Positions 1 to 64,000 of a stretch of DNA of 64,000 bases are shown here, piece after piece. Numbering within the stretch: position 1 is the stretch's first letter; each line of letters begins with the position of its first letter. The stretch is from Selaginella moellendorffii (Eukaryota; Plantae; Lycopodiophyta). Below the pieces are notes generated by a model that was given only the letters and a program-made list of their open reading frames with translations, made no database searches and was not told the origin of the DNA. Where the stretch lies: contig NW_003314261.1 of the NCBI RefSeq assembly GCF_000143415.4, forward strand, positions 6,790,817 to 6,854,816, written 5' to 3'. A program made the translations under genes and the position numbers.

Positions 1-574
1 GTCGATCACTTCCATCATTGCCTTGTTGCCCTCGACGTCTTCCATGCCTTTGCTGGAGAAACAAAAGAAGGACGAAATTCGTGACACCGCACAGACAGAG
101 AAACAGGAGAACTTACGAGGCTTGAAAGCGGCCAAGCTTCTCGTAAAACTGGCGCACAGACTTGGATCGCTGCGCCAATCCTTCCATCATATTTTGTAGC
201 TGCACTTCTGGAGGAGGCAAGCCAACGCTGTTCCACAAGAAAAAGAAAACGAAAACAATGAATTGGAACTTTGATCGTTGGATGACTTACTTCGATCGAG
301 CTTGCAAGATGTTATCCGAGAGCTCCTTGACAACCTTGGGATCATCAGGGTCGATGACAATCCGGAACTTTCTAAACTCCCTAGTCAAGTTGAACAAAAG
401 CTCCAGCTTCTCGATGAATTTCTCCTTGACAATATCTATGAGAGAAAACCGTAAGAAAGCGCGCAACAATTGCTCAAAATCACACCTTTTGGCTCCTCCT
501 CTGCCTGCTCGGCAAACGCTCGGCATGGCACGCCCTCGAATCCAGACCTCACCGGCTGCCGCATCCAAGATCAA
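1..574 (-). CDS. Spliced gene of unknown function, running off the window start
   Basis: Minus-strand ORF 287..574 is followed by a GTAAGT donor at 290, a CAG acceptor at 228-230, an exon ~227..117 and another donor at 116. No recognisable domain; start uncertain. Confidence 0.4.
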
Positions 575-738
575 TCAATCCAAAATGCAGGATCCCTGGG
601 CTTACCGGATGGAGCCGAGACGCAGCTCGGAGAATCCCTCCCCTCCACATCGCCATTCCTTCGCTACAAGTGCCCCGAAGAACCCTACAAACGAAAAAGC
701 CCTATATCCCCAAGCATCGTTTCGAGGTTCGATCCTGT

Positions 739-810
739 TTGACTAATTTTGACTCTACGGTCAAAATATGTGGACTTTTTAGGTCAAGGGAATGGTGACA
801 TTATAGTCAA
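739..810. promoter_or_regulatory. Cluster of five W-box cores (TTGACY/RGTCAA)
   Basis: TTGACT at 739 and 749, GGTCAA at 759 and 782, AGTCAA at 805; upstream of the minus-strand gene. Confidence 0.4.
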
Positions 811-1965
811 AGTCTTTTAGAAGTTTCAGATCTACACTCCAGGCGCCAAAAGATGTGGAAGCTTTTGTCGGGTAAATCCTTGTTGATAGGACGACCGGCA
901 GGGTACGAGAGCGATGAATTGATCGACACAAGAAAATGTGTGTGTGTTTGTGGTGAGAATGATAGAGTGGCTGATGTCAGGCAGTGAAAGTGGAGAACAC
1001 GTAAGTTAACTTTTTTCCAGGTTTTTTTTTAATTTTTTAATATTTAATTTTTTGAAAAGGTGGTAATTTTAAATTAATTTTTCATCCTTTCTGCGAGCTT
1101 CAATAATGGTACCAATAGTAATCCTTGTGTCTGATAGGCGCTTTTCCCTTGCCACTTTTCAGAGAATTTCCCAAAGTCCCACGCTTGACTGGCCCCTCCT
1201 CCTCTTTGACATGCTCCTCCTATTTTCTCTATGGCCAACTTTCGAAAATATGTTAGTTTGATGTTGCGTGTGTTAGCGCGGGTTCCATCGGGTATCGATC
1301 ACGCTTTGTGTGTGTATATAGCGACTTCGATCCGGTCAATAGAGGTCGTCTTGAAATTTTTGTCCAACGAAGTGAGTGACGTCTACGGACACATTACTGG
1401 CGCGAGTGAGATTGCGACTCGCTTGATTAACAGCGCAAAGCACTTTGAATTTCTATGCCATTCCGATCTAATCTCTTGGGCTGGATAGATTTGTAAAAAT
1501 CCAAAGTGATTTGATGAGACATATACAGATCTGGAGCTGTGACGTTGGTGTGAGAGTACGGAAAAGATTCCGGGGCTTTTAGACTTTAGGCTGAAGTTCA
1601 TCCAGCAAAAGGGAAGACAACGACCCCTGGAAAAATCTCTAGACAAAGATCAAAGTCATCCAACACTGAAAAGAGGGACAACTCAGTGGTCTTACACCTA
1701 ATTTAGATGATAATGGAAGCAATTTGGACAAAGATAGAACTCTTTCGCGTCAACCCGGCTTTGGCTCCATCAAAATCACCATCACGAGGTCGCTGTGATC
1801 ACAACGCTGTGAACAGCTGAAGCTTGAACCGATGAATTCCAGCCACCAATTCATCTTGCCAACAAGAAGGCTTGAATTTCTACAAATTCTTTGCAGTTTC
1901 GTTTTCAAAGTCGTGCTCCAAGTCTATAGGACGTGGCAGAAGTTTTGACACTCAGGGCAAGAGTA

Positions 1966-2750
1966 TCACATGTAAAAAGCCGGCCTGTGTCCACTTGGTG
2001 AGGGCCACCTCCTCTGCACGAGTTTCATGGCAGATTCCCTTGCTTGTTTCAGCAACCAAAAATTAGTTTTGCCAACTTTTATAAATTCAATATATATCTT
2101 AGACGGCACTAAGCAGTCGGAATAAAGTATGGTGCTCTGTAGGAGTGCATTCTCTATGTGAGGCGTGAGCACTGCCTTTGCTTCTTTGCACACCTCTTAT
2201 CTGTTCAGCTCGCCTTTTCTGTTTTCTTTGCTTTCCAGCTGCATGCCACTGGGAAATAAAAAAGGTGGCCACTGTAAACCATGAAGCGTCTAGAGTTGAG
2301 CACACAAATGTCCCTTTGGATCTGGCACTGCAGGTGATTGCCACAACATGGACCTGATTATGCTCGGGAAATTTGAGCTAGGCTCTGATATTTGCCAACT
2401 TTTGCCAGGACGAATGTTCGACTGTCATCTCTGCCACGTCTGTAGCCCATTGTCAAACCGCAAAGCCTCTTTGGGAGGTTTGACATGTGACCACCATTTT
2501 CGTCAAAGTGCTCCTTGGTAGCAGGCAGAGGTTCTTGCACGGACCCTCTTTTGACACCAAAAACGCCACCTTCCGTCCCTTGTGCATGTACAAAGAATAC
2601 CTTGTACAAGCAAAACCAATTCCGGCAGCAAATTGGATGGCCTCATCGACATCGCCCTTTCCCAATCCTCTTGGCCTGGGAGAGAATGTGTCCAGGTTCT
2701 GTGTGAGTGATAGGAAGTGACGTCTAATCTTCTGTTGAAATCGATCAGGA
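1966..2750 (-). pseudogene. Possible degraded coding remnant of unknown family
   Basis: Protein-like reading segments (LPDRFQQKIRRHFLSL...GKGDVDEAIQFAAGIGFAC..., EAKAVLTPHIENALLQSTIL...) broken by stops. No diagnostic motif. Confidence 0.2.
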
Positions 2751-3072
2751 AGTCATATCAAAGAAGTTGTATGTAGGTGTTGTTTTGATCTTGTGGTGCC
2801 CAGGGAGAATCTTAAGATAGGAGGAGACTTTGCCTTTGACCAACAAGTTGGCATGGTATTTGGCTAAACTCTAACCAGACAGTTTTCTTGAATCTAAAGC
2901 TTGGTCTAATGCAACTGGTGGTTTTGGTGATTTTGTTGTAATACTTAGCTGAAAGACTGTCTCCTCTTAGCAAGAGTAGCCCAAGTTGTTTGCATTGAGA
3001 GCTCTATACACAGCAGGACACAAAAGAAAATTCCAAGTTGCAGGAAAAGCCCAGATGGAGACCTTTTGTGAT

Positions 3073-3091
3073 CACACACACACACACACAC

Positions 3092-3122
<31 letters not shown>
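3073..3122. repeat. Palindromic (CA)11(TG)14 microsatellite
   Basis: CA run 3073-3094 directly abuts TG run 3095-3122 around a central CATG. Confidence 0.95.
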
Positions 3123-4219
3123 AGATGGAAGGAAGACAAATGCATCCATCAACACTTACACCATCTGCCCCAAGAAGGGGACATTCTTTTTGTGTTTGCC
3201 ACCAACTTTGAGCAAAGGGAAGGGGCTAGAAGAGTTTGTGTGCAGTGCAGCCAAATCTCCACAAATATTTGATGCCTGTTAAAAAGGGCAAGGGCATTCT
3301 CCTCGCCCCAGCATATGCCCAGCTCCACTCAACCTTGTGCCACCCCTGTGTGTTTTATTCTATCCAGTTTAAAAGCAAGACACTGATTATGAATTCAGTG
3401 ATGCAAACAGTGGTACAGTGAAAAATATCATTGGGTTTTATAGTCTAATTTTTGCTGTCAAGATCAATAGAGCAGTTTGGATCCAGATTCTGCAATCAGC
3501 TGGTGTTACAATCGAAAACAAACCTTCGATTCATGCGATTCCCACGAAAGCACAGCTTAAACAAGCGCGAGTGCTTGACACCGTTCACAAAATATGGGGA
3601 CCGAATATTACATGTCTCGCGCCCATTGAGCCAGCGCAGGCACAACGTTATAACTTATCTGTTGCCGCTGTTCATTATAGCTTAAAAATATAATATTTTT
3701 CGAAGTTCAGGAGGCAAAAATACTATTTTATTTTATTGCTGTGTATATTAAAGTATTAAAAATCGAGAATAAAAGGATGGTCCTTTTCCCGTACAAGTTC
3801 ATGCCTGCCTATAAATCCGCATCATGAAAATGGTGTGTGGATGTGTAGAGTGCAGAGAAGCCCCTTTTTTGCGAAACAACACTTCCATTGGAACCAATCT
3901 ACCCAAGCTTTCGTTCATTCCATCCAGGCTAGGCTCCCATTTTATTTTTTTCTAATCGCTTAGTTTGCTTCCTTTAAATTCGCCCTGGAAGAGAGCCATT
4001 TCGCCATACACCTGTTACAGTGTGGCGCTTTGAGAATAGCCCTATTTAAATTCTTTGTGTCGCTCAAACGCGGTGGGCTTGATCGATGCGCGACGCTTCT
4101 TCGGCCGCAAGCGAGCGATTTCTATGATTCTGTGATCCGGGGCCACACCGCCATCGAGAGCGCATGATTGATGGCATCGAGTGTGTGAACTCCGCGGCTT
4201 GCCAAATATTTCGGTGTCC

Positions 4220-7200
4220 ATGGCCCCAATTCCAGCGACGCCGGGCGAGGCATCGCGATTCCCAGGGCGAGCTCGCAATGTCGGATGCGGCAGGGAATGC
4301 ATGGCGAGGATTTCTTGCCCCGGGCGGCGCCATGCATCCGGCGGCGCCGATCGCGCAGGGAATTCCAAGAAATCCGAGGAGGAGCCGGGCGGGGCCGGCG
4401 ATAGAGAGGTCGTCTCCTACTGGCAGCTCCTCAGCTACGCGGATCGCTACGATGTGGTGCTGATGCTCGTTGGATCGGTGGCGGCGATGGTGAGCGGCTT
4501 GATCTTCCCGGCGATTCTGGTCGTCCAGAGCCACCTTATCAACAATTTCGGGAGCCTCCAGAATCGTCCCGTGGAGCTGGCGAGGAGAGTATCTGAGGTA
4601 AGATCAAATCGATCGATCCTCATGCGCTCCCTGGATTCTTTATTTCTTTTCAATGCTTTCTTTCCTTCCGGCTTTTCCTCTTTTTGATTGAGATTGTGTG
4701 AAAATCTAGCTTGTTTGTGAAGAAAGCTCCTTTCTTCGCTAATGCTGGTCTGGCTTTAGATCAGCGAGCCCAAGCAAGACTCTCGAGTGTGTGTAAGCGG
4801 GGAATGCTCCTCCTGGCTGGCACCAACAAATGCCTGCTCTGGGCATTTAAATTGGCATGGCAGAGATTAGAGTATGGTTTTCTTTTCTCGATCTTCATTT
4901 TCTTTTTTGTTCTTCATTTGTTTCTTCGTGCTTGCTCTGGATTGATAGCGGAGTTAGGTGTGAGGGCGGTGGCGTGCCACCAAAAACTTGGCCGAGCACG
5001 CAATCACACAAGTGACACCAGGCAGCTCCGTTGTGGGTCGAATGCCTTGTGCGAATTCGTGCAAAATGTTCAATGTTTTCATACTTAGGCCGAACGTTTT
5101 TTTTATCATTCGCCCCTAACACCCAAGTTTTCCAGGATGCGACATTCTTGGTATACACTGCGGCTGTTGCTTTGGTGGCCTCGTACCTCGGTGAGACTTT
5201 CCCTTCCTTCGTTGTAAGGTTCCGTTTTAAAATTGTGGTGCTGATGAACTTTGTCTGGTGGCATCCTACAGAAGTAAGCTGTTGGATGAAGACTGGAGAA
5301 CGGCAAGTGGCAAGAATCCGTGCAGACTACTTGCGTGCGATTCTCAGGCAAAATGTGGGGTATTTTGACAGCGACATGTCCACAGCTGAGGTTGTTGGAA
5401 ATGTTTCAGTGGACACACTTCTCGTACAAGAAGCGATTAGCGAGAAGGTGAAACCCTTTCCGATATTGCTTACATTTATCTAAAAAAAATCTTGTTACGC
5501 TTGCAGGTTGGGAACTTTATCGAAAACTTATCCCACTTCGTGGGTGGATACTTCGTCGGAGTCACACAGATATGGAGGCTAGCACTTGTGATGCTGCCGT
5601 TTTTCCCGCTGTTGATAATTCCAGGCTCACTGTACAGCAAGGCTCTGTCCGAGTTTGCGATTCGTAGGCAGAGCGCATACAAAGAAGCAGGAACAATTGC
5701 TGAACAAGGACTGTCGTCGGTCCGAACGGTCTACTCATTCGTGGCAGAGAAGAAGACGACAGAGAAGTATTCGGCAGCCCTGGATGGAACAGTGAAGCTT
5801 GGACTCAAACAAGGACTTGCCAAAGGACTTGCCATGGGTTCCAGTGGCATCAACTTCGCCCTGTGGGCCTTCATGGCGTGGTATGGCAGCGAGCTTGTGA
5901 CGCAACACCGTGCAAATGGTGGTCAAGTTTTGACAACAGGATTTGCGGTGCTTTCTGGTGGCATGTAAGTTTTTTTAAAATATTTTGTTTCTGTCTTGGT
6001 GATCTCATAGCGTTTTCCAGAGCTTTGGGAAATGCTACGCCAAACATGAAAGCTTTTGCAGAAGGACGTGTAGCTGGCACCAGAATTTTCAAAATGATTC
6101 AACGCGTTCCCCCTATCGACACAAATGATTCGAGTGGGAAAACGCTTAGCAAAGTTGAAGGTAACTTGGACCTCAAAGAGGTTGAGTTCGCATATCCTTC
6201 GAGACCGGGAGCTCTGGTTTTGAAATCTTTCACTCTTCACGTTCCAGCCAGTACGTTCTCCTTTCCAGAGCATAAGTTTGGCGTACTTACGCATATATTT
6301 TGCCTTCAGAAAAGACAGTCGCGTTGGTTGGGAGCAGTGGATCTGGAAAGTCCACCATCATTTCTCTGATAGAAAGGTTCTATGATCCTGTTGCTGGTCA
6401 AGTTATGCTTGACAACGTGGACATTCGAGAATTGCATCTTATGTGGTTGCGAAGGCAGATGGGACTGGTGAACCAAGAGCCGGGATTATTTGCAACTTCG
6501 ATACGGGAGAACATTTTGTATGGGAAAGAAGACGCGAGCATGGAAGAGATTACTCACGCAGCAAAACTTGCCAACGCGCACGACTTCATACAGAGAATGC
6601 CGAGAGGCTACGACACACAAGTAAGCTCACTTAATCCAAATTTTGTCTTACTATAATTATTTCAGGTTGGAGAACGTGGTGTTCAGCTTTCTGGTGGACA
6701 AAAGCAAAGAATTGCCATAGCACGAGCATTGATTCGAAATCCGCCAATTCTTTTGCTGGATGAAGCGACTAGTGCTCTAGACAGTCTCTCGGAGCAAGCA
6801 GTTCAGCAAGCACTAGAGAGGGCACGTATGGAGCGGACAACAGTCATAGTGGCTCACAGGTTATCGACAGTTCAAGAAGCTGATCTGATTGTAGTTATGG
6901 ATTCTGGTATAGCGGTCGAATCAGGCAGTCACGAAGAGCTTGTAGCTGAGAAGACGGGGGTGTACGCTTCTCTACTCATGAAGCAAGCAAACAGCTCCGG
7001 GCATTATGAAATCGATCCCGCAACAGAACAAGTCATGAAAGTCTCATCGGCGACTGAAGGGGATCTCGTCGACGTGGAACTTTCAGCAACCGGTGAGAAG
7101 GATATTAACAGGTACACAAGACTTCCATCAAGAACCATCAGGAAGGTGAAGAGCAAGCCAAAAGTTAAGAAGCCGTCGGTTGCTAGACTTCTGGCACTAA

Positions 7201-9417
7201 ACAAGCCCGAGTGGAAGCAAGGCCTTCTGGGACTCTGGGGTGCAGTGTCTTTTGGATTCGTCCATCCGTTTTACGCATTTCTTCTTGGTAGCATGGTCGC
7301 AAGCTACTACACGACTGACGTAGAGAAGCTTCACCAAACAGTTCGAATTCACGTCTACGCCTTCCTCGGTCTGGGAGTTGCTTCGTTCATTGTGAACATT
7401 GTGCAACATTGCAGCTTTGCGGCACTTGGCGAGAGCTTGACAAAGAGGGTACGTGAGAAGTTGCTGGCTTCAATGCTCAGTTTTGAAGTCGGCTGGTTCG
7501 ATAGAGAAGAAAACTCAACTGGTGCTTTGTGCTCCAGACTAGCTTCGGATGCAAGCATGGTGAGTTCTTTTGTACGTTTCTCCTATTTGTTTCTCACCCT
7601 CCTTTACCATGTTGCAGGTTCGTGGACTTGTTGGTGATCGTATTTCTCTACTCGTCCAGACAGCAAGCGCAACGTCAGTGAGCTTTATCGTTGGGCTTAT
7701 AACTTCGTGGAAGCTGGCCATGGTGATAATAGCGATACAACCACTCATTATCCTCTGCTACTACGTCAAAAATGTATGTCTGCGAGGATTTGCTCAGAAT
7801 ACTGCGGCAGCTCAGAGGGAAGCCAGCAAAATTGCAAGCGAGGCAGTATCACATCATCGGACAGTCACAGCATTCTCGTCACAGGAGCGGGTTCTGGCGT
7901 TTTTTAAGTCGAAGCTCGAAGTTCCGATTCGAGAGACCATGAAGCGGTCACATATTGCGGGGTTTAGCCTGGGAGTAGCTCAGTTTATTCTCTACGCATC
8001 GTGGGGGCTGGATTTTTGGTATGGGGGCCTGCTGGTGAAGCACGGGGAGAGCACGTTTGGTGCGGTTTTGAAGACGATTTTCATATTGGTGAGCACGGGA
8101 CGAGTTTTAGCCGAAGCGGGAACTCTCAGTCCTGATCTTGCCAAGGGGGTCTCAGCGGTGAAGTCAGTGTTTGAGATTTTGGACAGGAAGACAGAGATAG
8201 ATGCAGAGAAGGACTCTGCCAAGTGTGTGCCGGTTCTCAAAGGTGACGTCGAGTTCTACGACGTCTACTTCGCGTACCCATCGAGGCCGGACTTGCTCGT
8301 GCTGAAAAACTTCAGGCTGCGAGTAAATGCTGGCCAGATGGTAGCACTGGTTGGCGAAAGCGGCTGCGGGAAGTCCTCTGCCATCGGACTGATCGAGAGG
8401 TTTTACGATCCGATTGGTGGGAAGGTTACCATCGATGGCAGGGACATCCGGGGATTGAGTCTAAAGTGGCTGAGAAGACAGATTGCTCTCGTGAGCCAGG
8501 AGCCGACGCTGTTTGCCACAAGTATCTGGGAGAACATCGCTTACGGGACCGAGAACGCGAGTGATGCGGAAGTGGTGGAGGCAGCACGAGCAGCAAACGC
8601 TCACAGCTTCATCAGGTAAACTTTCAACACTTCTAGCAACTATATTCTTCATGTCTGTTTTCGTGTATTCGTGTTCTTCAGCTAGTGCTAGACTTTTCCT
8701 TGCTTTTGATGTTGCTTGTGTGCTTCTCTTGTTTTGTTTTCGTTTTCATGACTTCCATTCTTTCATATATTTTCACGACATGCTCATGTTTGTTCTCGTG
8801 TCTTCGTGTTCTTCACCTAGTGCTAGACTTTTCCGTGCTTTCTTTCTCATGCGCGATTCTCTTGTTTTCGTGGGATTTGCTTTCGTTTTCGTGACTTTCG
8901 TTCTTTTTCGTCATTTACTTGGCACTGATAGAATCGACTTTGCAGCGCTTTGCCGGATGGCTACTCGACGTTCGCGGGCGAGAAAGGTCTCCAGCTCTCC
9001 GGCGGGCAAAAGCAACGCATCGCAATCGCGCGGGCCATCCTCAAGAACCCGGCGATCCTCCTGCTGGACGAGGCAACGAGCGCTCTCGACGCCGAGTCGG
9101 AGGAGATCGTCCAGCAGGCGCTAGAGACGATAATGGCCAGCCGGACGACGATCGTGGTGGCTCACAGGCTATCCACGATCCAAAATGCCGACTCCATAGC
9201 CGTGGTCCAGGACGGGAGCGTTGTGGAGCAAGGCTCTCACGAGGATCTCCTCCAATGGCAAGGTATGGGGGAGGAAGGAGAAGACGAGAACGAAGAAGCC
9301 ACCATGGCCGCTACTAACACCATAGCCAAGAAGAGGAAGACGAACAAGGGAGTCTACTTCTCATTGATTCACAGGCAATACTTCGCTGGTCGCGCCTCTT
9401 TACAAAAAGATTCGTAG
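4220..9417 (+). CDS. ABCB: Full-size ABCB (MDR/P-glycoprotein) transporter, 9 exons
   Basis: TMD-NBD-TMD-NBD layout; Walker [10 protein letters not shown] and GESGCGKSS; LSGGQKQR twice; [11 protein letters not shown] twice. Exons ~4220-4597, 5136-5190, 5272-5447, 5507-5964, 6021-6250, 6310-6620, 6666-7559, 7618-8615, 8946-9417. Start may be ATG 4220 or 4301. Confidence 0.95.
8650..8900. repeat. Imperfect ~135-bp tandem duplication in the last ABCB intron
   Basis: CATGT..TT.TCGTGT.TTCGTGTTCTTCA.CTAGTGCTAGACTTTTCC occurs at 8650 and 8785. Confidence 0.75.
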
Positions 9418-9645
9418 AATAATTTCTTGTTAGATTGTGAAGAGCCCTAAAAACAGAGTAGGGTGAATCTTCGTTAAATATTAAGAGCCCTTTTGTTTCA
9501 AATGTCGCGCCCAAGAAGTGGAGGGAGCTAGGGTTTGCAGAGCGCAATGCGAGGGCGGGATCGATGCGGTGAGTCGACTATGGGCGATTCTAAGCTGGAT
9601 TGAGTAGCGGCAGCTTAGATCTCCAGGATTTGTGAGTCGCGGGCG

Positions 9646-11047
9646 ATGGATTTTGAGCCTCCCTCGTTTTCTCTGGGCTTAGATGAGACGCAGGTGCCGT
9701 CTTTCTCGTTGGGGCTGGACGATTTTTTTTCTGCCACTCCAGCGGCGGGCGTGAGTGGAAGGAGGGATGATGCGAATGGGGGTAGCGCTAGAGCAGGTGC
9801 TAGGTCGTCATTTGCTACAAATGAGAGTTCTTTCCTGGCCGATGACGATGGTGGTGTTGATCTTGTCGAAGCCACTCCAAAGAGAAGTTTGAAGCGTCTT
9901 CGTCGCGGACCATCAAAGAGCGTTTTTGAGGAGAAGACGTGCTCACCGTCGACGAGAAGTGTTGTTACCGATACAAGTTGTGCTGACGAGATTGAGGAGT
10001 TTTCTTCCGAAGAGGAACAGCCAAATAGTAAGTTTCTTTCTCTACGGATTTCTTTCTTATTTGATTTTCTCTTTCTTTTTTTTTGGTAGGATCTCACTCC
10101 CAGTCGTATAATCCCAGATCGTTCTCTGCGCTCAAGCCCGTCAGAACACCTCCAGTATATGAAAGAAGAGAAGCAAACGAGGAAATTCTACCTTCGACTT
10201 TGCATTCCCGAGTAACAAGTAAGAAAACCAGCCTTGGTTCCAAGGAGGTAAAGTTCCAAGGGATAGAGAATACGTACGCCAGTCCGCCATCGACATTTTC
10301 CACTGCTGGCGTCGACTGGTTGTTAGCTGGAAAGGCAAGCTCAAGCTCGGGAACCGAAAAAGCAAAGACTCCCTTATACGAGTTCCGAGACAACACGATC
10401 TGTATAGACCTTGATGAAGAGTACGAAGAACAACCAGTCAGCTCCTTTCCGTCCACGGACATGCAGATCGCTCAACTCAGACGCGAGAGATTTCCTCACT
10501 TTTTATCTGTTGATGATCTCGAACAAGGCAACAGCGGAGAGCCTGTATATATCGACTACAGGTACGGGTTTTTTCTTCGATGAAGCTGATCGTACACTGA
10601 AAATAATTGCAGAGGGCAATTTGGAAGAAACAGTGCAAGAGCCAAGTTCTCGGGCCCGGCTGGTTCTAAGGATTTCGACGCTGTTCAAACACAGCCGCAA
10701 GCAAGGAGCAAGACTACTCGAGGCAATAAGCGGAAGAATGGAAACTCCAATGCGCGGGTCCTTCAAGAAAATGTCAGCACAGGAACGAAAGGATATTGGT
10801 TAACATCGGGTGGTAGCAAGGTACTTTTTGTTCTCTTTGTTTTGGTACTGTTATGATAATTGGCAAAATCTCAGGTGTATGTCACGGCCGAAGGACAACG
10901 TTTGATGGGTAAAGAAGGCTACAAACGCTACATGAAGGTATTGGTTGTTTTGATTTGTTTGCATCCCAACGTTTTTGTTATCAGGAGAATGGAAAATCTG
11001 GCAAGCCTAGAAGAAAGGCTGGTAGAAAGTCAAGGAAGAAAAACTAA
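9646..11047 (+). CDS. Conserved uncharacterised plant protein (N-terminal PPSFSLGLD motif, basic C-terminus)
   Basis: MDFEPPSFSLGLD start, central VYIDY motif, C-terminal GYWLT...VYVTAEGQRLMGKEGYKRYMKENGKSGKPRRKAGRKSRKKN. Five exons with GT-AG introns; TAA at 11045-11047. Confidence 0.7.
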
Positions 11048-11181
11048 GATTAATGTGAGTAAGATTTGTAAGTTGCCTACTCTGGTGAGTCTTTTGTGAT
11101 TCCTAGATCGAAGACTCATTGTGTTTTAGCGTGTTTCGAGGTGGCTACCCGAGCTGCTGACTGTTCACAGCCACTTCCTTA

Positions 11182-12944
11182 TTGAAGTACTTGGAGAGTA
11201 TGAAGGATGCATCCGAGGAGGATTTAGACGAACTGGACGAGATTGACAAAGATACAGAAATCGTGGGTTTCTTCAGGCTCATGGTTTCCTACGGACGAAA
11301 GCGGAAAAGGGAGAGTTTGGAAGCCCCTGATGAGCTTCGTGCCCGCGTGAAATTGATGGAATCGTTCAAGCCCACACTTGGTAAGCTTGTGACTTGTCAT
11401 TATAACTTATAAAGATGTATGGCTTTGTAGATGATCTTTCTTCTCAGAACGCGCTCTACCTCAAGGAAGCGACTATGGAACCGCTGTGGGTTGGATACCG
11501 CTGGAACCGCTGTGGGTTGGATACCGTAGGTCCTCTGGAAGGTTTCTGGAATCGGTTTGTCTCGGACGCGGAACCCGATCCTTCAGGCTATTGAAAACCT
11601 CGGGCTGGAGGTGTTCGTGGTTGACGAGGAACAGGACTGGATACAGTTCAGAAGTAATACGAGACTTTCATGCGCGTGATGGCGGAGGTCATGGCGATCG
11701 TCTAGGACATGGGGAAGGAGGTGACTTACAGCATTGCTCAACGGCAGTGCCACATCCTTGTGAGCGGTTCTCCAAGGATGCCTGCACGAGGCAAGTTCGT
11801 GACTGCTCACAAGCTAGCAGAAGCACGGGGAGAGCTGGTCCGCTTTTTCGAATCAGTGTTTCCTGGCGAAATACGAAGCTCAGAAGCTCGCACTGGGCTA
11901 CAACCCAGATCCGCCGGATATCAGCAACACTGTCAGGGGCTTTGCCTTCACCGGGCGGGAGGTTGAGGCTGTCACAGTGGCTCACTCGGTTCTTGACATC
12001 CCGAAGGGTGTTATTTTCCAGCGACAGTGCCTGATCAAGGACGGGCAACCGGTTGACCGCTTAAGTACTACCCGGTTGACGCGTGGGGAGAGGGCATGAA
12101 GAGCATCGTGTGGCACTGCGCTAACGAGGCGTACGAGGACTTCCAACTTCAAGCGAGAGCTGAGGAGCAGCGTATGCGTCTGTGGCGCGGAGGACAGCAA
12201 CTCAAAGTGAGAGCCACTGGCGGATACAGGATTGGTGGCGAAAGTTTGGAGCTGGCGGTCCGCGCGAATGCAGCAGCGGCAGTCGAGGCAGTGACGGTGA
12301 ACCGGGTCGCTCATGCCTCGGCTATGTCAACTGTGGTCTCGGTGACGGTGAATGGCGAGCAGTGGTGGCTGGAGCTGGGGCCAAACAGGGACGAGAGGCA
12401 AGCGGAGATGGCGCTCATGCCATCAAAGAAGTGTGCCTGGGAGCTTTGGTTCCAGGTTGAGCGTGACATGTTCTCTCATTCCCTGCAAGACCTGGTAGCC
12501 TTTCCGGTGGAGGTGGAGGGAATCGGGAGACCAGCTATCGACTGGGAACTGGCCTGCGGGCCGGGGCTGGATCCTCTCGCGGACGCTGTAGCGAAGGCCT
12601 GGCCGTGTGCTTTCGTCAAAGTCTCGCTTCCGCTGACAACAGATTGGACCCTGTCGCCGGACTGTGCACGGTTCTTTGTGGAACCTCAGGACTTGAAAGA
12701 CTGCGTACAGGGACTACTATACTGCTGCTTGATGCTGCTCAATCCGTGGAAGGAAGCGGCGGCTTCCAGAAACGTCTACCAAGTTCTTTGTGCCCGGTAT
12801 GAAACGATGCGCAAGATGGCCGAAGATGAGGGCTTCATCAAGCGGCTTGTTGATACCTCCACCATGAAGATTGGCGCTCTAAAAGTCAATGACAGTAATA
12901 TAGTCAATGCGAGTCAATGCATTGAGTTTATTGACTGCCTTTGA
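11182..12944 (+). pseudogene. Degenerate putative Crinkler-type nuclease+kinase gene, copy 1
   Basis: Frameshifted paralogue of 13200-14757, sharing a small intron after KPTL. It carries a 26-bp tandem duplication at 11476-11526 and lacks the kinase catalytic-loop segment (reads GRPA|IDWELAC). Confidence 0.55.
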
Positions 12945-13199
12945 GTGTTTGTTGAGCCTGAAAGCTTGACGTTAACTTTGAGGTTCAGTAAGTGCTCCAG
13001 CTTGTCCTCTGTGGCGTTGCCACCATCAATGGAAACACAGCAGCAGCAATAGCGTCGGCGTGCTCCCGTCCTGGCTCGTATGTATGTATTAACTACAGGT
13101 AATTCTTCTTTGATGAATAACAGCAGAGGGCAAGGACCTTGCAATAAGTGCAAGGTGAAAAAACTCCACACTAACTCTTGTAAGAAAACGCTATAAATG

Positions 13200-14757
13200 C
13201 ATGTTTCAAAGCCACAAGTCGCAGGGTCTTGGGCGAGATCGACAAGGATGGGGTTTCTTCAGGCTCATGCTTGGACGAAAGCGAAGCTATGAAATCGGAG
13301 CCCACTCTTGGTAAGCTTACATGTTTTTCTGATGGTTTTGTAGATGGTCGACCTCAAGGAAGTAACTACGCTCTTGGGAGAGACACTTCGGTGCCAGTAC
13401 CGCTGTGGGTTAGATATCGTCCTCTGGAAGGTTTCTGGACTCGGTTTGTCACGGACCCGGACCCCGACACGAACATCCTGCAGGCTATCGAAAACCTCAG
13501 GCTGGAGGTGTGTGTGGTTGACGAGGAACAGGACTGGGATACAGTTAAGAAGCAATACGAGAGCTTCATGCGCGTGGTGGCGGAGGTCATGGCGATTGTG
13601 GTTCGGCATGCGAAAGGAGGTGACTTACGGCGTTGATCAACTGGCCAGCACAAGGAAGCGGCAGTGCCACATCTTTGTGAGCGGTTCTCCAAGAATGCCT
13701 GCACAAGGCAAGTCAGATAAGAAGGTGACTACCACAAGCTAGCAGAAGCACGGGGAGAGCTGGTCCGCCTCTCAAACCAGTGCTTCCAGGCGAAATACGA
13801 AGCTCAGAGAAACGCAGAACGGTGCATTCAGCAACACTTTCAGGGGCTTTGCCTTCACTGGGCGGGAGGTCGAGAGAAGGGTGTTATTTTCCAGCGACAG
13901 CATCTGATCAAGGACGATCAGCCGGTTGACGGCGAACCGTTAAACTACTACCCGGTTGACGTGTGGGGAGAGGGCATGAAGACCATTGTGTGGCACTGTG
14001 CCAACGACGAGGGTTTCCAGCTTCAAGCGAGAGCTGAGGAGCAGTGCACCTATGGAGGGAAAGACAGCAAGTCAAAGTGAGAGCTACTAGTGGATACAGG
14101 ACTGGTAACGAAAGTTTGGAGATGGCAGTCCACGTGAAGGCCGAGGCAGTGGAGGCGGTGACGGTGAACCGGGCCGCTCGTGTCACGGCTCTGTCGTCTG
14201 TAGTCTCAGTGAGCGTGGCACACTCGTGCTGCAAGACGAGGAATTGGCAGCCTTTCCGGTGGAGGTGGAGGGAATCGATAGACCAGCCATGCTAATTCGA
14301 GACGCTGGTTTCGCGCTAGTGGAAAGGCCTCCTTTCACCGCGGCAAATGAGCGAGCAGCTCTACGCAACGCTCGTCCGGGTTTTCAACGCGCATGGAGCG
14401 ACATTGTGCTCCGGAACATATGCTGCAAAAATGGTGTGTACCGCTTCATCGACTGGGGGATGGCCTGTCGGCCGGGGCTCGATCCTCTCAGGGAGCTGTA
14501 GCAAAGGCCTGGCCGCGTGCTCTCGTCACAGTCTCGATCCCGCCGATAAAAGATTGGGAGCTGTTGCCGGACTGTGCACTGTTCTTTGAGGAACCTCGGA
14601 ACCTGAAAGACTGCGTATAGGGACTGTTTACTGCTGCTTGATACTGCTCAATGGCCGTGGGAGGAAGCGGCGGCTTCCAGAGACCCCTAACAGGTTTCTT
14701 GTGTCCGGGTTGTGACTATGCTCAAGATGGCCAAAGATGAGCACCTTCATGGAGTAG
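13200..14757 (+). pseudogene. Degenerate putative Crinkler-type nuclease+kinase gene, copy 2
   Basis: Co-linear high nucleotide similarity to 11230-12830. Retains kinase-like AWSDIVLRNICCKNGVYRFIDWGMAC but has many frameshifts and stops. Confidence 0.55.
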
Positions 14758-15014
14758 AACTGGATCTTCAAGCTGGAGATAGTAAGAAAAACTGCCATTG
14801 TACCATTGGAGAATGGCAGGAGGTCATCTATTTATCTCTATCTATATGTTGTTTTGATAGCGCATCGTGAAGATTGAAATTTGAGGCCGCATCTTCGACG
14901 TCTTCCTCCCCTCCTTCGTTGGCCGTAAAATGTATGATAAATTAATTGCTACAAAGTTTGACCAAGTGCAATTGTCAAAAGCGTCAACCTTGACCATGAA
15001 ATGGTAATTCTAGT

Positions 15015-17263
15015 TCAAACGCGATGGTGGTGGTGCACAGGCTCGTCCATGATCTTGGCCTCCAACAGCTTGGCTCTCAGGCTGTTGTCTCGGCTGCTCG
15101 ACCGCGGCCAATTCACGTCCCCGGAAGAGCTCCAGCTATTCCTCTGGGGCGTCGCCACCATCGAGGAGCTCATCAATGGAAACGACGAGTGCAGCAGAGG
15201 CGACAGCGTCGGCGTGCTCCCGTCTTGGCTCCTCCTGTGCTGTGCGTACTCGAGAGCGAAATCATCCTCAGCTTTGCATAGCGTTTGTTGATCCCCGTCC
15301 TCGTCTTCCTCCTCCTCCTCCTCGTTGTTGCCATGCCAAGCTCCTCCTCCTCTGTGCTGCCTGGAAGAAGCTCGGACGCTCTCCATGTAGAGCTCTTGCT
15401 GCTCTGGAATTGTGTCGATCCTTCTGCTCGGGCCGAAACCATAGCCCTCACCTCGTCCATCGAAGCAGCTCTCGTCCGGACCATTCTCTTGCTCCGTCGA
15501 CTGCTGCTCCACCAGGCTGTTCTCGTCGTAAGTTCGCTGCCTTCGAAGCCTCCTCCGTCCCCTGACCGCTTTTCTCCGTAGCTCTTGCCTCTTCTCGGCT
15601 GGATTGTCCGCCTGGCCCTGCTTGTTCCTGGCGTAAGTCCAGCGGTTCCCTTGCGTTCGATCATAGAGCGACTCCTTGTTCAGATCGATCGAGTGTAAGT
15701 CCTCCTCGGCCGAACTCCCAGTCTCGTTTGGCTTCCGCAGGGAATCCACCGCGGCTCGCAGCGTCGTCGCCTTGTCCAGCTCCTGGCTCTCGCCGGCTCT
15801 TGCCGCGGACTTGTTCCGCAGAAACTCCTCCAGCTCGCCTCGAAGCCTGTCCAGGCTCGCGTTCTTCTCTTCCAGTTCGTGGCGCGCTTCCGCGAGTTTC
15901 ATCTGGACTCGCTCCTCCCGCCACACCTCCGCCATTTGCAGCATCCTTCGCTCCTCCTCCACCTCCTCGCGGACTTTCTCCGACTCTCGCTTGAGCTCCT
16001 CCACCTCCGCCTTGTCCTGCCCGATCTCACGAGCCAGCTCGTCGCACACTTCCTCCATCAGCTGCCTCGCCTTTCTCTCTCGCTCCAGATCGTTCATGGC
16101 TTTCGAGAGAGCCGAGCTTGTCTCTTCCAGCTGCCGTGCCAGCTTTCGGTTCAGGTGCTCGGCCTTGCGTTTGTGCCGCTTCTCTTCCTCGGCCTCGCTC
16201 TTCGCCGCGATAACGATGGCTCGCCACCTTTCCTGTTCTTTGGCTCGCCATGCAGCCCTCTCGCTCTCGCTTCTCTCCAAGAGGATCTCGACGTCCCTGC
16301 GAGCCGCTTTGTTGGCGTGTTCCAGCTCTCTCACCCGCTGTCGTGTGTGTTCTAGCTCCACCCGTAGAACAGTAGCCAAAGGAGTCGACCCGGCTTGTTG
16401 CTGGTCCATGCCCCGGATGTGAGATAGAACTTTGAGGAAATCATTCGAGTTTGGAAGGCATTCTTTTACTCGCGAAGCAACTTCGTCGACCATATCTTGC
16501 TGCTGCTGTTGCTGCTGTTTATTCTGGGACTCCATCTACGGAAAAAAGAAAAAATAGAAACAGTTTAGTACAGGCCATGCAACGCAATGCAATGCAAGGA
16601 TAGTCACCTCAAAGCTGTGCCGGGATGTTTCCGACGCGTAGAGTTCTTCCGACGCTCTCCGGCTGTGATAAGTTACCGAGTCCGAGTATGGGCTTCTTCT
16701 CTGATTGTTAGTGGCCTGCGAGGCACAAACTTACATCAGAAACAAAGTGATCAAAACTTGCAAAACTCGCAACTCTAGAGAGGAAAAAAAAAATCTGGGA
16801 AAAGCACTCAACTACAGTGGAAAGTAAGAGAAAACAAGGCTTTGCTTACATTGTGAGGAACGGGGGTCGTAGGCGACGGTGGAGGCAGCATCAGATGCTT
16901 TGGACTTGCGACGGACTCCCGCTGCCTGGCCTGTGACGATGAGCGCGAGCGCATTTTAGCCGACGATGGTGGGCCTCCTCTGGCAGGACAAAGCGGAAGT
17001 TCCTGGAGCTCCCACAGCGTGGCGGCTAACTTTCGTGCCGAGATAGTTATCTGGCGACCGGCAGCCTCGCTCCCCGCCATGATCCCGTCGTAGGAAGGAT
17101 TCTCGTACAGCTTCCAGCTCGGAACTGGCGTCGTAGGCCCCCGCTTCCCAGCCAGTATCGCACGCCTGATGCGTATGTTTGCTGGCCTGTGCACCGCATC
17201 ACCGCTCTTTCTCGCTTGATGCTGCTGCTGTTGATGAACAACAATGGCCTTGGATCTGCCCAT
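15015..17263 (-). CDS. Coiled-coil protein of the At5g41620/BRANCHLESS TRICHOME-like family
   Basis: GKRGPTTPVPSWKL and ISARKLAATLWEL N-terminal motifs; ERERKARQLMEEVCDELAREIG and EEERRMLQMAEVWREERVQMKL core; SLRAKLLEA C-terminus. Exons 17263-16850, 16715-16608, 16535-15015. Confidence 0.85.
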
Positions 17264-18449
17264 ATCCCTCCTGTCCGCTCCTCCTTTTATCCCTATCTAT
17301 GACTACACACCTCTGAGATTGGAAAGGAGGAGGAAAAACTCTTCTTTTTCCTCGCTTTGTCCAGAAGCTCAAAGCCCACGACTCTCACATCTTGTGGCGC
17401 TGGCCAGCAGCGGTGAGCGGCTGGATCCACCAGCCATGGTTTCCAGTTCCGTGCCTAGAAGAAAGAATAGACTACTCCTTCCTCCCCACCCCTTACATTT
17501 TGTCTCACTTCTTTAGCCTCCTCTGGAAATAATATAAAAGCGTACCCGGGTGATCCGATCTGTATCTGTATCCGGCTTTGGTGTGATATTCGGCCTGCCA
17601 CAGGGAGATGCCCATACCTCTCTTTGTATGTTTGTGTGAGACTGTGAACAAAACTCCCTGAAACAGAGCACACAAACAAAGAACGTTGTAAGTTCTGTTC
17701 TTCCTGTACGCTTGCAACACTTGTACAGTATGAAAGCTCCCAAGAACTCCCGAAAAGGAAGAGGTAAAGGAGTGCCCCGAGGGAGAGCCTATCACTTTCC
17801 CTGCTCTCACTGCTAATTAATGGATAATTCCTCTCGCTGGGATGTTGCGGGATATGGAGTATCAATCACTCAATTCGGCAACAACAAAAGAGAGAGAGCT
17901 AAGATAGCAGTGGTACGAGAATGATAGCAGCAGCAGCAAGCACGAGTACAAACAAGCATCCACAAAAGAAATACAAGTCTAATGAGCCAAGGACACAGGG
18001 CCAGGCCCAGAGAAAGCCACTAGCTAGTTAAACTTTAGCACGGCGGCATTGGATTCCAAAAACAAGCCACAAGAAATTCCTGCCTCTCTTCCAAGTCTCT
18101 CCTTTTCCTTTTCTTTTCTCTCAAGCACGCAAGCCCATATCAGTATCAGTGCCTTGGCATTGCATCAGGTGTGGATAGTTTCTCAACAGGACTTACCTGA
18201 GAAATGAGAAAACTTTCAGCGATCAAGTGTAGAGCATCACTTGCAAGGCATTTCCGGGCAAGAAAAACATGGATTCGCAGCGCACAGGCATGGCGCATTC
18301 TAGGAACTCAACAGGAAAAGAGCGGCATTGCTTGGAGTTGGAGAGGAAGAAAGCGCACATTCCAAACCCTACACCCTAAACACTCTTACCTTTAATAAAT
18401 TATCGTAACAATTAGGTTCTAATAACTTTAAAGGTCCTTGTGTATCAAG

Positions 18450-19401
18450 TCAAAAGTGTATCTCTTTTCGCTCCGCGAAAAACTTTCCCGAGGGATAATC
18501 CTCAGCTTCAAGCGTTGCAAGCCAAACCGGGGTGTCTGCCCCTTGTTCAGCTGTAAAATGGCCTTCACCGCCAGTCAAGTCCGTTTTTGTATATCCTGGG
18601 CACACCGAGTTGACACTAATCTTGTTGTTTTGCAGCTTCTTTGCGAGAATCCTGGTGTAGGCGTTGAGCGCAAACTTGGACATGCAGTAATCTGCGTCCA
18701 TCTTTGGGTAGCCTTCCTCCGCCACCTTTCCTCTCTCAACAGCACCCCGAAACTCCTGCAAGCACAAGTCAATCACTTGCTCGCTGAGATGTTCCGCATC
18801 AGAGAACTTTGCCACTTGAAACTCATTCTTGAGAGGCTGCCAAGAAACAATACAAAATGTAAAACAACACATGCATTGAAGAGCAACACTTACATCATAG
18901 TCATTGTTAAGCTGGCCGAGGCGGGAGCTTATGTTGATAATCCGGCCCCCAGGCTTGATTATCGGGAGGACCGCTTGGGCCATCCGCTTGGCACCATAGT
19001 AATTCGTCTCAAAAAGTGCTTGGGCTCCTTCCACTTCGTTCTCAAAGCCCTTGGACTTGATCCCCGCATTATTCACCTTTGAAGAACACACAAGCTTTTC
19101 AATCTTTGGAAGAATTCCTCTCTTACCACTCTCTTCTTACCAGGATATCTATGGCGCCAAACTTTTGCTGGAGCCAAGCGGCCATAGCGGACACGGATTG
19201 CGAGCTCGAGACGTCCAGCTCATGGAATTCGGCTTCCAGGCCTTGCGATTTGAGCCGCTCCAACGCATCAATTCCTCTCTTTGCGTCACGGGCCGTGAGA
19301 ACGGTCGTGAATCCCTTGCTCGCGAGCTGCCTCACAATCTCGAAACCAATCCCCTTGTTACTTCCTGTAACTACAGCCACTTTGCTCTCTCGCTTCGCCA
19401 T
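18450..19401 (-). CDS. Short-chain dehydrogenase/reductase, carbonyl reductase/neomenthol dehydrogenase-like
   Basis: VAVVTGSNKGIG, ILVNNAG, ETNYYG, IINISS, catalytic YCMSK, VCPGYTKTDL; three exons. Confidence 0.92.

Positions 19402-19403
<2 letters not shown>

Positions 19404-19435
<32 letters not shown>
19404..19435. repeat. (CT)n/(GA)n microsatellite abutting the SDR start codon
   Basis: Uninterrupted CT run just upstream of the minus-strand ATG at 19401. Confidence 0.9.
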
Positions 19436-19438
<3 letters not shown>

Positions 19439-19813
19439 GGATAACTTTCTAACAAGTCACAAAGGACACGAAACCACGAAAGTCACAAAATCATCGTGGA
19501 CACGGAAACCACACAGACAACTTTGTAACAAAAGTCACACACACACACACAAAAAATTTCAAGGTCTCGTGGACATGGAACGAGCATGAAAGCTTCCCTG
19601 ATCTCACAAGCCTTTTTTTTTTCTTATTATTTCTCACATTTGTAAGACGCACAAAAAGTAATATGACCACCACTCTTAACTCGACGCCCCCTTCACAGGG
19701 AAGAAGAAAAAGAAAAAGGAGATAGAAAAAAAAGAGAAGAAAACCGTTCCTGCCCCTCAAACCTCTGTAAAAATGTTAAAGCAATGATCCAAAACAAATC
19801 TCCGCTCGCGCGA

Positions 19814-22800
19814 TCACGATGTTTGAGGTGACAAAATCGACTGTAGCGCAGCCTGCTGCTGAGGTTGCAACGCAGACCATGTCGAAGCAAGAGCAGCCGG
19901 GGGGAGTCTTTGCTGCATCTGTCTCAGCAAAGTCACCATGCGTGCAGCAGTTTGTTCGTTTGATAGCTCTGCTCCCGAGCTAAGCACCTGAATTCACCGG
20001 GAGAAAGAATGATTCCAAGAAGCTCAGGGCCTCTAAAAATCTTACCTCTGCAAAAACGGAGACGATCTTTGGTAGAAACTGATTGTTGGGGCCGAGAAGT
20101 TGGGGATCCGAGCTGCTTGGACACATTGCAAATAAGTTCTAACCGGAAATCTGAAGGATGCTTTGTTTACCTTTCAACCATGCTACAGAGCTGCTCGTGG
20201 ACAATTTTGGCTTCTACAAGGTCACCTTTGAGTGGTAAACAGCCCAACCAAGCAGGGACGACCTGATGAGAAACACACACAAAGTGATGATCAATACATA
20301 ATAGAGAAGAGCACACACACACACACACACCTGTGTAGCATCGATGCTATCTCTTTGGAACTGACATATTTTTCCAAGAGCAGACACAGCATTATCGGTT
20401 GCCATGATGTTATCCTGTTGCCGCGCAGCGGGATGGCTTACAACAGCATTCAAACGCTCCAAAGCCTCTGTAAATAAACATACAGATTAGCCGCAGAAAC
20501 AAGCCGGTAACGTAACCTCGGACAACAGGCTTGAATTTTGCTCCACCAAACTCAGCACATACACCAATGCCGTATACGGCAGCCTGTGATACATAAACAA
20601 GCGAATGAATGAACGCACTTTCTAGTTCTTGTTTTAGCCAACCTGTCGGACATCGCAATTGACGTCATTGGCTGCTTCCAGCATGAACGGCAGGAATGTA
20701 TCATAGTATCTGCAGACACAAAAGGCGTATAAGAGAATTTTAATCGTAAAAACTGGCAATACTTGATTGCAGCTTCTCCGCACTGCTCGGCGATGTCGTC
20801 AAAAATACAAATTGCGATTCTTCGTTCTTCAGATGTTCGATCTTTAGACTTCCAACCATTAAAACAAGAGGTAAGCAACCGAGACGAATATATACTAGAC
20901 GTCTTACCAGCATAGGTGTCACGAAAGGCATGAGCTCGTCAAAGAAAGGAACAAAAGACGCTTTGAACGTTTTGATGAGTGTTCCAATACATTCCCCAAT
21001 CTATGAAAACTCGTTGAGATGTTAAAAGAAATAAATAGTAGAATTACCTGATCAAAAACTTCGTCTTCCTGTTCGTTTTCTTCGTGTAGCAACTCACGCT
21101 CTTCTGCATCAAAATCTTCTGTCTTTGTTCGTTCCGCACGATCCCTTTTCCGTGTGCTGCTCGCTGTCAACACTTGCTTGAACTCCTCAACAATAGCTTT
21201 TATTTGCCCTTGATCGAGCATTGGACCAACAAGCTGCAAACATATGCACCTATAATTATTTCGATTCCTCAATAAAACTGGAATAGCATACCTGAATACA
21301 CTCATTCAAGGAGTCCAGCATACTAGAAATTATTTCAGTCTCGGGCTCCTGTAAATTGACCATTACCATCTGAAAGAAAACTACAAACTAGAAGAAAACC
21401 TTGCGGAGAGCTTCGATAAGAGGCGGTACTATGTAGTCCGTGAGTTGCTTCACATAAGTTTGATCCCGCCCTTGTGCTTGTCCTTTCTCCACAGCCAGCT
21501 TACCAGACCTCAGAAGCTCAGGCATAGCTGTTCATATATACATGATAAATTTATCGTACAGCTAAAGTATGAAACATACCTGAAACGGCGGCTTTTCGAA
21601 CTTCTTCATGAAAGTAAAACTTCAATAAGGGTACAAGGATCGGCGCGACCTGAAAGTAAACGGGGAATTACATGTAATGCATTGTTGACCCGCCATAGCG
21701 TACCTACCTGCTCGATCCACGGAAAGAACCCTTCCTTGAGTTCGTCCGCATAACAACACAACATATTACAAGCTGTTGCCTTTTCTTCCAGAACGCTTGT
21801 TCTGATACCAATTTTCTTGTCCCCGATAGTGATTGTCTCCACACTAGCATATAGTGGAAAATTTAAAGTTATGGTAGTGCAGCAAATCCAAAGAATACCT
21901 GTCGTCATCTGTATCGTTCCCTTCGTCCTCGGTGTCCGCATCCGTTATGGTCACGTCTGGTTTAAGTTGCGCAGAGCGCAGAAGGGGTGGCATAACAACA
22001 TTCATATACGGTAAAAATTCTTGACCCAAACATTTACATAGCCGAGCCCAAGCCTGAAATTAAATGAGGAGATCAAACAAAACCACATCGTTCCTATGAA
22101 AGGAGATACAAACCTGCAACATGTAGCTAATGGTTGGATCGTCATCCTCCAAGTGCGCACCCTGGAGGGTCATCAGAACTTCCATCACCTGGAAACGTAG
22201 AGACATTAGAATATAAGCGACCGTTTCCATAAGAAACATACCTGCTTCGCATCATCTCTGAACTTGTCTTTGCCGACGGCCATACCTACAAGGCTGATAC
22301 ACTCCATAGACTTCGCTCTAAGCATGCGGTTTTGCTTGTCTGTGGCATTTATAAGAATAGTCTTCAGGTACGGCATGACTGCATCGTAATACTTTTGGAA
22401 TTGAACCTGCAAATATCGAACGTGAGATGTCGAAGGGCAAGCGTCATCATGAATTAACCTGGGCGGAATCAGCGACAGAAGCTAGTGCTGTCAAAGCACC
22501 TTCTTGCACCATTCTTTTTCCATTCTGATAGAAACAACGATGTTGAAACCTTGCTCAGGGTTATAAAGAAAATTACCTGCAAAAGAATCAACAATTTACC
22601 GATGACACCTTCCAAATAAGGCGTCAAAATATCAGAAGTACAGCTTTCGCTAAAATTCAATATTGCGGCTGCCGCGTGAGCCTGTACCGAGCAAACTTGT
22701 TAATGATAAAAAAGAATATAAAAGAAAAGATTGTTACCTGAACCCGAGGATTTTGGTAGTCATCCATGGCACCAACAAGAGCTGGAAGCACCCGCTGATG

Positions 22801-24210
22801 ATAGAGCTGTTGCAAATCAGGTCCTAAATCTGTGGAGAGCTGTCCGATCGCATTAATAGCAGCCCATCTAACTCGGGGATGTGGATCTTGAAACGAATTC
22901 AAAATCATGGACACCACCGGCTCTAAATTTTTTATCATCACCTATAACCAAGCATAAGTCAGTATGTCTTGAAAAGCACCGAAGAAAGGAAAAAGGAAAT
23001 ATATTACCTTGGCACATCCTTCGGCAATCTGTGCAAGGGTGATCAACGCGGCATGCCTCTTCTTCCAGTCCGGATCAGAAATGTAAACGGGCAGGATGTC
23101 CGATGCAACCGGCAGGATCGTGTTCCCCCCCAGAGAGATCGCCAACCTGTCCAAGCATTCCTGACCAACTTCAAAATTCGAGCTCTCTCCAACGTCCTCA
23201 TCTTCCGTGTCAGCGACATGCCACGCCGGAAGGTCCTCCAAATCCAAGAGCATCTTCACCAGTGTCGCGAAAAGCCTGCTGATCATTTGTGGCAACTTCC
23301 GCATCATCCCCGGCGCCCTCTCCCTGGCCTCAGCGAGAGTGATCAAAAACTCCACCGCTAAGTGACGAGTACCCTCCTCGAGCGACTCAGCCTCAGCGAT
23401 CTGCATCATGGTGCTCACCACATCCACAAGCTGGCGTCGCATAAACCTTGGCTCCGACCCGGCAACCTCGATAAACATCTCAAGAGCCTCCTGCGCTGTG
23501 GCCTCCTCGTTGTTGTTTAGAGCCAGAGACAGCGTCTGCATCATTCCGGGTAGCAAGTTCTGGAACCTCTCTCGATCCTGGACCGATTCCAGCGTTTGCA
23601 CGAAGCTGGCGGTCGCGCGGAGTGCCGCAATGCGCACGTCGCTCGAGGTGTTGGACGACAGGCACTGCTGGAAGACCGCGTGCAAAGTCGGCAAGTGTGA
23701 GCGGAGGTGAGGTCCCATGTACTGCGCGAGCTGGGCAAACATGAGCAGCGCGCTCTCCTGGAGCCTGGGAACGTCGGAGCTCACGCACTGGAACATGAAT
23801 GGAAGGAGCTCTGGCCAGCTCCCATCCTCGATCAAACTGGCCGCTAGCTCCGCCACAGTGTCACACAGCTTCTTGAGGGTGCTCTTGGTCTCTTCCCTCT
23901 GGACGCACACCAGGAGCTGGGTCTTGAGCGTGGAGTGGGTGTTGGGATTGAGCAGCGACCAGAGCGAGACCTCGTCCTTGGTGATGAGCTTCCGCAAGAG
24001 GATAGCGGACATAGCGCGCGTCTCGACATGCCCGGACTGTAGAGTGTGAACGAGCTTGAGCACCAGCGTGTCCGGGTGCTGCGCCTTGCAAGCGTTGAAA
24101 AGCTGCTCGGCGTGGCCGCGCTGGTCGTTCGTGGGGCTCATCAGCTGGGCGACGAGCGCCTCGAATGGCGCCATCTCCATCCCCAGCACAGCTGCGACCT
24201 CCGCCTCCAT
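19814..24210 (-). CDS. IPO5: Importin-5 / karyopherin beta-3 (HEAT repeat), multi-exon
   Basis: [96 protein letters not shown]; C-terminus [26 protein letters not shown]. Confidence 0.95.
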
Positions 24211-24221
24211 CGCCTGGATCG

Positions 24222-24670
24222 AAAACCCTAGCGATCCAATCCGCCACACAAGACGAGGAAGAATCACGCGCCCGCAATTTACCGTGACAATGCAGCAGCA
24301 GGAATGCGAGGATCACCGTGGCGGATCCATCCGCCGCAAGCGCGCATCCACTCCAGGGTTTACCCCTGCCAGAAAACCCTAAAAGAGAGCCATTGTCGCG
24401 GCGTTTCGTGCCCTAGCCACAAGAACCGTACGGAGAATCTAATCCCGCTTACCCTAACCCTAAAAACAGGGGAGGGTGCGCATATTCTCTTTACAAATCT
24501 GGGCGGGACAGGTGTATGGTGCCACGTGGAGCGCGCTGCGCACGTGTTACGCTCCCATCGCCATGCATACCTAGAGAAGCTCTTAAAGGCGGCCCATGAT
24601 GCGCATCCAGCGCTCCACGCATCCATCTATCCAGCCATCCATCTCTCCAGCCTCCATTTCTTCTATAAAT
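24222..24670. promoter_or_regulatory. Divergent promoter with telo-boxes, two ABRE/G-boxes, an RY element and a TATA box
   Basis: AAACCCTA near 24222 and 24373, ACCCTAACCCTAA at 24451, CACGTG at 24523 and 24541, CATGCA at 24562, TATAAAT at 24664. Confidence 0.6.
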
Positions 24671-24849
24671 CCAAACTCGAGTGGTGGACTCTTCTCCATT
24701 ATAGCATCTCCAAGGGGCGCTGGTTTTTAGTTCCTCGCGGCGGCTCCTCTTCAACAGCTAGAAAACGAGAGTGGTTTTTCTTTGGAGCGAGGACTCTCGA
24801 CCGCGCCCAAGGCTTCTCTTTCGATCGATCAAAGAAGAATCGAATCGAT

Positions 24850-25599
24850 ATGGCGTTTGGACCGGGACGATCGGTTGCGGCATTCCTCCTCTTCCTCAAC
24901 TTCTGTATGTACATGGTGGTGCTGGGCTTGGCGGGCTGGGCGATGAACAAGGCGATCGACTATAGCCAGGCGAACATCGTCAATCAGACTGGCGCAGTAA
25001 CAACGCTCACAAGGTTCCCCGTCGGTAAGGCTGTCAAATCTTTCTTTCTTTCTTGTCAATGGCTCACTCCCGAGATCTTTCTCTCTCAGGGAACGCGGCG
25101 ACGCCCTTCTTCCTCCTCTTCATCCTCGGCGCGGGCGTTCTTGGCCTGGCATCGATACTCGCGGGCGCTATTCATGTCAGCTTGTGGCGCAGCGAGAGCC
25201 TCGCCGCGGCGATTTCCTCCGCCTTGATTGCCTGGCTCTTCACTCTCCTGGCATTCGGGTAAGAATCGAGGAGATTTCTCGGGGTTTCTTGACGGAATTG
25301 ATCTCTTTTCCCAGTTTCGCTTGCAAGGAAATCCAGCTCCGCGGTGGATACCGCAACAGGCGCCTGGTAAGGCCTTGAATTCCGTGCTTTCGATTGATGG
25401 ATTGAGGAATCTTTCTCTTTGGCAGAAAGCACTCGAAGCGTTCTCGATCATCCTGGCAGGAATGCAACTCCTCTACATTTTGTCGCTCCATTCTGGCATG
25501 CTGGCGAGGATGGGGCCGAGGATCAAGGAGCCTGGCTATGGCGGCATGGCACAGGGCATGGAACAGAAGGGCGGCCCTACAACTGGCTCCACGATTTGA
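24850..25599 (+). CDS. AWPM-19: AWPM-19-like ABA-induced membrane protein
   Basis: LLFLNFCMYMVVLGLAGWAMN, GNAATPFF, WRSESLAAA, TLLAFGFACKEI, LEAFSIIL; four exons. Confidence 0.92.
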
Positions 25600-25828
25600 A
25601 GAAAAAGAAGGAAGAAGAAGAAGCTTTCTTTTCTTAGAAGAAAAGCATGTAGCATTCCTATTCGTTGTATGAAAGAAATCTAGGGCTTCCAAAACGGCTA
25701 CTTTTCATGTTTCGCGGCAAAATATTCTCCGGTATATTCTGTCTTTTAGAATTCAAACATTTAGGTTTCCAAAACGGCTAGTTCGCGGCATTAGGGTTTA
25801 GGTTTTAGGGCTCTTAGTCCCCGTGCCT

Positions 25829-27124
25829 ATGGCCGCCGCTCCTCCTCCCGCGGCGCCCTCCTCTTTGGAAATCGTGTTGGGATCGCTGGATCGCGGGGCT
25901 GCTGCCAGCGCTGGCGAGGAATCGTTCCTGCTCCTGCCGCTGTGGAATGTGAGCCATGGTGGGGCCGAATCGCAGGAGATCGGAGATGTGTCGTTGCGCA
26001 AGATCACGGTGCTGTCCGGCGCTTTGGCTTCCAAGGTGAGTAATGAGGAGGCGCTCGTGGCAAGCATTCCGAAAGCCTCCAAGTCTAAAGTTTTAGAGCT
26101 GCTCAAACATCATCTGCAGAATCTTAGACATTTTGGCAGCAGTAGCAGTAGCAGCAGTGACGGCGGTCTTCTATTCTCCGGCCTAGTGAACGACCGGGTA
26201 GTCCAGGATCAGGAGCTCAGGAATTTGCTCAAGCAAAAGTCCAGGGGAATCAGTCGAAGACTTGTGAGCACTGTTCTACGATGGTCTGTCAGTGTCGGGT
26301 TTTGGGATCCAGTTGCGACGCTTTTGGAGTGTGGATTGGTTTCTTCCAACGAGAATCCAGAGATCATCGACAGGATTGTGGAAGATGGCAACGTACCGCT
26401 GGTTCTTCTCTGCGTTCTTTCCGTCCGTGACATTCGTCCTTCCCAGTGGTTGGAGATACTGAAACTCTTTCTCGCCAACAGCAAGAAGTTTGCCAAGTTC
26501 TTCCAGCTCCAGCGGCAAGTTTGGCATGAACTCGTCTCCAACCACATCCAGGACGCTGTGAGGCTTCGAGGGGAGATCTCCGCGGATGGAAACCAAACCG
26601 AGGAGTTCCTAGCTCGTAAAAGGGAAGAACTGGCGCTCAATGTGGCAGCTTGCGTCAACCTGGCTGTTGCTTTCGACAGATTCACAGCGTCCGAGCTGTG
26701 CCTCCACATCTTTCTCAGCGCCGACCACGATGAAGCTGTTCTAACCGCCATAGTCTCGGAAGAGCTGGACACCTCTCAAGTTTCGATACTTCTTCGTTAC
26801 CTCAACAAGTGGCTGGAAGTTTTCTCCTCGAAGATGATCCACGCTCGGGAGATGGATCAAAGCTTGGTACCGTCGCTGCAAACAATCATCCGCTGGATCT
26901 CGACGATTCTAGAGATCCGATACGCGAGTCTGGTGATAGCACGCGACTTGAGCAAAGATCTGGGAGAGACGGCGGGTCTGGTGAGCTCACTACTGGCCGT
27001 GGGTGGAAAAATGCGAAGCATGGAGGGTGTGCTCCAGCATTTGATCTCGCGAACAGCGCTTCCCGGCGAGAAGCTGGGAGTTCAAAGCTCGGAGCACATA
27101 ATCGAGTACCTGGAGATCAGCTAG
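25829..27124 (+). CDS. NOL11/Utp8-like nucleolar protein, intronless
   Basis: Long helical ORF with C-terminal LLRYLNKWL...VPSLQTIIRWISTILE and terminal HIIEYLEIS, resembling NOL11-type C-termini. Telo-boxes at ~25791-25811. Confidence 0.55.
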   Translation: MAAAPPPAAPSSLEIVLGSLDRGAAASAGEESFLLLPLWNVSHGGAESQEIGDVSLRKITVLSGALASKVSNEEALVASIPKASKSKVLELLKHHLQNLRHFGSSSSSSSDGGLLFSGLVNDRVVQDQELRNLLKQKSRGISRRLVSTVLRWSVSVGFWDPVATLLECGLVSSNENPEIIDRIVEDGNVPLVLLCVLSVRDIRPSQWLEILKLFLANSKKFAKFFQLQRQVWHELVSNHIQDAVRLRGEISADGNQTEEFLARKREELALNVAACVNLAVAFDRFTASELCLHIFLSADHDEAVLTAIVSEELDTSQVSILLRYLNKWLEVFSSKMIHAREMDQSLVPSLQTIIRWISTILEIRYASLVIARDLSKDLGETAGLVSSLLAVGGKMRSMEGVLQHLISRTALPGEKLGVQSSEHIIEYLEIS

Positions 27125-27764
27125 ACAAGTTCTTGCGAGTGAGTTTTCTTTTCTTTCTTTCTTCTTTTCATCAAATTTTGTCTACGAGGATTTCTCGAGT
27201 TCTTCCTATAGCTGCGAGGATTTTACCCAGTTCTCTCGAGCTCTCTTCACGGCTGCCCGGGCTTTGATCACTTCGGCCTCGGAAAATTGGAGTTCTTTGA
27301 TTCCCAGAGGCCCGGGCTTGAGCACATCCATCACTCCTTGGAGCTCGCCTTCGCGTTGTCTGGAAAAATAAAAGATCTTTCATCAATCCATGGAAGAACA
27401 TCATCGCTACCCAAAACTTATACCTCAATTGCGAGACCACTGCCGCCACGAAATACTCCATTGTCTTTCGCGCTGACATGATAAACCCTAAAACTTCAAG
27501 CAAGGGTTTTTATCTTTTACCTTGAAAGTTACCCAAGGTCAAAGAATTTATTTGGCGGAGGTTGGGGTTTTTGTTCTCCAGAGAGGAGAAGCGAGCATTT
27601 TGTTTTTGGCGGTGACGATGAAGGCGCGCGACATAGGTGCCGCCGACAACGCCACCAGAGCGATCGCCAGCGACGGCGCCACGGAAACATCATCAGCAGT
27701 GAGGTATGGATCGTGATTTCGCTGCGCCGGCTGCTGCTACTGCTCGGCGGAATCGATTCCATCC

Positions 27765-29915
27765 ATGGCGCTGTCCGTGTGTGAGGAGTACCGCGCGCTC
27801 GTCGACAAGGCCTACAACAAGTTCTCGCGGCTGCGAGATTTCCCTCCCTACGGCCAGAACAAGTGGGATTTCTACTTCCGCAAGGCATTCCAGGTGTACA
27901 CCAAGCTGTGGAAATTCCAGCAGGATAATCGCCAGAAGCTCGTCGAGGCAGGGCTCAAGCGCTGGGAGATTGGCGAGATTGCCTCTCGGATCGGGCAGCT
28001 CTACTACATCTACTATCTCCGCACGAGCGATGCTACTTTCGTGAAAGAGTCTTACATCTTCTACGAGGCCATTCTCAGCCGTGAGTATTTCAAGGAACCA
28101 GGCAAGGATATAACGCTCGCGAATAAGCAGCTCAGATACTTCGCTCGATTCATTGTCATATGTTTGCTACTTAACAGGTGGGATATGGTGAATCGCCTTG
28201 TCAGGCAACTCCATATCCTCGTCGAGGACTACTCGAGCTCTTTCCAGGTATCGATCATGGGGGAAAATACCTGAAAAGTTCCTTTTTTTTCTACTTACTT
28301 TTCGCTGTTCCTTACAGAATAGTGATGTCAAGGAATGGAAAACCGTCACGCAGGAGATTGTCCGTTTTCTAAAGGCCGATTCCTTGGCTGAGCTGAGCAG
28401 GCCTATTCGATACATCTCGGCTCTCGATGGTCAAGTTTCCTCCTTTCCTAGTGTCTCCAAGTTGGAGGGACACAAAGCTCTGAGGCTCAAGAATGCTGTT
28501 CTCGTGAGCTATTTCCATAATGAGGTACGTGGTTTGACTCCTTTTGCTGCGGCGGGATGGTGGTAACTTTAATGCTTTCTGGTGCCAGGTGAAGTTCAGC
28601 GAGCTGACACTGGACAACTTTAGAATGCTTCAATGTTTGGAATGGGAGCCTAGCGGGTCTTTCTATCGCATGAAGTCCGCGACGGATTCAAATGCTGGAG
28701 GGTTGCTTGCTCAGGATATAGCTGATCCGACTCTTCCTGCCAACCCTCACAAATACATTCTATATCGTCCCAACATTCACCAGCTGCTTATGGTAAGAAG
28801 TGATTTCTTTCGTGCGTGCGCTTCTTGCTTATGGTTTTTCTTGCAGGTTTTAGCTACTGCTTGTGAGGAAGTGCCTCCAGACTCTGCAGTATTGCTGTAT
28901 CTGTCAGCTGCAGGTACTCGAAATTTTCTTGTGTGACACATCAATTCGTGCTTCGATTGCTTTCCAGGAAGATCCCGTGCTGGTTCCCATGACAGGAGCG
29001 GTGTTTCTACTCAATTTTCAAAGGAGGCTTCAAGCACAGACTCATCCCCCGATCGCTCCGACGCTCTTTTAGAAGAGACTCCTGTTTCTGCCGGCAGTCC
29101 TAGGCGACGAGTTGATGGATCGACTGGCTTATCGCTTGGACGACGAGGAAGCAACGTCTATCCAGGCGACTTGCTTCCATTTACAAGGAGGCCGCTGTTT
29201 ATCATCGTCGACAGTGACGCTAGCAACATATTTGAGGTACCTCGCTTATGCTTTTTGGAAACAACATTACTCTGGTTTGTCACTCTTTGCAGTCCTTGTG
29301 CGGTGACGAAAGAGGCGAGCCAGTGGTGTTACTTCTTTCGCCAACCGCAAAGCCATACACGGCAAAGCACCCAGGTGCAGGCAGCACCTTCACCTTTTTC
29401 CTCACTGCGCCTTTGCAAGCCCTTTGCCAAATGACAAATGTGCGTGTCACTGAGCTCCAGCAGGTATGGAAGATTGAAAATGGTGTCAACATTTTTCCTT
29501 CCTTACGTTTTCCCTCTTCTTTTCCAGGGAAGTTACGAGCAGGCCGAAAAGATGGTGTCGAGCACACTACTGGAATTGGGAAACTTGCTGGCTTCTTCCG
29601 GTAGCCTCAACGTTGCCTGGGGACGTGTCTTGGGTGATCCATTCCTTCGTCAGCTCCTTTTCCGGTAAGTTTGTCACTTCGAGTTTTCTATCTTAGCTGA
29701 GAATCGCCGTCTCGCCTGCTAGATTCGTGTTTGCTCGCGCTTGCTACTCTTTGCATCGACTGTACGTAGGAAAGAGCGAGTATTATCCTCGATGCTTGCC
29801 GCCGCTACCAGAGGAGGTACTGCCAAGATCTAGAGTGGTAGAATTGAGCGTTTTACAGGTCGCGAGATTGTTGTGCGTCGCGGACCAATTTATTTTCTCG
29901 GAGAACGGCTCGTAA
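27765..29915 (+). CDS. SCAI: SCAI family protein, multi-exon
   Basis: FQVYTKLWKFQQDNRQKL, GLKRWEIGEIASRIGQLYY.YYLRTS, VKFSELTLDNFRMLQCLEWEP, NPHKYILYRP, PGDLLPFTRRPLFIIVDSD, FTFFLTAPLQA. Confidence 0.93.
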
Positions 29916-29959
29916 GAAGAAAAGTTGGATTGATGATCTCCGTCGTTGTGCGTCAACCT

Positions 29960-30500
29960 TTAAACAAGAAAGCCCTCGCTCCAAGGACAGTGGTAAGTTC
30001 TTCACGAAGGACAACTACATCATGCTGGCTCGCTCCACATACCGGAGGAGGAAGCTCTACCTTGAGAATCCTTTCCACAACGTGTAGGAAGAGATTCATT
30101 TCAAGTATTGGGATGACTGGTCCAGGGCTTGCATTTTCAACAACAGGATCGCGGTGTGCTGCTCACGTCCAACTTGACACCATGAGGATCGGTGGTTGAC
30201 AACAAGATTTTTTGAATGGACACGAGTCTGATTGAGTTTGATACCGCAACTAATTCTTTTCTCGTATTATGCCTTGCCCGAGGATGGCGAGGATATCTAC
30301 CTCGCCGCTTGGAAATCCAAGCTCTATGTAATGATGGTGATTACCAATTGTGGCGAGCGTAAGGTTCAGATCTTGGTGACCAGGCTTGCGGGCGGGTATC
30401 TGATAATTACGACATCGAGTTCATTGGTCAAGATGGGAACTACCTGAATTTTTGTGGGGAGGATGTCTACTTGCTTCTCTTTTGACATGGATGCCGGGAC
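29960..30500 (+). pseudogene. Possible F-box-associated domain remnant
   Basis: Frameshift-broken segments LIEFDTATNSF and YYALPEDGEDIYLAAWKSKLYV resemble plant F-box-associated strands; stops present. Confidence 0.25.
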
Positions 30501-30882
30501 TTGAGACAAAAACATCGACACCTCTGCAGATACATCTGTCACTTGATTGATATACACTTTTTAATTTTACTTTGCAACTACATTGCTTTGCTTGACTCGA
30601 CTCAATTCAATATTTGATGTCTCAGGTTGCTCGGGGCTTCTTTCGAGGCCTTGAAGCACTATGTGGACGTCTATAGTCTTAAAACCTCGTTGCTTTAGGA
30701 GCATTGGTTTGAAGGCATTACGGGCAGCGGTAGGGCAAACTTCTAGCCTATTTCAACAAATGCTATGCAAAATTCCGTTTCTCGTAAACATGTTTGATGT
30801 TTGGAGCTTTACGAAGTCGTGGATTCTCCAAGGGAATTTAGCCATGGGATCAACATCTATTAAATACCACACCGAAACATAT

Positions 30883-32084
30883 TTAAAGAGCGCATCCAGA
30901 GGTAGTACATCTGTTCCATATAGGGCAGCAAATAGGCTTGGACTTCGGAGGGCAGCACGCAAAGTTTGGTTTGAACGAAATAAAGCTGCAGCTAATCCTC
31001 TTGGAGCACGGAACTGGGGGTGATGGCGGTGGTCGAGGAGGCGGCGGTGGCGGAGATGGTGGTGGCGGTGGTACCTTCGCTTTGACAGGAAAGTAGACGA
31101 AGCCATTCACTCCGCATCGACCCAGTGGCAGGCCATGGTTTCCACGCTGCAGCCTCATGTAGCCTTTCTCTCCCCAGCTTGTCCCCGCCGAGTTTTTGAT
31201 GATCCAGTAGTCCTGGCCGTTTTCGGATCCATATCCGACGATGAGCACTGCTAGATACGGAGTTGCCTGGTCGTCTTTGCACGGGCCCTTGTAAATCCCC
31301 TGCATTTTTAGTTCAAAGGCTTCAGCGAGTTGTCCTTCACAAAAGATAAAATGACTTTTCTCATACCCCTTTGTAGCTAAGGAACTCCGGCGCATTGCCA
31401 TCGATTAGAGCTGTCACGGGTTGCTTGGCAACCTGCTTGACGATGTCAGTGTCGTCGCTGGAGCTGTAGAAATTGTCGTAATTGTCAATGCCTACGGAGT
31501 TGCGGTTCTGGAAGAGCACAACTTTTAGTAAAAAACAATGGAAACAGGAGAGCACGCACGCACTTACGTGTTTTCGGCAGGTGCCATTGAATCCTGTGAA
31601 GGGGTAATCCGATGCGGTGGAGAGGCCATTCCCTGTGTCGACGACGTACTCAAATGCGTTCTGGGGAAACCCGCTGTGGCAGCCATCGGTGCCGTAGCTC
31701 CGGGAGCAATCCAGCAGCTGCTGCGCCGACAGCTCCACCAACACTCCAGTCGCAATCTTGTTGATTCCCTCGATGGCTTCTGCCGCCGCGAATGCCCAGC
31801 TGCCATCTGTAACATGATTTTAAATCCAAACCACAGGCTAAAACATAAATAGAGAGAAAAACCGACTTACTCTGGCATCCTTTACGATCTTTCACAGGTG
31901 TGACGGCTCCCAAAGTTCTCCAGTCAATGGATTTGGGAGGGTCAGAGCCGACGTCGCCAAACATTCTGATGCCTGCATCACCATCCAGATTACTATCACT
32001 TGTGATAGTACTCCGAAGGGCGGCATTTGCATTTGCAGCAAGCAGGAGGAAGAACGAAATCGAGACCAAGGGATGAGGAGACAT
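30883..32084 (-). CDS. Secreted papain-like (C1A) pseudo-protease with a Pro-rich linker and Cys-rich tail
   Basis: Signal peptide, [57 protein letters not shown]. Exons 32084-31871, 31806-31568, 31507-31367, 31299-30883. Confidence 0.88.
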
Positions 32085-32399
32085 TCTTAGACAGTCGTTG
32101 AAGCACGAGAACGAAGGGCTATAAAAGCATTTCACAACACCCCACGAGGACCATGCGGCTGAACACTTCGTCCATCGTACAACACTTTTGACAGGCTTTT
32201 GTTAGGGCAAAAAAACGTGCAAATGAATGAGGCTCTTTGCCAATGACTCACCACCAGCAGCCGTAAAACCGTGCGCGGATGGTTGTATGCGGCTGCATAT
32301 AACCAGGCATTGTCCAGGTGCCAGCATTGCATTGGCTGAATCGAGGTCTATGCACGTACATGATTAGATATTCCTAGAATATCATCTATGACTAATGGC

Positions 32400-35300
32400 A
32401 TGTTCATGACCCCATACTATGATTCATTTCATGGCCATCATGCGCCAATATGAAAGGTCATGCAAGAAGGATTTAGTCACCCTTTTTATGAATCCAATTC
32501 ATGGATTTTTACCCAAATTATCCACCTTTTCATTTGTTAAGCTCACAATCTCATAACAAAATAGAAGACTAGAGAGAAAATTAATCAAGACAAGTCTGGA
32601 GTGATCAAATTATAGACAAATTGTAGGATAACATATAGACGGTTTTGTGTGTTTGGTTAATTGGACACTTGCATACAATCATCTATATACAGGAGGGTTT
32701 TACACCCACCATTAACTTAGAATTTTTACATTAGAAGATTTTAAAATTTTAATGTTATTCTTTTCACATCAATACTACATTTTTGTAATAAAAACTTTAG
32801 ATAATGCCAATAAGTTAGTCAATTTAATAATACTTTGTTCACACCAGCCATTAAATTATACTTAAAAGTGATTTAGAAACACATCTCTCAGAAATGTTGA
32901 GCATGTGATAGAAGAGAGGATTCCACAAACAAGGAATCAAAATTTCCCTTGTGTGAGAGGGAGAGAAGCCATGGATCGCGAAGCAAGAACTTCCTTGATC
33001 ACTGGCACTGCAAAAACAAAGATCTCTATAGAAGAGGAGGGAACACAGTCTTGGGTTTTAAGTATTTTCAAAATGCCAGTGGCGCCAACATGTTCTAGGG
33101 CCGCCTTGTTCTCAACACTTTGGACGGCCGATTCAAGCCAGTAGTGGCAGCAGCAGCGGTAGCAAAAGGTGGCAGCAATCACGAAGATCTTGGCTCCAGC
33201 CACCCCCATCCGCATCAATCTCCCTTGCCCTCTTCGCACCACCTCCTCTATCTCCCCCCTCCTCGAAAGCGGCAGCGGCAGAGGAGAGGAGTGCCACGGC
33301 GGCAATGACGATGATAGGAGGAGCTTCCACGGTGGCAGCGATGGCGTCAAGCGGCACGGCAGAGCTGAGCAATGCTCTGGAATCTGGTGTTGGGCACAAG
33401 TGCAAGAGCCCCGACGAGCCTAAGAGACTTCTCTAGTGGGGGCAGCGGCAGAGGCAGCGGAATGGGCGTGTCGTGGAAGTGACCAAGGGAGGAGGAAGAG
33501 GCGGCACTTGTGGTCACAGCACCATCACAGCTCTGCCAACAACACTGCCACCAATCACCACCACCACCACCAACACCACCACGAGGAGTCGTCACAGAAG
33601 ATGGCAATCCATGCAAATCGGAGGGTTGTGCGTGTGGAGAAGTAGTAGCAGCACGGCAGCGCTTGAATCTAGCCCAAGTGGTGCCCTATAGAATATTTAT
33701 GGAATTTAATCTTAATGCTACAAAAGTGTAGCATTAGGATTTTAGTGAAAAATGCAAAAGAAATGTTAATTGTAACATTAGCTTACTTTAATGTTTATTT
33801 CTGGTGTGAACAAGTTACCATTAAATTTAGCTATTAGATTAGAGTTTCAAAATCTAATATAATAGTGTGGTGGTGTGAATGAATTACCATTAAATTTCCT
33901 TCTTTAACATTTTTCCTTCCATTCCTTTGTTCCTCTTTTGAAAAAATGGTGTTAAAAAGTATTGGCTTCATGGAACATGGGTGCTCCAAGTTCAAAATTC
34001 TATAATTGAGCATCAAGTGTGTTTGCTATTCTTTGTGTTTATTATTTATGTGTTCCTTTTATTTTAAGGACAAATGTTCTTGATATCCTAGAATATGTTA
34101 GAAAGTGCTTACTTTAAAAGATTTAAACAATCATCATCTTTCTATATTTAAAAGAGCAAGTGCAACATATTTAATCTAGAAATTTTTTTCTTGGGTGGTT
34201 GAGATGGAAAAGAAGTTATAGCAGCAGAAGGTATATTTTCAACAATAGCATTGTTATTATTACTATTGTAATTCTTGAAATGTAAAAGGAAATATTTTCT
34301 TAGTAACACTAGTGCATTTATAACTATAGTGTGATTATTGTTTTTTAGCCAAGTATTTTCAGCTCTTTCTTTTTATTCAATTTTTAACTAAGGAGGTAAT
34401 TCTCTCCTAAGGATGCCAAGCACTAGAGTCTCTTACTACTAATGAAAAACATTTTATGAGCCATGTTTTGGCCCTTTTTGGTGTCTTGGATTGTCTTGGA
34501 GAATATGGTTATATATTTCATGAAAGAAATCTAAATCCTTGAAGTAAGACATTTTTTTTGTATTTGTTAAGCTCCAAAGAAAGTATTCCCCTTCTAAATA
34601 TGAAAGTCTTCATAAGGATAAAAGGTTTAGGCTTTATATTTATAATCTTTCTTCTTAAGAAACTTTCTACTCTAGTATAAGTATCTATCAAACATCTTTA
34701 GTGGAATTAGGGTGTTATCTAAAAAATGCTATAAGTTGCTAAACAAGTCAAGACATTTTATGTCGCGAATGTGACTGTGGATATCGAAAGTTATTTGTCA
34801 ATTAGTTCTTTTGGATATTCTTTCCTTACTGCCACGACAGCAAGAAATTGGTATTGCTAAATCTTTTATTAATCTCCACTTAAGCTAGTTGAGAAACTAA
34901 TCAATGGCCGTGTACTTAAATTGAATAAACATAGGGTAGGAACTCTCATATATTTCTTGCTAAGCATATTTAACCTAGTTTGAGAAACTCTTGTCATTGA
35001 TTTGCATTTGTTAGTGTTGGGAACCCCTGTGATATTGAATTTGGTCCTTCAATATTTACTAAATGATAGCTTACCATGTTTGTCAAACACCCTTGTTATC
35101 ATACACCTTATGTTAGCAGCATTCGGTTTCAATTGTTATTTATAAAAAGTGTGTAGATTTGCTAATTTGGCATATCTATAGAATATAAAGATTGTCTTAA
35201 ATACAATGGTGTTTATCCCATATCCAAATTCGCAATCTAACACCATTCTATATTTAATAAGTTTCAAATTTGTCGTAAAGACTAACTTCTTATACTAAGG

Positions 35301-38300
35301 GTGAAAGATTAAAGCATGTGTTCCTAGGGGGAGGGTGGGGGGGAGTTGCAAGGGGTTCCAAACGTATAGTAGGGATAATAGGTTAGGCATAGTTGATCAA
35401 CCTAAAGCATAGTTTAACTTTAATTTCTGTACCTATCTCTGTTTTGCATTTAATTTAGGTCTAAGTCTAAATTCCACACCATGCTAACTAATGGAATACC
35501 CATATCCTCACAATAGGGCATTAATATGTTGAAATAATGTTACTCCATTTGTTTTTATTTTGTATGTTGGTCTTGGCATTAGGATGTTGGTCACTCTAAG
35601 ATTGTTTTAAGTCGTTCTGTGCTTTTATCCCTTCACTCTTTAGGCTAAATGTTCAAGAGTCACTTCATGTGCCAATTTCTTCACTCCTTGGTTACAAGCT
35701 TAGAAGTTTGGCTCTATTTCTTCATTTAATGGCCCAAGGCATTAAAACTTGGGTTTTGTATCATTGTCTTTAGATATATGGTTATTTTTCATACTAGATT
35801 ATATAAACTTTCGCTTGGGCTCATAAAATAGATGTTAAATGTTCTATTTAATGTTAGCTTATCAGTGGTTTTATAAGTTATTCTATACCATAGGTTAAAG
35901 TAAATCTCCCCTAGGTTTGCTATGAGTGGCGAATAAACTAGTTTGTAGCTATTTAGCACGACAGTAGTGAATCCTTCCTATACATGATTAAGTGAATCAA
36001 TCAAGACTATAATGATTAATTTATTAATTCAAATAGTCATTGCCGCATTCTCTTATAAACTTTTCTTGGATTGGATTAAAGGCAGTGCAAATGCAAGTTG
36101 GAGGTTTAATCAAAGTTGAGTTTGAAAAGAGAGTCATTAGGGACAAAGGATTAAACACGTAAAATATCTTCTCTTCCTCAAGAGATGATTTGCAATGAGG
36201 TGTTAATTTATTACTTATGTTCACATCATATAATCAAGAATCCTTATCTTAATGAATGTTAGTTATGATGGTCTTACAAATGGTGAGTTGTGGGATGAAG
36301 AGTGGTGAAATGCTAAATTATTTTGTCTATGCTTGCTATTAAAGATTACAATGTTTAATTTTTTTTTGGGGAACCTTGTTATTACTCTTTGAATAGTTTG
36401 GTGTTGGATTAGTATTGAGTTTTAGTTAAAAAGAGAGTGGCATAAACTTGTCTATGTTGTGAATAAAAGTTAATGGTGTTGAGTGTTGTAAATCTCTATT
36501 AATGGGGTATGGCATTTATGTTGTATTTTGTTGAATCGAGTTGGCACTTGATACTCACATAAACATTTATAGTAATGATATAGATATTACTCATGTTGTT
36601 GTTCAATTGATAATCAAGTCATTGTATATATATCATATATATGTGGTCATAAGTAATGTGTTTATGAAGTTGCTTTATCAAATGATGATCAACCATAAAG
36701 TGGAGTTTATTTGTATATAGTAGCATTGAAGTAGCTTTAACTAAGTTCTCAATGATGACCCATTATACTAAGCTTAAGTTGGTACTTTGTTTCCTTGAAA
36801 ATTTGTAAAGTGATGGAAAAAGTTGTTCCATTCATTTGCGATAGTTTATTGGTTGATCTGTTAGCACTTGGAGTAGATTGTCAGATGGAAAAAGTGTGAA
36901 ATTAAGGCATTGACATTGTTAGCACTTGTGTTAATAAAAGTGACATTATTATTTTGAGTGATAAAGAATTTTCTTTAAACCTTGATTTTTTATGTCATTT
37001 TTTTAATTAGTGTTTTATCTTCATATTAGATTTTGAAGGTGATTGAAGAAGAGTGTTAATGCAATGTGGATATCCAAAGATATGGTCTTCGTGATTGAGT
37101 CTTGGGTATTTATTTACATTTTTGCAGATATTGATGTTGGCAGAAATTTGGGCATAATATTCAATACTTAAGCATATAGAATTTATTTTGAAGTGAAAAT
37201 TTGTGAAGTTGTTGGTAAGAGGAAGTTAGTTGAAATTTTGTATTTCTAAATTAGGAGTCATTCTTTCTTTAGGATAGAAAATTTTCCACAAATTTTTTTA
37301 GACTATTCCAATGGTTAGTATGCTGGTCAGTTTACTTGTAAACCATTCCATTTTCATAAGTCATTACACATTAGTGAAAGGGTTGAAGTTAACTTCGGTT
37401 AACTTAAACTTTAATATATAGTTTGTATGATGTAACCTAAAAGTGATGTTAACTTTTGGGGCTAAAGGCAATTGAGTTAAATAGAGTCTAGAGTTAGTGT
37501 AAAAAAGTGATTGTTGCACTTTTTTTAAAAAGGTAACTCTTGTACCTTTCTTTTGTAGTATTATGTTTAATAGTAGATTGCACTTTACATTTTTTTTAAA
37601 ATTTTATGAGAGTAGTGAGTTTTTGCTGATTTTAATTTGGTCTTGGTAGCCTTGCACCTTGGTTGAGGACAATGATATCCAACTTAATTGTTTGCAATTG
37701 AAATGTATTTAAATTATATGCCCTATAAGGTTATAAAAGTCATAGGTACCAATGAAAAATTCTTATTTTTATATATAATTATCTCTTGCCACAATACTCC
37801 CTCTATAATGGTTGTAAATCATTTCTATTTTCCTTGCATTGAGGCTTTTATATAATAAAGATGCTCTAGGATCAAATTCCTAAAAGGAAAAATGGGATAA
37901 AGTCTATGAAATTGAATAAAAAAAGTTATAAACATTTCCAAGTAAATTCAAGTAGTCCACTCATACCCAATGTATTTATTTATTTATTCTTTTTTATAGT
38001 AACACTATTAGCAAGTGAATTTCTATATATCAAAAGTATATATAAATTTCAATGATGTTTTTAAAGAAATACATCTATACTAGGTATATTTAAATCCTTG
38101 CTCTCTCTCTCTTCATTTCATTTCATGGAATAAAGTGCTAAAGTAAATAAAGTATAGTTAAGAATTTTATAGGATTGGATTGAAGAGCATTTTTACTTAA
38201 TCAAAGTAAGTATTTTTTATTTTTATTTTCTTTTTTTTTATCTCATCTTTTATAGGTTTTAAAATTTTTTTAGTATTTTTCTTTATCACTTATAGATTAT

Positions 38301-39620
38301 CTAGATGAAGTGTCAAGAAAATGTCAATAATAATTAACACATATGTACATGTATGTTTTATATAGATTTGAAAGATGGTTTTCATTTGAAACACTTTTTC
38401 ATCCCATTAAAACATCTTTAAAGACTTGTTTATATTTTAATTAATTCCTTGGTGGTATAATATTTATAACAATAAAGCAATAAAGGGAGGCCCATAGTAG
38501 ATTTCATGGACATTGTTATTAAATTTTTTTTATAGATGTTATATTTGGTTAATAGCAAATTTGGCACATATAGGAGTGGCCTCCCAACTCTAGCACATTC
38601 TATCTTTAAATCCTCCAAGCCTTTTCTTGGTTTACAATTTTATATACACTTAACCTTATATAACTACCTTTATGCATTTCCATCTCTTCCTACTAAACAT
38701 TAGTGGATTTTATTCAAATTTGTTTTGTGTTGTTATTAGCAGTTTTGGTGTTGAAGTCCACCAAGCAACATAATGTGTGTATAGTGGACCCCATTGCTGT
38801 GGCCTTACTATTATTAAAACCATTCCAATAAGATAATTGACTTGTTTTTTCATTTAAGCAATCATCTTTTATTTTTCAAAGTCACAAGAGTTTTAGATCC
38901 TTTTGTATATATGGAGAGAAATCTCAAAATTGTGTCATTAGTCATATTCAATATAATTCAAAAGCATTATAAGCTCTATAATGGCTTTGTCATTTAAAAG
39001 TTAATAAATACCTATGAGTTCCATTATACTATAGATCTATGGGAAACTTTAATGTTCTATAGGTATTAGTAAGTTTTGAGATGTATAGGAAGATGTTGTT
39101 TTAAAGTAGTATACTAATTTGTTAAGAAGAAGTACTTTGCAACATTATTACTAAAATAAAGATAAATAATATATTTTTTCATGCACATAATCAAATACTA
39201 ATGCAAGTGGCACTGATTTGAATTTTGCTATATATATACATGTGTGTGTGTGTCTGTGTGTGGTATGCACTAATGCAAGATTATTTTGTGAGTTACACAT
39301 GTCTGTTTAAACAATTCAATAATAAAACACATATGTGTTTTAAATTGATGTGATTGCAGTATAATTCAATCTTTTGCCACACCACCCACCCCATCCCTAT
39401 CATTGTGATATATATGTGGAATAGATAGAGATGAACAAATTTGTGAGATATGACACAATGTAGAGTAGACATAGTCAGGTGTGATATAATCAATTTTGGA
39501 ATATAAAATTTTACTATTCTAGTGCCGGCAAGGAGAGGCCTGCTTGTTGTTTCTTGTAGTGACGCAACCAAAATATTAAAATAGAACTTGGATAGATAAA
39601 CCAATAGTGAACCCAAAATA
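32400..39620. mobile_element. ~7 kb AT-rich, CG-depleted, gene-free block, probably a decayed transposon or other insertion
   Basis: Abrupt composition shift, very few CG dinucleotides and almost no ORFs over 60 aa in 34-39 kb, in a locus otherwise packed with genes. No termini or transposase motifs recognised. Confidence 0.4.
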
Positions 39621-39638
39621 ATGCATGAGAGAGATTAG

Positions 39639-39838
39639 CAACAAACAAATTTTACTGTGCTGCTGGCATATACTCTTTGCACTTGTATTTTGTTATCGCA
39701 ATTCACAACAAACAAAGTCTACTGTGCTACTGGCATATACTCTTTGCACTTGTATTTTATCATCATAATTCACAACAAACAAATTTTACTGTGCTGCTGG
39801 CATATACTCTTTGCACATGTATTTTGTCATCGTAATTC
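39639..39838. repeat. 3 x 67-bp tandem repeat
   Basis: Unit CAACAAACAAATTTTACTGTGCTGCTGGCATATACTCTTTGCACTTGTATTTTGTTATCGCAATTCA starts at 39639, 39706 and 39773. Confidence 0.95.
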
Positions 39839-39919
39839 CAAGCCATTGTGGAAACACTAACTTGATACGCAGCTCTCAAACCTCCAGCCCAAGTTTCTTT
39901 TGCTCTGTGTCTGTCAGCA

Positions 39920-41517
39920 ATGGCTCAGACCCCAAATCCAGAATCCCCATTGCTCAAGCTTCCCCGCTTCTTCTCTCTCAAAGCCGACAATGGTAAGTAC
40001 CTCATGCTTAAGTCCGATGGCACCCTTGCATTCGAGTCCGACACCACCACCCGATACACCACACACGAGGCGGTCTACAATGCCAATGATTCCAACGCCT
40101 CCTTCGTCATTTGCTCCGCCAACAAGCACTTCTGGCGCCGCCACTCCTCCACCTCTGCTGTGGTAGCCGACCTCAAGAACCCACCCAGCGACACCGATGC
40201 CTCAAACCGGTTCAAGCTCCAGCCCGAGGTCGCCCCAGGAAAGGTGGCACTCTCCTCCGTCCAAGACGGTCTCTTCCTCAAGCGCTTCAACACCCAGTAC
40301 CACGCGTTGCTCAAGGAGCCCAATGAGATCGTTTCCATGGTAGAAGTGGTGGAGTCGTCCTACTACGTTGTCAACATGCCCGAGTACGTGGGTCTCAAAG
40401 GTAACAATGCCAAGTACCTCAGCTGCCTCTCCGAGCCTATGGGCATTGGAGGCTTCCCGGACCAGTTCGCTTTCACAAACGAATCCGCGGATATTCGTGT
40501 TACCACCCACCAGGTACACTGCTGGTTTCGTCTTTCATCTGTTTTCACATTCCCAGGCCCCTCGACCAGGTGGCGTATCTCCTGAACGGCAAGATATCTC
40601 TTCGATCCAACCAAGCCGCCTCCTGGACTTCAAACAATTACTGGAAGGCCGATACAGACAAGTGGGTCGCACCTAGAGGTGACACTCCCGACTACGCTGA
40701 ATGCCAGTTCGATCCAGTCCGAGTGAACAGCACCACACTCGCTCTCAAGGGTCCCAATGGCCTCTACCTTATGCGTGGAAGCCGATCCTGGGTCACCAAT
40801 AATCCGGACGTGGTCTTTGCTGGGGCATCCGATTACGAGGAAACGTCCAGCCACCTGGTGGTCGAAGAAGCTGTGAGGAGCAGGCAAATCTTTAACGTGA
40901 CGTATCTGCTAGATCTGGCGAGTGCGAGCGAGGAGGCGCCAATCGGTGTCGCCTATGGATCTGCCACGAACAGAGGCAGCGGGCCTGCTGAGATGGAGAT
41001 CAGCGTGAGCAAGACCACCACAGTGAGCAACACCAGGTCCTTCCACAACTCGTTCACCTTCTCCGAGAGCATCACGCAGACTTTGACGCTCGGTGTGCCG
41101 TTCTTTGCCAACGAGAGCACCGAGATCCAGATCGGAGCCGAGCAAGAGTTTGGAAACCAGTGGGACGAGACTTTGTCCGAGGAAGTCACTTATCAGACGA
41201 CTTACAAAGTGACGATTCCTCCAGGGAAAACGGTACGTAAGAGAATCTGCCTGTGCGCCTTTGCTCGATTGATTGACTGACATCCTCTGCTATCCATCCA
41301 GGGAACTGTGCAGGTTGTGATCAGCACTGCGAAACTGGCCATCCCGTTCCACTACAAGACGAGGGACACATCGCTCAATGGCGTGGAGCGTGAGCCTGTG
41401 GATCGCATCGACGGTGTCTTTGATGGCGTGCTGGCTTTCAGGACTGATGCGGACATATATGACGGCACCCAGACATATCGCATCCCTGTTCCCATGAAGC
41501 TCAACGTTGCGAAATAG
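39920..41517 (+). CDS. Amaranthin/agglutinin lectin + aerolysin-type pore-forming protein (Hfr-2-like)
   Basis: Two agglutinin-like repeats (LPRFFSLKADNGKYL; MPEYVGLKGNNAKYL) followed by SRQIFNVTYLLD, Ser/Thr-rich alternating beta strands, VTIPPGKT and IPFHYKTRD..DGVFDGV. No signal peptide. Exons 39920-40513, 40570-41232, 41302-41517. Confidence 0.85.
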
Positions 41518-41673
41518 AACAAAAATCCAAGGGAGCTGGTATAAGAAATAGAATAAAATGATGTTTGCTAAGATGGTTTTTAAGCAAATAAAGTTTGCCT
41601 TTATTGACTTTTCATTGACCAGGTTGACTGTATTTCAACTTAAACAAAACAATTGGTTTTAGGGTTTATAGGG

Positions 41674-43208
41674 ATGGCGTTGTGCGCTTGGTGTCCTACC
41701 GCGCGCTTGCGCCTCGCCGTCCACCTCGACAGTCCAGCCTCCTTCCTCCCAATCGCTGCGCGCCATCGCCGTCCAGCTCTGGCTGATTGCCGGAGCCGCG
41801 GCGCTCCAATTCGCTCCAGGGATCGAGAATGCAGGGCCCAGGCAAGCGCGGGCGAGGATGTGAGCAGCGCCGCGCCTAGCAGCAGTCGATTGGAGGAGAT
41901 TCTAGGTGTGGCGACGAGCTTGTATCCGGTCTACGTCGTCTTTGGTGGATTGCTCGCGCTGGCCAGGCCACAGGCTTATTCGTGGTTTGTGAGCAGGAGC
42001 CCCGGCTCTTACAGCTTTGCTCTGGGAGCGATCATGCTGTCCATGGGATTCACGCTCAAGCTCTCGGATCTGGCGGACGTCCTCCGGAGGCGCCCGGCCG
42101 CGGTAAAAAAACTTCATCCAAAGTTTCAAAGGTGTTGTTCTTCGTTTCGTGTTGGTTCTTTGGCTTCTTTTTCCCTTCTTTTCTTCTAACTTGGATGGTT
42201 TTCTTTCGCGTTTGGTTCTTAGATTGCCTTTGGATTCATGGCACAGTACGTGATTATGCCGGTCATGGGTGCTGCTACTAGCCGGTTCTTAAATCTCTCT
42301 CCCATGCTATCAGCTGGGCTCGTCTTGATGTCGTGCTGCCCGGGAGGAACCGCATCAAACGTCGTAAGTTTTCTAGTCTTTGATCTCGCGAGAACTTCTC
42401 TCAAAATCCATTTTTTTTCCAAAGGTGACTTACATCGCTCGAGGAGATGTTCCTCTCTCGATTATCATGACTGCGTGCACGACGATTGGAGCAGTCTTTG
42501 CTACACCGCTCTTGACACTGTCCTTTGCCGGAGCTTACATTCCTGTGGACGTCAAAGGCCTGGCTCTCAGCACTCTACAAGTGAGACTGGTTGTAAAGTT
42601 TCTTTGTTTTCTGTGACGCTCGGCTTTTCCAGGTAGTTCTTGCTCCAGTTCTTCTAGGTGCCTGGCTACAAGGACCGTTTCCACACGGTGTTGCCTTCAT
42701 CAAGCCTTTTGCGCCCCTCGCAGCTGTCTTGATCTCGTCTCTACTTGCTAGCAGGTTTGTCCCTTTGGATTTCTTCTTTCGCTTGTCGAAACCATCGTAT
42801 TGCAGTGTCTTCTCTGTAAATGTTGGCCTTTTGAGCTTCAATGACGCAGACTCGTCGTCTCTCTTGCTCGTTGCCACAGGCGTTGTTATGGTGCATACTG
42901 TTGGCTTCTTGTTGGGGTGAGTTATTCTCCAAACGTTGCACTGCTTGTTGACAAGTCTGCGCTGTTTTGGATGTAGATACGTTGCCTCCAAGGTTGCTGG
43001 GTTCGAAGAGCCACAGAGCCGAGCGATTTCAATCGAAGTTGGGATGCAGAACTCGTCTCTCGGCGTTGTTCTGGCAAACTCGCATTTTGCTTCTCCTCTA
43101 GCCTGTGTACCACCTGCGGTGTCGGCTGTATTGATGAACATCATGGGCAGCGCACTAGCGGTTGCATGGAGACACTTTGGAGACAAACCAGAGGACAGTC
43201 CGAGATAA
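41674..43208 (+). CDS. Plastid bile acid:sodium symporter (BASS) family transporter
   Basis: Transit-peptide-like N-terminus, [53 protein letters not shown]. Confidence 0.93.
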
Positions 43209-43328
43209 AAAATCTCTTGTGTAGCCTTGCTAGTCTTCATTTTTTGCAGCAAATTACTGGTCGCTGCAAAGCAGAAAATTTGCTTTATATATGTAAGATA
43301 TCACTTTGTACCTCTCAAATCTGTTAGT

Positions 43329-44976
43329 TTATGCATCCTTATACAACCGGCGGATGTGCTCGATATCAGCTGGGATCAGAGTGACTGGGCAACGCTTATA
43401 CTGTCCAAAGGAAGAAGTCAGATAAGCAGAAAGGAAGAAAACACTATTTACCTGGGATATGTACTTGTATATGCAAGGATAACAAAAAACGTATCCAGAT
43501 ACAGCGGCCATGGCGGGATTTGTTCGCCTTTGCAGGCAAAGTGGACAAGTTCTAACGCTTTCCGGTAGAGGGATACCGTTTGGTGCCACCTACAAAGCGC
43601 ACTCAGGACAAAAAAGAAGCTCTGAAACAGTTACCTTTGGTGGCGGTGGTGGTGGAGGCGGGGGATATATCGTAGGGGCCATGACTCGTTCCTCGGCAGA
43701 TTGATACCACCATTCCATCATCTGAGGCTCGTGTTAGGAGTTGTATGGAACTGCAGTGGAAGGAGAGTGCGTACCTTAAAGAGAAATACTCCGGCAATAA
43801 GGCCTGTTTGAGCATAGTCCAGAAAAGTGTAAAGTGACTTCAAGAGGCCTCTTTGAACAGCCTATAGAGTCAAGTGATAAATCAGTCGCTCAACGGCATG
43901 AAGAGAAAGTGATCTTCACCTTCAAAGAAGCCGGGCCTCGAATCCGTTCATAGTCGTGATTTCTTCTTTCCTGGATATGTTTAGTTCCATCTAGCTTTAC
44001 ACAACAAGGTAAAACGACAAAGGTAAAACGACATCGTGATTACCAGCTCCTGTCCGGATGCACGGCGGACATAGACTCCGGTCAAGTACAAGGCTGGAGA
44101 ATAGAACCGCGTTGCCTCGAGTAAATACAGCAATTGATATGCGAACGATAGTCCTGGAACGAGCATAAAGACTAGTAAGATAAGTTACATTCAAAACATA
44201 CCTTCGTGAGTGGCGTGAATCCAAGGAAAGGAGTACGTGAGAAAAGCAACCAGATTAAGTTTCCAGCGTTGGAAGATGCTTCTATTGTTATGTGGAACAA
44301 CTTCTTCCACTGGAGCACTGCTACTTCCCCATAACGCCGTTTGCAAAGCGCTGCCTCTTTGAGCCGTGTATGCTCCTTGCAACTTTGCCTTGATGTAAGG
44401 CAATCCAACCTTTACCATGTTGATAAAACAAAGTACGTGTGAATTCGGGAGTGGAGAAGATTTGCAGACGAAAGAACTTACCAGGAAAAATATCGAGAGG
44501 CTTTTTTGAGCTCTAGTCAGACCGGCTCTAGAAGGAAGCGACGATTTTTTCTGTGTCACATCGGTTACAATCTCCACTGGCTGTCTCCGTAAGCCATAAA
44601 GAGCTTCCGCGAAAGAAGCATCTGCCGCAAGGAAGAACCAAAAAAAAAAAAAAAGAATCATAGCGTCATGTCATGAATGTAAGCTAGCCATCACACAATA
44701 CCCGCTGTCCGGACGTTGTGCGCCTCGAGAATTAGCATTAGAAATGCGAAGAACTCGTCGCTATAATCCAAAACCCTGTGCACAATGGGCCTTCTCTGTG
44801 CAATCACCTGAAAAATCGGCGAAGTTGTGAGATTTTCCTGCCCAGACGATGAAGAAAATCACGATTACCCCCAATGAATACATTAGCGCCGCTCTCAAGC
44901 TCTCCGGGAGCTGCTGCGCGGCCACCATCTCAAAGAATGTCGGCCGATCGCCCTCGCCCCCGACTTGCATCAACAT
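43329..44976 (-). CDS. PEX12: Peroxin 12 (RING peroxin)
   Basis: MLMQVGGEGDRPTFFEMVAAQQL, ASFAEALYGLRR, FFFKMMEWWY, PPPPPPP, CPLCLQRRTNP...SGYVFCYPCI...RCPVT. Confidence 0.95.
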
Positions 44977-45330
44977 CACTGCCCAAGCGCAAGAACCCTA
45001 AAACCTCTCCCCAAATTATTTGAATACTCAGAGGTCAACCCTTCCAACGGCCGGATGTCTTCCACGTGGCAGTAGTAGTAGCTATCCAGATTACGTCAAC
45101 TGGGTCAGCAGATAAACGGCTAGGATTGGCCCCCCAAGAGCGTTAGGGCTCTACATACACTTCTTCTCAGGCCTGTAGATCTTTGCTCTCATTGGCGCTG
45201 CGAGTCGATCTCCGGTAAGAGCCGAGCTGCTGTGGCAGATTCCGCGGATTGGGAGCTGGATCTTTGTTGCGGAGGCCAGAGTGGAGGGAAATCCGCGAGC
45301 TGGAATGGTCAAGGCTAGGGTTTAGGCAGA

Positions 45331-46440
45331 ATGCGGTGGTGGCAACGCATCACAGCCGAGCAGCACCCTTCTCTGTTCGATCACCGGCAGCAGCAGCAGC
45401 AGCAGCAGAGCCAAATGCAGCCCGATGGATTTGGAAGGGATGCGACCAGTCTGCGCAGCGTCTCTGCTGCCGCAAAGGCCTTTCTCTTGAACAAGCGCCG
45501 CTTGCGCCTCGACCCTGACAAGAAGCTCGTCTTTGAGTGTAAGTTCTTTCACTCTCTTTCTCTCCTTTGCTTGTAAAATCGATCTCTCACAGTTTAAAAA
45601 TTTAGATGAACCGGGAAAGCAAGTCTCCAGCGCTGTGAAGATCAAGAATGTGAGCCGCTCCAATGTGGCATTCAAGGTGAGCATCTCGTTCTTCGTTTCG
45701 CATCGTCTTCTACTCTGATTTTCTCCTTGTGAAGTTCCAAACCACGGCACCAAAGAGCTGCTTCATGCGTCCTCCAAATGGAATCATCAAGCCGAACGAG
45801 ACCATCTACGCAACTGGTATGAAGTTCCTCCGGTTCTTCGTGTTTTTTTACTCTTTCCCATCCCTTGGCAGTCGTCAAGTTCGTGGAGCAGCCAGAGCGT
45901 CCACAGCAGAAGAGAGCGAAGGAGAAGTTTAAGATTGTCAGCCTGAAAGTTAAGGACGGGGTCGAGTACACGCCAGAGCTGGTACGTCATAAGCTTGCAA
46001 AGTATGAGATCTAAGAGCCCTTCTCTTTCTCTCGCTCTCACTTCGCAAAACAGTTTGAAGAGCAGCGGGAACTAGTCACCGTTGAGAGAATACTGCAAGT
46101 GGTCTTTGTAGACCCGCAACACACTTCTCCGGTAAGATCATTCGCATTTTCCTTGCATCGAACTCACGAGTGATTCAATCGATCTCTGCTCGAGCAGGCG
46201 GAGCTGGAGAGGCTCCGGAAGCGTCTAGCGGAGGCCGAGGCAGCGCAGGAAGCCCGCAAGAAACCTTGTGAGGAGAAAAACCCCAAAGGAGCAGTCGTGG
46301 AGGGGCTTGTCATTGACGAATGGGTACCAAGTTTTTTTCCAATTCTCTCGTCACTCACAAACTTTGTCAATGATTTGCAGAAAGAGCGTCGAGAAAAGTA
46401 TTTGGCGAGGCAGCAAGTTGAGGGAGCTGACTCTTACTAA
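45331..46440 (+). CDS. Vesicle-associated protein (MSP domain, VAP4 type lacking a transmembrane anchor)
   Basis: RRLRLDP, EPGKQVSSAVKIKN, VAFKFQTTAPKSCFMRPP, GLVIDEWKERREKYLARQQVEGADS. Confidence 0.9.
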
Positions 46441-46575
46441 TAAGAAAAAGTAGGCTTTGAAGCTTTCGTGTTCGTTCACACAAAAGGGTTGTATGTGAAA
46501 TATTATATATAGCATTTGACCATGGTAAAGTTCTTCCTTTCTTTCTGGGTTTAGGGTTCTTGAGGAGAAGGAGCG

Positions 46576-46910
46576 ATGGAGAGAGCGAGCATGGAGGTAG
46601 CCGGCATGGCGGAGGAGGATCAGCAGCGAATTGCGGGCATGATCGATGCGCTGCAAGCCCGCGACAGGTAAATGTCTCTGCGTTGGATGGGATTTTGGGA
46701 TGGATTTGGGCATTTTGGCGCAGCTTGAGGATGTATAACGCGCTGGTGGAGCGATGCTTTGGGCACTGCGTGGATTCCTTCCGGCGTAAGACGCTGGAGA
46801 AGCAGGAGGAGACGTGCGTGAAGCGCTGCGCGGAGAAATTTCTAAAGCACGCTATGCGGGTGAGCATGAGATTCCAGGAGCTCAACTATGACAAGGTTAC
46901 ACCGGACTAG
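46576..46910 (+). CDS. TIM9: Mitochondrial small Tim chaperone TIM9
   Basis: DSLRMYNALVERCFGHC...CVKRCAEKFLKH..RV.MRFQE with twin CX3C motifs; intron 46668-46723. Confidence 0.93.
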
Positions 46911-47055
46911 AGAAGAGAGAATCTACTGGAATATTTATTTAGCTCTTGGTTTGTGCTTGAAACGTTTTAATAAATCCTAGCCGTTCAATCTCAAGTTTAA
47001 TTGTTGTGATGAGACAAGCCTAGGTTTGTTTTCTAGGGTTCTTGGAGGATCAAGA

Positions 47056-49022
47056 ATGGGCGGGCAGGCGCTTGCCTGTGATCATGGATTGCATTTCTCT
47101 CCTCGGGGAGTGATCAGCATCGTTCCATCTCGCCATGGCGTGAGAATTCCGCTTCGGCGTCATTGGAGCGGCAGGAGAGGTGTTTTTGCGATGCAATCAT
47201 CGCCGCGCATGCCATCGCTTGGTGCGGTGGTTTCGACTGCTTCCCGGGCCCTGGCGGCGGTGCTGTGCTGCGCGGCGATCACTGTGGCTGCTCTACCGGC
47301 GATGCTTTCTTGGCAGAAAGGATTGAATGCCACTGTCTGGGTCGCGAATCATACCATTCCAGGTGAGTGAAATGAGTAAAGTATCATTTCTTAGCAAGAT
47401 CTCTTCCAGGGAAACTTCGAGTTCGCAAGGCCACCCTTGGCTGGACGAAGCCTGTGGATTTGGAAGGAATTTGTCTCGAGGATGGTGATGGAGAGCGTGT
47501 TCTTGACATCCAAAACATCACGACTAAGGCGTCGCTTTTCTCGATCGTAACCGGAAGGAGTGGTTTCGGTAAGAATGGAAAAGAGATATAACTTCCTAGT
47601 TTACTCTTTTTCCTTCTTTGTTTCCAGATTTCATGAGAGAAAATCAAAACGTGGTTTCACAGGGGATTGCACGGTTTCTTCGCTATGGATGAACTTGCTC
47701 GAGGATCCAGAGACCGGAATCTCTCGTCTTGCTCGTGCGGTGGAATCCTCGACTCGTAAAGCACATCAGCAACCGAAGAAGAAAAATGCCGTTGTTTCGA
47801 CCGGAGTCGTGAAACTGGCATCCGACTTCAAGGCTGTTAATGGAGGATTGACGATTCGTGGCGGAGAGCTGCTTCTTCCAGCTGACGCAGCGGCTGCTCT
47901 TGGAGAGAAAATATTTGTCGACGTTCTGGTTGGCAGTCCTGCGAAAGAAAGATCCGAGGCTCTTAAGTCGGGTGGTGGTCTTCGTTCGTTGCCGGTGCAA
48001 ATCAATGCCTGGTCGGATTGTCTTCAAGCACAGGTGCTTGGATTTCTCAATGCTTCGAATCAGAAGGTCGAGCTCATCGAGCCTATAAAAATCGAGGTAC
48101 TGTTTTCTCTTTCGTCAATGATTGAGAAACTTATATATCTTTTCGTTTGTCGCAGATGGATCTCACTCCTGAGCTCGGTCGCCTCTACCTTGCTCGAGTG
48201 AATCCTTTGCTAGGGTATATAGTCGGTCCTGCTGTGGCCGAAAATGACATGCCTGACGTGATCTTGGAAGTCATTCCAAAAGAAATGAAGTTTCCTGCCG
48301 ATGAATACAAGCTACGCTTCGAACCAATGAGTGTGGTAAGCTGTTCAAAGTTGTACTTTCTTGTTCCTTCCCGAAAGTGCCAACTGTTTTAATGTCATCC
48401 TCTATAGGTATTGGCAAGAGGACCTATTCTCGATGGGATCTTCACGCTGCTTTCGCGAAGCAAAAACAAGGACGAAGTCTCCGGTGGAAAACGCCAGCTC
48501 AAGATGGAAACCAGTGCTATCGAGGCCGTAGCCAATGTGGATGGTCATTTAACGTGCCGACGCATTGATCTTCTCATTGGGGGTATGCTCTTGGATTCAC
48601 TACTTGTTCTTACTATTTCATCTCTAAACAGGCAAAGTTCATATTGCTACCTGGGGCGCGTTCAACTGGATCGAAGAGAAAATGAACACAAAACTAGTGA
48701 TTCCACAGACAACCCTGAAAGACTTTCTAGGATTGAACAACCTTCCGAAAAACTTCCATTTCCAGGTGATTAACCATCTCTCTCTCTTTACAGTTTTTTT
48801 CAGCTATATTTTTCCGTGTAGGTTCCTGTCCGAGGAACTTTCGATCGACCACAGATCGATCTCGGAGCTGCTGTCTTTCGAATCGCGCAGCTAACTCTCC
48901 ACCAACAAGCTGGCCCTTTCGCGAAAAGCTTGGTCGGAAGCTTTGACGATTCCACACCGGACCATGATGTTCCAGAACCCATCGATGTTCTTCCCTGGCA
49001 AGCTCACAAGTCAGGCGCGTGA
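47056..49022 (+). CDS. Putative plastid-targeted AsmA-like protein resembling chlamydial proteins
   Basis: Seven clean exons (47056-47362, 47410-47568, 47663-48096, 48156-48335, 48408-48582, 48632-48765, 48822-49022). Transit-peptide-like segment plus a TM helix, then a beta-rich body with VNPLL, HIATWG and VRGTFDRPQID, ending PEP...LPW. Confidence 0.6.
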
Positions 49023-50728
49023 ACAAGACCTTTTCCAAAGGTAAAAGTTACTCTTCTTTCCTCGTGGGTTTTCTCAAGTACTTGTAACTTTGACATCACG
49101 GTTATTTTTCAGAGTAACAGCAAACCACACTGTAATAACGGGTACGTATGGCATCTTTTGAAGTGGTATTATGGTCAACGTCCGGAATATCGTATTTTTC
49201 CCGTAACCTCCAAAACACCACTTTCAGCATGGGGCCTACGTTCGTACACAAATGGGACACTCCAATTCTTGTGAATCACTTGCTTTAATTTTTTTTTTCT
49301 GTGTGAGTCACGCAACAAGCTATCAATATGCAATCAAGGGAGTCGAGAAATTTGATCCAATTGGATCGAATTCGATCATCGCATAGGTGTAAAGGATTAA
49401 GGCGAAAAGAGGCAACGCACTCTCGCAAAGAGCTGCGTAAAGAGAGGCCAATTGTCCGAAAAGATCAAAAAGATAGGTGGAATCGTTACACTATGATGTT
49501 AAGAGAACCTTGATCATTGTGTCATGCTCGGTACTGTCGTACGCGTGAGCCACTCCTGGTTTGAGCCACGTGGTACGAAACGCCGGTCAACTCGCCGGCT
49601 TGGAATAATGGCGGGACATTCCGTCCTCGCCGGCGGGAAGAGTAACGGCGCTGGATCACGCCGTCTGCCACGTGGGATATAGAAGCTTCACTTCGCCGCC
49701 CGCGATATGTGTGTCCCGTTGCAAACGTTCCAGTGTGGTTTTTATTTTTGCCGCCTCTAGGGTTCTTGCGCGAAATATTTGGCTCTCTCTGACCGATAGG
49801 ATCGATCGGAAGCTGGAAGGTCAAATTGGCGGCGAGGAATCGAAGGGATGCGCGCGGCGCTAGCGAGCGTTTCTAGGTGGCCTACTCTACTCGCGCCTCT
49901 CAAATCAGTTAGTTTTCTCTCCTCTGCTCTCTATCTGTGATGTGGAGCGTCTCTTTCGTGCTGACAGGATCGTTGCGCTTCTTTCCCCCTTGCAGATCGC
50001 TCTCGGAAACGTTTGGTGCTGGAATTCGTTCTTGACGGCATACATTGGGCATGAACCGTGAGAAAATTCGTCCGAGAGTAAGCCTTGAATGAGACGCTTT
50101 TTGCTTCCAGGCCTTACATCTTGTCCAGGAATTCGCGAGACAATGTGTTCTGGGAGGCTTGTCTTCTAAGCAAGCAATCCTTGTGATAGACGCTGGCATT
50201 TATGTGAGCGGGGTGTCGCGTTTGATTTCGTGAGGTAGGAGCGGTGTTAGTGCAATCCAGTCTAGATCTCTTGGTGGTGGTGCATTTATGAGGCAGCGAG
50301 CTAGAGAGGATCATAGGTAGACCAATTTTTTGTGATTTTTGCGGGAGTTTTCTTTGTAAGAGGGGAGCTGTTTTTCTTTCTTTGTTTCCTTTTTTGGATG
50401 CTTTAGCGATTCGCCATTGAGTGAAAGCGGCTCCAGGTTCAGTCCCGGGATCCAGATTAAACTAATGCTGCCGCGGACAGCAGCCAGACTGGATCACTGT
50501 GTCTCTTGCAAAATTGGGCTTTTTGTTGCTGCATGCTCCTGCGAGATGGTCGATTTCTGTGACGTTTTTTTCTTCTTCTCGAGATCGAGGGACAGTCATA
50601 GAAGTTGAGCGAGGGACAGTCGTAGAAGGTTCTTTGATTGGAGTGACAGCGATGGTAGGAGATAAAATTCACATTGACGAGCTTTTTTGAACAAGGGAGG
50701 TGTGCGCCGAGACCTTGGCTCCCGGAAG

Positions 50729-53524
50729 ATGGGAAAGAAGGTGGTGGTGGAGATTTTGAGCGCGCACAATCTCATGCCCAAGGACGGGCACGGCTCCGCC
50801 AATGCGTACTGCATTGTGGAGTTCGACGGGCAGCGGCAGGCAACCAAGGTGAAGACCAAGGATTTGAATCCGGTGTGGAACGAGAAGCTCGAGTTTCAAG
50901 TCCGGGATGCGCAAAGCATGGCTCAGGAGGCTGTCCGGATTGAGGTGCTCACGGCGCATCCAAAGGAGAAGAACAACAGGAAGAAGGATGGATTTCTGGG
51001 AAGAGTCCGGATTGAGGGAATTAGCATCAAGAAACAGGGGGACGAGGCGATTGTGAGCTATTTGCTGCAGAAGAGAAGCCCCTTCTCGCACATCAAGGGG
51101 GAGCTCCGGGTCAAGGTGTACTGGGTGGACGAGGCCAAGAAGGAGGAGGCCAAGAAGGGAGAGGAGAAGAAAGATGGCGACAAGAAAGATGGAGAGAAGA
51201 AGGAAGGAGAGAAGAAAAATGGCGAGAAGAAGGACGAGAAGAAAGTTGAGAGGCCGCCACCCCCGACTGTGGTTCCAGCGGCCGATTACGTCCTGAAGGA
51301 GCGAGCTCCGGTGGTGACAGAGAAGGTGAGGACGTATGATCTGGTGGAGAAAATGCTGTATCTCTACGTCCGCGTCGTCAAAGGGAGGAACATCAGCAAG
51401 GAAGAGCCGTATGTGGTGATCAAGTTTGGAGAAGCTGTGGTCGCGAAGAAGAAGGCAACAAAGAAGGACAAAGTTGCTGTGTGGGAGGAAGTCTTTGCGT
51501 TCAGCAAAGACAAGATCCAGGGGCCGACAGTGGAGATTGTCGTTGCCGAGGACGAGAAGGGAAGCAAAGATTTGGGGAGCGTCGTGCTCGAGATCAGCGA
51601 CATTCCATTCCGTGTTCCGGACAGTCCTCTCGCTCCTCAGTGGCACTCCCTGGAAGATCGGAAAACCCGCGTGAAGAAGGATGAAGGCGAGGTGATGCTG
51701 GCAGTCTGGTCTGGGACACAGGAGGACGAGAGTTTTCCAATCGCCTGGCAGTCGGACACAGGTGGTCACGCGCACACAAAGGCCAAAGTGTATTTATCTC
51801 CCAAGCTCTGGTACCTGATGGTGAACGTGATCGAGGCACAGGACCTGGCCGTCTCGGACAAGTCGCGCTTTCCAAACGTCTGCGCACGAGTGACTCTCGG
51901 GCCATACCAGAAGTGGACGACCACGTTCCCGAAAACTCCCAGCGCCAGTCCGATGTGGAACGAGAGCAAGATGTTCGTAGCCGCGGAGCCTTTCGAGGAG
52001 CACCTGGTGGTGTTCGTGGAGGACAAAGTTTCCGCGGACAAGGCTGAGGTTCTCGGCAGCGTCAAGATCTCTCTCGCCGGCAACAAGCAGATCGCAAGGA
52101 GGAGCGATCCAAAGGAACCGGTGGCGTCCTTCTGGTACAACTTGGACAAGAACGGAGACAAGGGATTCAAAGGCCGCGTCCACCTGAGGCTGAGCTTCGA
52201 AGGCGGTTACCACGTCATGGACGAGTCGACGAGCTACATCAGCGACATGAGACCCACGGCTAAGCACCTGTGGAAGAAAAGCCTGGGGATCCTCCAAGTC
52301 GGGATTCTCCAAGCGAAGGCTCTCCTGCCGATGAAGAACAAGGACGGGCGCGGCACCACCGACGCCTACTGCGTCGCAAAGTATGGGCCGAAGTGGATCC
52401 GGACGAGAACCGTGGTGGACAGCCTCAACCCGAAGTGGAACGAGCAGTACACCTGGGAAGTCTACGACCCATGCACCGTCGTCACCATTTGCGTCTTCGA
52501 CAATTGCCACCTTAGCGACAACAGCAGCAACGCGCAGCCCGACGGCCTCATCGGCAAGATCCGGATCCGCCTGTCCACGCTCGAGAGCAACAAGGTGTAC
52601 GCCAACTCGTATCCGCTCATCGCCCTCCAGCCCAGCGGCGTCAAGAAGATGGGCGAACTCGAGATCACGGTCCGGTTGGCGACCACGACGCTCATCCACG
52701 TCCTCCAGGCCTACTTCCAGCCGCCGCTGCCGAAGCTCCACTACACGCGTCCACTGCCGGTGGCCGAGCAGGAGATGCTACGCATCGAGGCCATCCGGAT
52801 CGTGGCCGGGAGGCTGGGACGAGCGGAGCCACCGCTCCGGCAGGAGGTGATCCGCTACATGCTCGACACCGAGTCCAACATGTTTAGCATGCGGAGGAGC
52901 CGAGCGAACTACGCGCGGCTGACGAACGTCCTCTCGGGCCTGGTGGTGGTGTCGAACTGGTTCCACGAGATCTGCAAGTGGTCGTCGCCGGTGACAACGC
53001 TGCTGGTTCACGTCCTCTTCCTCATCCTCGCCTGGTTCCCGGAGCTCATCCTGCCGACGCTCTTCCTCTACCTCTTCCTCATCGGGGTGGCGCACTACCG
53101 GCACAGGCCGCGAGCGCCGCCGTCCATGGACGCGCAGCTCTCGCACGCCACAGATGGGTTATCCCCGGACGAGCTGGACGAGGAATTCGACACCATTTTC
53201 ACGAAGAAGCACCCGGATCTCGTCAAGGCGAGGTATGAGAGGCTGAGGCTGGCGGCGAGCCGGCTCCAGACGGTGGTGGGCGACATCGCTGCGCAGGGGG
53301 AGAGGGTCCATGCGCTGCTCAGCTGGAGGGATCCTCGGGCGACGGGGATCTTCATCACGTTTTGCTTCATGCTGGCCATCGTCTTGTACGTGGTGCCGTT
53401 CAAGGTGATCGCCATCCTGGTGGGGCTGTATGCGATGAGGCATCCCAGGTTCCGGGACAAGTCGCCCAGCGTGCCCATGAATTTCTTCCGCAGGTTGCCA
53501 TCGCTGGCCGATCGGATTCTGTGA
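50729..53524 (+). CDS. Multiple C2-domain and transmembrane protein (MCTP; FTIP/QUIRKY family), intronless CDS
   Basis: Four C2 domains (AHNLMPKDG..DLNPVWNE; YDLVEKMLYLYVRVVK; KVYLSPKLWYL; TDAYCVAKYG) and a PRT_C region (DELDEEFD, LSWRDPRAT, NFFRRLPS). Confidence 0.96.
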   Translation: MGKKVVVEILSAHNLMPKDGHGSANAYCIVEFDGQRQATKVKTKDLNPVWNEKLEFQVRDAQSMAQEAVRIEVLTAHPKEKNNRKKDGFLGRVRIEGISIKKQGDEAIVSYLLQKRSPFSHIKGELRVKVYWVDEAKKEEAKKGEEKKDGDKKDGEKKEGEKKNGEKKDEKKVERPPPPTVVPAADYVLKERAPVVTEKVRTYDLVEKMLYLYVRVVKGRNISKEEPYVVIKFGEAVVAKKKATKKDKVAVWEEVFAFSKDKIQGPTVEIVVAEDEKGSKDLGSVVLEISDIPFRVPDSPLAPQWHSLEDRKTRVKKDEGEVMLAVWSGTQEDESFPIAWQSDTGGHAHTKAKVYLSPKLWYLMVNVIEAQDLAVSDKSRFPNVCARVTLGPYQKWTTTFPKTPSASPMWNESKMFVAAEPFEEHLVVFVEDKVSADKAEVLGSVKISLAGNKQIARRSDPKEPVASFWYNLDKNGDKGFKGRVHLRLSFEGGYHVMDESTSYISDMRPTAKHLWKKSLGILQVGILQAKALLPMKNKDGRGTTDAYCVAKYGPKWIRTRTVVDSLNPKWNEQYTWEVYDPCTVVTICVFDNCHLSDNSSNAQPDGLIGKIRIRLSTLESNKVYANSYPLIALQPSGVKKMGELEITVRLATTTLIHVLQAYFQPPLPKLHYTRPLPVAEQEMLRIEAIRIVAGRLGRAEPPLRQEVIRYMLDTESNMFSMRRSRANYARLTNVLSGLVVVSNWFHEICKWSSPVTTLLVHVLFLILAWFPELILPTLFLYLFLIGVAHYRHRPRAPPSMDAQLSHATDGLSPDELDEEFDTIFTKKHPDLVKARYERLRLAASRLQTVVGDIAAQGERVHALLSWRDPRATGIFITFCFMLAIVLYVVPFKVIAILVGLYAMRHPRFRDKSPSVPMNFFRRLPSLADRIL

Positions 53525-53597
53525 AAGAAGGAACCAAGTTTTTGCTTTTTACTTTAAACCCTTAGAACTTAAGAAAAGGAGAAAAGTTGTTTCTTTT

Positions 53598-53669
53598 TGC
53601 GTCAGCCGAGAGTCGAACTCGGGTCTATTGCTTGGAAGGCAATTATCCTTACCGTTGGACTACTGACGC
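53598..53669 (-). tRNA. tRNA-Gly(UCC), intact
   Basis: GCGTCAGTAGTCCAACGGTAAGGATAATTGCCTTCCAAGCAATAGACCCGAGTTCGACTCTCGGCTGACGCA, 72 nt, all stems pair; T4 run shortly downstream. Confidence 0.93.
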
Positions 53670-53737
53670 ATTTTTATGAGTAACTAAGATGGGTTAATAT
53701 TAGTTAACTTTGGCTTACTTTAAATTCTTTAAAAGCT

Positions 53738-53787
53738 TGCGTCAGCCAGTCGAACTCGGGTCTATTGCTTGGAAGGCAATTGACACA
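53738..53787 (-). pseudogene. Deleted tRNA-Gly fragment
   Basis: Anticodon and T arms retained, D arm deleted, 3-nt loss in the T stem. Confidence 0.85.
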
Positions 53788-53805
53788 TTTTATAACCTTC
53801 AAACA

Positions 53806-53877
53806 TGCGTCAGCCGAGAGTCGAACTCGGGTCTATTGCTTGGAAGGCAATTATTCTACCCGCTGGACTAGTGACGC
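53806..53877 (-). tRNA. tRNA-Gly(UCC), degenerate copy
   Basis: 72 nt, with a C-C mismatch in the acceptor stem and D-arm substitutions. Confidence 0.6.
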
Positions 53878-53936
53878 ATTTTTATGAGTAACTAAGACTG
53901 GTTAGTAGTCCTAGTTAACTTTGGCTTACTTTAAAT

Positions 53937-53963
53937 TCTATTGCTTGGAAGGCAATTGACACA
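53937..53963 (-). pseudogene. tRNA-Gly anticodon-arm fragment
   Basis: TCTATTGCTTGGAAGGCAATTGACACA, the same deletion junction as the 53738 fragment. Confidence 0.75.
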
Positions 53964-53981
53964 TTTTATAACCTTCAAACA

Positions 53982-54052
53982 TGCGTCAGCCGAGAGTCGA
54001 ACTCCGGTCTATTGCTGGAAGGCAATTATCCTAACCGTTGGACTACTGACGC
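53982..54052 (-). pseudogene. tRNA-Gly(UCC) pseudogene with a 6-nt anticodon loop
   Basis: 71 nt; ATTGC-CTTCCA-GCAAT (one A lost) and a T-stem mismatch. Confidence 0.75.
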
Positions 54053-54781
54053 ATTTTCGTCCTAACGAAAAAGGGTTAAACTAGTTAGTTAATCGCATTC
54101 TTAGGGTTCTTTATGTGCTGTTAGGGTTTTGGTCGAGCGCCTCCTTTTTCTTTGCGGCGCGCTTCCTCTTCGTGCCTGTGACAATGGCGCTCGCACATCG
54201 TTCTCGCAAAGCTTCTAATGCCGCGATGCTTTGGTCTGTGGGTCGTCAGGCTTCGCTCTTTGCTATAGCTGCCGGGTTTTGGATTTGATAGATAGATTTC
54301 TCTCTCTTTTTGAGGCTGATGAAACCGCACTGGGCTCCGATTGTTATGAGCGATTTGCTGGGCCTAGAAAACCCAATTTCTGACTCTTCTCGTCTAGTCT
54401 CGTCACGTTTGGGGAATTGCAGTGCTCTGATTACTTTTCCTGTACCATCAAATTCAGAGGCATTCTTCGTGCTAGTGCCTGAAAATCTTTTAGGGAAATG
54501 AGCACTTGTTTGTCTGGAGTTCTTTCTTTTCCTTTCCTTGTGGCGATGATTACAAACTATCCGCGCTTCTGAGATCAAACGCTGAAGCACAAAAAGATAA
54601 TGGTTGAATTTCTTGACATGAGCCACTCAAAAGTAACCAAAAGTTCTTGTTACAAACCAAAAGCTCTCTTAGATTCCAATCCAAAGTCGGCCAACTCCAT
54701 GATAGTCAACGGCTACGGAGTCAACGGATAGCTCAATGGTCAATAAAATTCCCCATAACAGTCGTGGTCAGTCAAACCTTG

Positions 54782-56659
54782 TCATAGAACGTCAACGGTC
54801 CGGTCAACGGTCTCGGTGGCCAGGAGGTTTGCCAGGAGCACGTACCTGGATGGGCTGTGCTGCTCCATCTCCAGCACCAGACCCCCCACACTCTCCCCTC
54901 GCCTCACATCACTCTGCGTCCAGCACGCCCCCAGCAGCGTCCCCAGCGCCACATCGTCGGGCACGAATGGCATCGCCGCCAGCACCTCCTCCGACTCCTC
55001 CAGCATCCCCGCGCGCCCGAGAACATCCACCGCGCAGCTGTAGTGCTCCCGAATCGCCGCCACCCCAAACTCCGCCAGCAGCGCCCAGTTCCGCCACACC
55101 TCCGCCACCGCCCCCGCCGCCGCGCATCCCCCCAGCACCACCGTGAACGTGTTCGCGTCCGGCTGGATCCCCTCGAGCTTCATCGCGTCGAAGAGCGCCA
55201 TGGCCGATTCAAGCTGGCTCGACTGCGCGTAGGCCGCGATCATCGTGTTCCAGGCGGCGGCGTTCCTCTCCGCCATGGCGTCGAACGCCGCCTTGGCCTC
55301 GCCCACGCGCGTGTTCTTGGCCAGCGCCCCCACGATGGAGCTCCACGACACGACGCTCCACTGGGGCATCCGATCGAAGGCGACCTTGGCGTCGCGGAGG
55401 CACGAATTCCTCGCGTAGGCCGTGATCATCGCGTTCCAGGTGACGACCGTGCGCTGCGGCATCGAATCGAAGAGCGCCTCGGCCTCGCCAAGATGCCCGG
55501 TTTGGGCATACGCTACGATCATCGTTGTCGCGGAGACTACGTTGTGCTCGGGAGAGGAGTCAAAGATCTCCTTGATCGATCGCGGATCGCTGCCAAGGAG
55601 GCCGTGACAGAGAGAATTGAAGCACGCGAGGTGCCACTGGGGCATCCGATCGAAGGTCTCGCGCGCTCGATCCAAGAAGCCCAATCGCGCGAACGCGTTG
55701 AGCATCACGTTCCAGGTGATGGAATCCCTCTCCGGAAGCTGCGAGAACATCGCCATCGCGGATTCCAGATCGCCCATCGACCGCGAGTGGAGCGCTGCGT
55801 TGAGTGACACGATGTTCCACTGCGGCATTCGATCCAGGAGCTCCAGCGCTGCTGTGGGCTGCGAGGATTTCGAGCAGCGGACGACGATCACTGTCCATGT
55901 CCCGGGCTCTCTCACGGGGATTCGATCGAAGAGGTGTTTGATCTCTTCCAGCGGGCGGTGATCGGCGCGAGCCAAGAAGGTCGCGGTCCAGGAGACGCGA
56001 TTGTGCTGCGGCATTCGATCAAATGCCTGGATCGCGGCATCGGTGTCGGAATTCACGGCGAATGCCTCGGCGATCGCGTTCCAGGAGACGATGCTCCTCT
56101 CCGGGGTAGTATCGAAAGCGTTCTTGGCGCGTCTTGGATCCCTAGCCTCGGCATAGGCAGTCACGATCGTGTTCCAAGAGATCACATTCCTCTCGGGGAT
56201 CTTCGTGAAGACGAGCTCCATTGCTTCGATCGCGAGGCTGCCCGCGTACGCTGCAAGGATCGTGTTCCAGGTGAAGATGCTGCGATCGCGCATCCAGGAG
56301 AAGAATTGCGAGAGATCCTCCAGAAGGGCGTTCTTGGCATAGGCAGCAAGCATCGCGTTCGTGGGGACTGGATGCTTGGGCTCTGGCATTCGATCAAACA
56401 TCGCCCTCGCGGCGATCGGGTCACCATTCCTGGAGAAGGCCGTGATGATCGCGGTCCAGAGGAAGGCATCCGGCGGCTCAGTGCTAGCGGCGGCAAATCC
56501 CTCAAACACCGCCCGGGCATCGGCCGCGCTCCCCACGCTGCCATACATCTGGATGAGCTGATCGACGACGCGCTTGTCGGACCCCAGCCCCGCTCTCACG
56601 ATCCCGGCGTGGATTCGCCGCGCGTCGGCTAGATCTCTCGCGCTGGAGCAAAGCCTCAT
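54782..56659 (-). CDS. PLS-class PPR protein with E domain, no DYW
   Basis: Intronless tandem ~31-aa repeats (FDRMP..N.VSWN), HYSCAVDVLGRAG, MPFVPD...LLGAC, YVLLANL. Confidence 0.95.
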   Translation of the reverse strand: MRLCSSARDLADARRIHAGIVRAGLGSDKRVVDQLIQMYGSVGSAADARAVFEGFAAASTEPPDAFLWTAIITAFSRNGDPIAARAMFDRMPEPKHPVPTNAMLAAYAKNALLEDLSQFFSWMRDRSIFTWNTILAAYAGSLAIEAMELVFTKIPERNVISWNTIVTAYAEARDPRRAKNAFDTTPERSIVSWNAIAEAFAVNSDTDAAIQAFDRMPQHNRVSWTATFLARADHRPLEEIKHLFDRIPVREPGTWTVIVVRCSKSSQPTAALELLDRMPQWNIVSLNAALHSRSMGDLESAMAMFSQLPERDSITWNVMLNAFARLGFLDRARETFDRMPQWHLACFNSLCHGLLGSDPRSIKEIFDSSPEHNVVSATTMIVAYAQTGHLGEAEALFDSMPQRTVVTWNAMITAYARNSCLRDAKVAFDRMPQWSVVSWSSIVGALAKNTRVGEAKAAFDAMAERNAAAWNTMIAAYAQSSQLESAMALFDAMKLEGIQPDANTFTVVLGGCAAAGAVAEVWRNWALLAEFGVAAIREHYSCAVDVLGRAGMLEESEEVLAAMPFVPDDVALGTLLGACWTQSDVRRGESVGGLVLEMEQHSPSRYVLLANLLATETVDRTVDVL

Positions 56660-57212
56660 GCCCACGCATTTTTAGGGTTCTTCTATACCAGAAGAAAAAG
56701 AAAAGATACCAGAATCTAGGGCTTTTGACCTTTTACAGAGAATATACCAAAAGAAAGGAAAAGATACCAGAATCTAGGGCTCTTTACTTTTTGCCCACGT
56801 GAAAAGCGCTGAATATGGACGGACGGATTTCGTAGGTTAAACAGTGTATCAGATCACAAGAGGTTTTTATTTCGTATTTTCTTCGCTCCCTTGTTCGTCG
56901 TCTTGTTCTTCGATGGCGCACGCAGTCAAGGAGCGTGCATCGTGACGTCGTGCGCGAGAAAGATCCATTCCTCGTGTATCGGAGGAGCCGCCGCGAGGTA
57001 AATGCGCTCTCAATCGATCGCCCCTTTTTACTCAGTCCGATTCGATCAATTTCGCGATCTCTCCACCAGACCTGGTCTCGGCGTGGATTCTTGCAGCGAT
57101 TTTTAAAAGAGAGGAGCTGGGAATCCGGCGAATCGGCACTGTTTCTAGCTGGATTATGACCATCTTGTTCGTGGCTGTGGCAGATTAAAGGCGAGCAACG
57201 ACGTGCTGCGCA

Positions 57213-58902
57213 ATGGCGCTGGCCGTGTCGAGCGAAATTCGCATTGCCGCTCTGTCGCCATTCCCATCGCCGCCGCCGCCGCCGACCTCGACTTCTCCGT
57301 CATCTTGCTCGTTTCTACAAGCCAGCTATGGTGCCAGCAAGGGGAAATCGTCCATAGCTAGCATTCCGGGAAAGAAGACTTTGAGAACTATGATGAAGGT
57401 AGGGGGCTACGCGATTTTGCCAGAGGAAGAAAGTCCGTGTACTTTGCGAGAAAGGATGGGGCGTGGGCTGGATGTAAGTTGTAGAGCTCAGAGCACCGCT
57501 CCAGCCACGGAGACTGAGCAAGAAGGCTGGGAAAAGCGTCAGGTATATGATATGTTCTTGCGATTTCTCCAAGGTTCTAAAGCTTGTGCTCAAGCTGTCT
57601 AGAACGAAGCAGAAAATGGAGGATCGACGTCATCCTGGCACTGGACTCTAAACTGGAACGAGATCACTTCAAGCATTGTTGTTGGCTCTTGTCCACGAAG
57701 TCCCGACGATGTGGTATGTGATGTTTTTGTTTTACTTTTGGATGGCAGGCTAATTTGTATGGTGCCTGCCAGGATAGAATTGCCGAGGGATGTGGGGTCA
57801 ATGCGATTCTAAGCGTGCAGTCGGATGTTTGTTTGGATGCTCTCAAGGTAATAGAGTTTGAGGATTGATGGTCTCAGAACTCTGATCGAGATTTGTATTT
57901 TGCGAGTCAGATACCATTTGAGAGCATAAAACGAAGAGCGTCAGAAAGAGGCGTCTACTTGGAGCGGGTCCCTATCCGGGACTTCGACCACGGTGATCAG
58001 GTTTGTTTTGTAGCTCTCCAGTTCATTTTTGTAGCTGGCCTAACTCATTGGTCTCAATCAGGCACTGATGTTGCCAGAAGCGGTGAGGATGTTAAACATG
58101 CTTGTCGCGCGAGGATTGAAGGTTTACGTCCATTGCACTGCCGGTATCAATCGTGCTACGTTAACGGTCGTAGGATATCTTACATTTATACAGGCAAGAG
58201 CTTCGAAGTGTTTTTATCAGAGTTTAACTTCGATTTCTTTTTCTCAGGGAATGGACCTCGATGACGCTGTTAATGTTATTAGATCAGCTCGAAGCATAGC
58301 GCATCCCTACATTGACTGCTGGATCGAAACCAGGAGAAGATTACTGGGTATGATAGTGAAAAAGTATTTAAGTGGAACAAAATTGATTTTGATGCAATCT
58401 CTCGTACAGACGGAAGATCAAAAGAGCTGACAGCCGTGTCAAGACAAATCTATGAATGTCGCTGCAGCAAGGGCCTTAGTGGCAATTCCAAATCGGACTG
58501 GGAAGCAGCACAGGTTTGTTCGATTGCAGATCTGCGAGAAATCTTTTATTACATGCTTTTTGTTTTGTAGAAACAAGCAATTACGAACACGTTCAATCGT
58601 TGGCTAAAAATCGATCTGGTAAGACAAGCCTCGCGGGTTTTCTCTGAGTCTGATTGCCTGACTCTTTCCAGGGAGTGATTGAAACGGAGCTGGATTTACT
58701 GGATCGACAATACGCTGCAGCGTTGAGAAAAGTCAAGACGGAGTTTGAGCGAGACATGTCCGATGCTCGATCAGAAAGAAACCACGTAAGCTTCGACTAC
58801 ACGCAGTATGTAGCAGCAGCAGCAGCGGTTGCTCCGACGTCAACAAGAGCCGGTGAAGAAGAAGACGAAAAGGAAGGATCAAACGAGGAAGAACTAACCG
58901 AG

Positions 58903-58935
<33 letters not shown>

Positions 58936-59013
58936 AACGAGAACGAGAACGCAGCAGTGGAGTGCGATGTCGTAACGCGTCAGTGTGTGACGAAACAAGA
59001 CGAGGTGGTATGA
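57213..59013 (+). CDS. Plastid dual-specificity phosphatase, glucan-phosphatase-like
   Basis: Ser/Pro-rich transit peptide, IVVGSCP, IRDFD, active site VHCTAGINRA; nine exons including a GC-AG intron at 58194-58247; acidic tail. Confidence 0.85.
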
Positions 59014-59457
59014 GCGCCTCCATCCATTCCATTCGCTGTCAATTCTTTTCGAGTAGCTCGGAAGCTAAGCTTGATCTCACTGTGCTTCGTCTCACGCGAT
59101 GGTGAAGTTTTTGTGTTTTTGTTCTTGCAGGATCTCATGTTGCAAAGGCCGCTCAGATGGTATCTGTCCAGAAGCCACTGAAAGGACTTTGATCGAATCT
59201 ACATTGACTAAAAGGTACTCTTTTTTTCTTCTCGTACGTAGGAGCTGTCTCGCTCACTCTTTTGATTCTTTTTTCTTTTTTTTTGTTCTCTCTTGCTCAG
59301 TGCGCTCACTGAAATCGATGTGATGGTGGCGGGCAAAGTTTGAAGCATTCCGGCTATCATTTATAGCAGAGAGCGGGAAGAACAGTAGCGGCGGCGTTTT
59401 GGAGGGTTTCGGAAGCAAGAGAGAAGGAAAAGAGGAGCAAGGCGAAGCAAAGCAACC

Positions 59458-59802
59458 ATGGTGAGCTACGATGCCGAGGGCGTGGCGCTGGCGATCCTTC
59501 TCTTCATCGTGGCGGGCATTTGCGAGGTTGGAGGGGGCTGGCTGGTGTGGAAGTGGAGGCGCGAGGGATGGAGCTGGGCCTTCTTCATCCTGGGCTCCAT
59601 TCTGCTAGTGGTGTATGGGATCATCCCCACGCTCCAGAGGCAGACGTTTGCGCGGACCTTTGCGGCGTATGGTGGGTTTTTCATTGTGCTGTCGCTGGTG
59701 TGGGGCTGGATCACCGAGGGCGCGCGGCCGGATGTGTGGGACGTGGTTGGATCGATCGTTGCTTTGATCGGGGTCTCCATGATCATGTTTGCCAGGAGAT
59801 AG
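59458..59802 (+). CDS. ynfA: YnfA/UPF0060 family small membrane protein
   Basis: LFIVAGICEVGGGWLVW.W.RE, YGIIPTLQ, FARTFAAYGGFFIVLSLVWGW..EG.RPD.WD; 114 aa, four TM segments, intronless. Confidence 0.9.
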   Translation: MVSYDAEGVALAILLFIVAGICEVGGGWLVWKWRREGWSWAFFILGSILLVVYGIIPTLQRQTFARTFAAYGGFFIVLSLVWGWITEGARPDVWDVVGSIVALIGVSMIMFARR

Positions 59803-60075
59803 GAAAATCTTACTCTTGAAAATATCTTTTCACTGTTTGTTGAGTCTGAGGTTTCATCATCTCCTGCAATTGCCCATGCACGGCAATTGTTACGTCGTGT
59901 TATCAAGAGCAACAGTGAAAATGCCCATCTGGTAAATGCTGCAATGGTAAGTATTTCATAGTTGTGAGTCTCATTTTATAGAAATCTACAAATGTGAAAC
60001 TCTTTATGAGTTGAGCTCAAAGTCAATGGTAGTCAATGGAAGCCAAACATAGTCTATGAAGAATGTTATTGACTG

Positions 60076-62274
60076 CTATTGACCTTCATTGACTTGTGAG
60101 GTTCTGGTTAAGTTCTCTCTCTCCCCTGACCACGAACGCAAGTTTGCGAGCAGCACAAAAGTTTGAGCACTACCAGCGTCCATCTCCACCAGAGACCCTG
60201 CTGCTCGAGCCCCGATCTCCACACTGCTTCCGCCGAGCGTGCAACAAGCCGCGAGCAAGCACGTCCACTCGAGAGCGTCCGGGACAAAGGGCATATGAGC
60301 TATGAGATCCTGGCAGTCGACCAGATATCCTGAGCGAGCTAGGAGATCGACCAGGCACGAGTAGTGCTGCTTACTCGGCTTCACGCCGTGATCTGCCACC
60401 ATCGACACGAACAAGTCCCTTCCCACGAAAGCTTTGCCTCCGTGGCTGCAAGCAGCGATCACCGCTGCAAAGCCGGCTCCGTCCGCCATCGCTGCGAGCT
60501 TTGTCTCGTAGAAAATGGAGCAAGCCGCGTGGAAGTGAGCGGCGTTGTGAGCGTAGGCCGAGAGAATGACGCTGTGGGCAATGGTGTCTCGCTCGGGCAT
60601 GCCATCAAAAAGCCTCTTTGCTTCCCGGAGATGGCCGCCGAGTTGCGTGAACAAAACCAGCATAATGCTCCAGGCCACCACGTCCCGCTCTGGCATTCTT
60701 GCGTGAAACATCTCCACTGCGAGCTCGAGGTGGCCGTTTCGAGTGTAAGCGTCGAGCAAGGTGTTGAGCGATACCGAGTTATGTTGCGGCATCGTGTCCA
60801 GGACGTGCTTTGCCTCTTCCACGAATCCCAGGCGAGAATACGCAGCCACCATCGCGCTCGTCGAGACGATATCTCGTTCCGGCATCTCGTCGAAGAGCTG
60901 CCTCGCTTTGCTCAGTTGCCCGCTGTCGCCATATCCCGAGAGCATCGAATTCCAGCACACCAGATTCCTCTGCGGCATTGCATTGTAGATCTCCTCGGCC
61001 TCGCCCACGAAGCCGGTCTGGGCATAAGCTCCCAGCATGATGCTCCACGAAACTATGTCTCGATCGACCATCTCCGAGAACAATCTCTTCGCGTTCTTGA
61101 GCTGCCCGTGCTGAGCAAAAGCGCTGAGACAAGTGTTCCACGAGATCAAGTTGTGGAGCGGCATCTGATCCAGCAGCTCTTTCAACCTTTCCATGTCTCC
61201 AGACTGAGCATATGCAGCTAACATTGCATTCCATGACACGATACTCCTCTCCGACAATCCATCGAATAAGCTCTTGGCATCCTCAACTCGACAAGCTTGG
61301 ACGTAAGCCGAAAGCATCACATTGCTCGCTACAAGATTCTTCTCGGGCATTGTATCCAGCACAATCTTGGCATCTTCCAAATACCCGGCCTGGGCAAATG
61401 CTGCGAGGAGAGCGCTCCAAGACACTATGTCGTGCTCTGGCATCTTACTGAACGCTAGCTTTGGTCTCTCCACGTCTCCATTCTGACTATAAGCCGACAG
61501 AATTGCGTTCCAAGACACTAGATTCGTCTCTGGCATATCGGCAAAGATCCTTACAGCGTCCTCCAGATGCCTGTTCTGGGCATATGCAGCAAGCATGGCA
61601 CTCCACGAGACAATATCCCTCTCAGGCATTGTCAAGAACATCTCCTTTGCTTGGTTAAAACACCCGTGCTGTGAAAAAGCCGAGAGTAACCCATTCCAAG
61701 AGACGAGATTTCTAGCAGGCATTGCATCAAACATCAATGTCGCTTTCTCAAAATGCCCAGTTTGGGCATAAGCAACCACCATCGCGGTCCAGGCCACCAA
61801 ATCTCTCGCAGGCATTTCATCGAACATAGTTTTTGATAACTCGATTCTGCCGTGTTGTGTAAAGATTAGCAGCATTGTCGTCCAGGACACCAAATTTCTC
61901 TGCGGCATCGAATCAAACAACGCCTTGGCTTCATCCAGATGCCCACATTGGGCATATGCAGTAAGAAGAGAGTTCCAAGACACGAGATTCCTGCCTGGCA
62001 TCGAGTGGAATATCTCCCTGGCTTGATCAATCTGGCGGTTCTTGCAGTAGACTGTGAGCATGAGATCCCAGGAGAAACAATCCCTTGTGGCCATGGAATC
62101 AAAGACGAGCAGCGCATCCTCGGCGCTTCCACACCGCCCATACATCTCGATGAGCTTGTTGAGGAGAAAGAGATCAGTGGCATGGATCGCCGATTGGATG
62201 CGCTTGTGGAGCTCCCTTGCGACCGTGATGCTGCGGCATTCCTGGATCAAGCCAAGGCAGTCACTGCGTTTCAT
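60076..62274 (-). CDS. PLS-class PPR protein with E domain, no DYW
   Basis: Long array of ~31-aa MPER.LVSW repeats, HYSCLVDLLARSG, MPFVPDALEWTCLLAAC, FVLLANL. Confidence 0.95.
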   Translation of the reverse strand: MKRSDCLGLIQECRSITVARELHKRIQSAIHATDLFLLNKLIEMYGRCGSAEDALLVFDSMATRDCFSWDLMLTVYCKNRQIDQAREIFHSMPGRNLVSWNSLLTAYAQCGHLDEAKALFDSMPQRNLVSWTTMLLIFTQHGRIELSKTMFDEMPARDLVAWTAMVVAYAQTGHFEKATLMFDAMPARNLVSWNGLLSAFSQHGCFNQAKEMFLTMPERDIVSWSAMLAAYAQNRHLEDAVRIFADMPETNLVSWNAILSAYSQNGDVERPKLAFSKMPEHDIVSWSALLAAFAQAGYLEDAKIVLDTMPEKNLVASNVMLSAYVQACRVEDAKSLFDGLSERSIVSWNAMLAAYAQSGDMERLKELLDQMPLHNLISWNTCLSAFAQHGQLKNAKRLFSEMVDRDIVSWSIMLGAYAQTGFVGEAEEIYNAMPQRNLVCWNSMLSGYGDSGQLSKARQLFDEMPERDIVSTSAMVAAYSRLGFVEEAKHVLDTMPQHNSVSLNTLLDAYTRNGHLELAVEMFHARMPERDVVAWSIMLVLFTQLGGHLREAKRLFDGMPERDTIAHSVILSAYAHNAAHFHAACSIFYETKLAAMADGAGFAAVIAACSHGGKAFVGRDLFVSMVADHGVKPSKQHYSCLVDLLARSGYLVDCQDLIAHMPFVPDALEWTCLLAACCTLGGSSVEIGARAAGSLVEMDAGSAQTFVLLANLRSWSGERENLTRTSQVNEGQ

Positions 62275-62344
62275 TCCATGATATAATTTTGATAAAGAAC
62301 TCGTACGACATGACAGTCAGTGATCTGCCGTACGCTTGGGATCA

Positions 62345-63861
62345 TCATGACGAACCCAGATCATAGAAGTTCTTCTCGAATTTCTCCATGGTGTGTGGCA
62401 TTAGCCCGAGCTTGAGGCAAATCCGGCGCTTATCCATCCCATCCCGCAGCAAGAACAGCACGTCTGGCAGCAACATCGCGACGGGCGTCGCGAATGCCGC
62501 GGCGCCCCACCCGAAATCCAGCTGATCGAACGAGAACCTCGTCCAATCCGACACGATCGTCGTCTGCCGGAAGGATGGCAGCAGCCCGGACGATCCCTTG
62601 ACGCTGTGCGCCGCCCGGAGAGCGTCGATCGATCCCCAGATGTAGTCCTCGGTGACGCTCGCCTTGGCGCTCTGGATCGCGCCCACCACCGCGTGGAATG
62701 GCGCCGAGAGGAGATTCCCCGCGGCGGCGTTGGAGTAGGCCATGATGAATGCGTTGCCCATGAATCGGTGCGGGAGATCGATCTTCGGCCGCGTGTTGAC
62801 GGTGAATTCCAGCAGCGCGCGCTCGCCATCGCCGATCTCCAGGGCCTTGATCCGCGCGAGCCAGGCGTGCGCGGCGAGGACCTCGAATGTGGTGCACGAG
62901 GAGAGAGCGCTGCCCTCGTCGCGATCCATCGCCCTGGCCTTCAATCGCTGGATCATCTCGTCGCTGATGCTCAAGGCCTTGACGCGGCACTTGTGCCGAG
63001 CACCCAAATACTCCTCGATCGATTCGGCAGCGCTGGCACTACCCGGTCGGAGCAGTGGAATCCCCTGGAACCTCTCGCGGTAGAGCTCGCCGAGATCGAT
63101 CGCGCGGTCGGGCTCTTCCGCCTTGATCTTGGGACGGAGGCGCTGGCGGTCCTGACAGGGCGGCTCGATCTCTTCTACCCCTCCTCTCGCCAGCGCCGCC
63201 CAATCCGAGAGGAAATGGAGCGCGCTCAGCCCGTCGAAGAGCTCGTGCCTGGATCCAAATCCAATCACGAAGCCTCCACACCCACATCGCGTCACCTGGA
63301 AAGCCAGCCATGGATCTATCGTGAAGAACACCAAGAACACGACATTTCTACCTGGGCCACGATCAAAGCGGTGTCGGAGCTGGGCGGGATCTTGTACACG
63401 AACTTCTCGAATTCCTGATTCGCGTCGCGCATATCGCCGAAATCGTCGATCCTCGCGTCGGTGGAGGCCTCCACGAGCACCACGCCCTGATCCCCGCAGT
63501 GGAGCTCCGGCTCGCCGGATTCGCCATACCTGATCCTGCCCGCCGCGGGGAAATGCGGCACGAGATTGCGCTCCATGGCGTCGCGGAGGCGATCGAAGAC
63601 GCCGCTATCCCCGCCGGAGCGATAGAAATACAAGCTATACATGAAGAGCGGCGCCTGGCGATCGAGATGCGAGAGATACAAGACCTGGTGGCTCGATTGC
63701 GAGGATTTCGAATAGACGAGGACGGGATCTTCGAGATTGACGATCAGCTCGGCCGTGATCTTGGAGTGCCGGGGCCCTGGATCGTCCTGTTCTTGCTCAT
63801 CCACCGCCATAGCCGGAAATATTTCGAAATCCCGGCCCTCCTCCTGCCTGGATTCTTGCAT
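62345..63861 (-). CDS. BAHD acyltransferase
   Basis: LYLSHLD, PAAGR, conserved intron at Q|VT (63351-63296), HELFD (HxxxD), DFGWG. Start is ATG 63861 or 63810. Confidence 0.93.
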
Positions 63862-64000
63862 CGCAGCGACGCTCGATCGATTGCTGCTGGTCGAAAAGAT
63901 GGAGTGACGATCTTCGTCCCGGCGCACTGGCAAGTAGCGAGGATTTTTGGATTCTACCTCCCAGTGCGAGGCAGGAACTTGTGAGAACAGCTAGCATGGA

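What the first reader, a model, noticed from the sequence alone, without database searches (positions are those of the whole stretch)
30883..32084. Prodomain-less, catalytically dead papain: candidate secreted decoy or ligand-binding pseudoenzyme
Seen: after splicing, the active-site segment reads [14 protein letters not shown] (canonical VKDQGxCGSCWAF), so the oxyanion Gln is Arg and the catalytic Cys is Ser. The His segment reads [11 protein letters not shown] (canonical xHAVLxVGYG), and KNSWG has become KNSAG. The signal peptide leads almost directly into the mature domain, with no I29/ERFNIN propeptide. The ORF, splice sites and several structural Cys remain intact. Known: C1A proteases need the Cys-His dyad and an inhibitory prodomain, apoplastic ones are targets of pathogen inhibitors, and soybean P34 is a precedent for a non-catalytic papain. 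Inference: coordinated loss with an intact frame suggests selection for a non-enzymatic role such as inhibitor decoy or receptor.
Basis: partly seen in the sequence, partly recalled or inferred. Interest (0 to 1): 0.82.

Follow-up and report, generated by a model that had tools for sequence, protein, structure and literature searches.

The report
Expressed dead papain-like protein, Selaginella
This spikemoss (Selaginella moellendorffii) gene makes a secreted protein that keeps the papain protease fold but has lost its catalytic residues and its prodomain. It is transcribed, conserved by selection and belongs to a small family of similar "dead proteases", so it most likely binds something rather than cutting it.

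Summary
Window 32084..30883 (minus strand) is a four-exon gene. Its 336-aa product is identical to RefSeq XP_024525532.1, "zingipain-1" of Selaginella moellendorffii.

- **Protein:** it has a signal-peptide-like start, no I29 prodomain and a papain (C1A) domain. In that domain Gln19 is Arg, Cys25 is Ser, His159 is Leu and Trp177 is Ala. All six structural Cys are kept. A Pro-rich linker and a Cys-rich tail follow.
- **Expression:** all three introns are spliced out in transcriptome contigs from four studies. Some of these contigs are specific to this locus. No upstream exon is seen.
- **Family:** the gene is one of four loci, each present on both haplotypes. All eight copies are intact and carry the same dead motifs.
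- **Selection:** between loci the C1 domain has dN/dS 0.15-0.26 (Fisher p 1e-4 to 1e-8). It is not a decaying pseudogene.
- **Wider clade:** these loci sit in a well-supported (100/99) S. moellendorffii clade of dead papain-like proteins. Two members keep the prodomain and one is fused to a LamG domain. The clade derives from RD21/XBCP3-like proteases and shares intron positions and its own conserved substitutions.

The non-enzymatic reading is supported. The specific decoy or receptor role is untested, and the heavily remodelled cleft argues against a faithful inhibitor decoy. Dead plant C1A proteins are already known (P34, SPE31, Hordeum pseudopeptidases), so this is a new variant of a known kind.

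The parts
30883..32084 (-). Whole CDS (start codon to stop codon) of the dead papain-like gene; product 336 aa = XP_024525532.1 'zingipain-1' of Selaginella moellendorffii
   Evidence: Spliced model; identical to P0270.
31871..32084 (-). Exon 1: start codon, signal-peptide-like segment (residues 1-21, 32084-32022), a 30-aa linker, and the start of the mature domain up to Cys70. It holds the Arg67 codon (31886-31884) in place of oxyanion-hole Gln19.
   Evidence: The locus-specific RNA contig X1 record 7 covers 31871-32049 without mismatch.
31807..31870 (-). Intron 1 (64 nt, phase 1, GT..AG), two codons before the dead nucleophile
   Evidence: Joint 31806/31871 in contigs of three runs. P0003, P0010 and P0284 have an intron at the same position and phase.
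31568..31806 (-). Exon 2: GSWAF active-site helix with Ser74 (AGC, 31801-31799) in place of Cys25, the N72-G-S74 sequon, and Cys105, Cys114 and Cys148
   Evidence: Pfam PF00112, E 3e-21; aligned to the CWAF motif of ficin and actinidin; coordinates.
31508..31567 (-). Intron 2 (60 nt, phase 0)
   Evidence: Joint 31507/31568 in all four runs. X4 record 19 spans it with no mismatch and carries locus-specific bases.
31367..31507 (-). Exon 3: middle of the C1 domain (QPVTALIDG segment)
31300..31366 (-). Intron 3 (67 nt, phase 0)
   Evidence: Joint 31298/31366 in X4 and X5; X1 shows it as 31297/31366.
31078..31299 (-). Exon 4, C1-domain part: Leu214 (CTA, 31254-31252) in place of His159, Asn234 kept, Ala236 (31188-31186) in place of Trp177, and Cys205 and Cys260
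   Evidence: Pfam PF00112, E 9e-18; aligned to the HAV motif of ficin.
31015..31071 (-). Pro-rich linker (residues 275-293) with Ser-Pro(n) runs, in the place where RD21-type proteases carry their Pro-rich linker
   Evidence: same architecture in P0151, P0277 and P0284.
30886..31014 (-). Cys-rich tail (8 Cys, pattern C-x5-C-x10-CC-x7-CC-x5-C-x4-C) with low model confidence; possibly a shrunken granulin, not shown
   Evidence: The Cys pattern is conserved in three of four loci. Pfam finds nothing, and a granulin HMM is not significant. pLDDT is below 50.
30782..30882 (-). 3' UTR, at least 100 nt
   Evidence: RNA contigs X3 record 9 (30782-31138) and X1 record 3 (30827-31050, no mismatch).
32119..32126 (-). 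TATA-like TTTTATAG, 35-42 nt upstream of the ATG; about 100 nt of upstream sequence is conserved with the paralogues
   Evidence: Read from the sequence; blastn similarity to loci B and C extends to 32185. Inference only.

Best explanation
This is a functional, non-catalytic papain-fold protein (a pseudoprotease).

**Origin.** An RD21/XBCP3-type papain-like cysteine protease in the Selaginella lineage lost its oxyanion Gln, nucleophile Cys and general-base His. It also gained a one-residue insertion after Cys22. The dead gene was then kept and diversified. In the branch that leads to this gene, the I29 prodomain was removed by an in-frame deletion inside exon 1, which left the signal peptide joined to the mature domain. 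The branch then expanded to four loci.

**Protein.** It enters the secretory pathway and folds into a three-disulfide papain domain. Without a nucleophile/base pair it cannot cleave peptide bonds.

**Proposed action (inferred).** It acts by binding. The remodelled but still hydrophobic cleft holds a ligand without turning it over. Cleft positions are named by rough anchoring to papain numbering: Phe118, Pro119, Leu185, Ala215 and Phe265 lie at S2-pocket positions. The Pro-rich, extensin-like linker and the disulfide-rich tail tether or present the domain outside the cell.

**Shown:** gene structure, loss of catalytic residues and prodomain, transcription and splicing, purifying selection, family and clade membership.

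**Inferred:** secretion, extracellular location, binding through the cleft, and the identity of the ligand (unknown).
For: - **Gene and motifs:**
- **Fold:** the AlphaFold2 model has pLDDT above 90 over most of residues 50-250 and pTM 0.72. Foldseek gives target-normalised TM-scores of 0.87-0.92 to EP-B2, actinidin and cathepsin S. It also hits 2b1m, a papain-fold seed protein without the catalytic Cys.
- **Transcription:** three GT..AG introns are removed in contigs of four runs from four studies. Mismatch-free contigs carry locus-specific bases.
- **No upstream exon:** there is no contig coverage at 32116-35200 and no prodomain remnant in the window.
- **Selection:** Nei-Gojobori dN/dS is 0.25-0.39 for the whole CDS between loci. 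It is 0.15-0.26 in the C1 domain, Fisher p 1e-4 to 1e-8, and 0.32-0.46 in the tail.
- **Copies:** all eight are intact, with identical dead motifs and structural Cys.
- **Clade:** nine S. moellendorffii dead proteins form one clade at 100/99 support. It includes the prodomain-bearing P0010 and P0284 and the LamG-fused P0003. Intron positions and phases are identical, and the prodomain lies within exon 1.
- **Clade-specific conserved residues** at positions near-invariant in 50 active relatives: the insertion after Cys22, Pro119, Thr183, Ala184, Asp187, Glu242, Arg259 and Val266. This is what a new constraint predicts, not decay.
Against: - No protein-level or binding data exist, and no ligand is known.
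- Secretion rests on reading the N-terminus by eye; no predictor was run.
- RNA contigs stop at 32049. The first 35 nt of the CDS, ATG included, are therefore not directly seen in RNA. The break does lie next to the only allelic SNP in that stretch, at 32051.
- The runs are labelled RNA only by guess. The spliced joints are what argue for RNA.
- dS is lower in the domain (0.13-0.21) than in the tail (0.47-1.0). Gene conversion between loci may have homogenised the domain and could distort pairwise dN/dS.
- No orthologue outside S. moellendorffii was found. Long-term conservation therefore rests on paralogues of one species.
- C1A prodomains are generally held to be needed for folding (established knowledge). 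Whether a prodomain-less member folds is untested.
Confidence: 0.8

Rival explanations
1. It is an inhibitor decoy or sponge. The dead domain mimics active apoplastic papain-like proteases and soaks up pathogen-secreted inhibitors or endogenous cystatins, or it is itself monitored by an immune receptor.
For: It has a secretory-type N-terminus and an intact fold and disulfides. It belongs to a multi-copy, moderately fast-evolving family: whole-CDS dN/dS is 0.25-0.39 and variable patches sit on the domain surface. The same idea has been proposed for expressed Hordeum C1A pseudopeptidases (PMC13520124).
Against: The surface that inhibitors contact is strongly altered at positions invariant in 50 active relatives: Gln19Arg, an insertion after Cys22, Gly65Ser, a three-residue insertion before position 159, and Trp177Ala. 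An N-G-S sequon sits on the active-site loop. These altered residues are fixed across all eight copies rather than tracking active paralogues. No binding data exist.
Confidence: 0.15
2. It is an abundant storage or vacuolar protein of the soybean P34 / SPE31 type: a papain-fold protein kept as a stable, protease-resistant nitrogen store or elicitor-binding protein.
For: P34 is a papain-family protein that has no enzymatic function because the catalytic Cys is absent, and it makes up 2-3% of total soybean protein (PMC2292165). SPE31 (2b1m) is among the structural and sequence matches. Locus-specific contigs reach a depth of about 1000 in run X4, against 62 for the neighbouring gene. Contig depth is a poor measure of expression.
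Against: P34 is made with a pre- and pro-region that is later removed; this protein has none. The Pro-rich linker and Cys-rich tail point to an extracellular or wall context rather than a vacuolar store. No vacuolar sorting signal was looked for. No phylogenetic tie to the legume proteins was tested.
Confidence: 0.1
3. It is still an enzyme with a different chemistry, for example Ser74 acting as nucleophile as in silicateins, or a non-proteolytic activity.
For: Cys to Ser is the most conservative replacement and is kept in all eight copies and in P0003. Asn175 is kept.
Against: The general base His159 is Leu and the oxyanion Gln19 is Arg in every copy. Sister lineages carry Gly or Thr at the nucleophile position, so no nucleophile is conserved across the clade.
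Confidence: 0.04
4. It is a young, decaying pseudogene or a mis-modelled gene whose true transcript has a prodomain and catalytic residues.
For: Older JGI models of these loci were partial and chose another splice site, reading GCQSNWAF. The 5' end of the mRNA is not directly observed.
Against: There are eight intact copies. C1-domain dN/dS is 0.15-0.26, with p down to 1e-8. The spliced junctions in RNA match the model. There is no RNA coverage for 3 kb upstream and no prodomain-like sequence in the 64-kb window. The RefSeq model is identical.
Confidence: 0.02

Closest known systems
RD21 / XBCP3-type plant papain-like cysteine proteases (C1A, with Pro-rich linker and granulin domain)
   Same: These are the closest active relatives, at 41-48% identity. 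The dead clade sits with these two groups in the tree at 83/86 support. The fold, the three disulfides and a Pro-rich linker after the protease domain are shared.
   Different: There is no I29 prodomain. Gln19, Cys25, His159 and Trp177 are replaced and a residue is inserted after Cys22. The tail is a 41-aa Cys-rich stub that does not score as granulin.
Soybean P34 (Gly m Bd 30K) and Pachyrhizus SPE31 (PDB 2b1m): papain-fold seed proteins without the catalytic Cys
   Same: Both are plant C1A homologues that have lost the nucleophile yet are made and kept as proteins (PMC2292165; 2b1m title). SPE31 matches exon 4 at E 3.8e-16.
   Different: P34 is synthesised with a pre- and pro-region. From my own knowledge, its replacement residue is Gly. 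Here His159 and Gln19 are also lost, the prodomain is absent from the gene, and a Pro-rich/Cys-rich tail is present. Descent from a common dead ancestor was not tested and is not suggested by the trees.
Expressed C1A pseudopeptidases of wild Hordeum (PMC13520124)
   Same: This is a multi-copy plant C1A family in which most copies have lost the catalytic configuration, Cys to Ser included. The copies are transcribed, fold in AlphaFold models and are proposed to act as binding or decoy proteins.
   Different: The Hordeum family is a recent, horizontally acquired grass family with mixed active and dead copies. The Selaginella clade is uniformly dead, more divergent internally (branch lengths 0.3-1.5 per site), and includes prodomain-less and LamG-fused members.
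Prosopis / Neltuma 'zingipain-2-like' dead C1A proteins (P0196, P0297) and Logan contig L007
   Same: Cys25 (to His) and His159 (to Leu) are both lost, and the LSAQQL motif replaces LSEQEL.
   Different: They keep the prodomain and Gln19. They join the Selaginella clade only as a flagged long-branch pairing. Without Selaginella they fall inside an angiosperm RD21 group at 99 support. An independent origin is therefore more likely.

Membership tests
Peptidase C1A (papain family, Pfam PF00112) | Sequence and fold homology to the papain domain | tested here: met
   PF00112 hits on all four exon pieces, best E 3e-21 and 9e-18. Foldseek target-normalised TM-scores about 0.9 to EP-B2, actinidin and cathepsin S.
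Peptidase C1A (papain family, Pfam PF00112) | Catalytic Cys25 | tested here: not met
   Ser74 (AGC) aligns with Cys25. 50 of 50 active relatives have Cys.
Peptidase C1A (papain family, Pfam PF00112) | Catalytic His159 | tested here: not met
   Leu214 aligns with His159. 50 of 50 active relatives have His.
Peptidase C1A (papain family, Pfam PF00112) | Oxyanion-hole Gln19 | tested here: not met
   Arg67. 50 of 50 active relatives have Gln.
Peptidase C1A (papain family, Pfam PF00112) | Asn175 of the triad | tested here: met
   Asn234 is kept in all dead and active sequences.
Peptidase C1A (papain family, Pfam PF00112) | Three conserved disulfides (Cys22-63, 56-95, 153-200) | tested here: met
   Cys70, 114, 105, 148, 205 and 260 are present and invariant in the alignment. 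Bond formation itself is not testable here.
Peptidase C1A (papain family, Pfam PF00112) | N-terminal I29 / ERFNIN inhibitory prodomain | tested here: not met
   No PF08246 hit. Only 30 residues separate the signal-like segment from the mature N-terminus. No remnant in the window. No upstream exon in RNA.
RD21-type granulin-bearing PLCPs | C-terminal granulin domain (PF00396) after a Pro-rich linker | tested here: not met
   The Pro-rich linker is present. The tail has no Pfam hit at E up to 10. It scores about 0 bits against an HMM built from 26 RD21-type tails.
RD21-type granulin-bearing PLCPs | Phylogenetic placement inside the subfamily | tested here: inconclusive
   The dead clade groups with the RD21-like and XBCP3-like groups at 83/86, as an unresolved three-way split. 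No lycophyte active proteases were in the tree.
Selaginella dead-PLCP clade (defined here) | One-residue insertion after Cys22, loss of Gln19, Cys25 and His159, shared introns (phases 1, 0, 0), monophyly | tested here: met
   100/99; 100.
P34 / SPE31-type non-catalytic papain-fold proteins | Common descent with the legume proteins | not tested
   Only similarity to SPE31 was seen. P34 and SPE31 sequences were not in the trees.
Hydroxyproline-rich glycoprotein chimeras (extensin-like motif) | Ser-Pro(3+) motifs that are hydroxylated and O-glycosylated | not testable with these tools
   Ser followed by six Pro, and a further Ser-Pro-Pro, are present in residues 275-293. The modification cannot be inferred from sequence alone.

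The most novel reading that the evidence does not exclude
The Selaginella dead clade may be a so far undescribed class of extracellular papain-fold binding modules that no longer need a prodomain to fold. On this reading the former active-site cleft has been rebuilt into a dedicated ligand site, through a clade-wide insertion after Cys22, new conserved residues, and an N-glycosylation sequon on the active-site loop in three of four lineages. The module has been combined with different presentation domains (Cys-rich tail, LamG). It would work, for example, as a wall-anchored sensor or receptor-like partner in lycophyte immunity or wall remodelling.
Probability: 0.2. Interest if true: 0.7.

Novelty: new variant of a known kind. 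Interest (0 to 1): 0.5.

Why it matters
Pseudoenzymes derived from papain-like proteases are known in plants, but few have evidence of constraint. This case offers a compact natural experiment.

One clade in one genome contains dead members with a prodomain, without a prodomain, with a Cys-rich tail, and with a LamG fusion. All derive from one loss of catalysis. That makes two questions testable. Can a C1A domain fold without its prodomain once it no longer needs to be inhibited? What does a conserved, rebuilt protease cleft bind?

It also corrects an annotation. At least eleven distinct RefSeq proteins of S. moellendorffii seen here are named as active proteases (zingipain, mexicain, cysteine proteinase 7) but cannot be cysteine proteases.

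Tried and rejected
- **Paralogue in the window:** tblastn of the product found none in the 64 kb.
- **Prodomain remnants or upstream exons:** tblastn with five prodomains gave only chance-level hits. RNA contigs give no coverage at 32116-35200.
- **Tail as granulin:** Pfam finds nothing at E up to 10. A purpose-built granulin HMM gives about 0-3 bits with high bias. Only the tail of P0284 resembles the N-terminal half of granulin by eye. The granulin label is not adopted.
- **Variants in the RNA contigs as alleles:** I first read them this way (pN/pS about 0.11). One search showed they are the bases of paralogous loci B, C and D. They are not independent of the paralogue dN/dS, and I withdrew that figure as separate evidence.
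- **Other apparent dead relatives:** apparent His-to-Leu relatives in Sphagnum and in metagenomes (P0294, P0085) were alignment shifts; both have His.
- **A vascular-plant-wide dead clade (Selaginella plus Prosopis):** rejected as long-branch attraction.
- **Orthologues in other species:** an exhaustive phmmer search of exon 4 against 1.84 billion representatives and two word-index searches found the dead signature with the insertion only in S. moellendorffii. Other Selaginella genomes may simply be missing from these libraries.
- **Literature:** searches by locus tags and accession returned nothing.
- **Bacterial promoter/terminator scan:** not applicable to a plant gene.
- **Operators' limits:** Read laying was given 5801 letters.
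Full report
**1. Observation**

The finding lies on the minus strand. Joining four exons at canonical GT..AG sites gives an open 1011-nt CDS of 336 aa. The exons are 32084-31871, 31806-31568, 31507-31367 and 31299-30883. The introns are 64, 60 and 67 nt.

The product is identical, residue for residue, to XP_024525532.1, "zingipain-1 [Selaginella moellendorffii]" (P0270). This names the organism and shows that RefSeq has the same model.

Pfam finds Peptidase_C1 on all four exon pieces and no I29 domain. phmmer against PDB aligns the S of GSWAF with Cys25 of ficin and actinidin, and the L of LAVL with His159.

In a 58-sequence alignment, 50 active relatives are invariant at four positions where this protein differs:

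| Papain position | Active relatives | This protein |
|---|---|---|
| Gln19 | Gln | Arg67 |
| Cys25 | Cys | Ser74 |
| His159 | His | Leu214 |
| Trp177 | Trp | Ala236 |

Asn175 and all six disulfide Cys are kept. The N-terminus has a hydrophobic core followed by A-N-A, then 30 residues, then the mature start (PPKSIDWR). After the domain come a Pro-rich stretch and a 41-aa tail with eight Cys.

**2. Expression and gene model**

Twenty public runs from nine studies hold part of the stretch. I laid the contigs of four runs from four studies on window 29400-35200.

- All three introns are skipped with CT..AC ends on the plus strand, which is GT..AG on the gene's strand. Intron 2 is skipped in all four runs, introns 1 and 3 in three each.
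- Spliced contigs show that the material is RNA, although the runs are labelled RNA only by guess.
- There is no coverage from 32116 to 35200, so no upstream prodomain exon is joined on.
- Coverage continues to 30782, giving a 3' UTR of at least 100 nt.

The "other letters" in these contigs are the bases of paralogous loci, not alleles. The paralogues are therefore transcribed too. Several mismatch-free contigs carry bases unique to this locus: X1 30827-31050, X4 30929-31043, X4 31391-31507 joined to 31568-31700, and X1 31871-32049. This very copy is therefore expressed and spliced as modelled.

Contigs stop at 32049 in three runs. The only difference between the two alleles in the first 80 nt of the CDS is at 32051. 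The stop is therefore best explained as a branch in the assembly graph and not as the transcript start. Even so, the ATG at 32084 is not directly seen in RNA. A TATA-like TTTTATAG lies at 32126-32119.

**3. A family, not a lone gene**

The exhaustive search with exon 4 found very few close relatives. Word-index searches and cluster look-ups added the rest. The close relatives are all from S. moellendorffii. Fetching their loci shows four loci, each present on both assembled haplotypes.

| Locus | Proteins (the two haplotypes) | Notes |
|---|---|---|
| A | P0270 (this gene) / P0267 | P0267 lies on GL377622.1; flanks are 98.4% identical |
| B | P0002 / P0271 | 273 aa, ends in the Pro-rich region |
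| C | P0151 / P0268 | 4 kb from locus B |
| D | P0277 / P0275 | on another scaffold |

All eight copies have intact frames, the same three introns, identical [25 protein letters not shown] and KNSAG motifs, and all structural Cys. Three of the four loci keep the Cys pattern of the tail.

**4. Selection**

Nei-Gojobori dN/dS between loci is 0.25-0.39 over the whole CDS, at dS 0.18-0.30. Split by region:

| Region | dN/dS between loci | Fisher p |
|---|---|---|
| C1 domain | 0.15-0.26 | 1e-4 to 1e-8 |
| Tail | 0.32-0.46 | 0.04 to 7e-4 |
| Signal + linker | 0.4-0.7 | not significant |

The dead residues are shared by all copies. This constraint therefore acted after catalysis was lost.

One caveat applies. 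dS is lower in the domain (0.13-0.21) than in the tail (0.47-1.0), and some patches are shared between non-allelic copies. Gene conversion may be at work.

**5. A deeper dead clade**

S. moellendorffii has three further dead relatives.

| Protein | Prodomain | Position 19 / 25 / 159 | Extra features |
|---|---|---|---|
| P0003 | none | Leu / Ser / Leu | C-terminal LamG domain |
| P0010 | I29 present | Val / Gly / Thr | none |
| P0284 | I29 present | Val / Thr / Leu | Pro-rich linker and Cys-rich tail |

In a maximum-likelihood tree of the C1 domain (48 rows), all nine Selaginella dead proteins form one clade at 100/99 support. The clade sits next to the RD21-like and XBCP3-like groups at 83/86. 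It stays intact at 100 when the Prosopis rows are removed.

Intron positions and phases (1, 0, 0) are identical in all four lineages. In P0010 and P0284 the prodomain lies inside exon 1. The prodomain of this gene was therefore lost by an in-exon, in-frame deletion that kept the signal peptide.

The clade has its own signature at positions near-invariant in the 50 active proteases:
- a one-residue insertion after Cys22;
- Gly65 replaced;
- Pro119, Thr183, Ala184, Asp187, Glu242, Arg259 and Val266 in all eight dead sequences aligned;
- Gln120 and Leu185 in seven of the eight (P0284 differs).

New residues conserved across long branches (0.3-1.5 changes per site) indicate a new constraint rather than decay.

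**6. Structure**

AlphaFold2 with the 58-row alignment gives pLDDT above 90 for most of residues 50-250 and pTM 0.72. The linker and the tail fall below 50. Foldseek finds papain-like proteases at target-normalised TM-scores of 0.87-0.92 and rmsd about 2 Å. Among them is 2b1m, "a papain-fold protein without the catalytic cysteine". I could not inspect the model coordinates, so the statements about the cleft come from alignment only.

**7. How it most likely works**

Shown: it cannot use the Cys-His dyad, yet it is made and constrained.

Inferred: it is secreted and acts by binding. The residues at S2-pocket positions are hydrophobic and fixed: Phe118, Pro119, Leu185, Ala215 and Phe265. These positions are named by rough anchoring to papain numbering. 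The S1/S1' side is rebuilt. The partner modules in the clade (Pro-rich linker with Ser-Pro runs, Cys-rich tail, LamG) are typical extracellular tethering or binding parts.

An N-X-S/T sequon sits on the loop just before the dead nucleophile in three of the four lineages. Here it is N72-G-S74, in which the former nucleophile position supplies the Ser. None of the 50 active relatives forms a sequon at these loop positions. A glycan at the cleft entrance is possible but untested.

The extent of cleft remodelling, fixed in all copies, argues against a faithful inhibitor decoy. I rate that reading at about 0.15. I rate a P34-like storage role at about 0.1, residual enzymatic chemistry at about 0.04, and pseudogene or mis-model at about 0.02.

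**8. Comparison with what is known**

Dead plant C1A proteins are established.
- Soybean P34 has no enzymatic function because the catalytic Cys is absent, and it is made with a pre- and pro-region (PMC2292165).
- SPE31 is the papain-fold seed protein of PDB 2b1m.
- Hordeum has a recently described expressed pseudopeptidase family that includes Cys-to-Ser copies, for which binding or decoy roles were proposed (PMC13520124).

The Selaginella case differs in four ways. It has lost Gln19, Cys25 and His159 together. It has shed the prodomain in two lineages. It forms a uniformly dead, internally old clade. It carries different C-terminal modules.

A Prosopis/Neltuma pair and an unidentified Logan contig carry Cys25-to-His and His159-to-Leu. 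They join the Selaginella clade only as a flagged long-branch pairing. They fall inside an angiosperm RD21 group when Selaginella is left out. I take them as an independent loss.

I found no paper on these Selaginella genes.

**9. Verdict**

The specific role is open. It is a new variant of a known kind, of moderate interest (0.5). Earlier scan notes only hinted that the genome is a plant.

Noticed in passing
L001:1685-1891 (same as L002:5620-5826), upstream of locus B on GL377565.1: A solitary copy of exon 1 only, 87% identical to window 32095-31871, lies about 200 nt before the P0002 gene. It looks like a relic of a partial duplication.
   Followed up: no
L009:5001-6606 (P0003, GL377582.1): A sister dead papain-like gene has no prodomain and carries a C-terminal Laminin_G_3 (LamG/ConA-like) domain. 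It is annotated 'cysteine proteinase 7'. I know of no described example of this domain combination.
   Followed up: partly
P0196, P0297 (Prosopis cineraria, Neltuma alba) and L007:1643-3047 (Logan contig of SRR30940501): These are prodomain-bearing C1A proteins with Cys25 replaced by His (ESHWAF) and His159 by Leu, and with LSAQQL in place of LSEQEL. They appear to be an independent dead lineage inside angiosperm RD21-type proteases.
   Followed up: partly
window 31871-31799 (residues 72-74) and the equivalent loop in P0003 and P0010: An N-glycosylation sequon sits on the active-site loop in three of the four dead lineages: N-G-S here, N-C-S in P0003 and N-C-T in P0010. The last two are created by the clade-specific inserted residue. 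None of the 50 active relatives forms a sequon at these loop positions.
   Followed up: partly
window 30883-31299 compared with 31367-31934 (paralogue comparisons): Synonymous divergence between loci is three to five times higher in the tail (0.47-1.0) than in the C1 domain (0.13-0.19). Non-allelic copies P0267 and P0271 share a distinctive patch (…SDGC…AYLDDTRNG). This suggests gene conversion among loci, or misalignment of the Pro-rich repeat.
   Followed up: no
window 34000-40000: This is an AT-rich block (GC 29-32% against about 50% elsewhere) just upstream of the gene. The two haplotypes are only 94-96% identical and broken by indels from about 30234 to 38023, against 98.4% on the other side of the gene.
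   Followed up: no
window 29400-30250, plus strand: A convergent neighbour gene is expressed and spliced (joints 29460/29525 and 29663/29722). On the other haplotype it is called as an SCAI-family protein (PF12070). Its 3' end lies about 530 nt from the 3' end of the papain-like gene.
   Followed up: no
P0001 (Vigna mungo WVZ15005.1, 873 aa): This gene model contains about eight tandem copies of the last C1A exon (DHGV..VGYG..KNSWG). It is either an exon-amplified locus or an annotation artefact.
   Followed up: no

Follow-up and report, generated by a model that had tools for sequence, protein, structure and literature searches.

TIC236 is so far the one AsmA-like protein known in the plastid envelope. 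Both TIC236 and TamB are large proteins anchored in the inner membrane that reach across the intermembrane space and end in a DUF490/TamB domain. In E. coli, YicH, YhjG and AsmA (Pfam AsmA, PF05170, and DUF748, PF05359) consist of one N-terminal anchor and a periplasmic body rich in beta-strands (570-690 aa), and the bacterial phospholipid bridges YhdP and YdbH-YnbE measure 879-1266 aa. A set of chlamydia-like genes is also known in Archaeplastida, with which the gene described here has in common a nuclear location, apparent organelle targeting and closest relatives that are chlamydial. This gene lies at 47056-49022 on the forward strand of the window, i.e. the whole stretch of 64,000 nucleotides of Selaginella moellendorffii DNA that was analysed. 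Its product is a member of a protein family of the PVC superphylum that had no annotation before, and the nearest sampled relatives of this product are ~490-aa Chlamydiota proteins whose genes lie directly downstream of glmS.

Gene structure, leader and anchor

The gene is intact and is composed of seven exons, all on the + strand, that specify 529 codons followed by TGA as read from the sequence (spliced CDS of 1590 nt). The six introns are all of the GT..AG type and measure 47, 94, 59, 72, 49 and 56 nt in order. Exon 1 (47056-47362) encodes residues 1-102 together with the first base of codon 103, and exon 2 (47410-47568), which contains KLRVRKATLGWTKP, continues to residue 155/156. Exon 3 (47663-48096, residues 156-300) covers the middle part, where conservation is lowest, and is followed by exon 4 (48156-48335, residues 301-360), with the string EMDLTP...NPLLG...MPDV that is almost invariant in plants. 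Exon 5 (48408-48582, residues 361-418/419), exon 6 (48632-48765, residues 419-463) and exon 7 (48822-49022, residues 464-529 and the stop codon) complete the gene. All the peptides on which the original prediction drew are present: LPAMLS, NHTIPG followed by KLRVRKATLGWTKPVDLEGICLEDGDGERVL, LARVNPLL, RRIDLLIGG followed by KVHIATWG, LGLNNLPKNFHFQ followed by VPVRGTFDRPQID, and VPEPIDVLPW.

A phmmer search with exon 3 alone retrieved P0001, an uncharacterized protein of 529 aa from S. moellendorffii (LOC112351097). Its alignment with the product of the splice model is free of gaps and shows 12 differences in 529 residues (97.7% identity), which validates the model independently and agrees with the intact seven-exon gene of about 530 aa that had been predicted. 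Because of this gap-free alignment with so few differences, P0001 is presumably the other haplotype of the window gene, which is thus an allele of LOC112351097. Pfam and NCBIfam scans, run exon by exon and with P0001, gave no match for the window protein. Genes for a Tim10/DDP protein and a C2/PRT_C protein are the immediate neighbours, and a PPR gene is also found nearby. This is a land-plant nuclear context, and the sequence is neither human DNA nor bacterial contamination.

The N-terminal extension (residues 1-54, 47056-47217) is basic, Ser/Thr-rich and almost devoid of acidic residues, and resembles a leader for organelle targeting; among the first 60 residues there are eight R/K, eight S/T and a single D/E. 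It is missing from the bacterial relatives, its sequence is unconserved across plant orthologues and AlphaFold2 (AF2) assigns it a pLDDT of 31-36. Directly behind it, a single hydrophobic anchor helix (residues ~57-85, 47224-47310) ends in a conserved LP..LS. The most hydrophobic 19-mer spans residues 66-84 (Kyte-Doolittle 2.38) and AF2 predicts a helix at residues 55-85, so that the transit-peptide-like leader and hydrophobic anchor of the original prediction are both recovered.

Leaders of the plant orthologues measure 50-146 aa and contain 10-17% R+K, 2-10% D+E and 9-22% S+T, a composition consistent with targeting to an organelle, plastid and mitochondrion not being told apart by it. Mitochondrial or dual targeting, which a basic, acid-poor leader would suit equally well, is considered unlikely, as the Ser/Thr content and the length of the leaders appear more plastid-like, a weak argument.

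Relatives in PVC bacteria and distribution in plants

Two blocks of the plant protein are conserved in bacteria. The N-terminal block (residues 69-171, 47260-47709, exons 1-3 including two introns) is common to Chlamydiota and Planctomycetota and resembles the N-terminus of AsmA/DUF748 proteins. The C-terminal block (residues 385-524, 48480-49004, exons 5-7 including two introns) carries R.D.L, WG, LP..Y..IP..GTF..P.ID, a helix and a final P..PW, and aligns over its full length only with the Chlamydiota relatives (~28% identity over 132 columns). The motif VPVRGTFDRPQID (48822-48860), located in this block, was back-translated to fish for bacterial relatives. When this plant C-terminal motif was scanned against 185,579 bacterial genomes, 85 loci were obtained, 71 of them in the PVC superphylum (58 Planctomycetota, five Verrucomicrobiota, five Chlamydiota and three Kiritimatiellota) and none in Cyanobacteriota, in a sample biased by fishing with the plant-derived motif and with chlamydial N-terminal patterns, so that closer relatives elsewhere, cyanobacteria included, are possible. 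Forty-three of the ORFs also match the plant N block, a region independent of the motif, and metagenome-derived relatives without the fishing motif reach 104-123 bits, the same as those bearing it. The sole exhaustive search was made with the weakly conserved exon 3 and missed the chlamydial relatives too. A pattern search of bacterial genomes from the plant alignment yielded 156 matches, none confirmed, and tblastn with the Calypogeia orthologue found no match in plasmids.

A profile built from plants only scores Chlamydiota proteins at 104-124 bits and the N block of Planctomycete proteins (460-1320 aa) at 30-57 bits, in line with the likeness of both terminal blocks to Chlamydiae/PVC proteins that had been pointed out from the sequence. 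BLASTP aligns residues 65-523 of P0001 with residues 18-472 of a chlamydial relative (L076) at E 2e-19, and 22 columns are invariant over four chlamydial and eight plant sequences along the whole length, up to the terminal P..PW. Percent identity is similar for plants versus Chlamydiota and plants versus Planctomycetes (21-29%), and the C block is alignable over 132 columns in the former comparison and 59 in the latter.

The closest chlamydial relatives, of 481-495 aa, can be aligned with the mature plant protein over its entire length; the plant gene is therefore not the shortened version, with much of the middle missing, that had been proposed. Longer forms (852, 1014 and ~1150-1320 aa) do occur within the same bacterial family. 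Representatives of the ~490-aa type are encoded in the Anoxychlamydiales MAGs JAAKFN010000039, JAAKFX010000015 and JAAKFW010000067 and in Chlamydiae bacterium RIFCSPHIGHO2_12_FULL_27_8. They have the length of the mature plant protein, an N-terminal anchor ending in LP..(L/F)S, and the W..P, R.D.L, WG, IP..GT..P.ID and terminal P..PW signatures, although overall identity is only ~21%. Unlike the plant gene, theirs are AT-rich, lack leader and introns and are arranged operon-like with glmS. The Planctomycetota, Verrucomicrobiota and Kiritimatiellota proteins share the N-terminal block and the C-terminal motif with the plant protein, but their C-terminal domain is alignable only in part, many are 2-3 times longer, and the number of middle beta-units is variable, a common situation in groove proteins.

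In at least six chlamydial contigs (L027, L029, L076, L087, L092 and L095) glmS is placed directly upstream of the family gene, overlapping it or a few nt away, and a DeoC-type aldolase gene lies downstream in these glmS-linked contigs. Pfam gave no match in the chlamydial relatives. A bacterial family is thereby defined that is conserved beside glmS in Chlamydiota and captured by no Pfam model. No glmS lies beside the Selaginella gene in the window, as expected of a nuclear gene, and this is no argument against homology.

Orthologues were found in the streptophyte alga Mesotaenium, in liverworts (Riccia, Calypogeia), mosses (Sphagnum, Physcomitrium), lycophytes (Diphasiastrum, Selaginella), ferns (Adiantum, Ceratopteris, Psilotum, Pteridium) and the conifer Taxus. 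Outside the streptophytes, no eukaryotic member was seen. No angiosperm member appeared among the named hits of any search, as the original prediction had suggested might be the case, and the unnamed fragments look by eye like known bryophyte members, with the exception of P0013, which is unplaced. Word searches with P0001 and with the plant alignment returned the plant family only. Three repeat proteins among the exon-3 hits (P0007, P0021 and P0024) were discarded as spurious, since they match only a GGxL..P.DAAAA stretch.

AsmA-like membership, predicted fold and possible role

A single N-terminal anchor joined to a large beta-rich body, a trait of the AsmA-like superfamily, is present in the plant protein according to the Kyte-Doolittle profile and the AF2 model. 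Pfam DUF748 matches the N-terminus in four of 19 plant members, co-linearly and with a best E of 1.3e-6, its scores on plant orthologues (11-27 bits) lying below the cut-off of 50. Planctomycete members reach 24-41 bits with DUF748 and 28.5 bits with AsmA (cut-off 29.8), and the DUF748 matches always fall at profile positions 6-183. Alignment by hhalign of the N block (54 sequences) with a profile of AsmA, YhjG, YicH and L054 gave 90.1% probability (P 1.6e-6, 98 columns), and with YicH alone a P of 2e-5, versus P >=0.045 for eight controls. The C block could be aligned tentatively with YhdP, over the last ~90 residues and the string ISGPLDDPQIN in them (P 2e-4 to 6e-3), and with YhjG (P 1.5e-3), where YVRGTFKNPQ is followed by a helix as in the plant C-terminus; controls stayed at P >=0.065. 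When profiles of the full-length family were set against individual E. coli AsmA-like proteins, P was ~0.01, which is not significant, though the aligned positions were sensible, and the AsmA_2 Pfam model found no match in the C-terminal region of family members. E. coli YhjG carries both DUF748 and AsmA; the best 120 of its 1369 word-search hits were all at least 86% identical, so no diverse profile could be obtained from them.

From these sequence comparisons, assignment of the family to the AsmA-like (DUF748/AsmA) envelope proteins, as a divergent branch, is moderately supported. The original prediction of such a membership thus stands for the N block in profile-profile alignment, but not at Pfam thresholds nor at significance in the Foldseek searches described below. 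In one source, UniRef, the Riccia orthologue is entered as 'AsmA-like C-terminal domain-containing protein'. Strings resembling VPVRGTFDRPQID were also noticed by eye at the C-terminus of YhjG (YVRGTFKNPQ) and of YhdP (ISGPLDDPQIN).

To our knowledge, no PVC affinity has been reported for TIC236. The TamB model (PF04357, DUF490) found no match in 19 family members, and the mature plant protein (~475 aa) is far smaller than TIC236 or TamB. The plant family is a lineage separate from TIC236, the distinction that the original prediction had drawn. A further difference is that TIC236 is present in angiosperms, with papers on Arabidopsis and maize.

The AF2 model (pLDDT 85.1, pTM 0.78) is laid out as an anchor helix, about 21 strands in helix-separated groups and C-terminal helices. 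The hydrophobic/polar alternation of the strands is 0.71, compared with 0.65 in shuffled strands, and only 5 of 1000 shuffles reach that value. Two Foldseek runs against 350,542 chains placed LPD-3, the N-terminus of Vps13 and TamB, all of them repeating-beta-groove (RBG) lipid-transfer proteins, at ranks 2, 4, 15 and 20 and then 1, 2, 5 and 11. Neither run gave a PDB match at E <=0.001 (TM-scores of 0.1-0.18), the RBG proteins appearing in the second one at E >=0.04 and TM-score <=0.18, and a PDB sequence-profile search found no match. The beta-rich model and the high rank of the RBG proteins are compatible with the structural expectation of the original prediction, though no match is significant. 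The hydrophobic groove of the plant protein is putative.

The plant protein probably works between the two membranes of an organelle envelope. It is considered reasonably probable that this nuclear-encoded, organelle-targeted and PVC/chlamydia-derived protein, with one anchor and a beta-rich portion of ~440 residues, is AsmA-like and forms a short lipid groove in the intermembrane space. On the model of TamB, YhdP, YdbH and the small AsmA proteins, import would be directed by the leader, and the anchor would stop in the inner envelope membrane. The body, with about four beta units of five strands each and a single hydrophobic face, would then extend as a short groove into the intermembrane space, and lipids or lipid-linked envelope precursors would pass along it toward the outer membrane. 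Some four units are probably too short to span this space alone, and a partner in the outer membrane would therefore be needed. The idea of a short groove with a partner comes from YdbH-YnbE (PMC11126948); the plant protein has no known partner gene. Small bacterial AsmA proteins transfer glycerophospholipids in vitro (PMC13542527). Lipid transfer by the plant protein and its location in plastids are putative. If the proposal is correct, non-flowering plants would possess a second plastid AsmA-like protein of other ancestry (PVC or chlamydia-like bacteria).

The same homology could also accompany a different job. Instead of conducting lipids, the protein would then be a scaffold or chaperone that serves protein traffic or the assembly of beta-barrels across the intermembrane space. 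Such a role was the first proposed for TamB and TIC236, which PMC10345924 ties to Omp85 partners and to the import or assembly of proteins, and the body of about four units in the AF2 model, which looks too short by itself, would suggest an Omp85-type or lipoprotein partner. This role is nevertheless judged improbable for the plant protein, which lacks the TamB/DUF490 domain, and recent work (PMC13507460, PMC13542527) names TamB and the small AsmA proteins as lipid-transfer proteins.

Retention of the gene up to gymnosperms and not in angiosperms parallels plastid peptidoglycan. The protein might accordingly be tied to the plastid wall, moving or organising lipid-linked wall or envelope precursors, or holding the membranes together across a space that contains the wall, and have been lost with the wall in angiosperms. 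In Chlamydiota the gene is adjacent to glmS or coupled to it in translation, and glmS is the first step on the way to UDP-GlcNAc. But glmS supplies several pathways, the plant protein has no peptidoglycan-binding domain, and the parallel is a correlation only; peptidoglycan genes are found as well in prasinophytes and glaucophytes, where the family was not found by searches of limited sensitivity. A link to the wall is hence regarded as doubtful. So is its extended version, a speculative scenario in which a chlamydia-derived bridge, with an entry into the streptophyte lineage separate from that of cyanobacterial TamB/TIC236, worked with the plastid wall and vanished with it (class A PBP) in flowering plants, the glmS coupling being the bacterial trace. 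The lipid-groove reading is preferred, and the family offers a concrete handle on both envelope lipids and wall in plastids of the Physcomitrium/Marchantia type.

Origin of the plant gene

The unrooted tree built from both blocks (54 sequences, 208 columns) recovers the plants (100/96), the Chlamydiota-type proteins (100/98) and the union of both (99/99) against Planctomycetes. With the N block only, Chlamydiota are grouped with the Isosphaeraceae/Kuenenia group (88/71), with the plants next to them. In this biased sample the plants join Chlamydiota with both blocks, and do not do so exclusively with the N block alone. Chlamydiota as the specific donor would be an assignment based mainly on the C-terminal half of the sequence, the N block leaving Chlamydiota and some Planctomycetes unseparated. 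The plants are sister to the sampled chlamydial clade and not nested inside it, and since the tree is unrooted, topology alone gives no direction of transfer.

In the scenario put forward here, a streptophyte ancestor would have gained the gene by horizontal transfer from a bacterium that was chlamydia-like or at least of the PVC group, and introns and a targeting leader would have been acquired after the transfer. Zygnematophyceae, bryophytes, lycophytes, ferns and gymnosperms would have retained the gene, which would have disappeared in the angiosperm stem or earlier. The chlamydia-like set of plants would be extended by a gene of envelope biogenesis; from the known members of that set the family differs in being restricted to streptophytes among the eukaryotes seen, with none in angiosperms. 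Given this distribution, surveys centred on Arabidopsis, Chlamydomonas or red algae would be expected to miss it.

An old endosymbiotic (cyanobacterial) or otherwise vertical origin, the true nearest relatives being unsampled, is less likely still than the functional alternatives considered above. All bacterial relatives were fished by patterns, the exhaustive search was confined to an exon too poorly conserved to reveal even the chlamydial ones, and the N block by itself shows no preference for Chlamydiota; on the other side, Cyanobacteriota are absent from the motif matches, in which PVC bacteria predominate, and eukaryotic members are confined to streptophytes. The AsmA and DUF748 Pfam models take in ordinary proteobacterial and cyanobacterial members. 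These models score at most 27 bits on plant members, versus more than 100 bits for chlamydial proteins with the plant profile.

That the similarity stems from bacterial contamination or from transfer of the gene from plants to chlamydiae, for which nothing speaks except that the tree is unrooted, is extremely improbable in view of the six spliceosomal introns, the plant genes on both sides, orthologues in at least 12 plant genera, and a bacterial family that extends over four PVC phyla with short and long forms and conserved synteny. Also against it, the ORF equivalent to exon 3 stops in some orthologues at the identical place, after ...KAE and before V.

The Selaginella gene and its plant family

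Direct reading of window positions 46500–49600 revealed a long reading frame interrupted by short GT-AG introns. With the splice sites placed by hand, seven exons on the forward strand (47056–47362, 47410–47568, 47663–48096, 48156–48335, 48408–48582, 48632–48765 and 48822–49022), the third being the largest (144 aa), were joined into an open frame (529 codons, TGA stop) in which every peptide quoted in the original prediction of a gene at 47056–49022 was found. Residues 1–60 are basic and nearly devoid of acidic residues, and the hydrophobicity maximum lies at residues 66–84. A search with exon 3 alone against a library of 1.84-billion representative proteins gave as best match P0001, a 529-aa Selaginella moellendorffii protein (LOC112351097, annotated "uncharacterized protein"), whose gap-free alignment with the spliced model, with 12 differing positions, validates the gene model.

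The neighbouring Tim10/DDP, C2/PRT_C, PPR and agglutinin/aerolysin-like genes identify the window as land-plant nuclear DNA, neither human nor bacterial. A small two-exon Tim10/DDP zinc-finger gene (46577–46910, +), of a family of mitochondrial intermembrane-space chaperones, ends 146 bp short of the studied gene's start codon. Two intronless genes are placed downstream, a 945-aa frame (50687–53524, +) with four C2 domains and a plant PRT_C domain, of MCTP/QUIRKY type, and a 627-aa pentatricopeptide-repeat (PPR) protein (54782–56665, −). Upstream, two adjoining open frames (39920–41280, +) carry, in this order, an agglutinin-type (amaranthin-like) domain and an aerolysin/ETX-MTX2 pore-forming-toxin-like domain, each with a weak Pfam match (E about 1e-4). 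The pair resembles a lectin-aerolysin fusion gene of plants that an intron or frameshift may divide. A 67-bp unit is repeated three times immediately 5' of it (39639–39838). The AT-rich stretch of ~6 kb at ~34000–40000 (GC 0.29–0.32, against about 0.50 elsewhere) contains no ORF of at least 110 aa and is possibly the degraded remains of repeats or a transposon.

The exon-3 search, two word searches and cluster look-ups assigned to the family members from Zygnematophyceae (Mesotaenium), liverworts (Riccia, Calypogeia), mosses (Sphagnum, Physcomitrium), lycophytes (Diphasiastrum, Selaginella), ferns (Adiantum, Ceratopteris, Psilotum, Pteridium) and gymnosperms (Taxus and a Taxus-like Logan cluster). 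No angiosperm was seen among the named matches of these searches, in line with the absence from that group originally suggested as possible. The unnamed short matches are single-exon ORFs ending at a common exon boundary, after ...KAE and before V; by eye most look like known bryophyte members, and one, P0013, is unplaced. Plant members are 34–44% identical to the Selaginella protein and have many invariant residues in common, and their N-terminal extensions (50–146 aa) are basic, acid-poor and mutually unrelated in sequence. The Riccia orthologue is named "AsmA-like C-terminal domain-containing protein" in UniRef, and a literature search found no published description of the plant family. In the Taxus chinensis entry P0010 (KAH9318378.1) the family's C-terminal 390 residues are fused behind ~440 retroelement-like residues, probably a gene-model artefact; the Logan cluster protein P0004 (601 aa) appears to be an intact protein of gymnosperm type.

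Bacterial relatives and candidate donor

Strings like the plant C-terminal motif occur at the C-terminal ends of Escherichia coli YhdP and YhjG, the latter containing DUF748 and AsmA domains. The back-translated plant motif, [IV]P[IV]xGT[FL][DE]xPx[VI][DE], was used as bait against one genome per species (185,579 species) and gave 85 matches (58 in Planctomycetota, 5 in Verrucomicrobiota, 5 in Chlamydiota, 3 in Kiritimatiellota and 14 in others), none of them in Cyanobacteriota. A plant-only profile run on the motif-containing ORFs scored 105–124 bits with four from Chlamydiota (three Anoxychlamydiales MAGs and one "Chlamydiae bacterium RIFCSPHIGHO2"); a C-terminal stretch of ~130 residues accounts for ~99 of these bits, far above what the 13-residue bait could contribute. 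The plant N block (residues 69–171), which is independent of the motif fishing, was also matched by 43 ORFs (38 Planctomycetota, 4 Chlamydiota, 1 unclassified).

The chlamydial proteins comprise 483–492 aa. Residues 65–523 of P0001 aligned by BLASTP with residues 18–472 of one of them (E 2e-19, 21% identity), the similarity reaching the terminal IPP..PFPWE (VPEP..LPWQ in P0001), and LP..S, W..P, R.D.L, WG, P.G..P and P..PW are invariant in the joint alignment. Seven further loci came from metagenomes scanned with chlamydial N-terminal patterns as seeds, two of them identical to genome loci and two encoding long forms (852 and 1014 aa); several that lack the fishing motif still scored 104–124 bits with the plant profile. 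Neighbour genes 62–77% identical to those on named chlamydial contigs support a chlamydial origin for L096 and L097, two of the three most divergent new loci; L098 has no neighbour genes in common with these contigs. Lengths among Planctomycete members run from about 460 to 1320 aa, so that the family consists of conserved ends and a variable middle. The plant profile, BLASTP and alignments thus bear out at sequence level the point central to the original prediction, that the end blocks are those of PVC/chlamydial AsmA-like proteins; the variable middle also stands, but the plant protein is not shortened, as it matches the short form along its whole length.

For the phylogeny, the N block (~100 columns) and C block (residues 385–524; ~138 columns) were excised with block HMMs, concatenated and analyzed unrooted in IQ-TREE (LG+C20+F+G4 with PMSF; 54 sequences, 208 columns), excluding the long-branched bacterial locus L057, partial plant rows without the N block and one without the C block. 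Plants (100/96) and Chlamydiota-type sequences (100/98) were joined with 99/99 support against 32 Planctomycete sequences. In the tree of the N block alone (99 columns) both remained monophyletic, but Chlamydiota grouped with Isosphaeraceae/Kuenenia (88/71), with plants alongside. The joining of plants and Chlamydiota was therefore recovered from both blocks together and not, as an exclusive pairing, from the N block, which means that it depends on the C-terminal half. Plant identity is low and alike for both bacterial groups (21–29%), the alignable C block covers 132 columns in Chlamydiota against 59 in Planctomycetes, and the pattern-fished bacterial sample is biased. PVC ancestry of the plant gene is likely on these comparisons, and the best candidate donor at present is chlamydial. 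We infer transfer from bacterium to plant because the family is broad in PVC, streptophytes are the sole eukaryotic carriers seen, and the leader and introns are plant-specific.

Predicted fold and relation to AsmA-like proteins

The window protein had no match in Pfam or NCBIfam, nor in a PDB sequence search. The start of Pfam DUF748 (profile positions 6–177) matched the region from the anchor onward in 4/19 family members, the best plant match (E 1.3e-6, 27 bits) lying under the 50-bit cut-off. Planctomycete members reached 24–41 bits with DUF748 (E down to 1e-10) and one of them 28.5 bits with AsmA (cut-off 29.8); the chlamydial short forms had no Pfam match. In hhalign, the 54-sequence N block aligned over 98 co-linear columns (90% probability, P 1.6e-6) with a profile of E. 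coli AsmA, YhjG and YicH and the Chlamydiota AsmA protein of L054, with P 2e-5 against YicH alone, about 1e-3 against YhdP, TamB and L054, and at least 0.045 against eight unrelated controls. The C block gave P 2e-4 to 6e-3 against the YhdP end and 1.5e-3 against YhjG (controls at least 0.065). These profile comparisons lend moderate support to placing the PVC/plant family within the AsmA-like superfamily, as a divergent branch. From TamB and its plant homologue TIC236 the family is clearly separate, as originally proposed, because it lacks the DUF490 domain present in both. The L054 protein (2013–4742, +; Chlamydiota MAG ELA517) is an ordinary AsmA/DUF748 protein of 910 aa, over Pfam thresholds, that also has the plant-type C-terminal motif; Chlamydiota therefore possess the divergent short family alongside a standard AsmA protein.

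AlphaFold2 gave a pLDDT of 75.5 with 19 plant sequences, and of 85.1 (pTM 0.78) with 30 sequences including bacterial relatives and the leader removed. The model predicts an anchor helix, a second helix, ~21 beta strands, divided by short helices into four or five groups, and three C-terminal helices; hydrophobic/polar alternation in the predicted strands exceeds that of shuffled strands. Two Foldseek runs against the PDB gave no significant match, but RBG lipid-transfer proteins, few in that database, stood high in both: LPD-3, a Vps13 N-terminal fragment and TamB (TamAB) were the chains concerned (first run: ranks 2, 4, 15 and 20; second run: ranks 1, 2, 5 and 11). A weak match at rank 22 of the second run was chain I of the Chlamydomonas TOC-TIC supercomplex (7vcf_I).

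Envelope context and proposed role

At six chlamydial loci (L027, L029, L076, L087, L092 and L095) the family gene starts a few bases after the end of glmS, or overlaps it. Here glmS, which encodes a GATase and two SIS domains, is preceded by an amino-acid permease gene, and a convergent DeoC-type aldolase lies downstream of the family gene; at L097 glmS is ~1.9 kb upstream. On the Anoxychlamydiales contig L029 an extra AAA_14/DUF4143 ATPase gene (1377–2504), between family gene and aldolase, interrupts this otherwise conserved order. Glucosamine-6-phosphate, the product of GlmS, is where the route to UDP-GlcNAc, and with it to peptidoglycan and lipid A, begins; for this reason adjacency to glmS points to an envelope function, without defining which.

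The plant protein consists of an anchor and a beta-rich body, belongs to a PVC envelope-protein family and is moderately similar to AsmA-like proteins. We hypothesize that the leader directs import into an organelle, most likely the plastid, where the anchor would arrest in the inner envelope membrane and the body, lying in the intermembrane space, would form a short hydrophobic groove, hypothetically bridging lipid or lipid-linked cargo. By analogy with TamA for TamB and YnbE for YdbH, an outer-membrane partner would likely be required. Glycerophospholipid transfer in vitro by small bacterial AsmA proteins has recently been reported (PMC13542527). The family distribution, from a streptophyte alga to gymnosperms and not angiosperms, is that described for plastid peptidoglycan gene sets that are complete and include a class A PBP (PMC12681378). 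This peptidoglycan-like distribution, together with the glmS coupling in bacteria, suggests by correlation only that the plant protein may be linked to the plastid wall.
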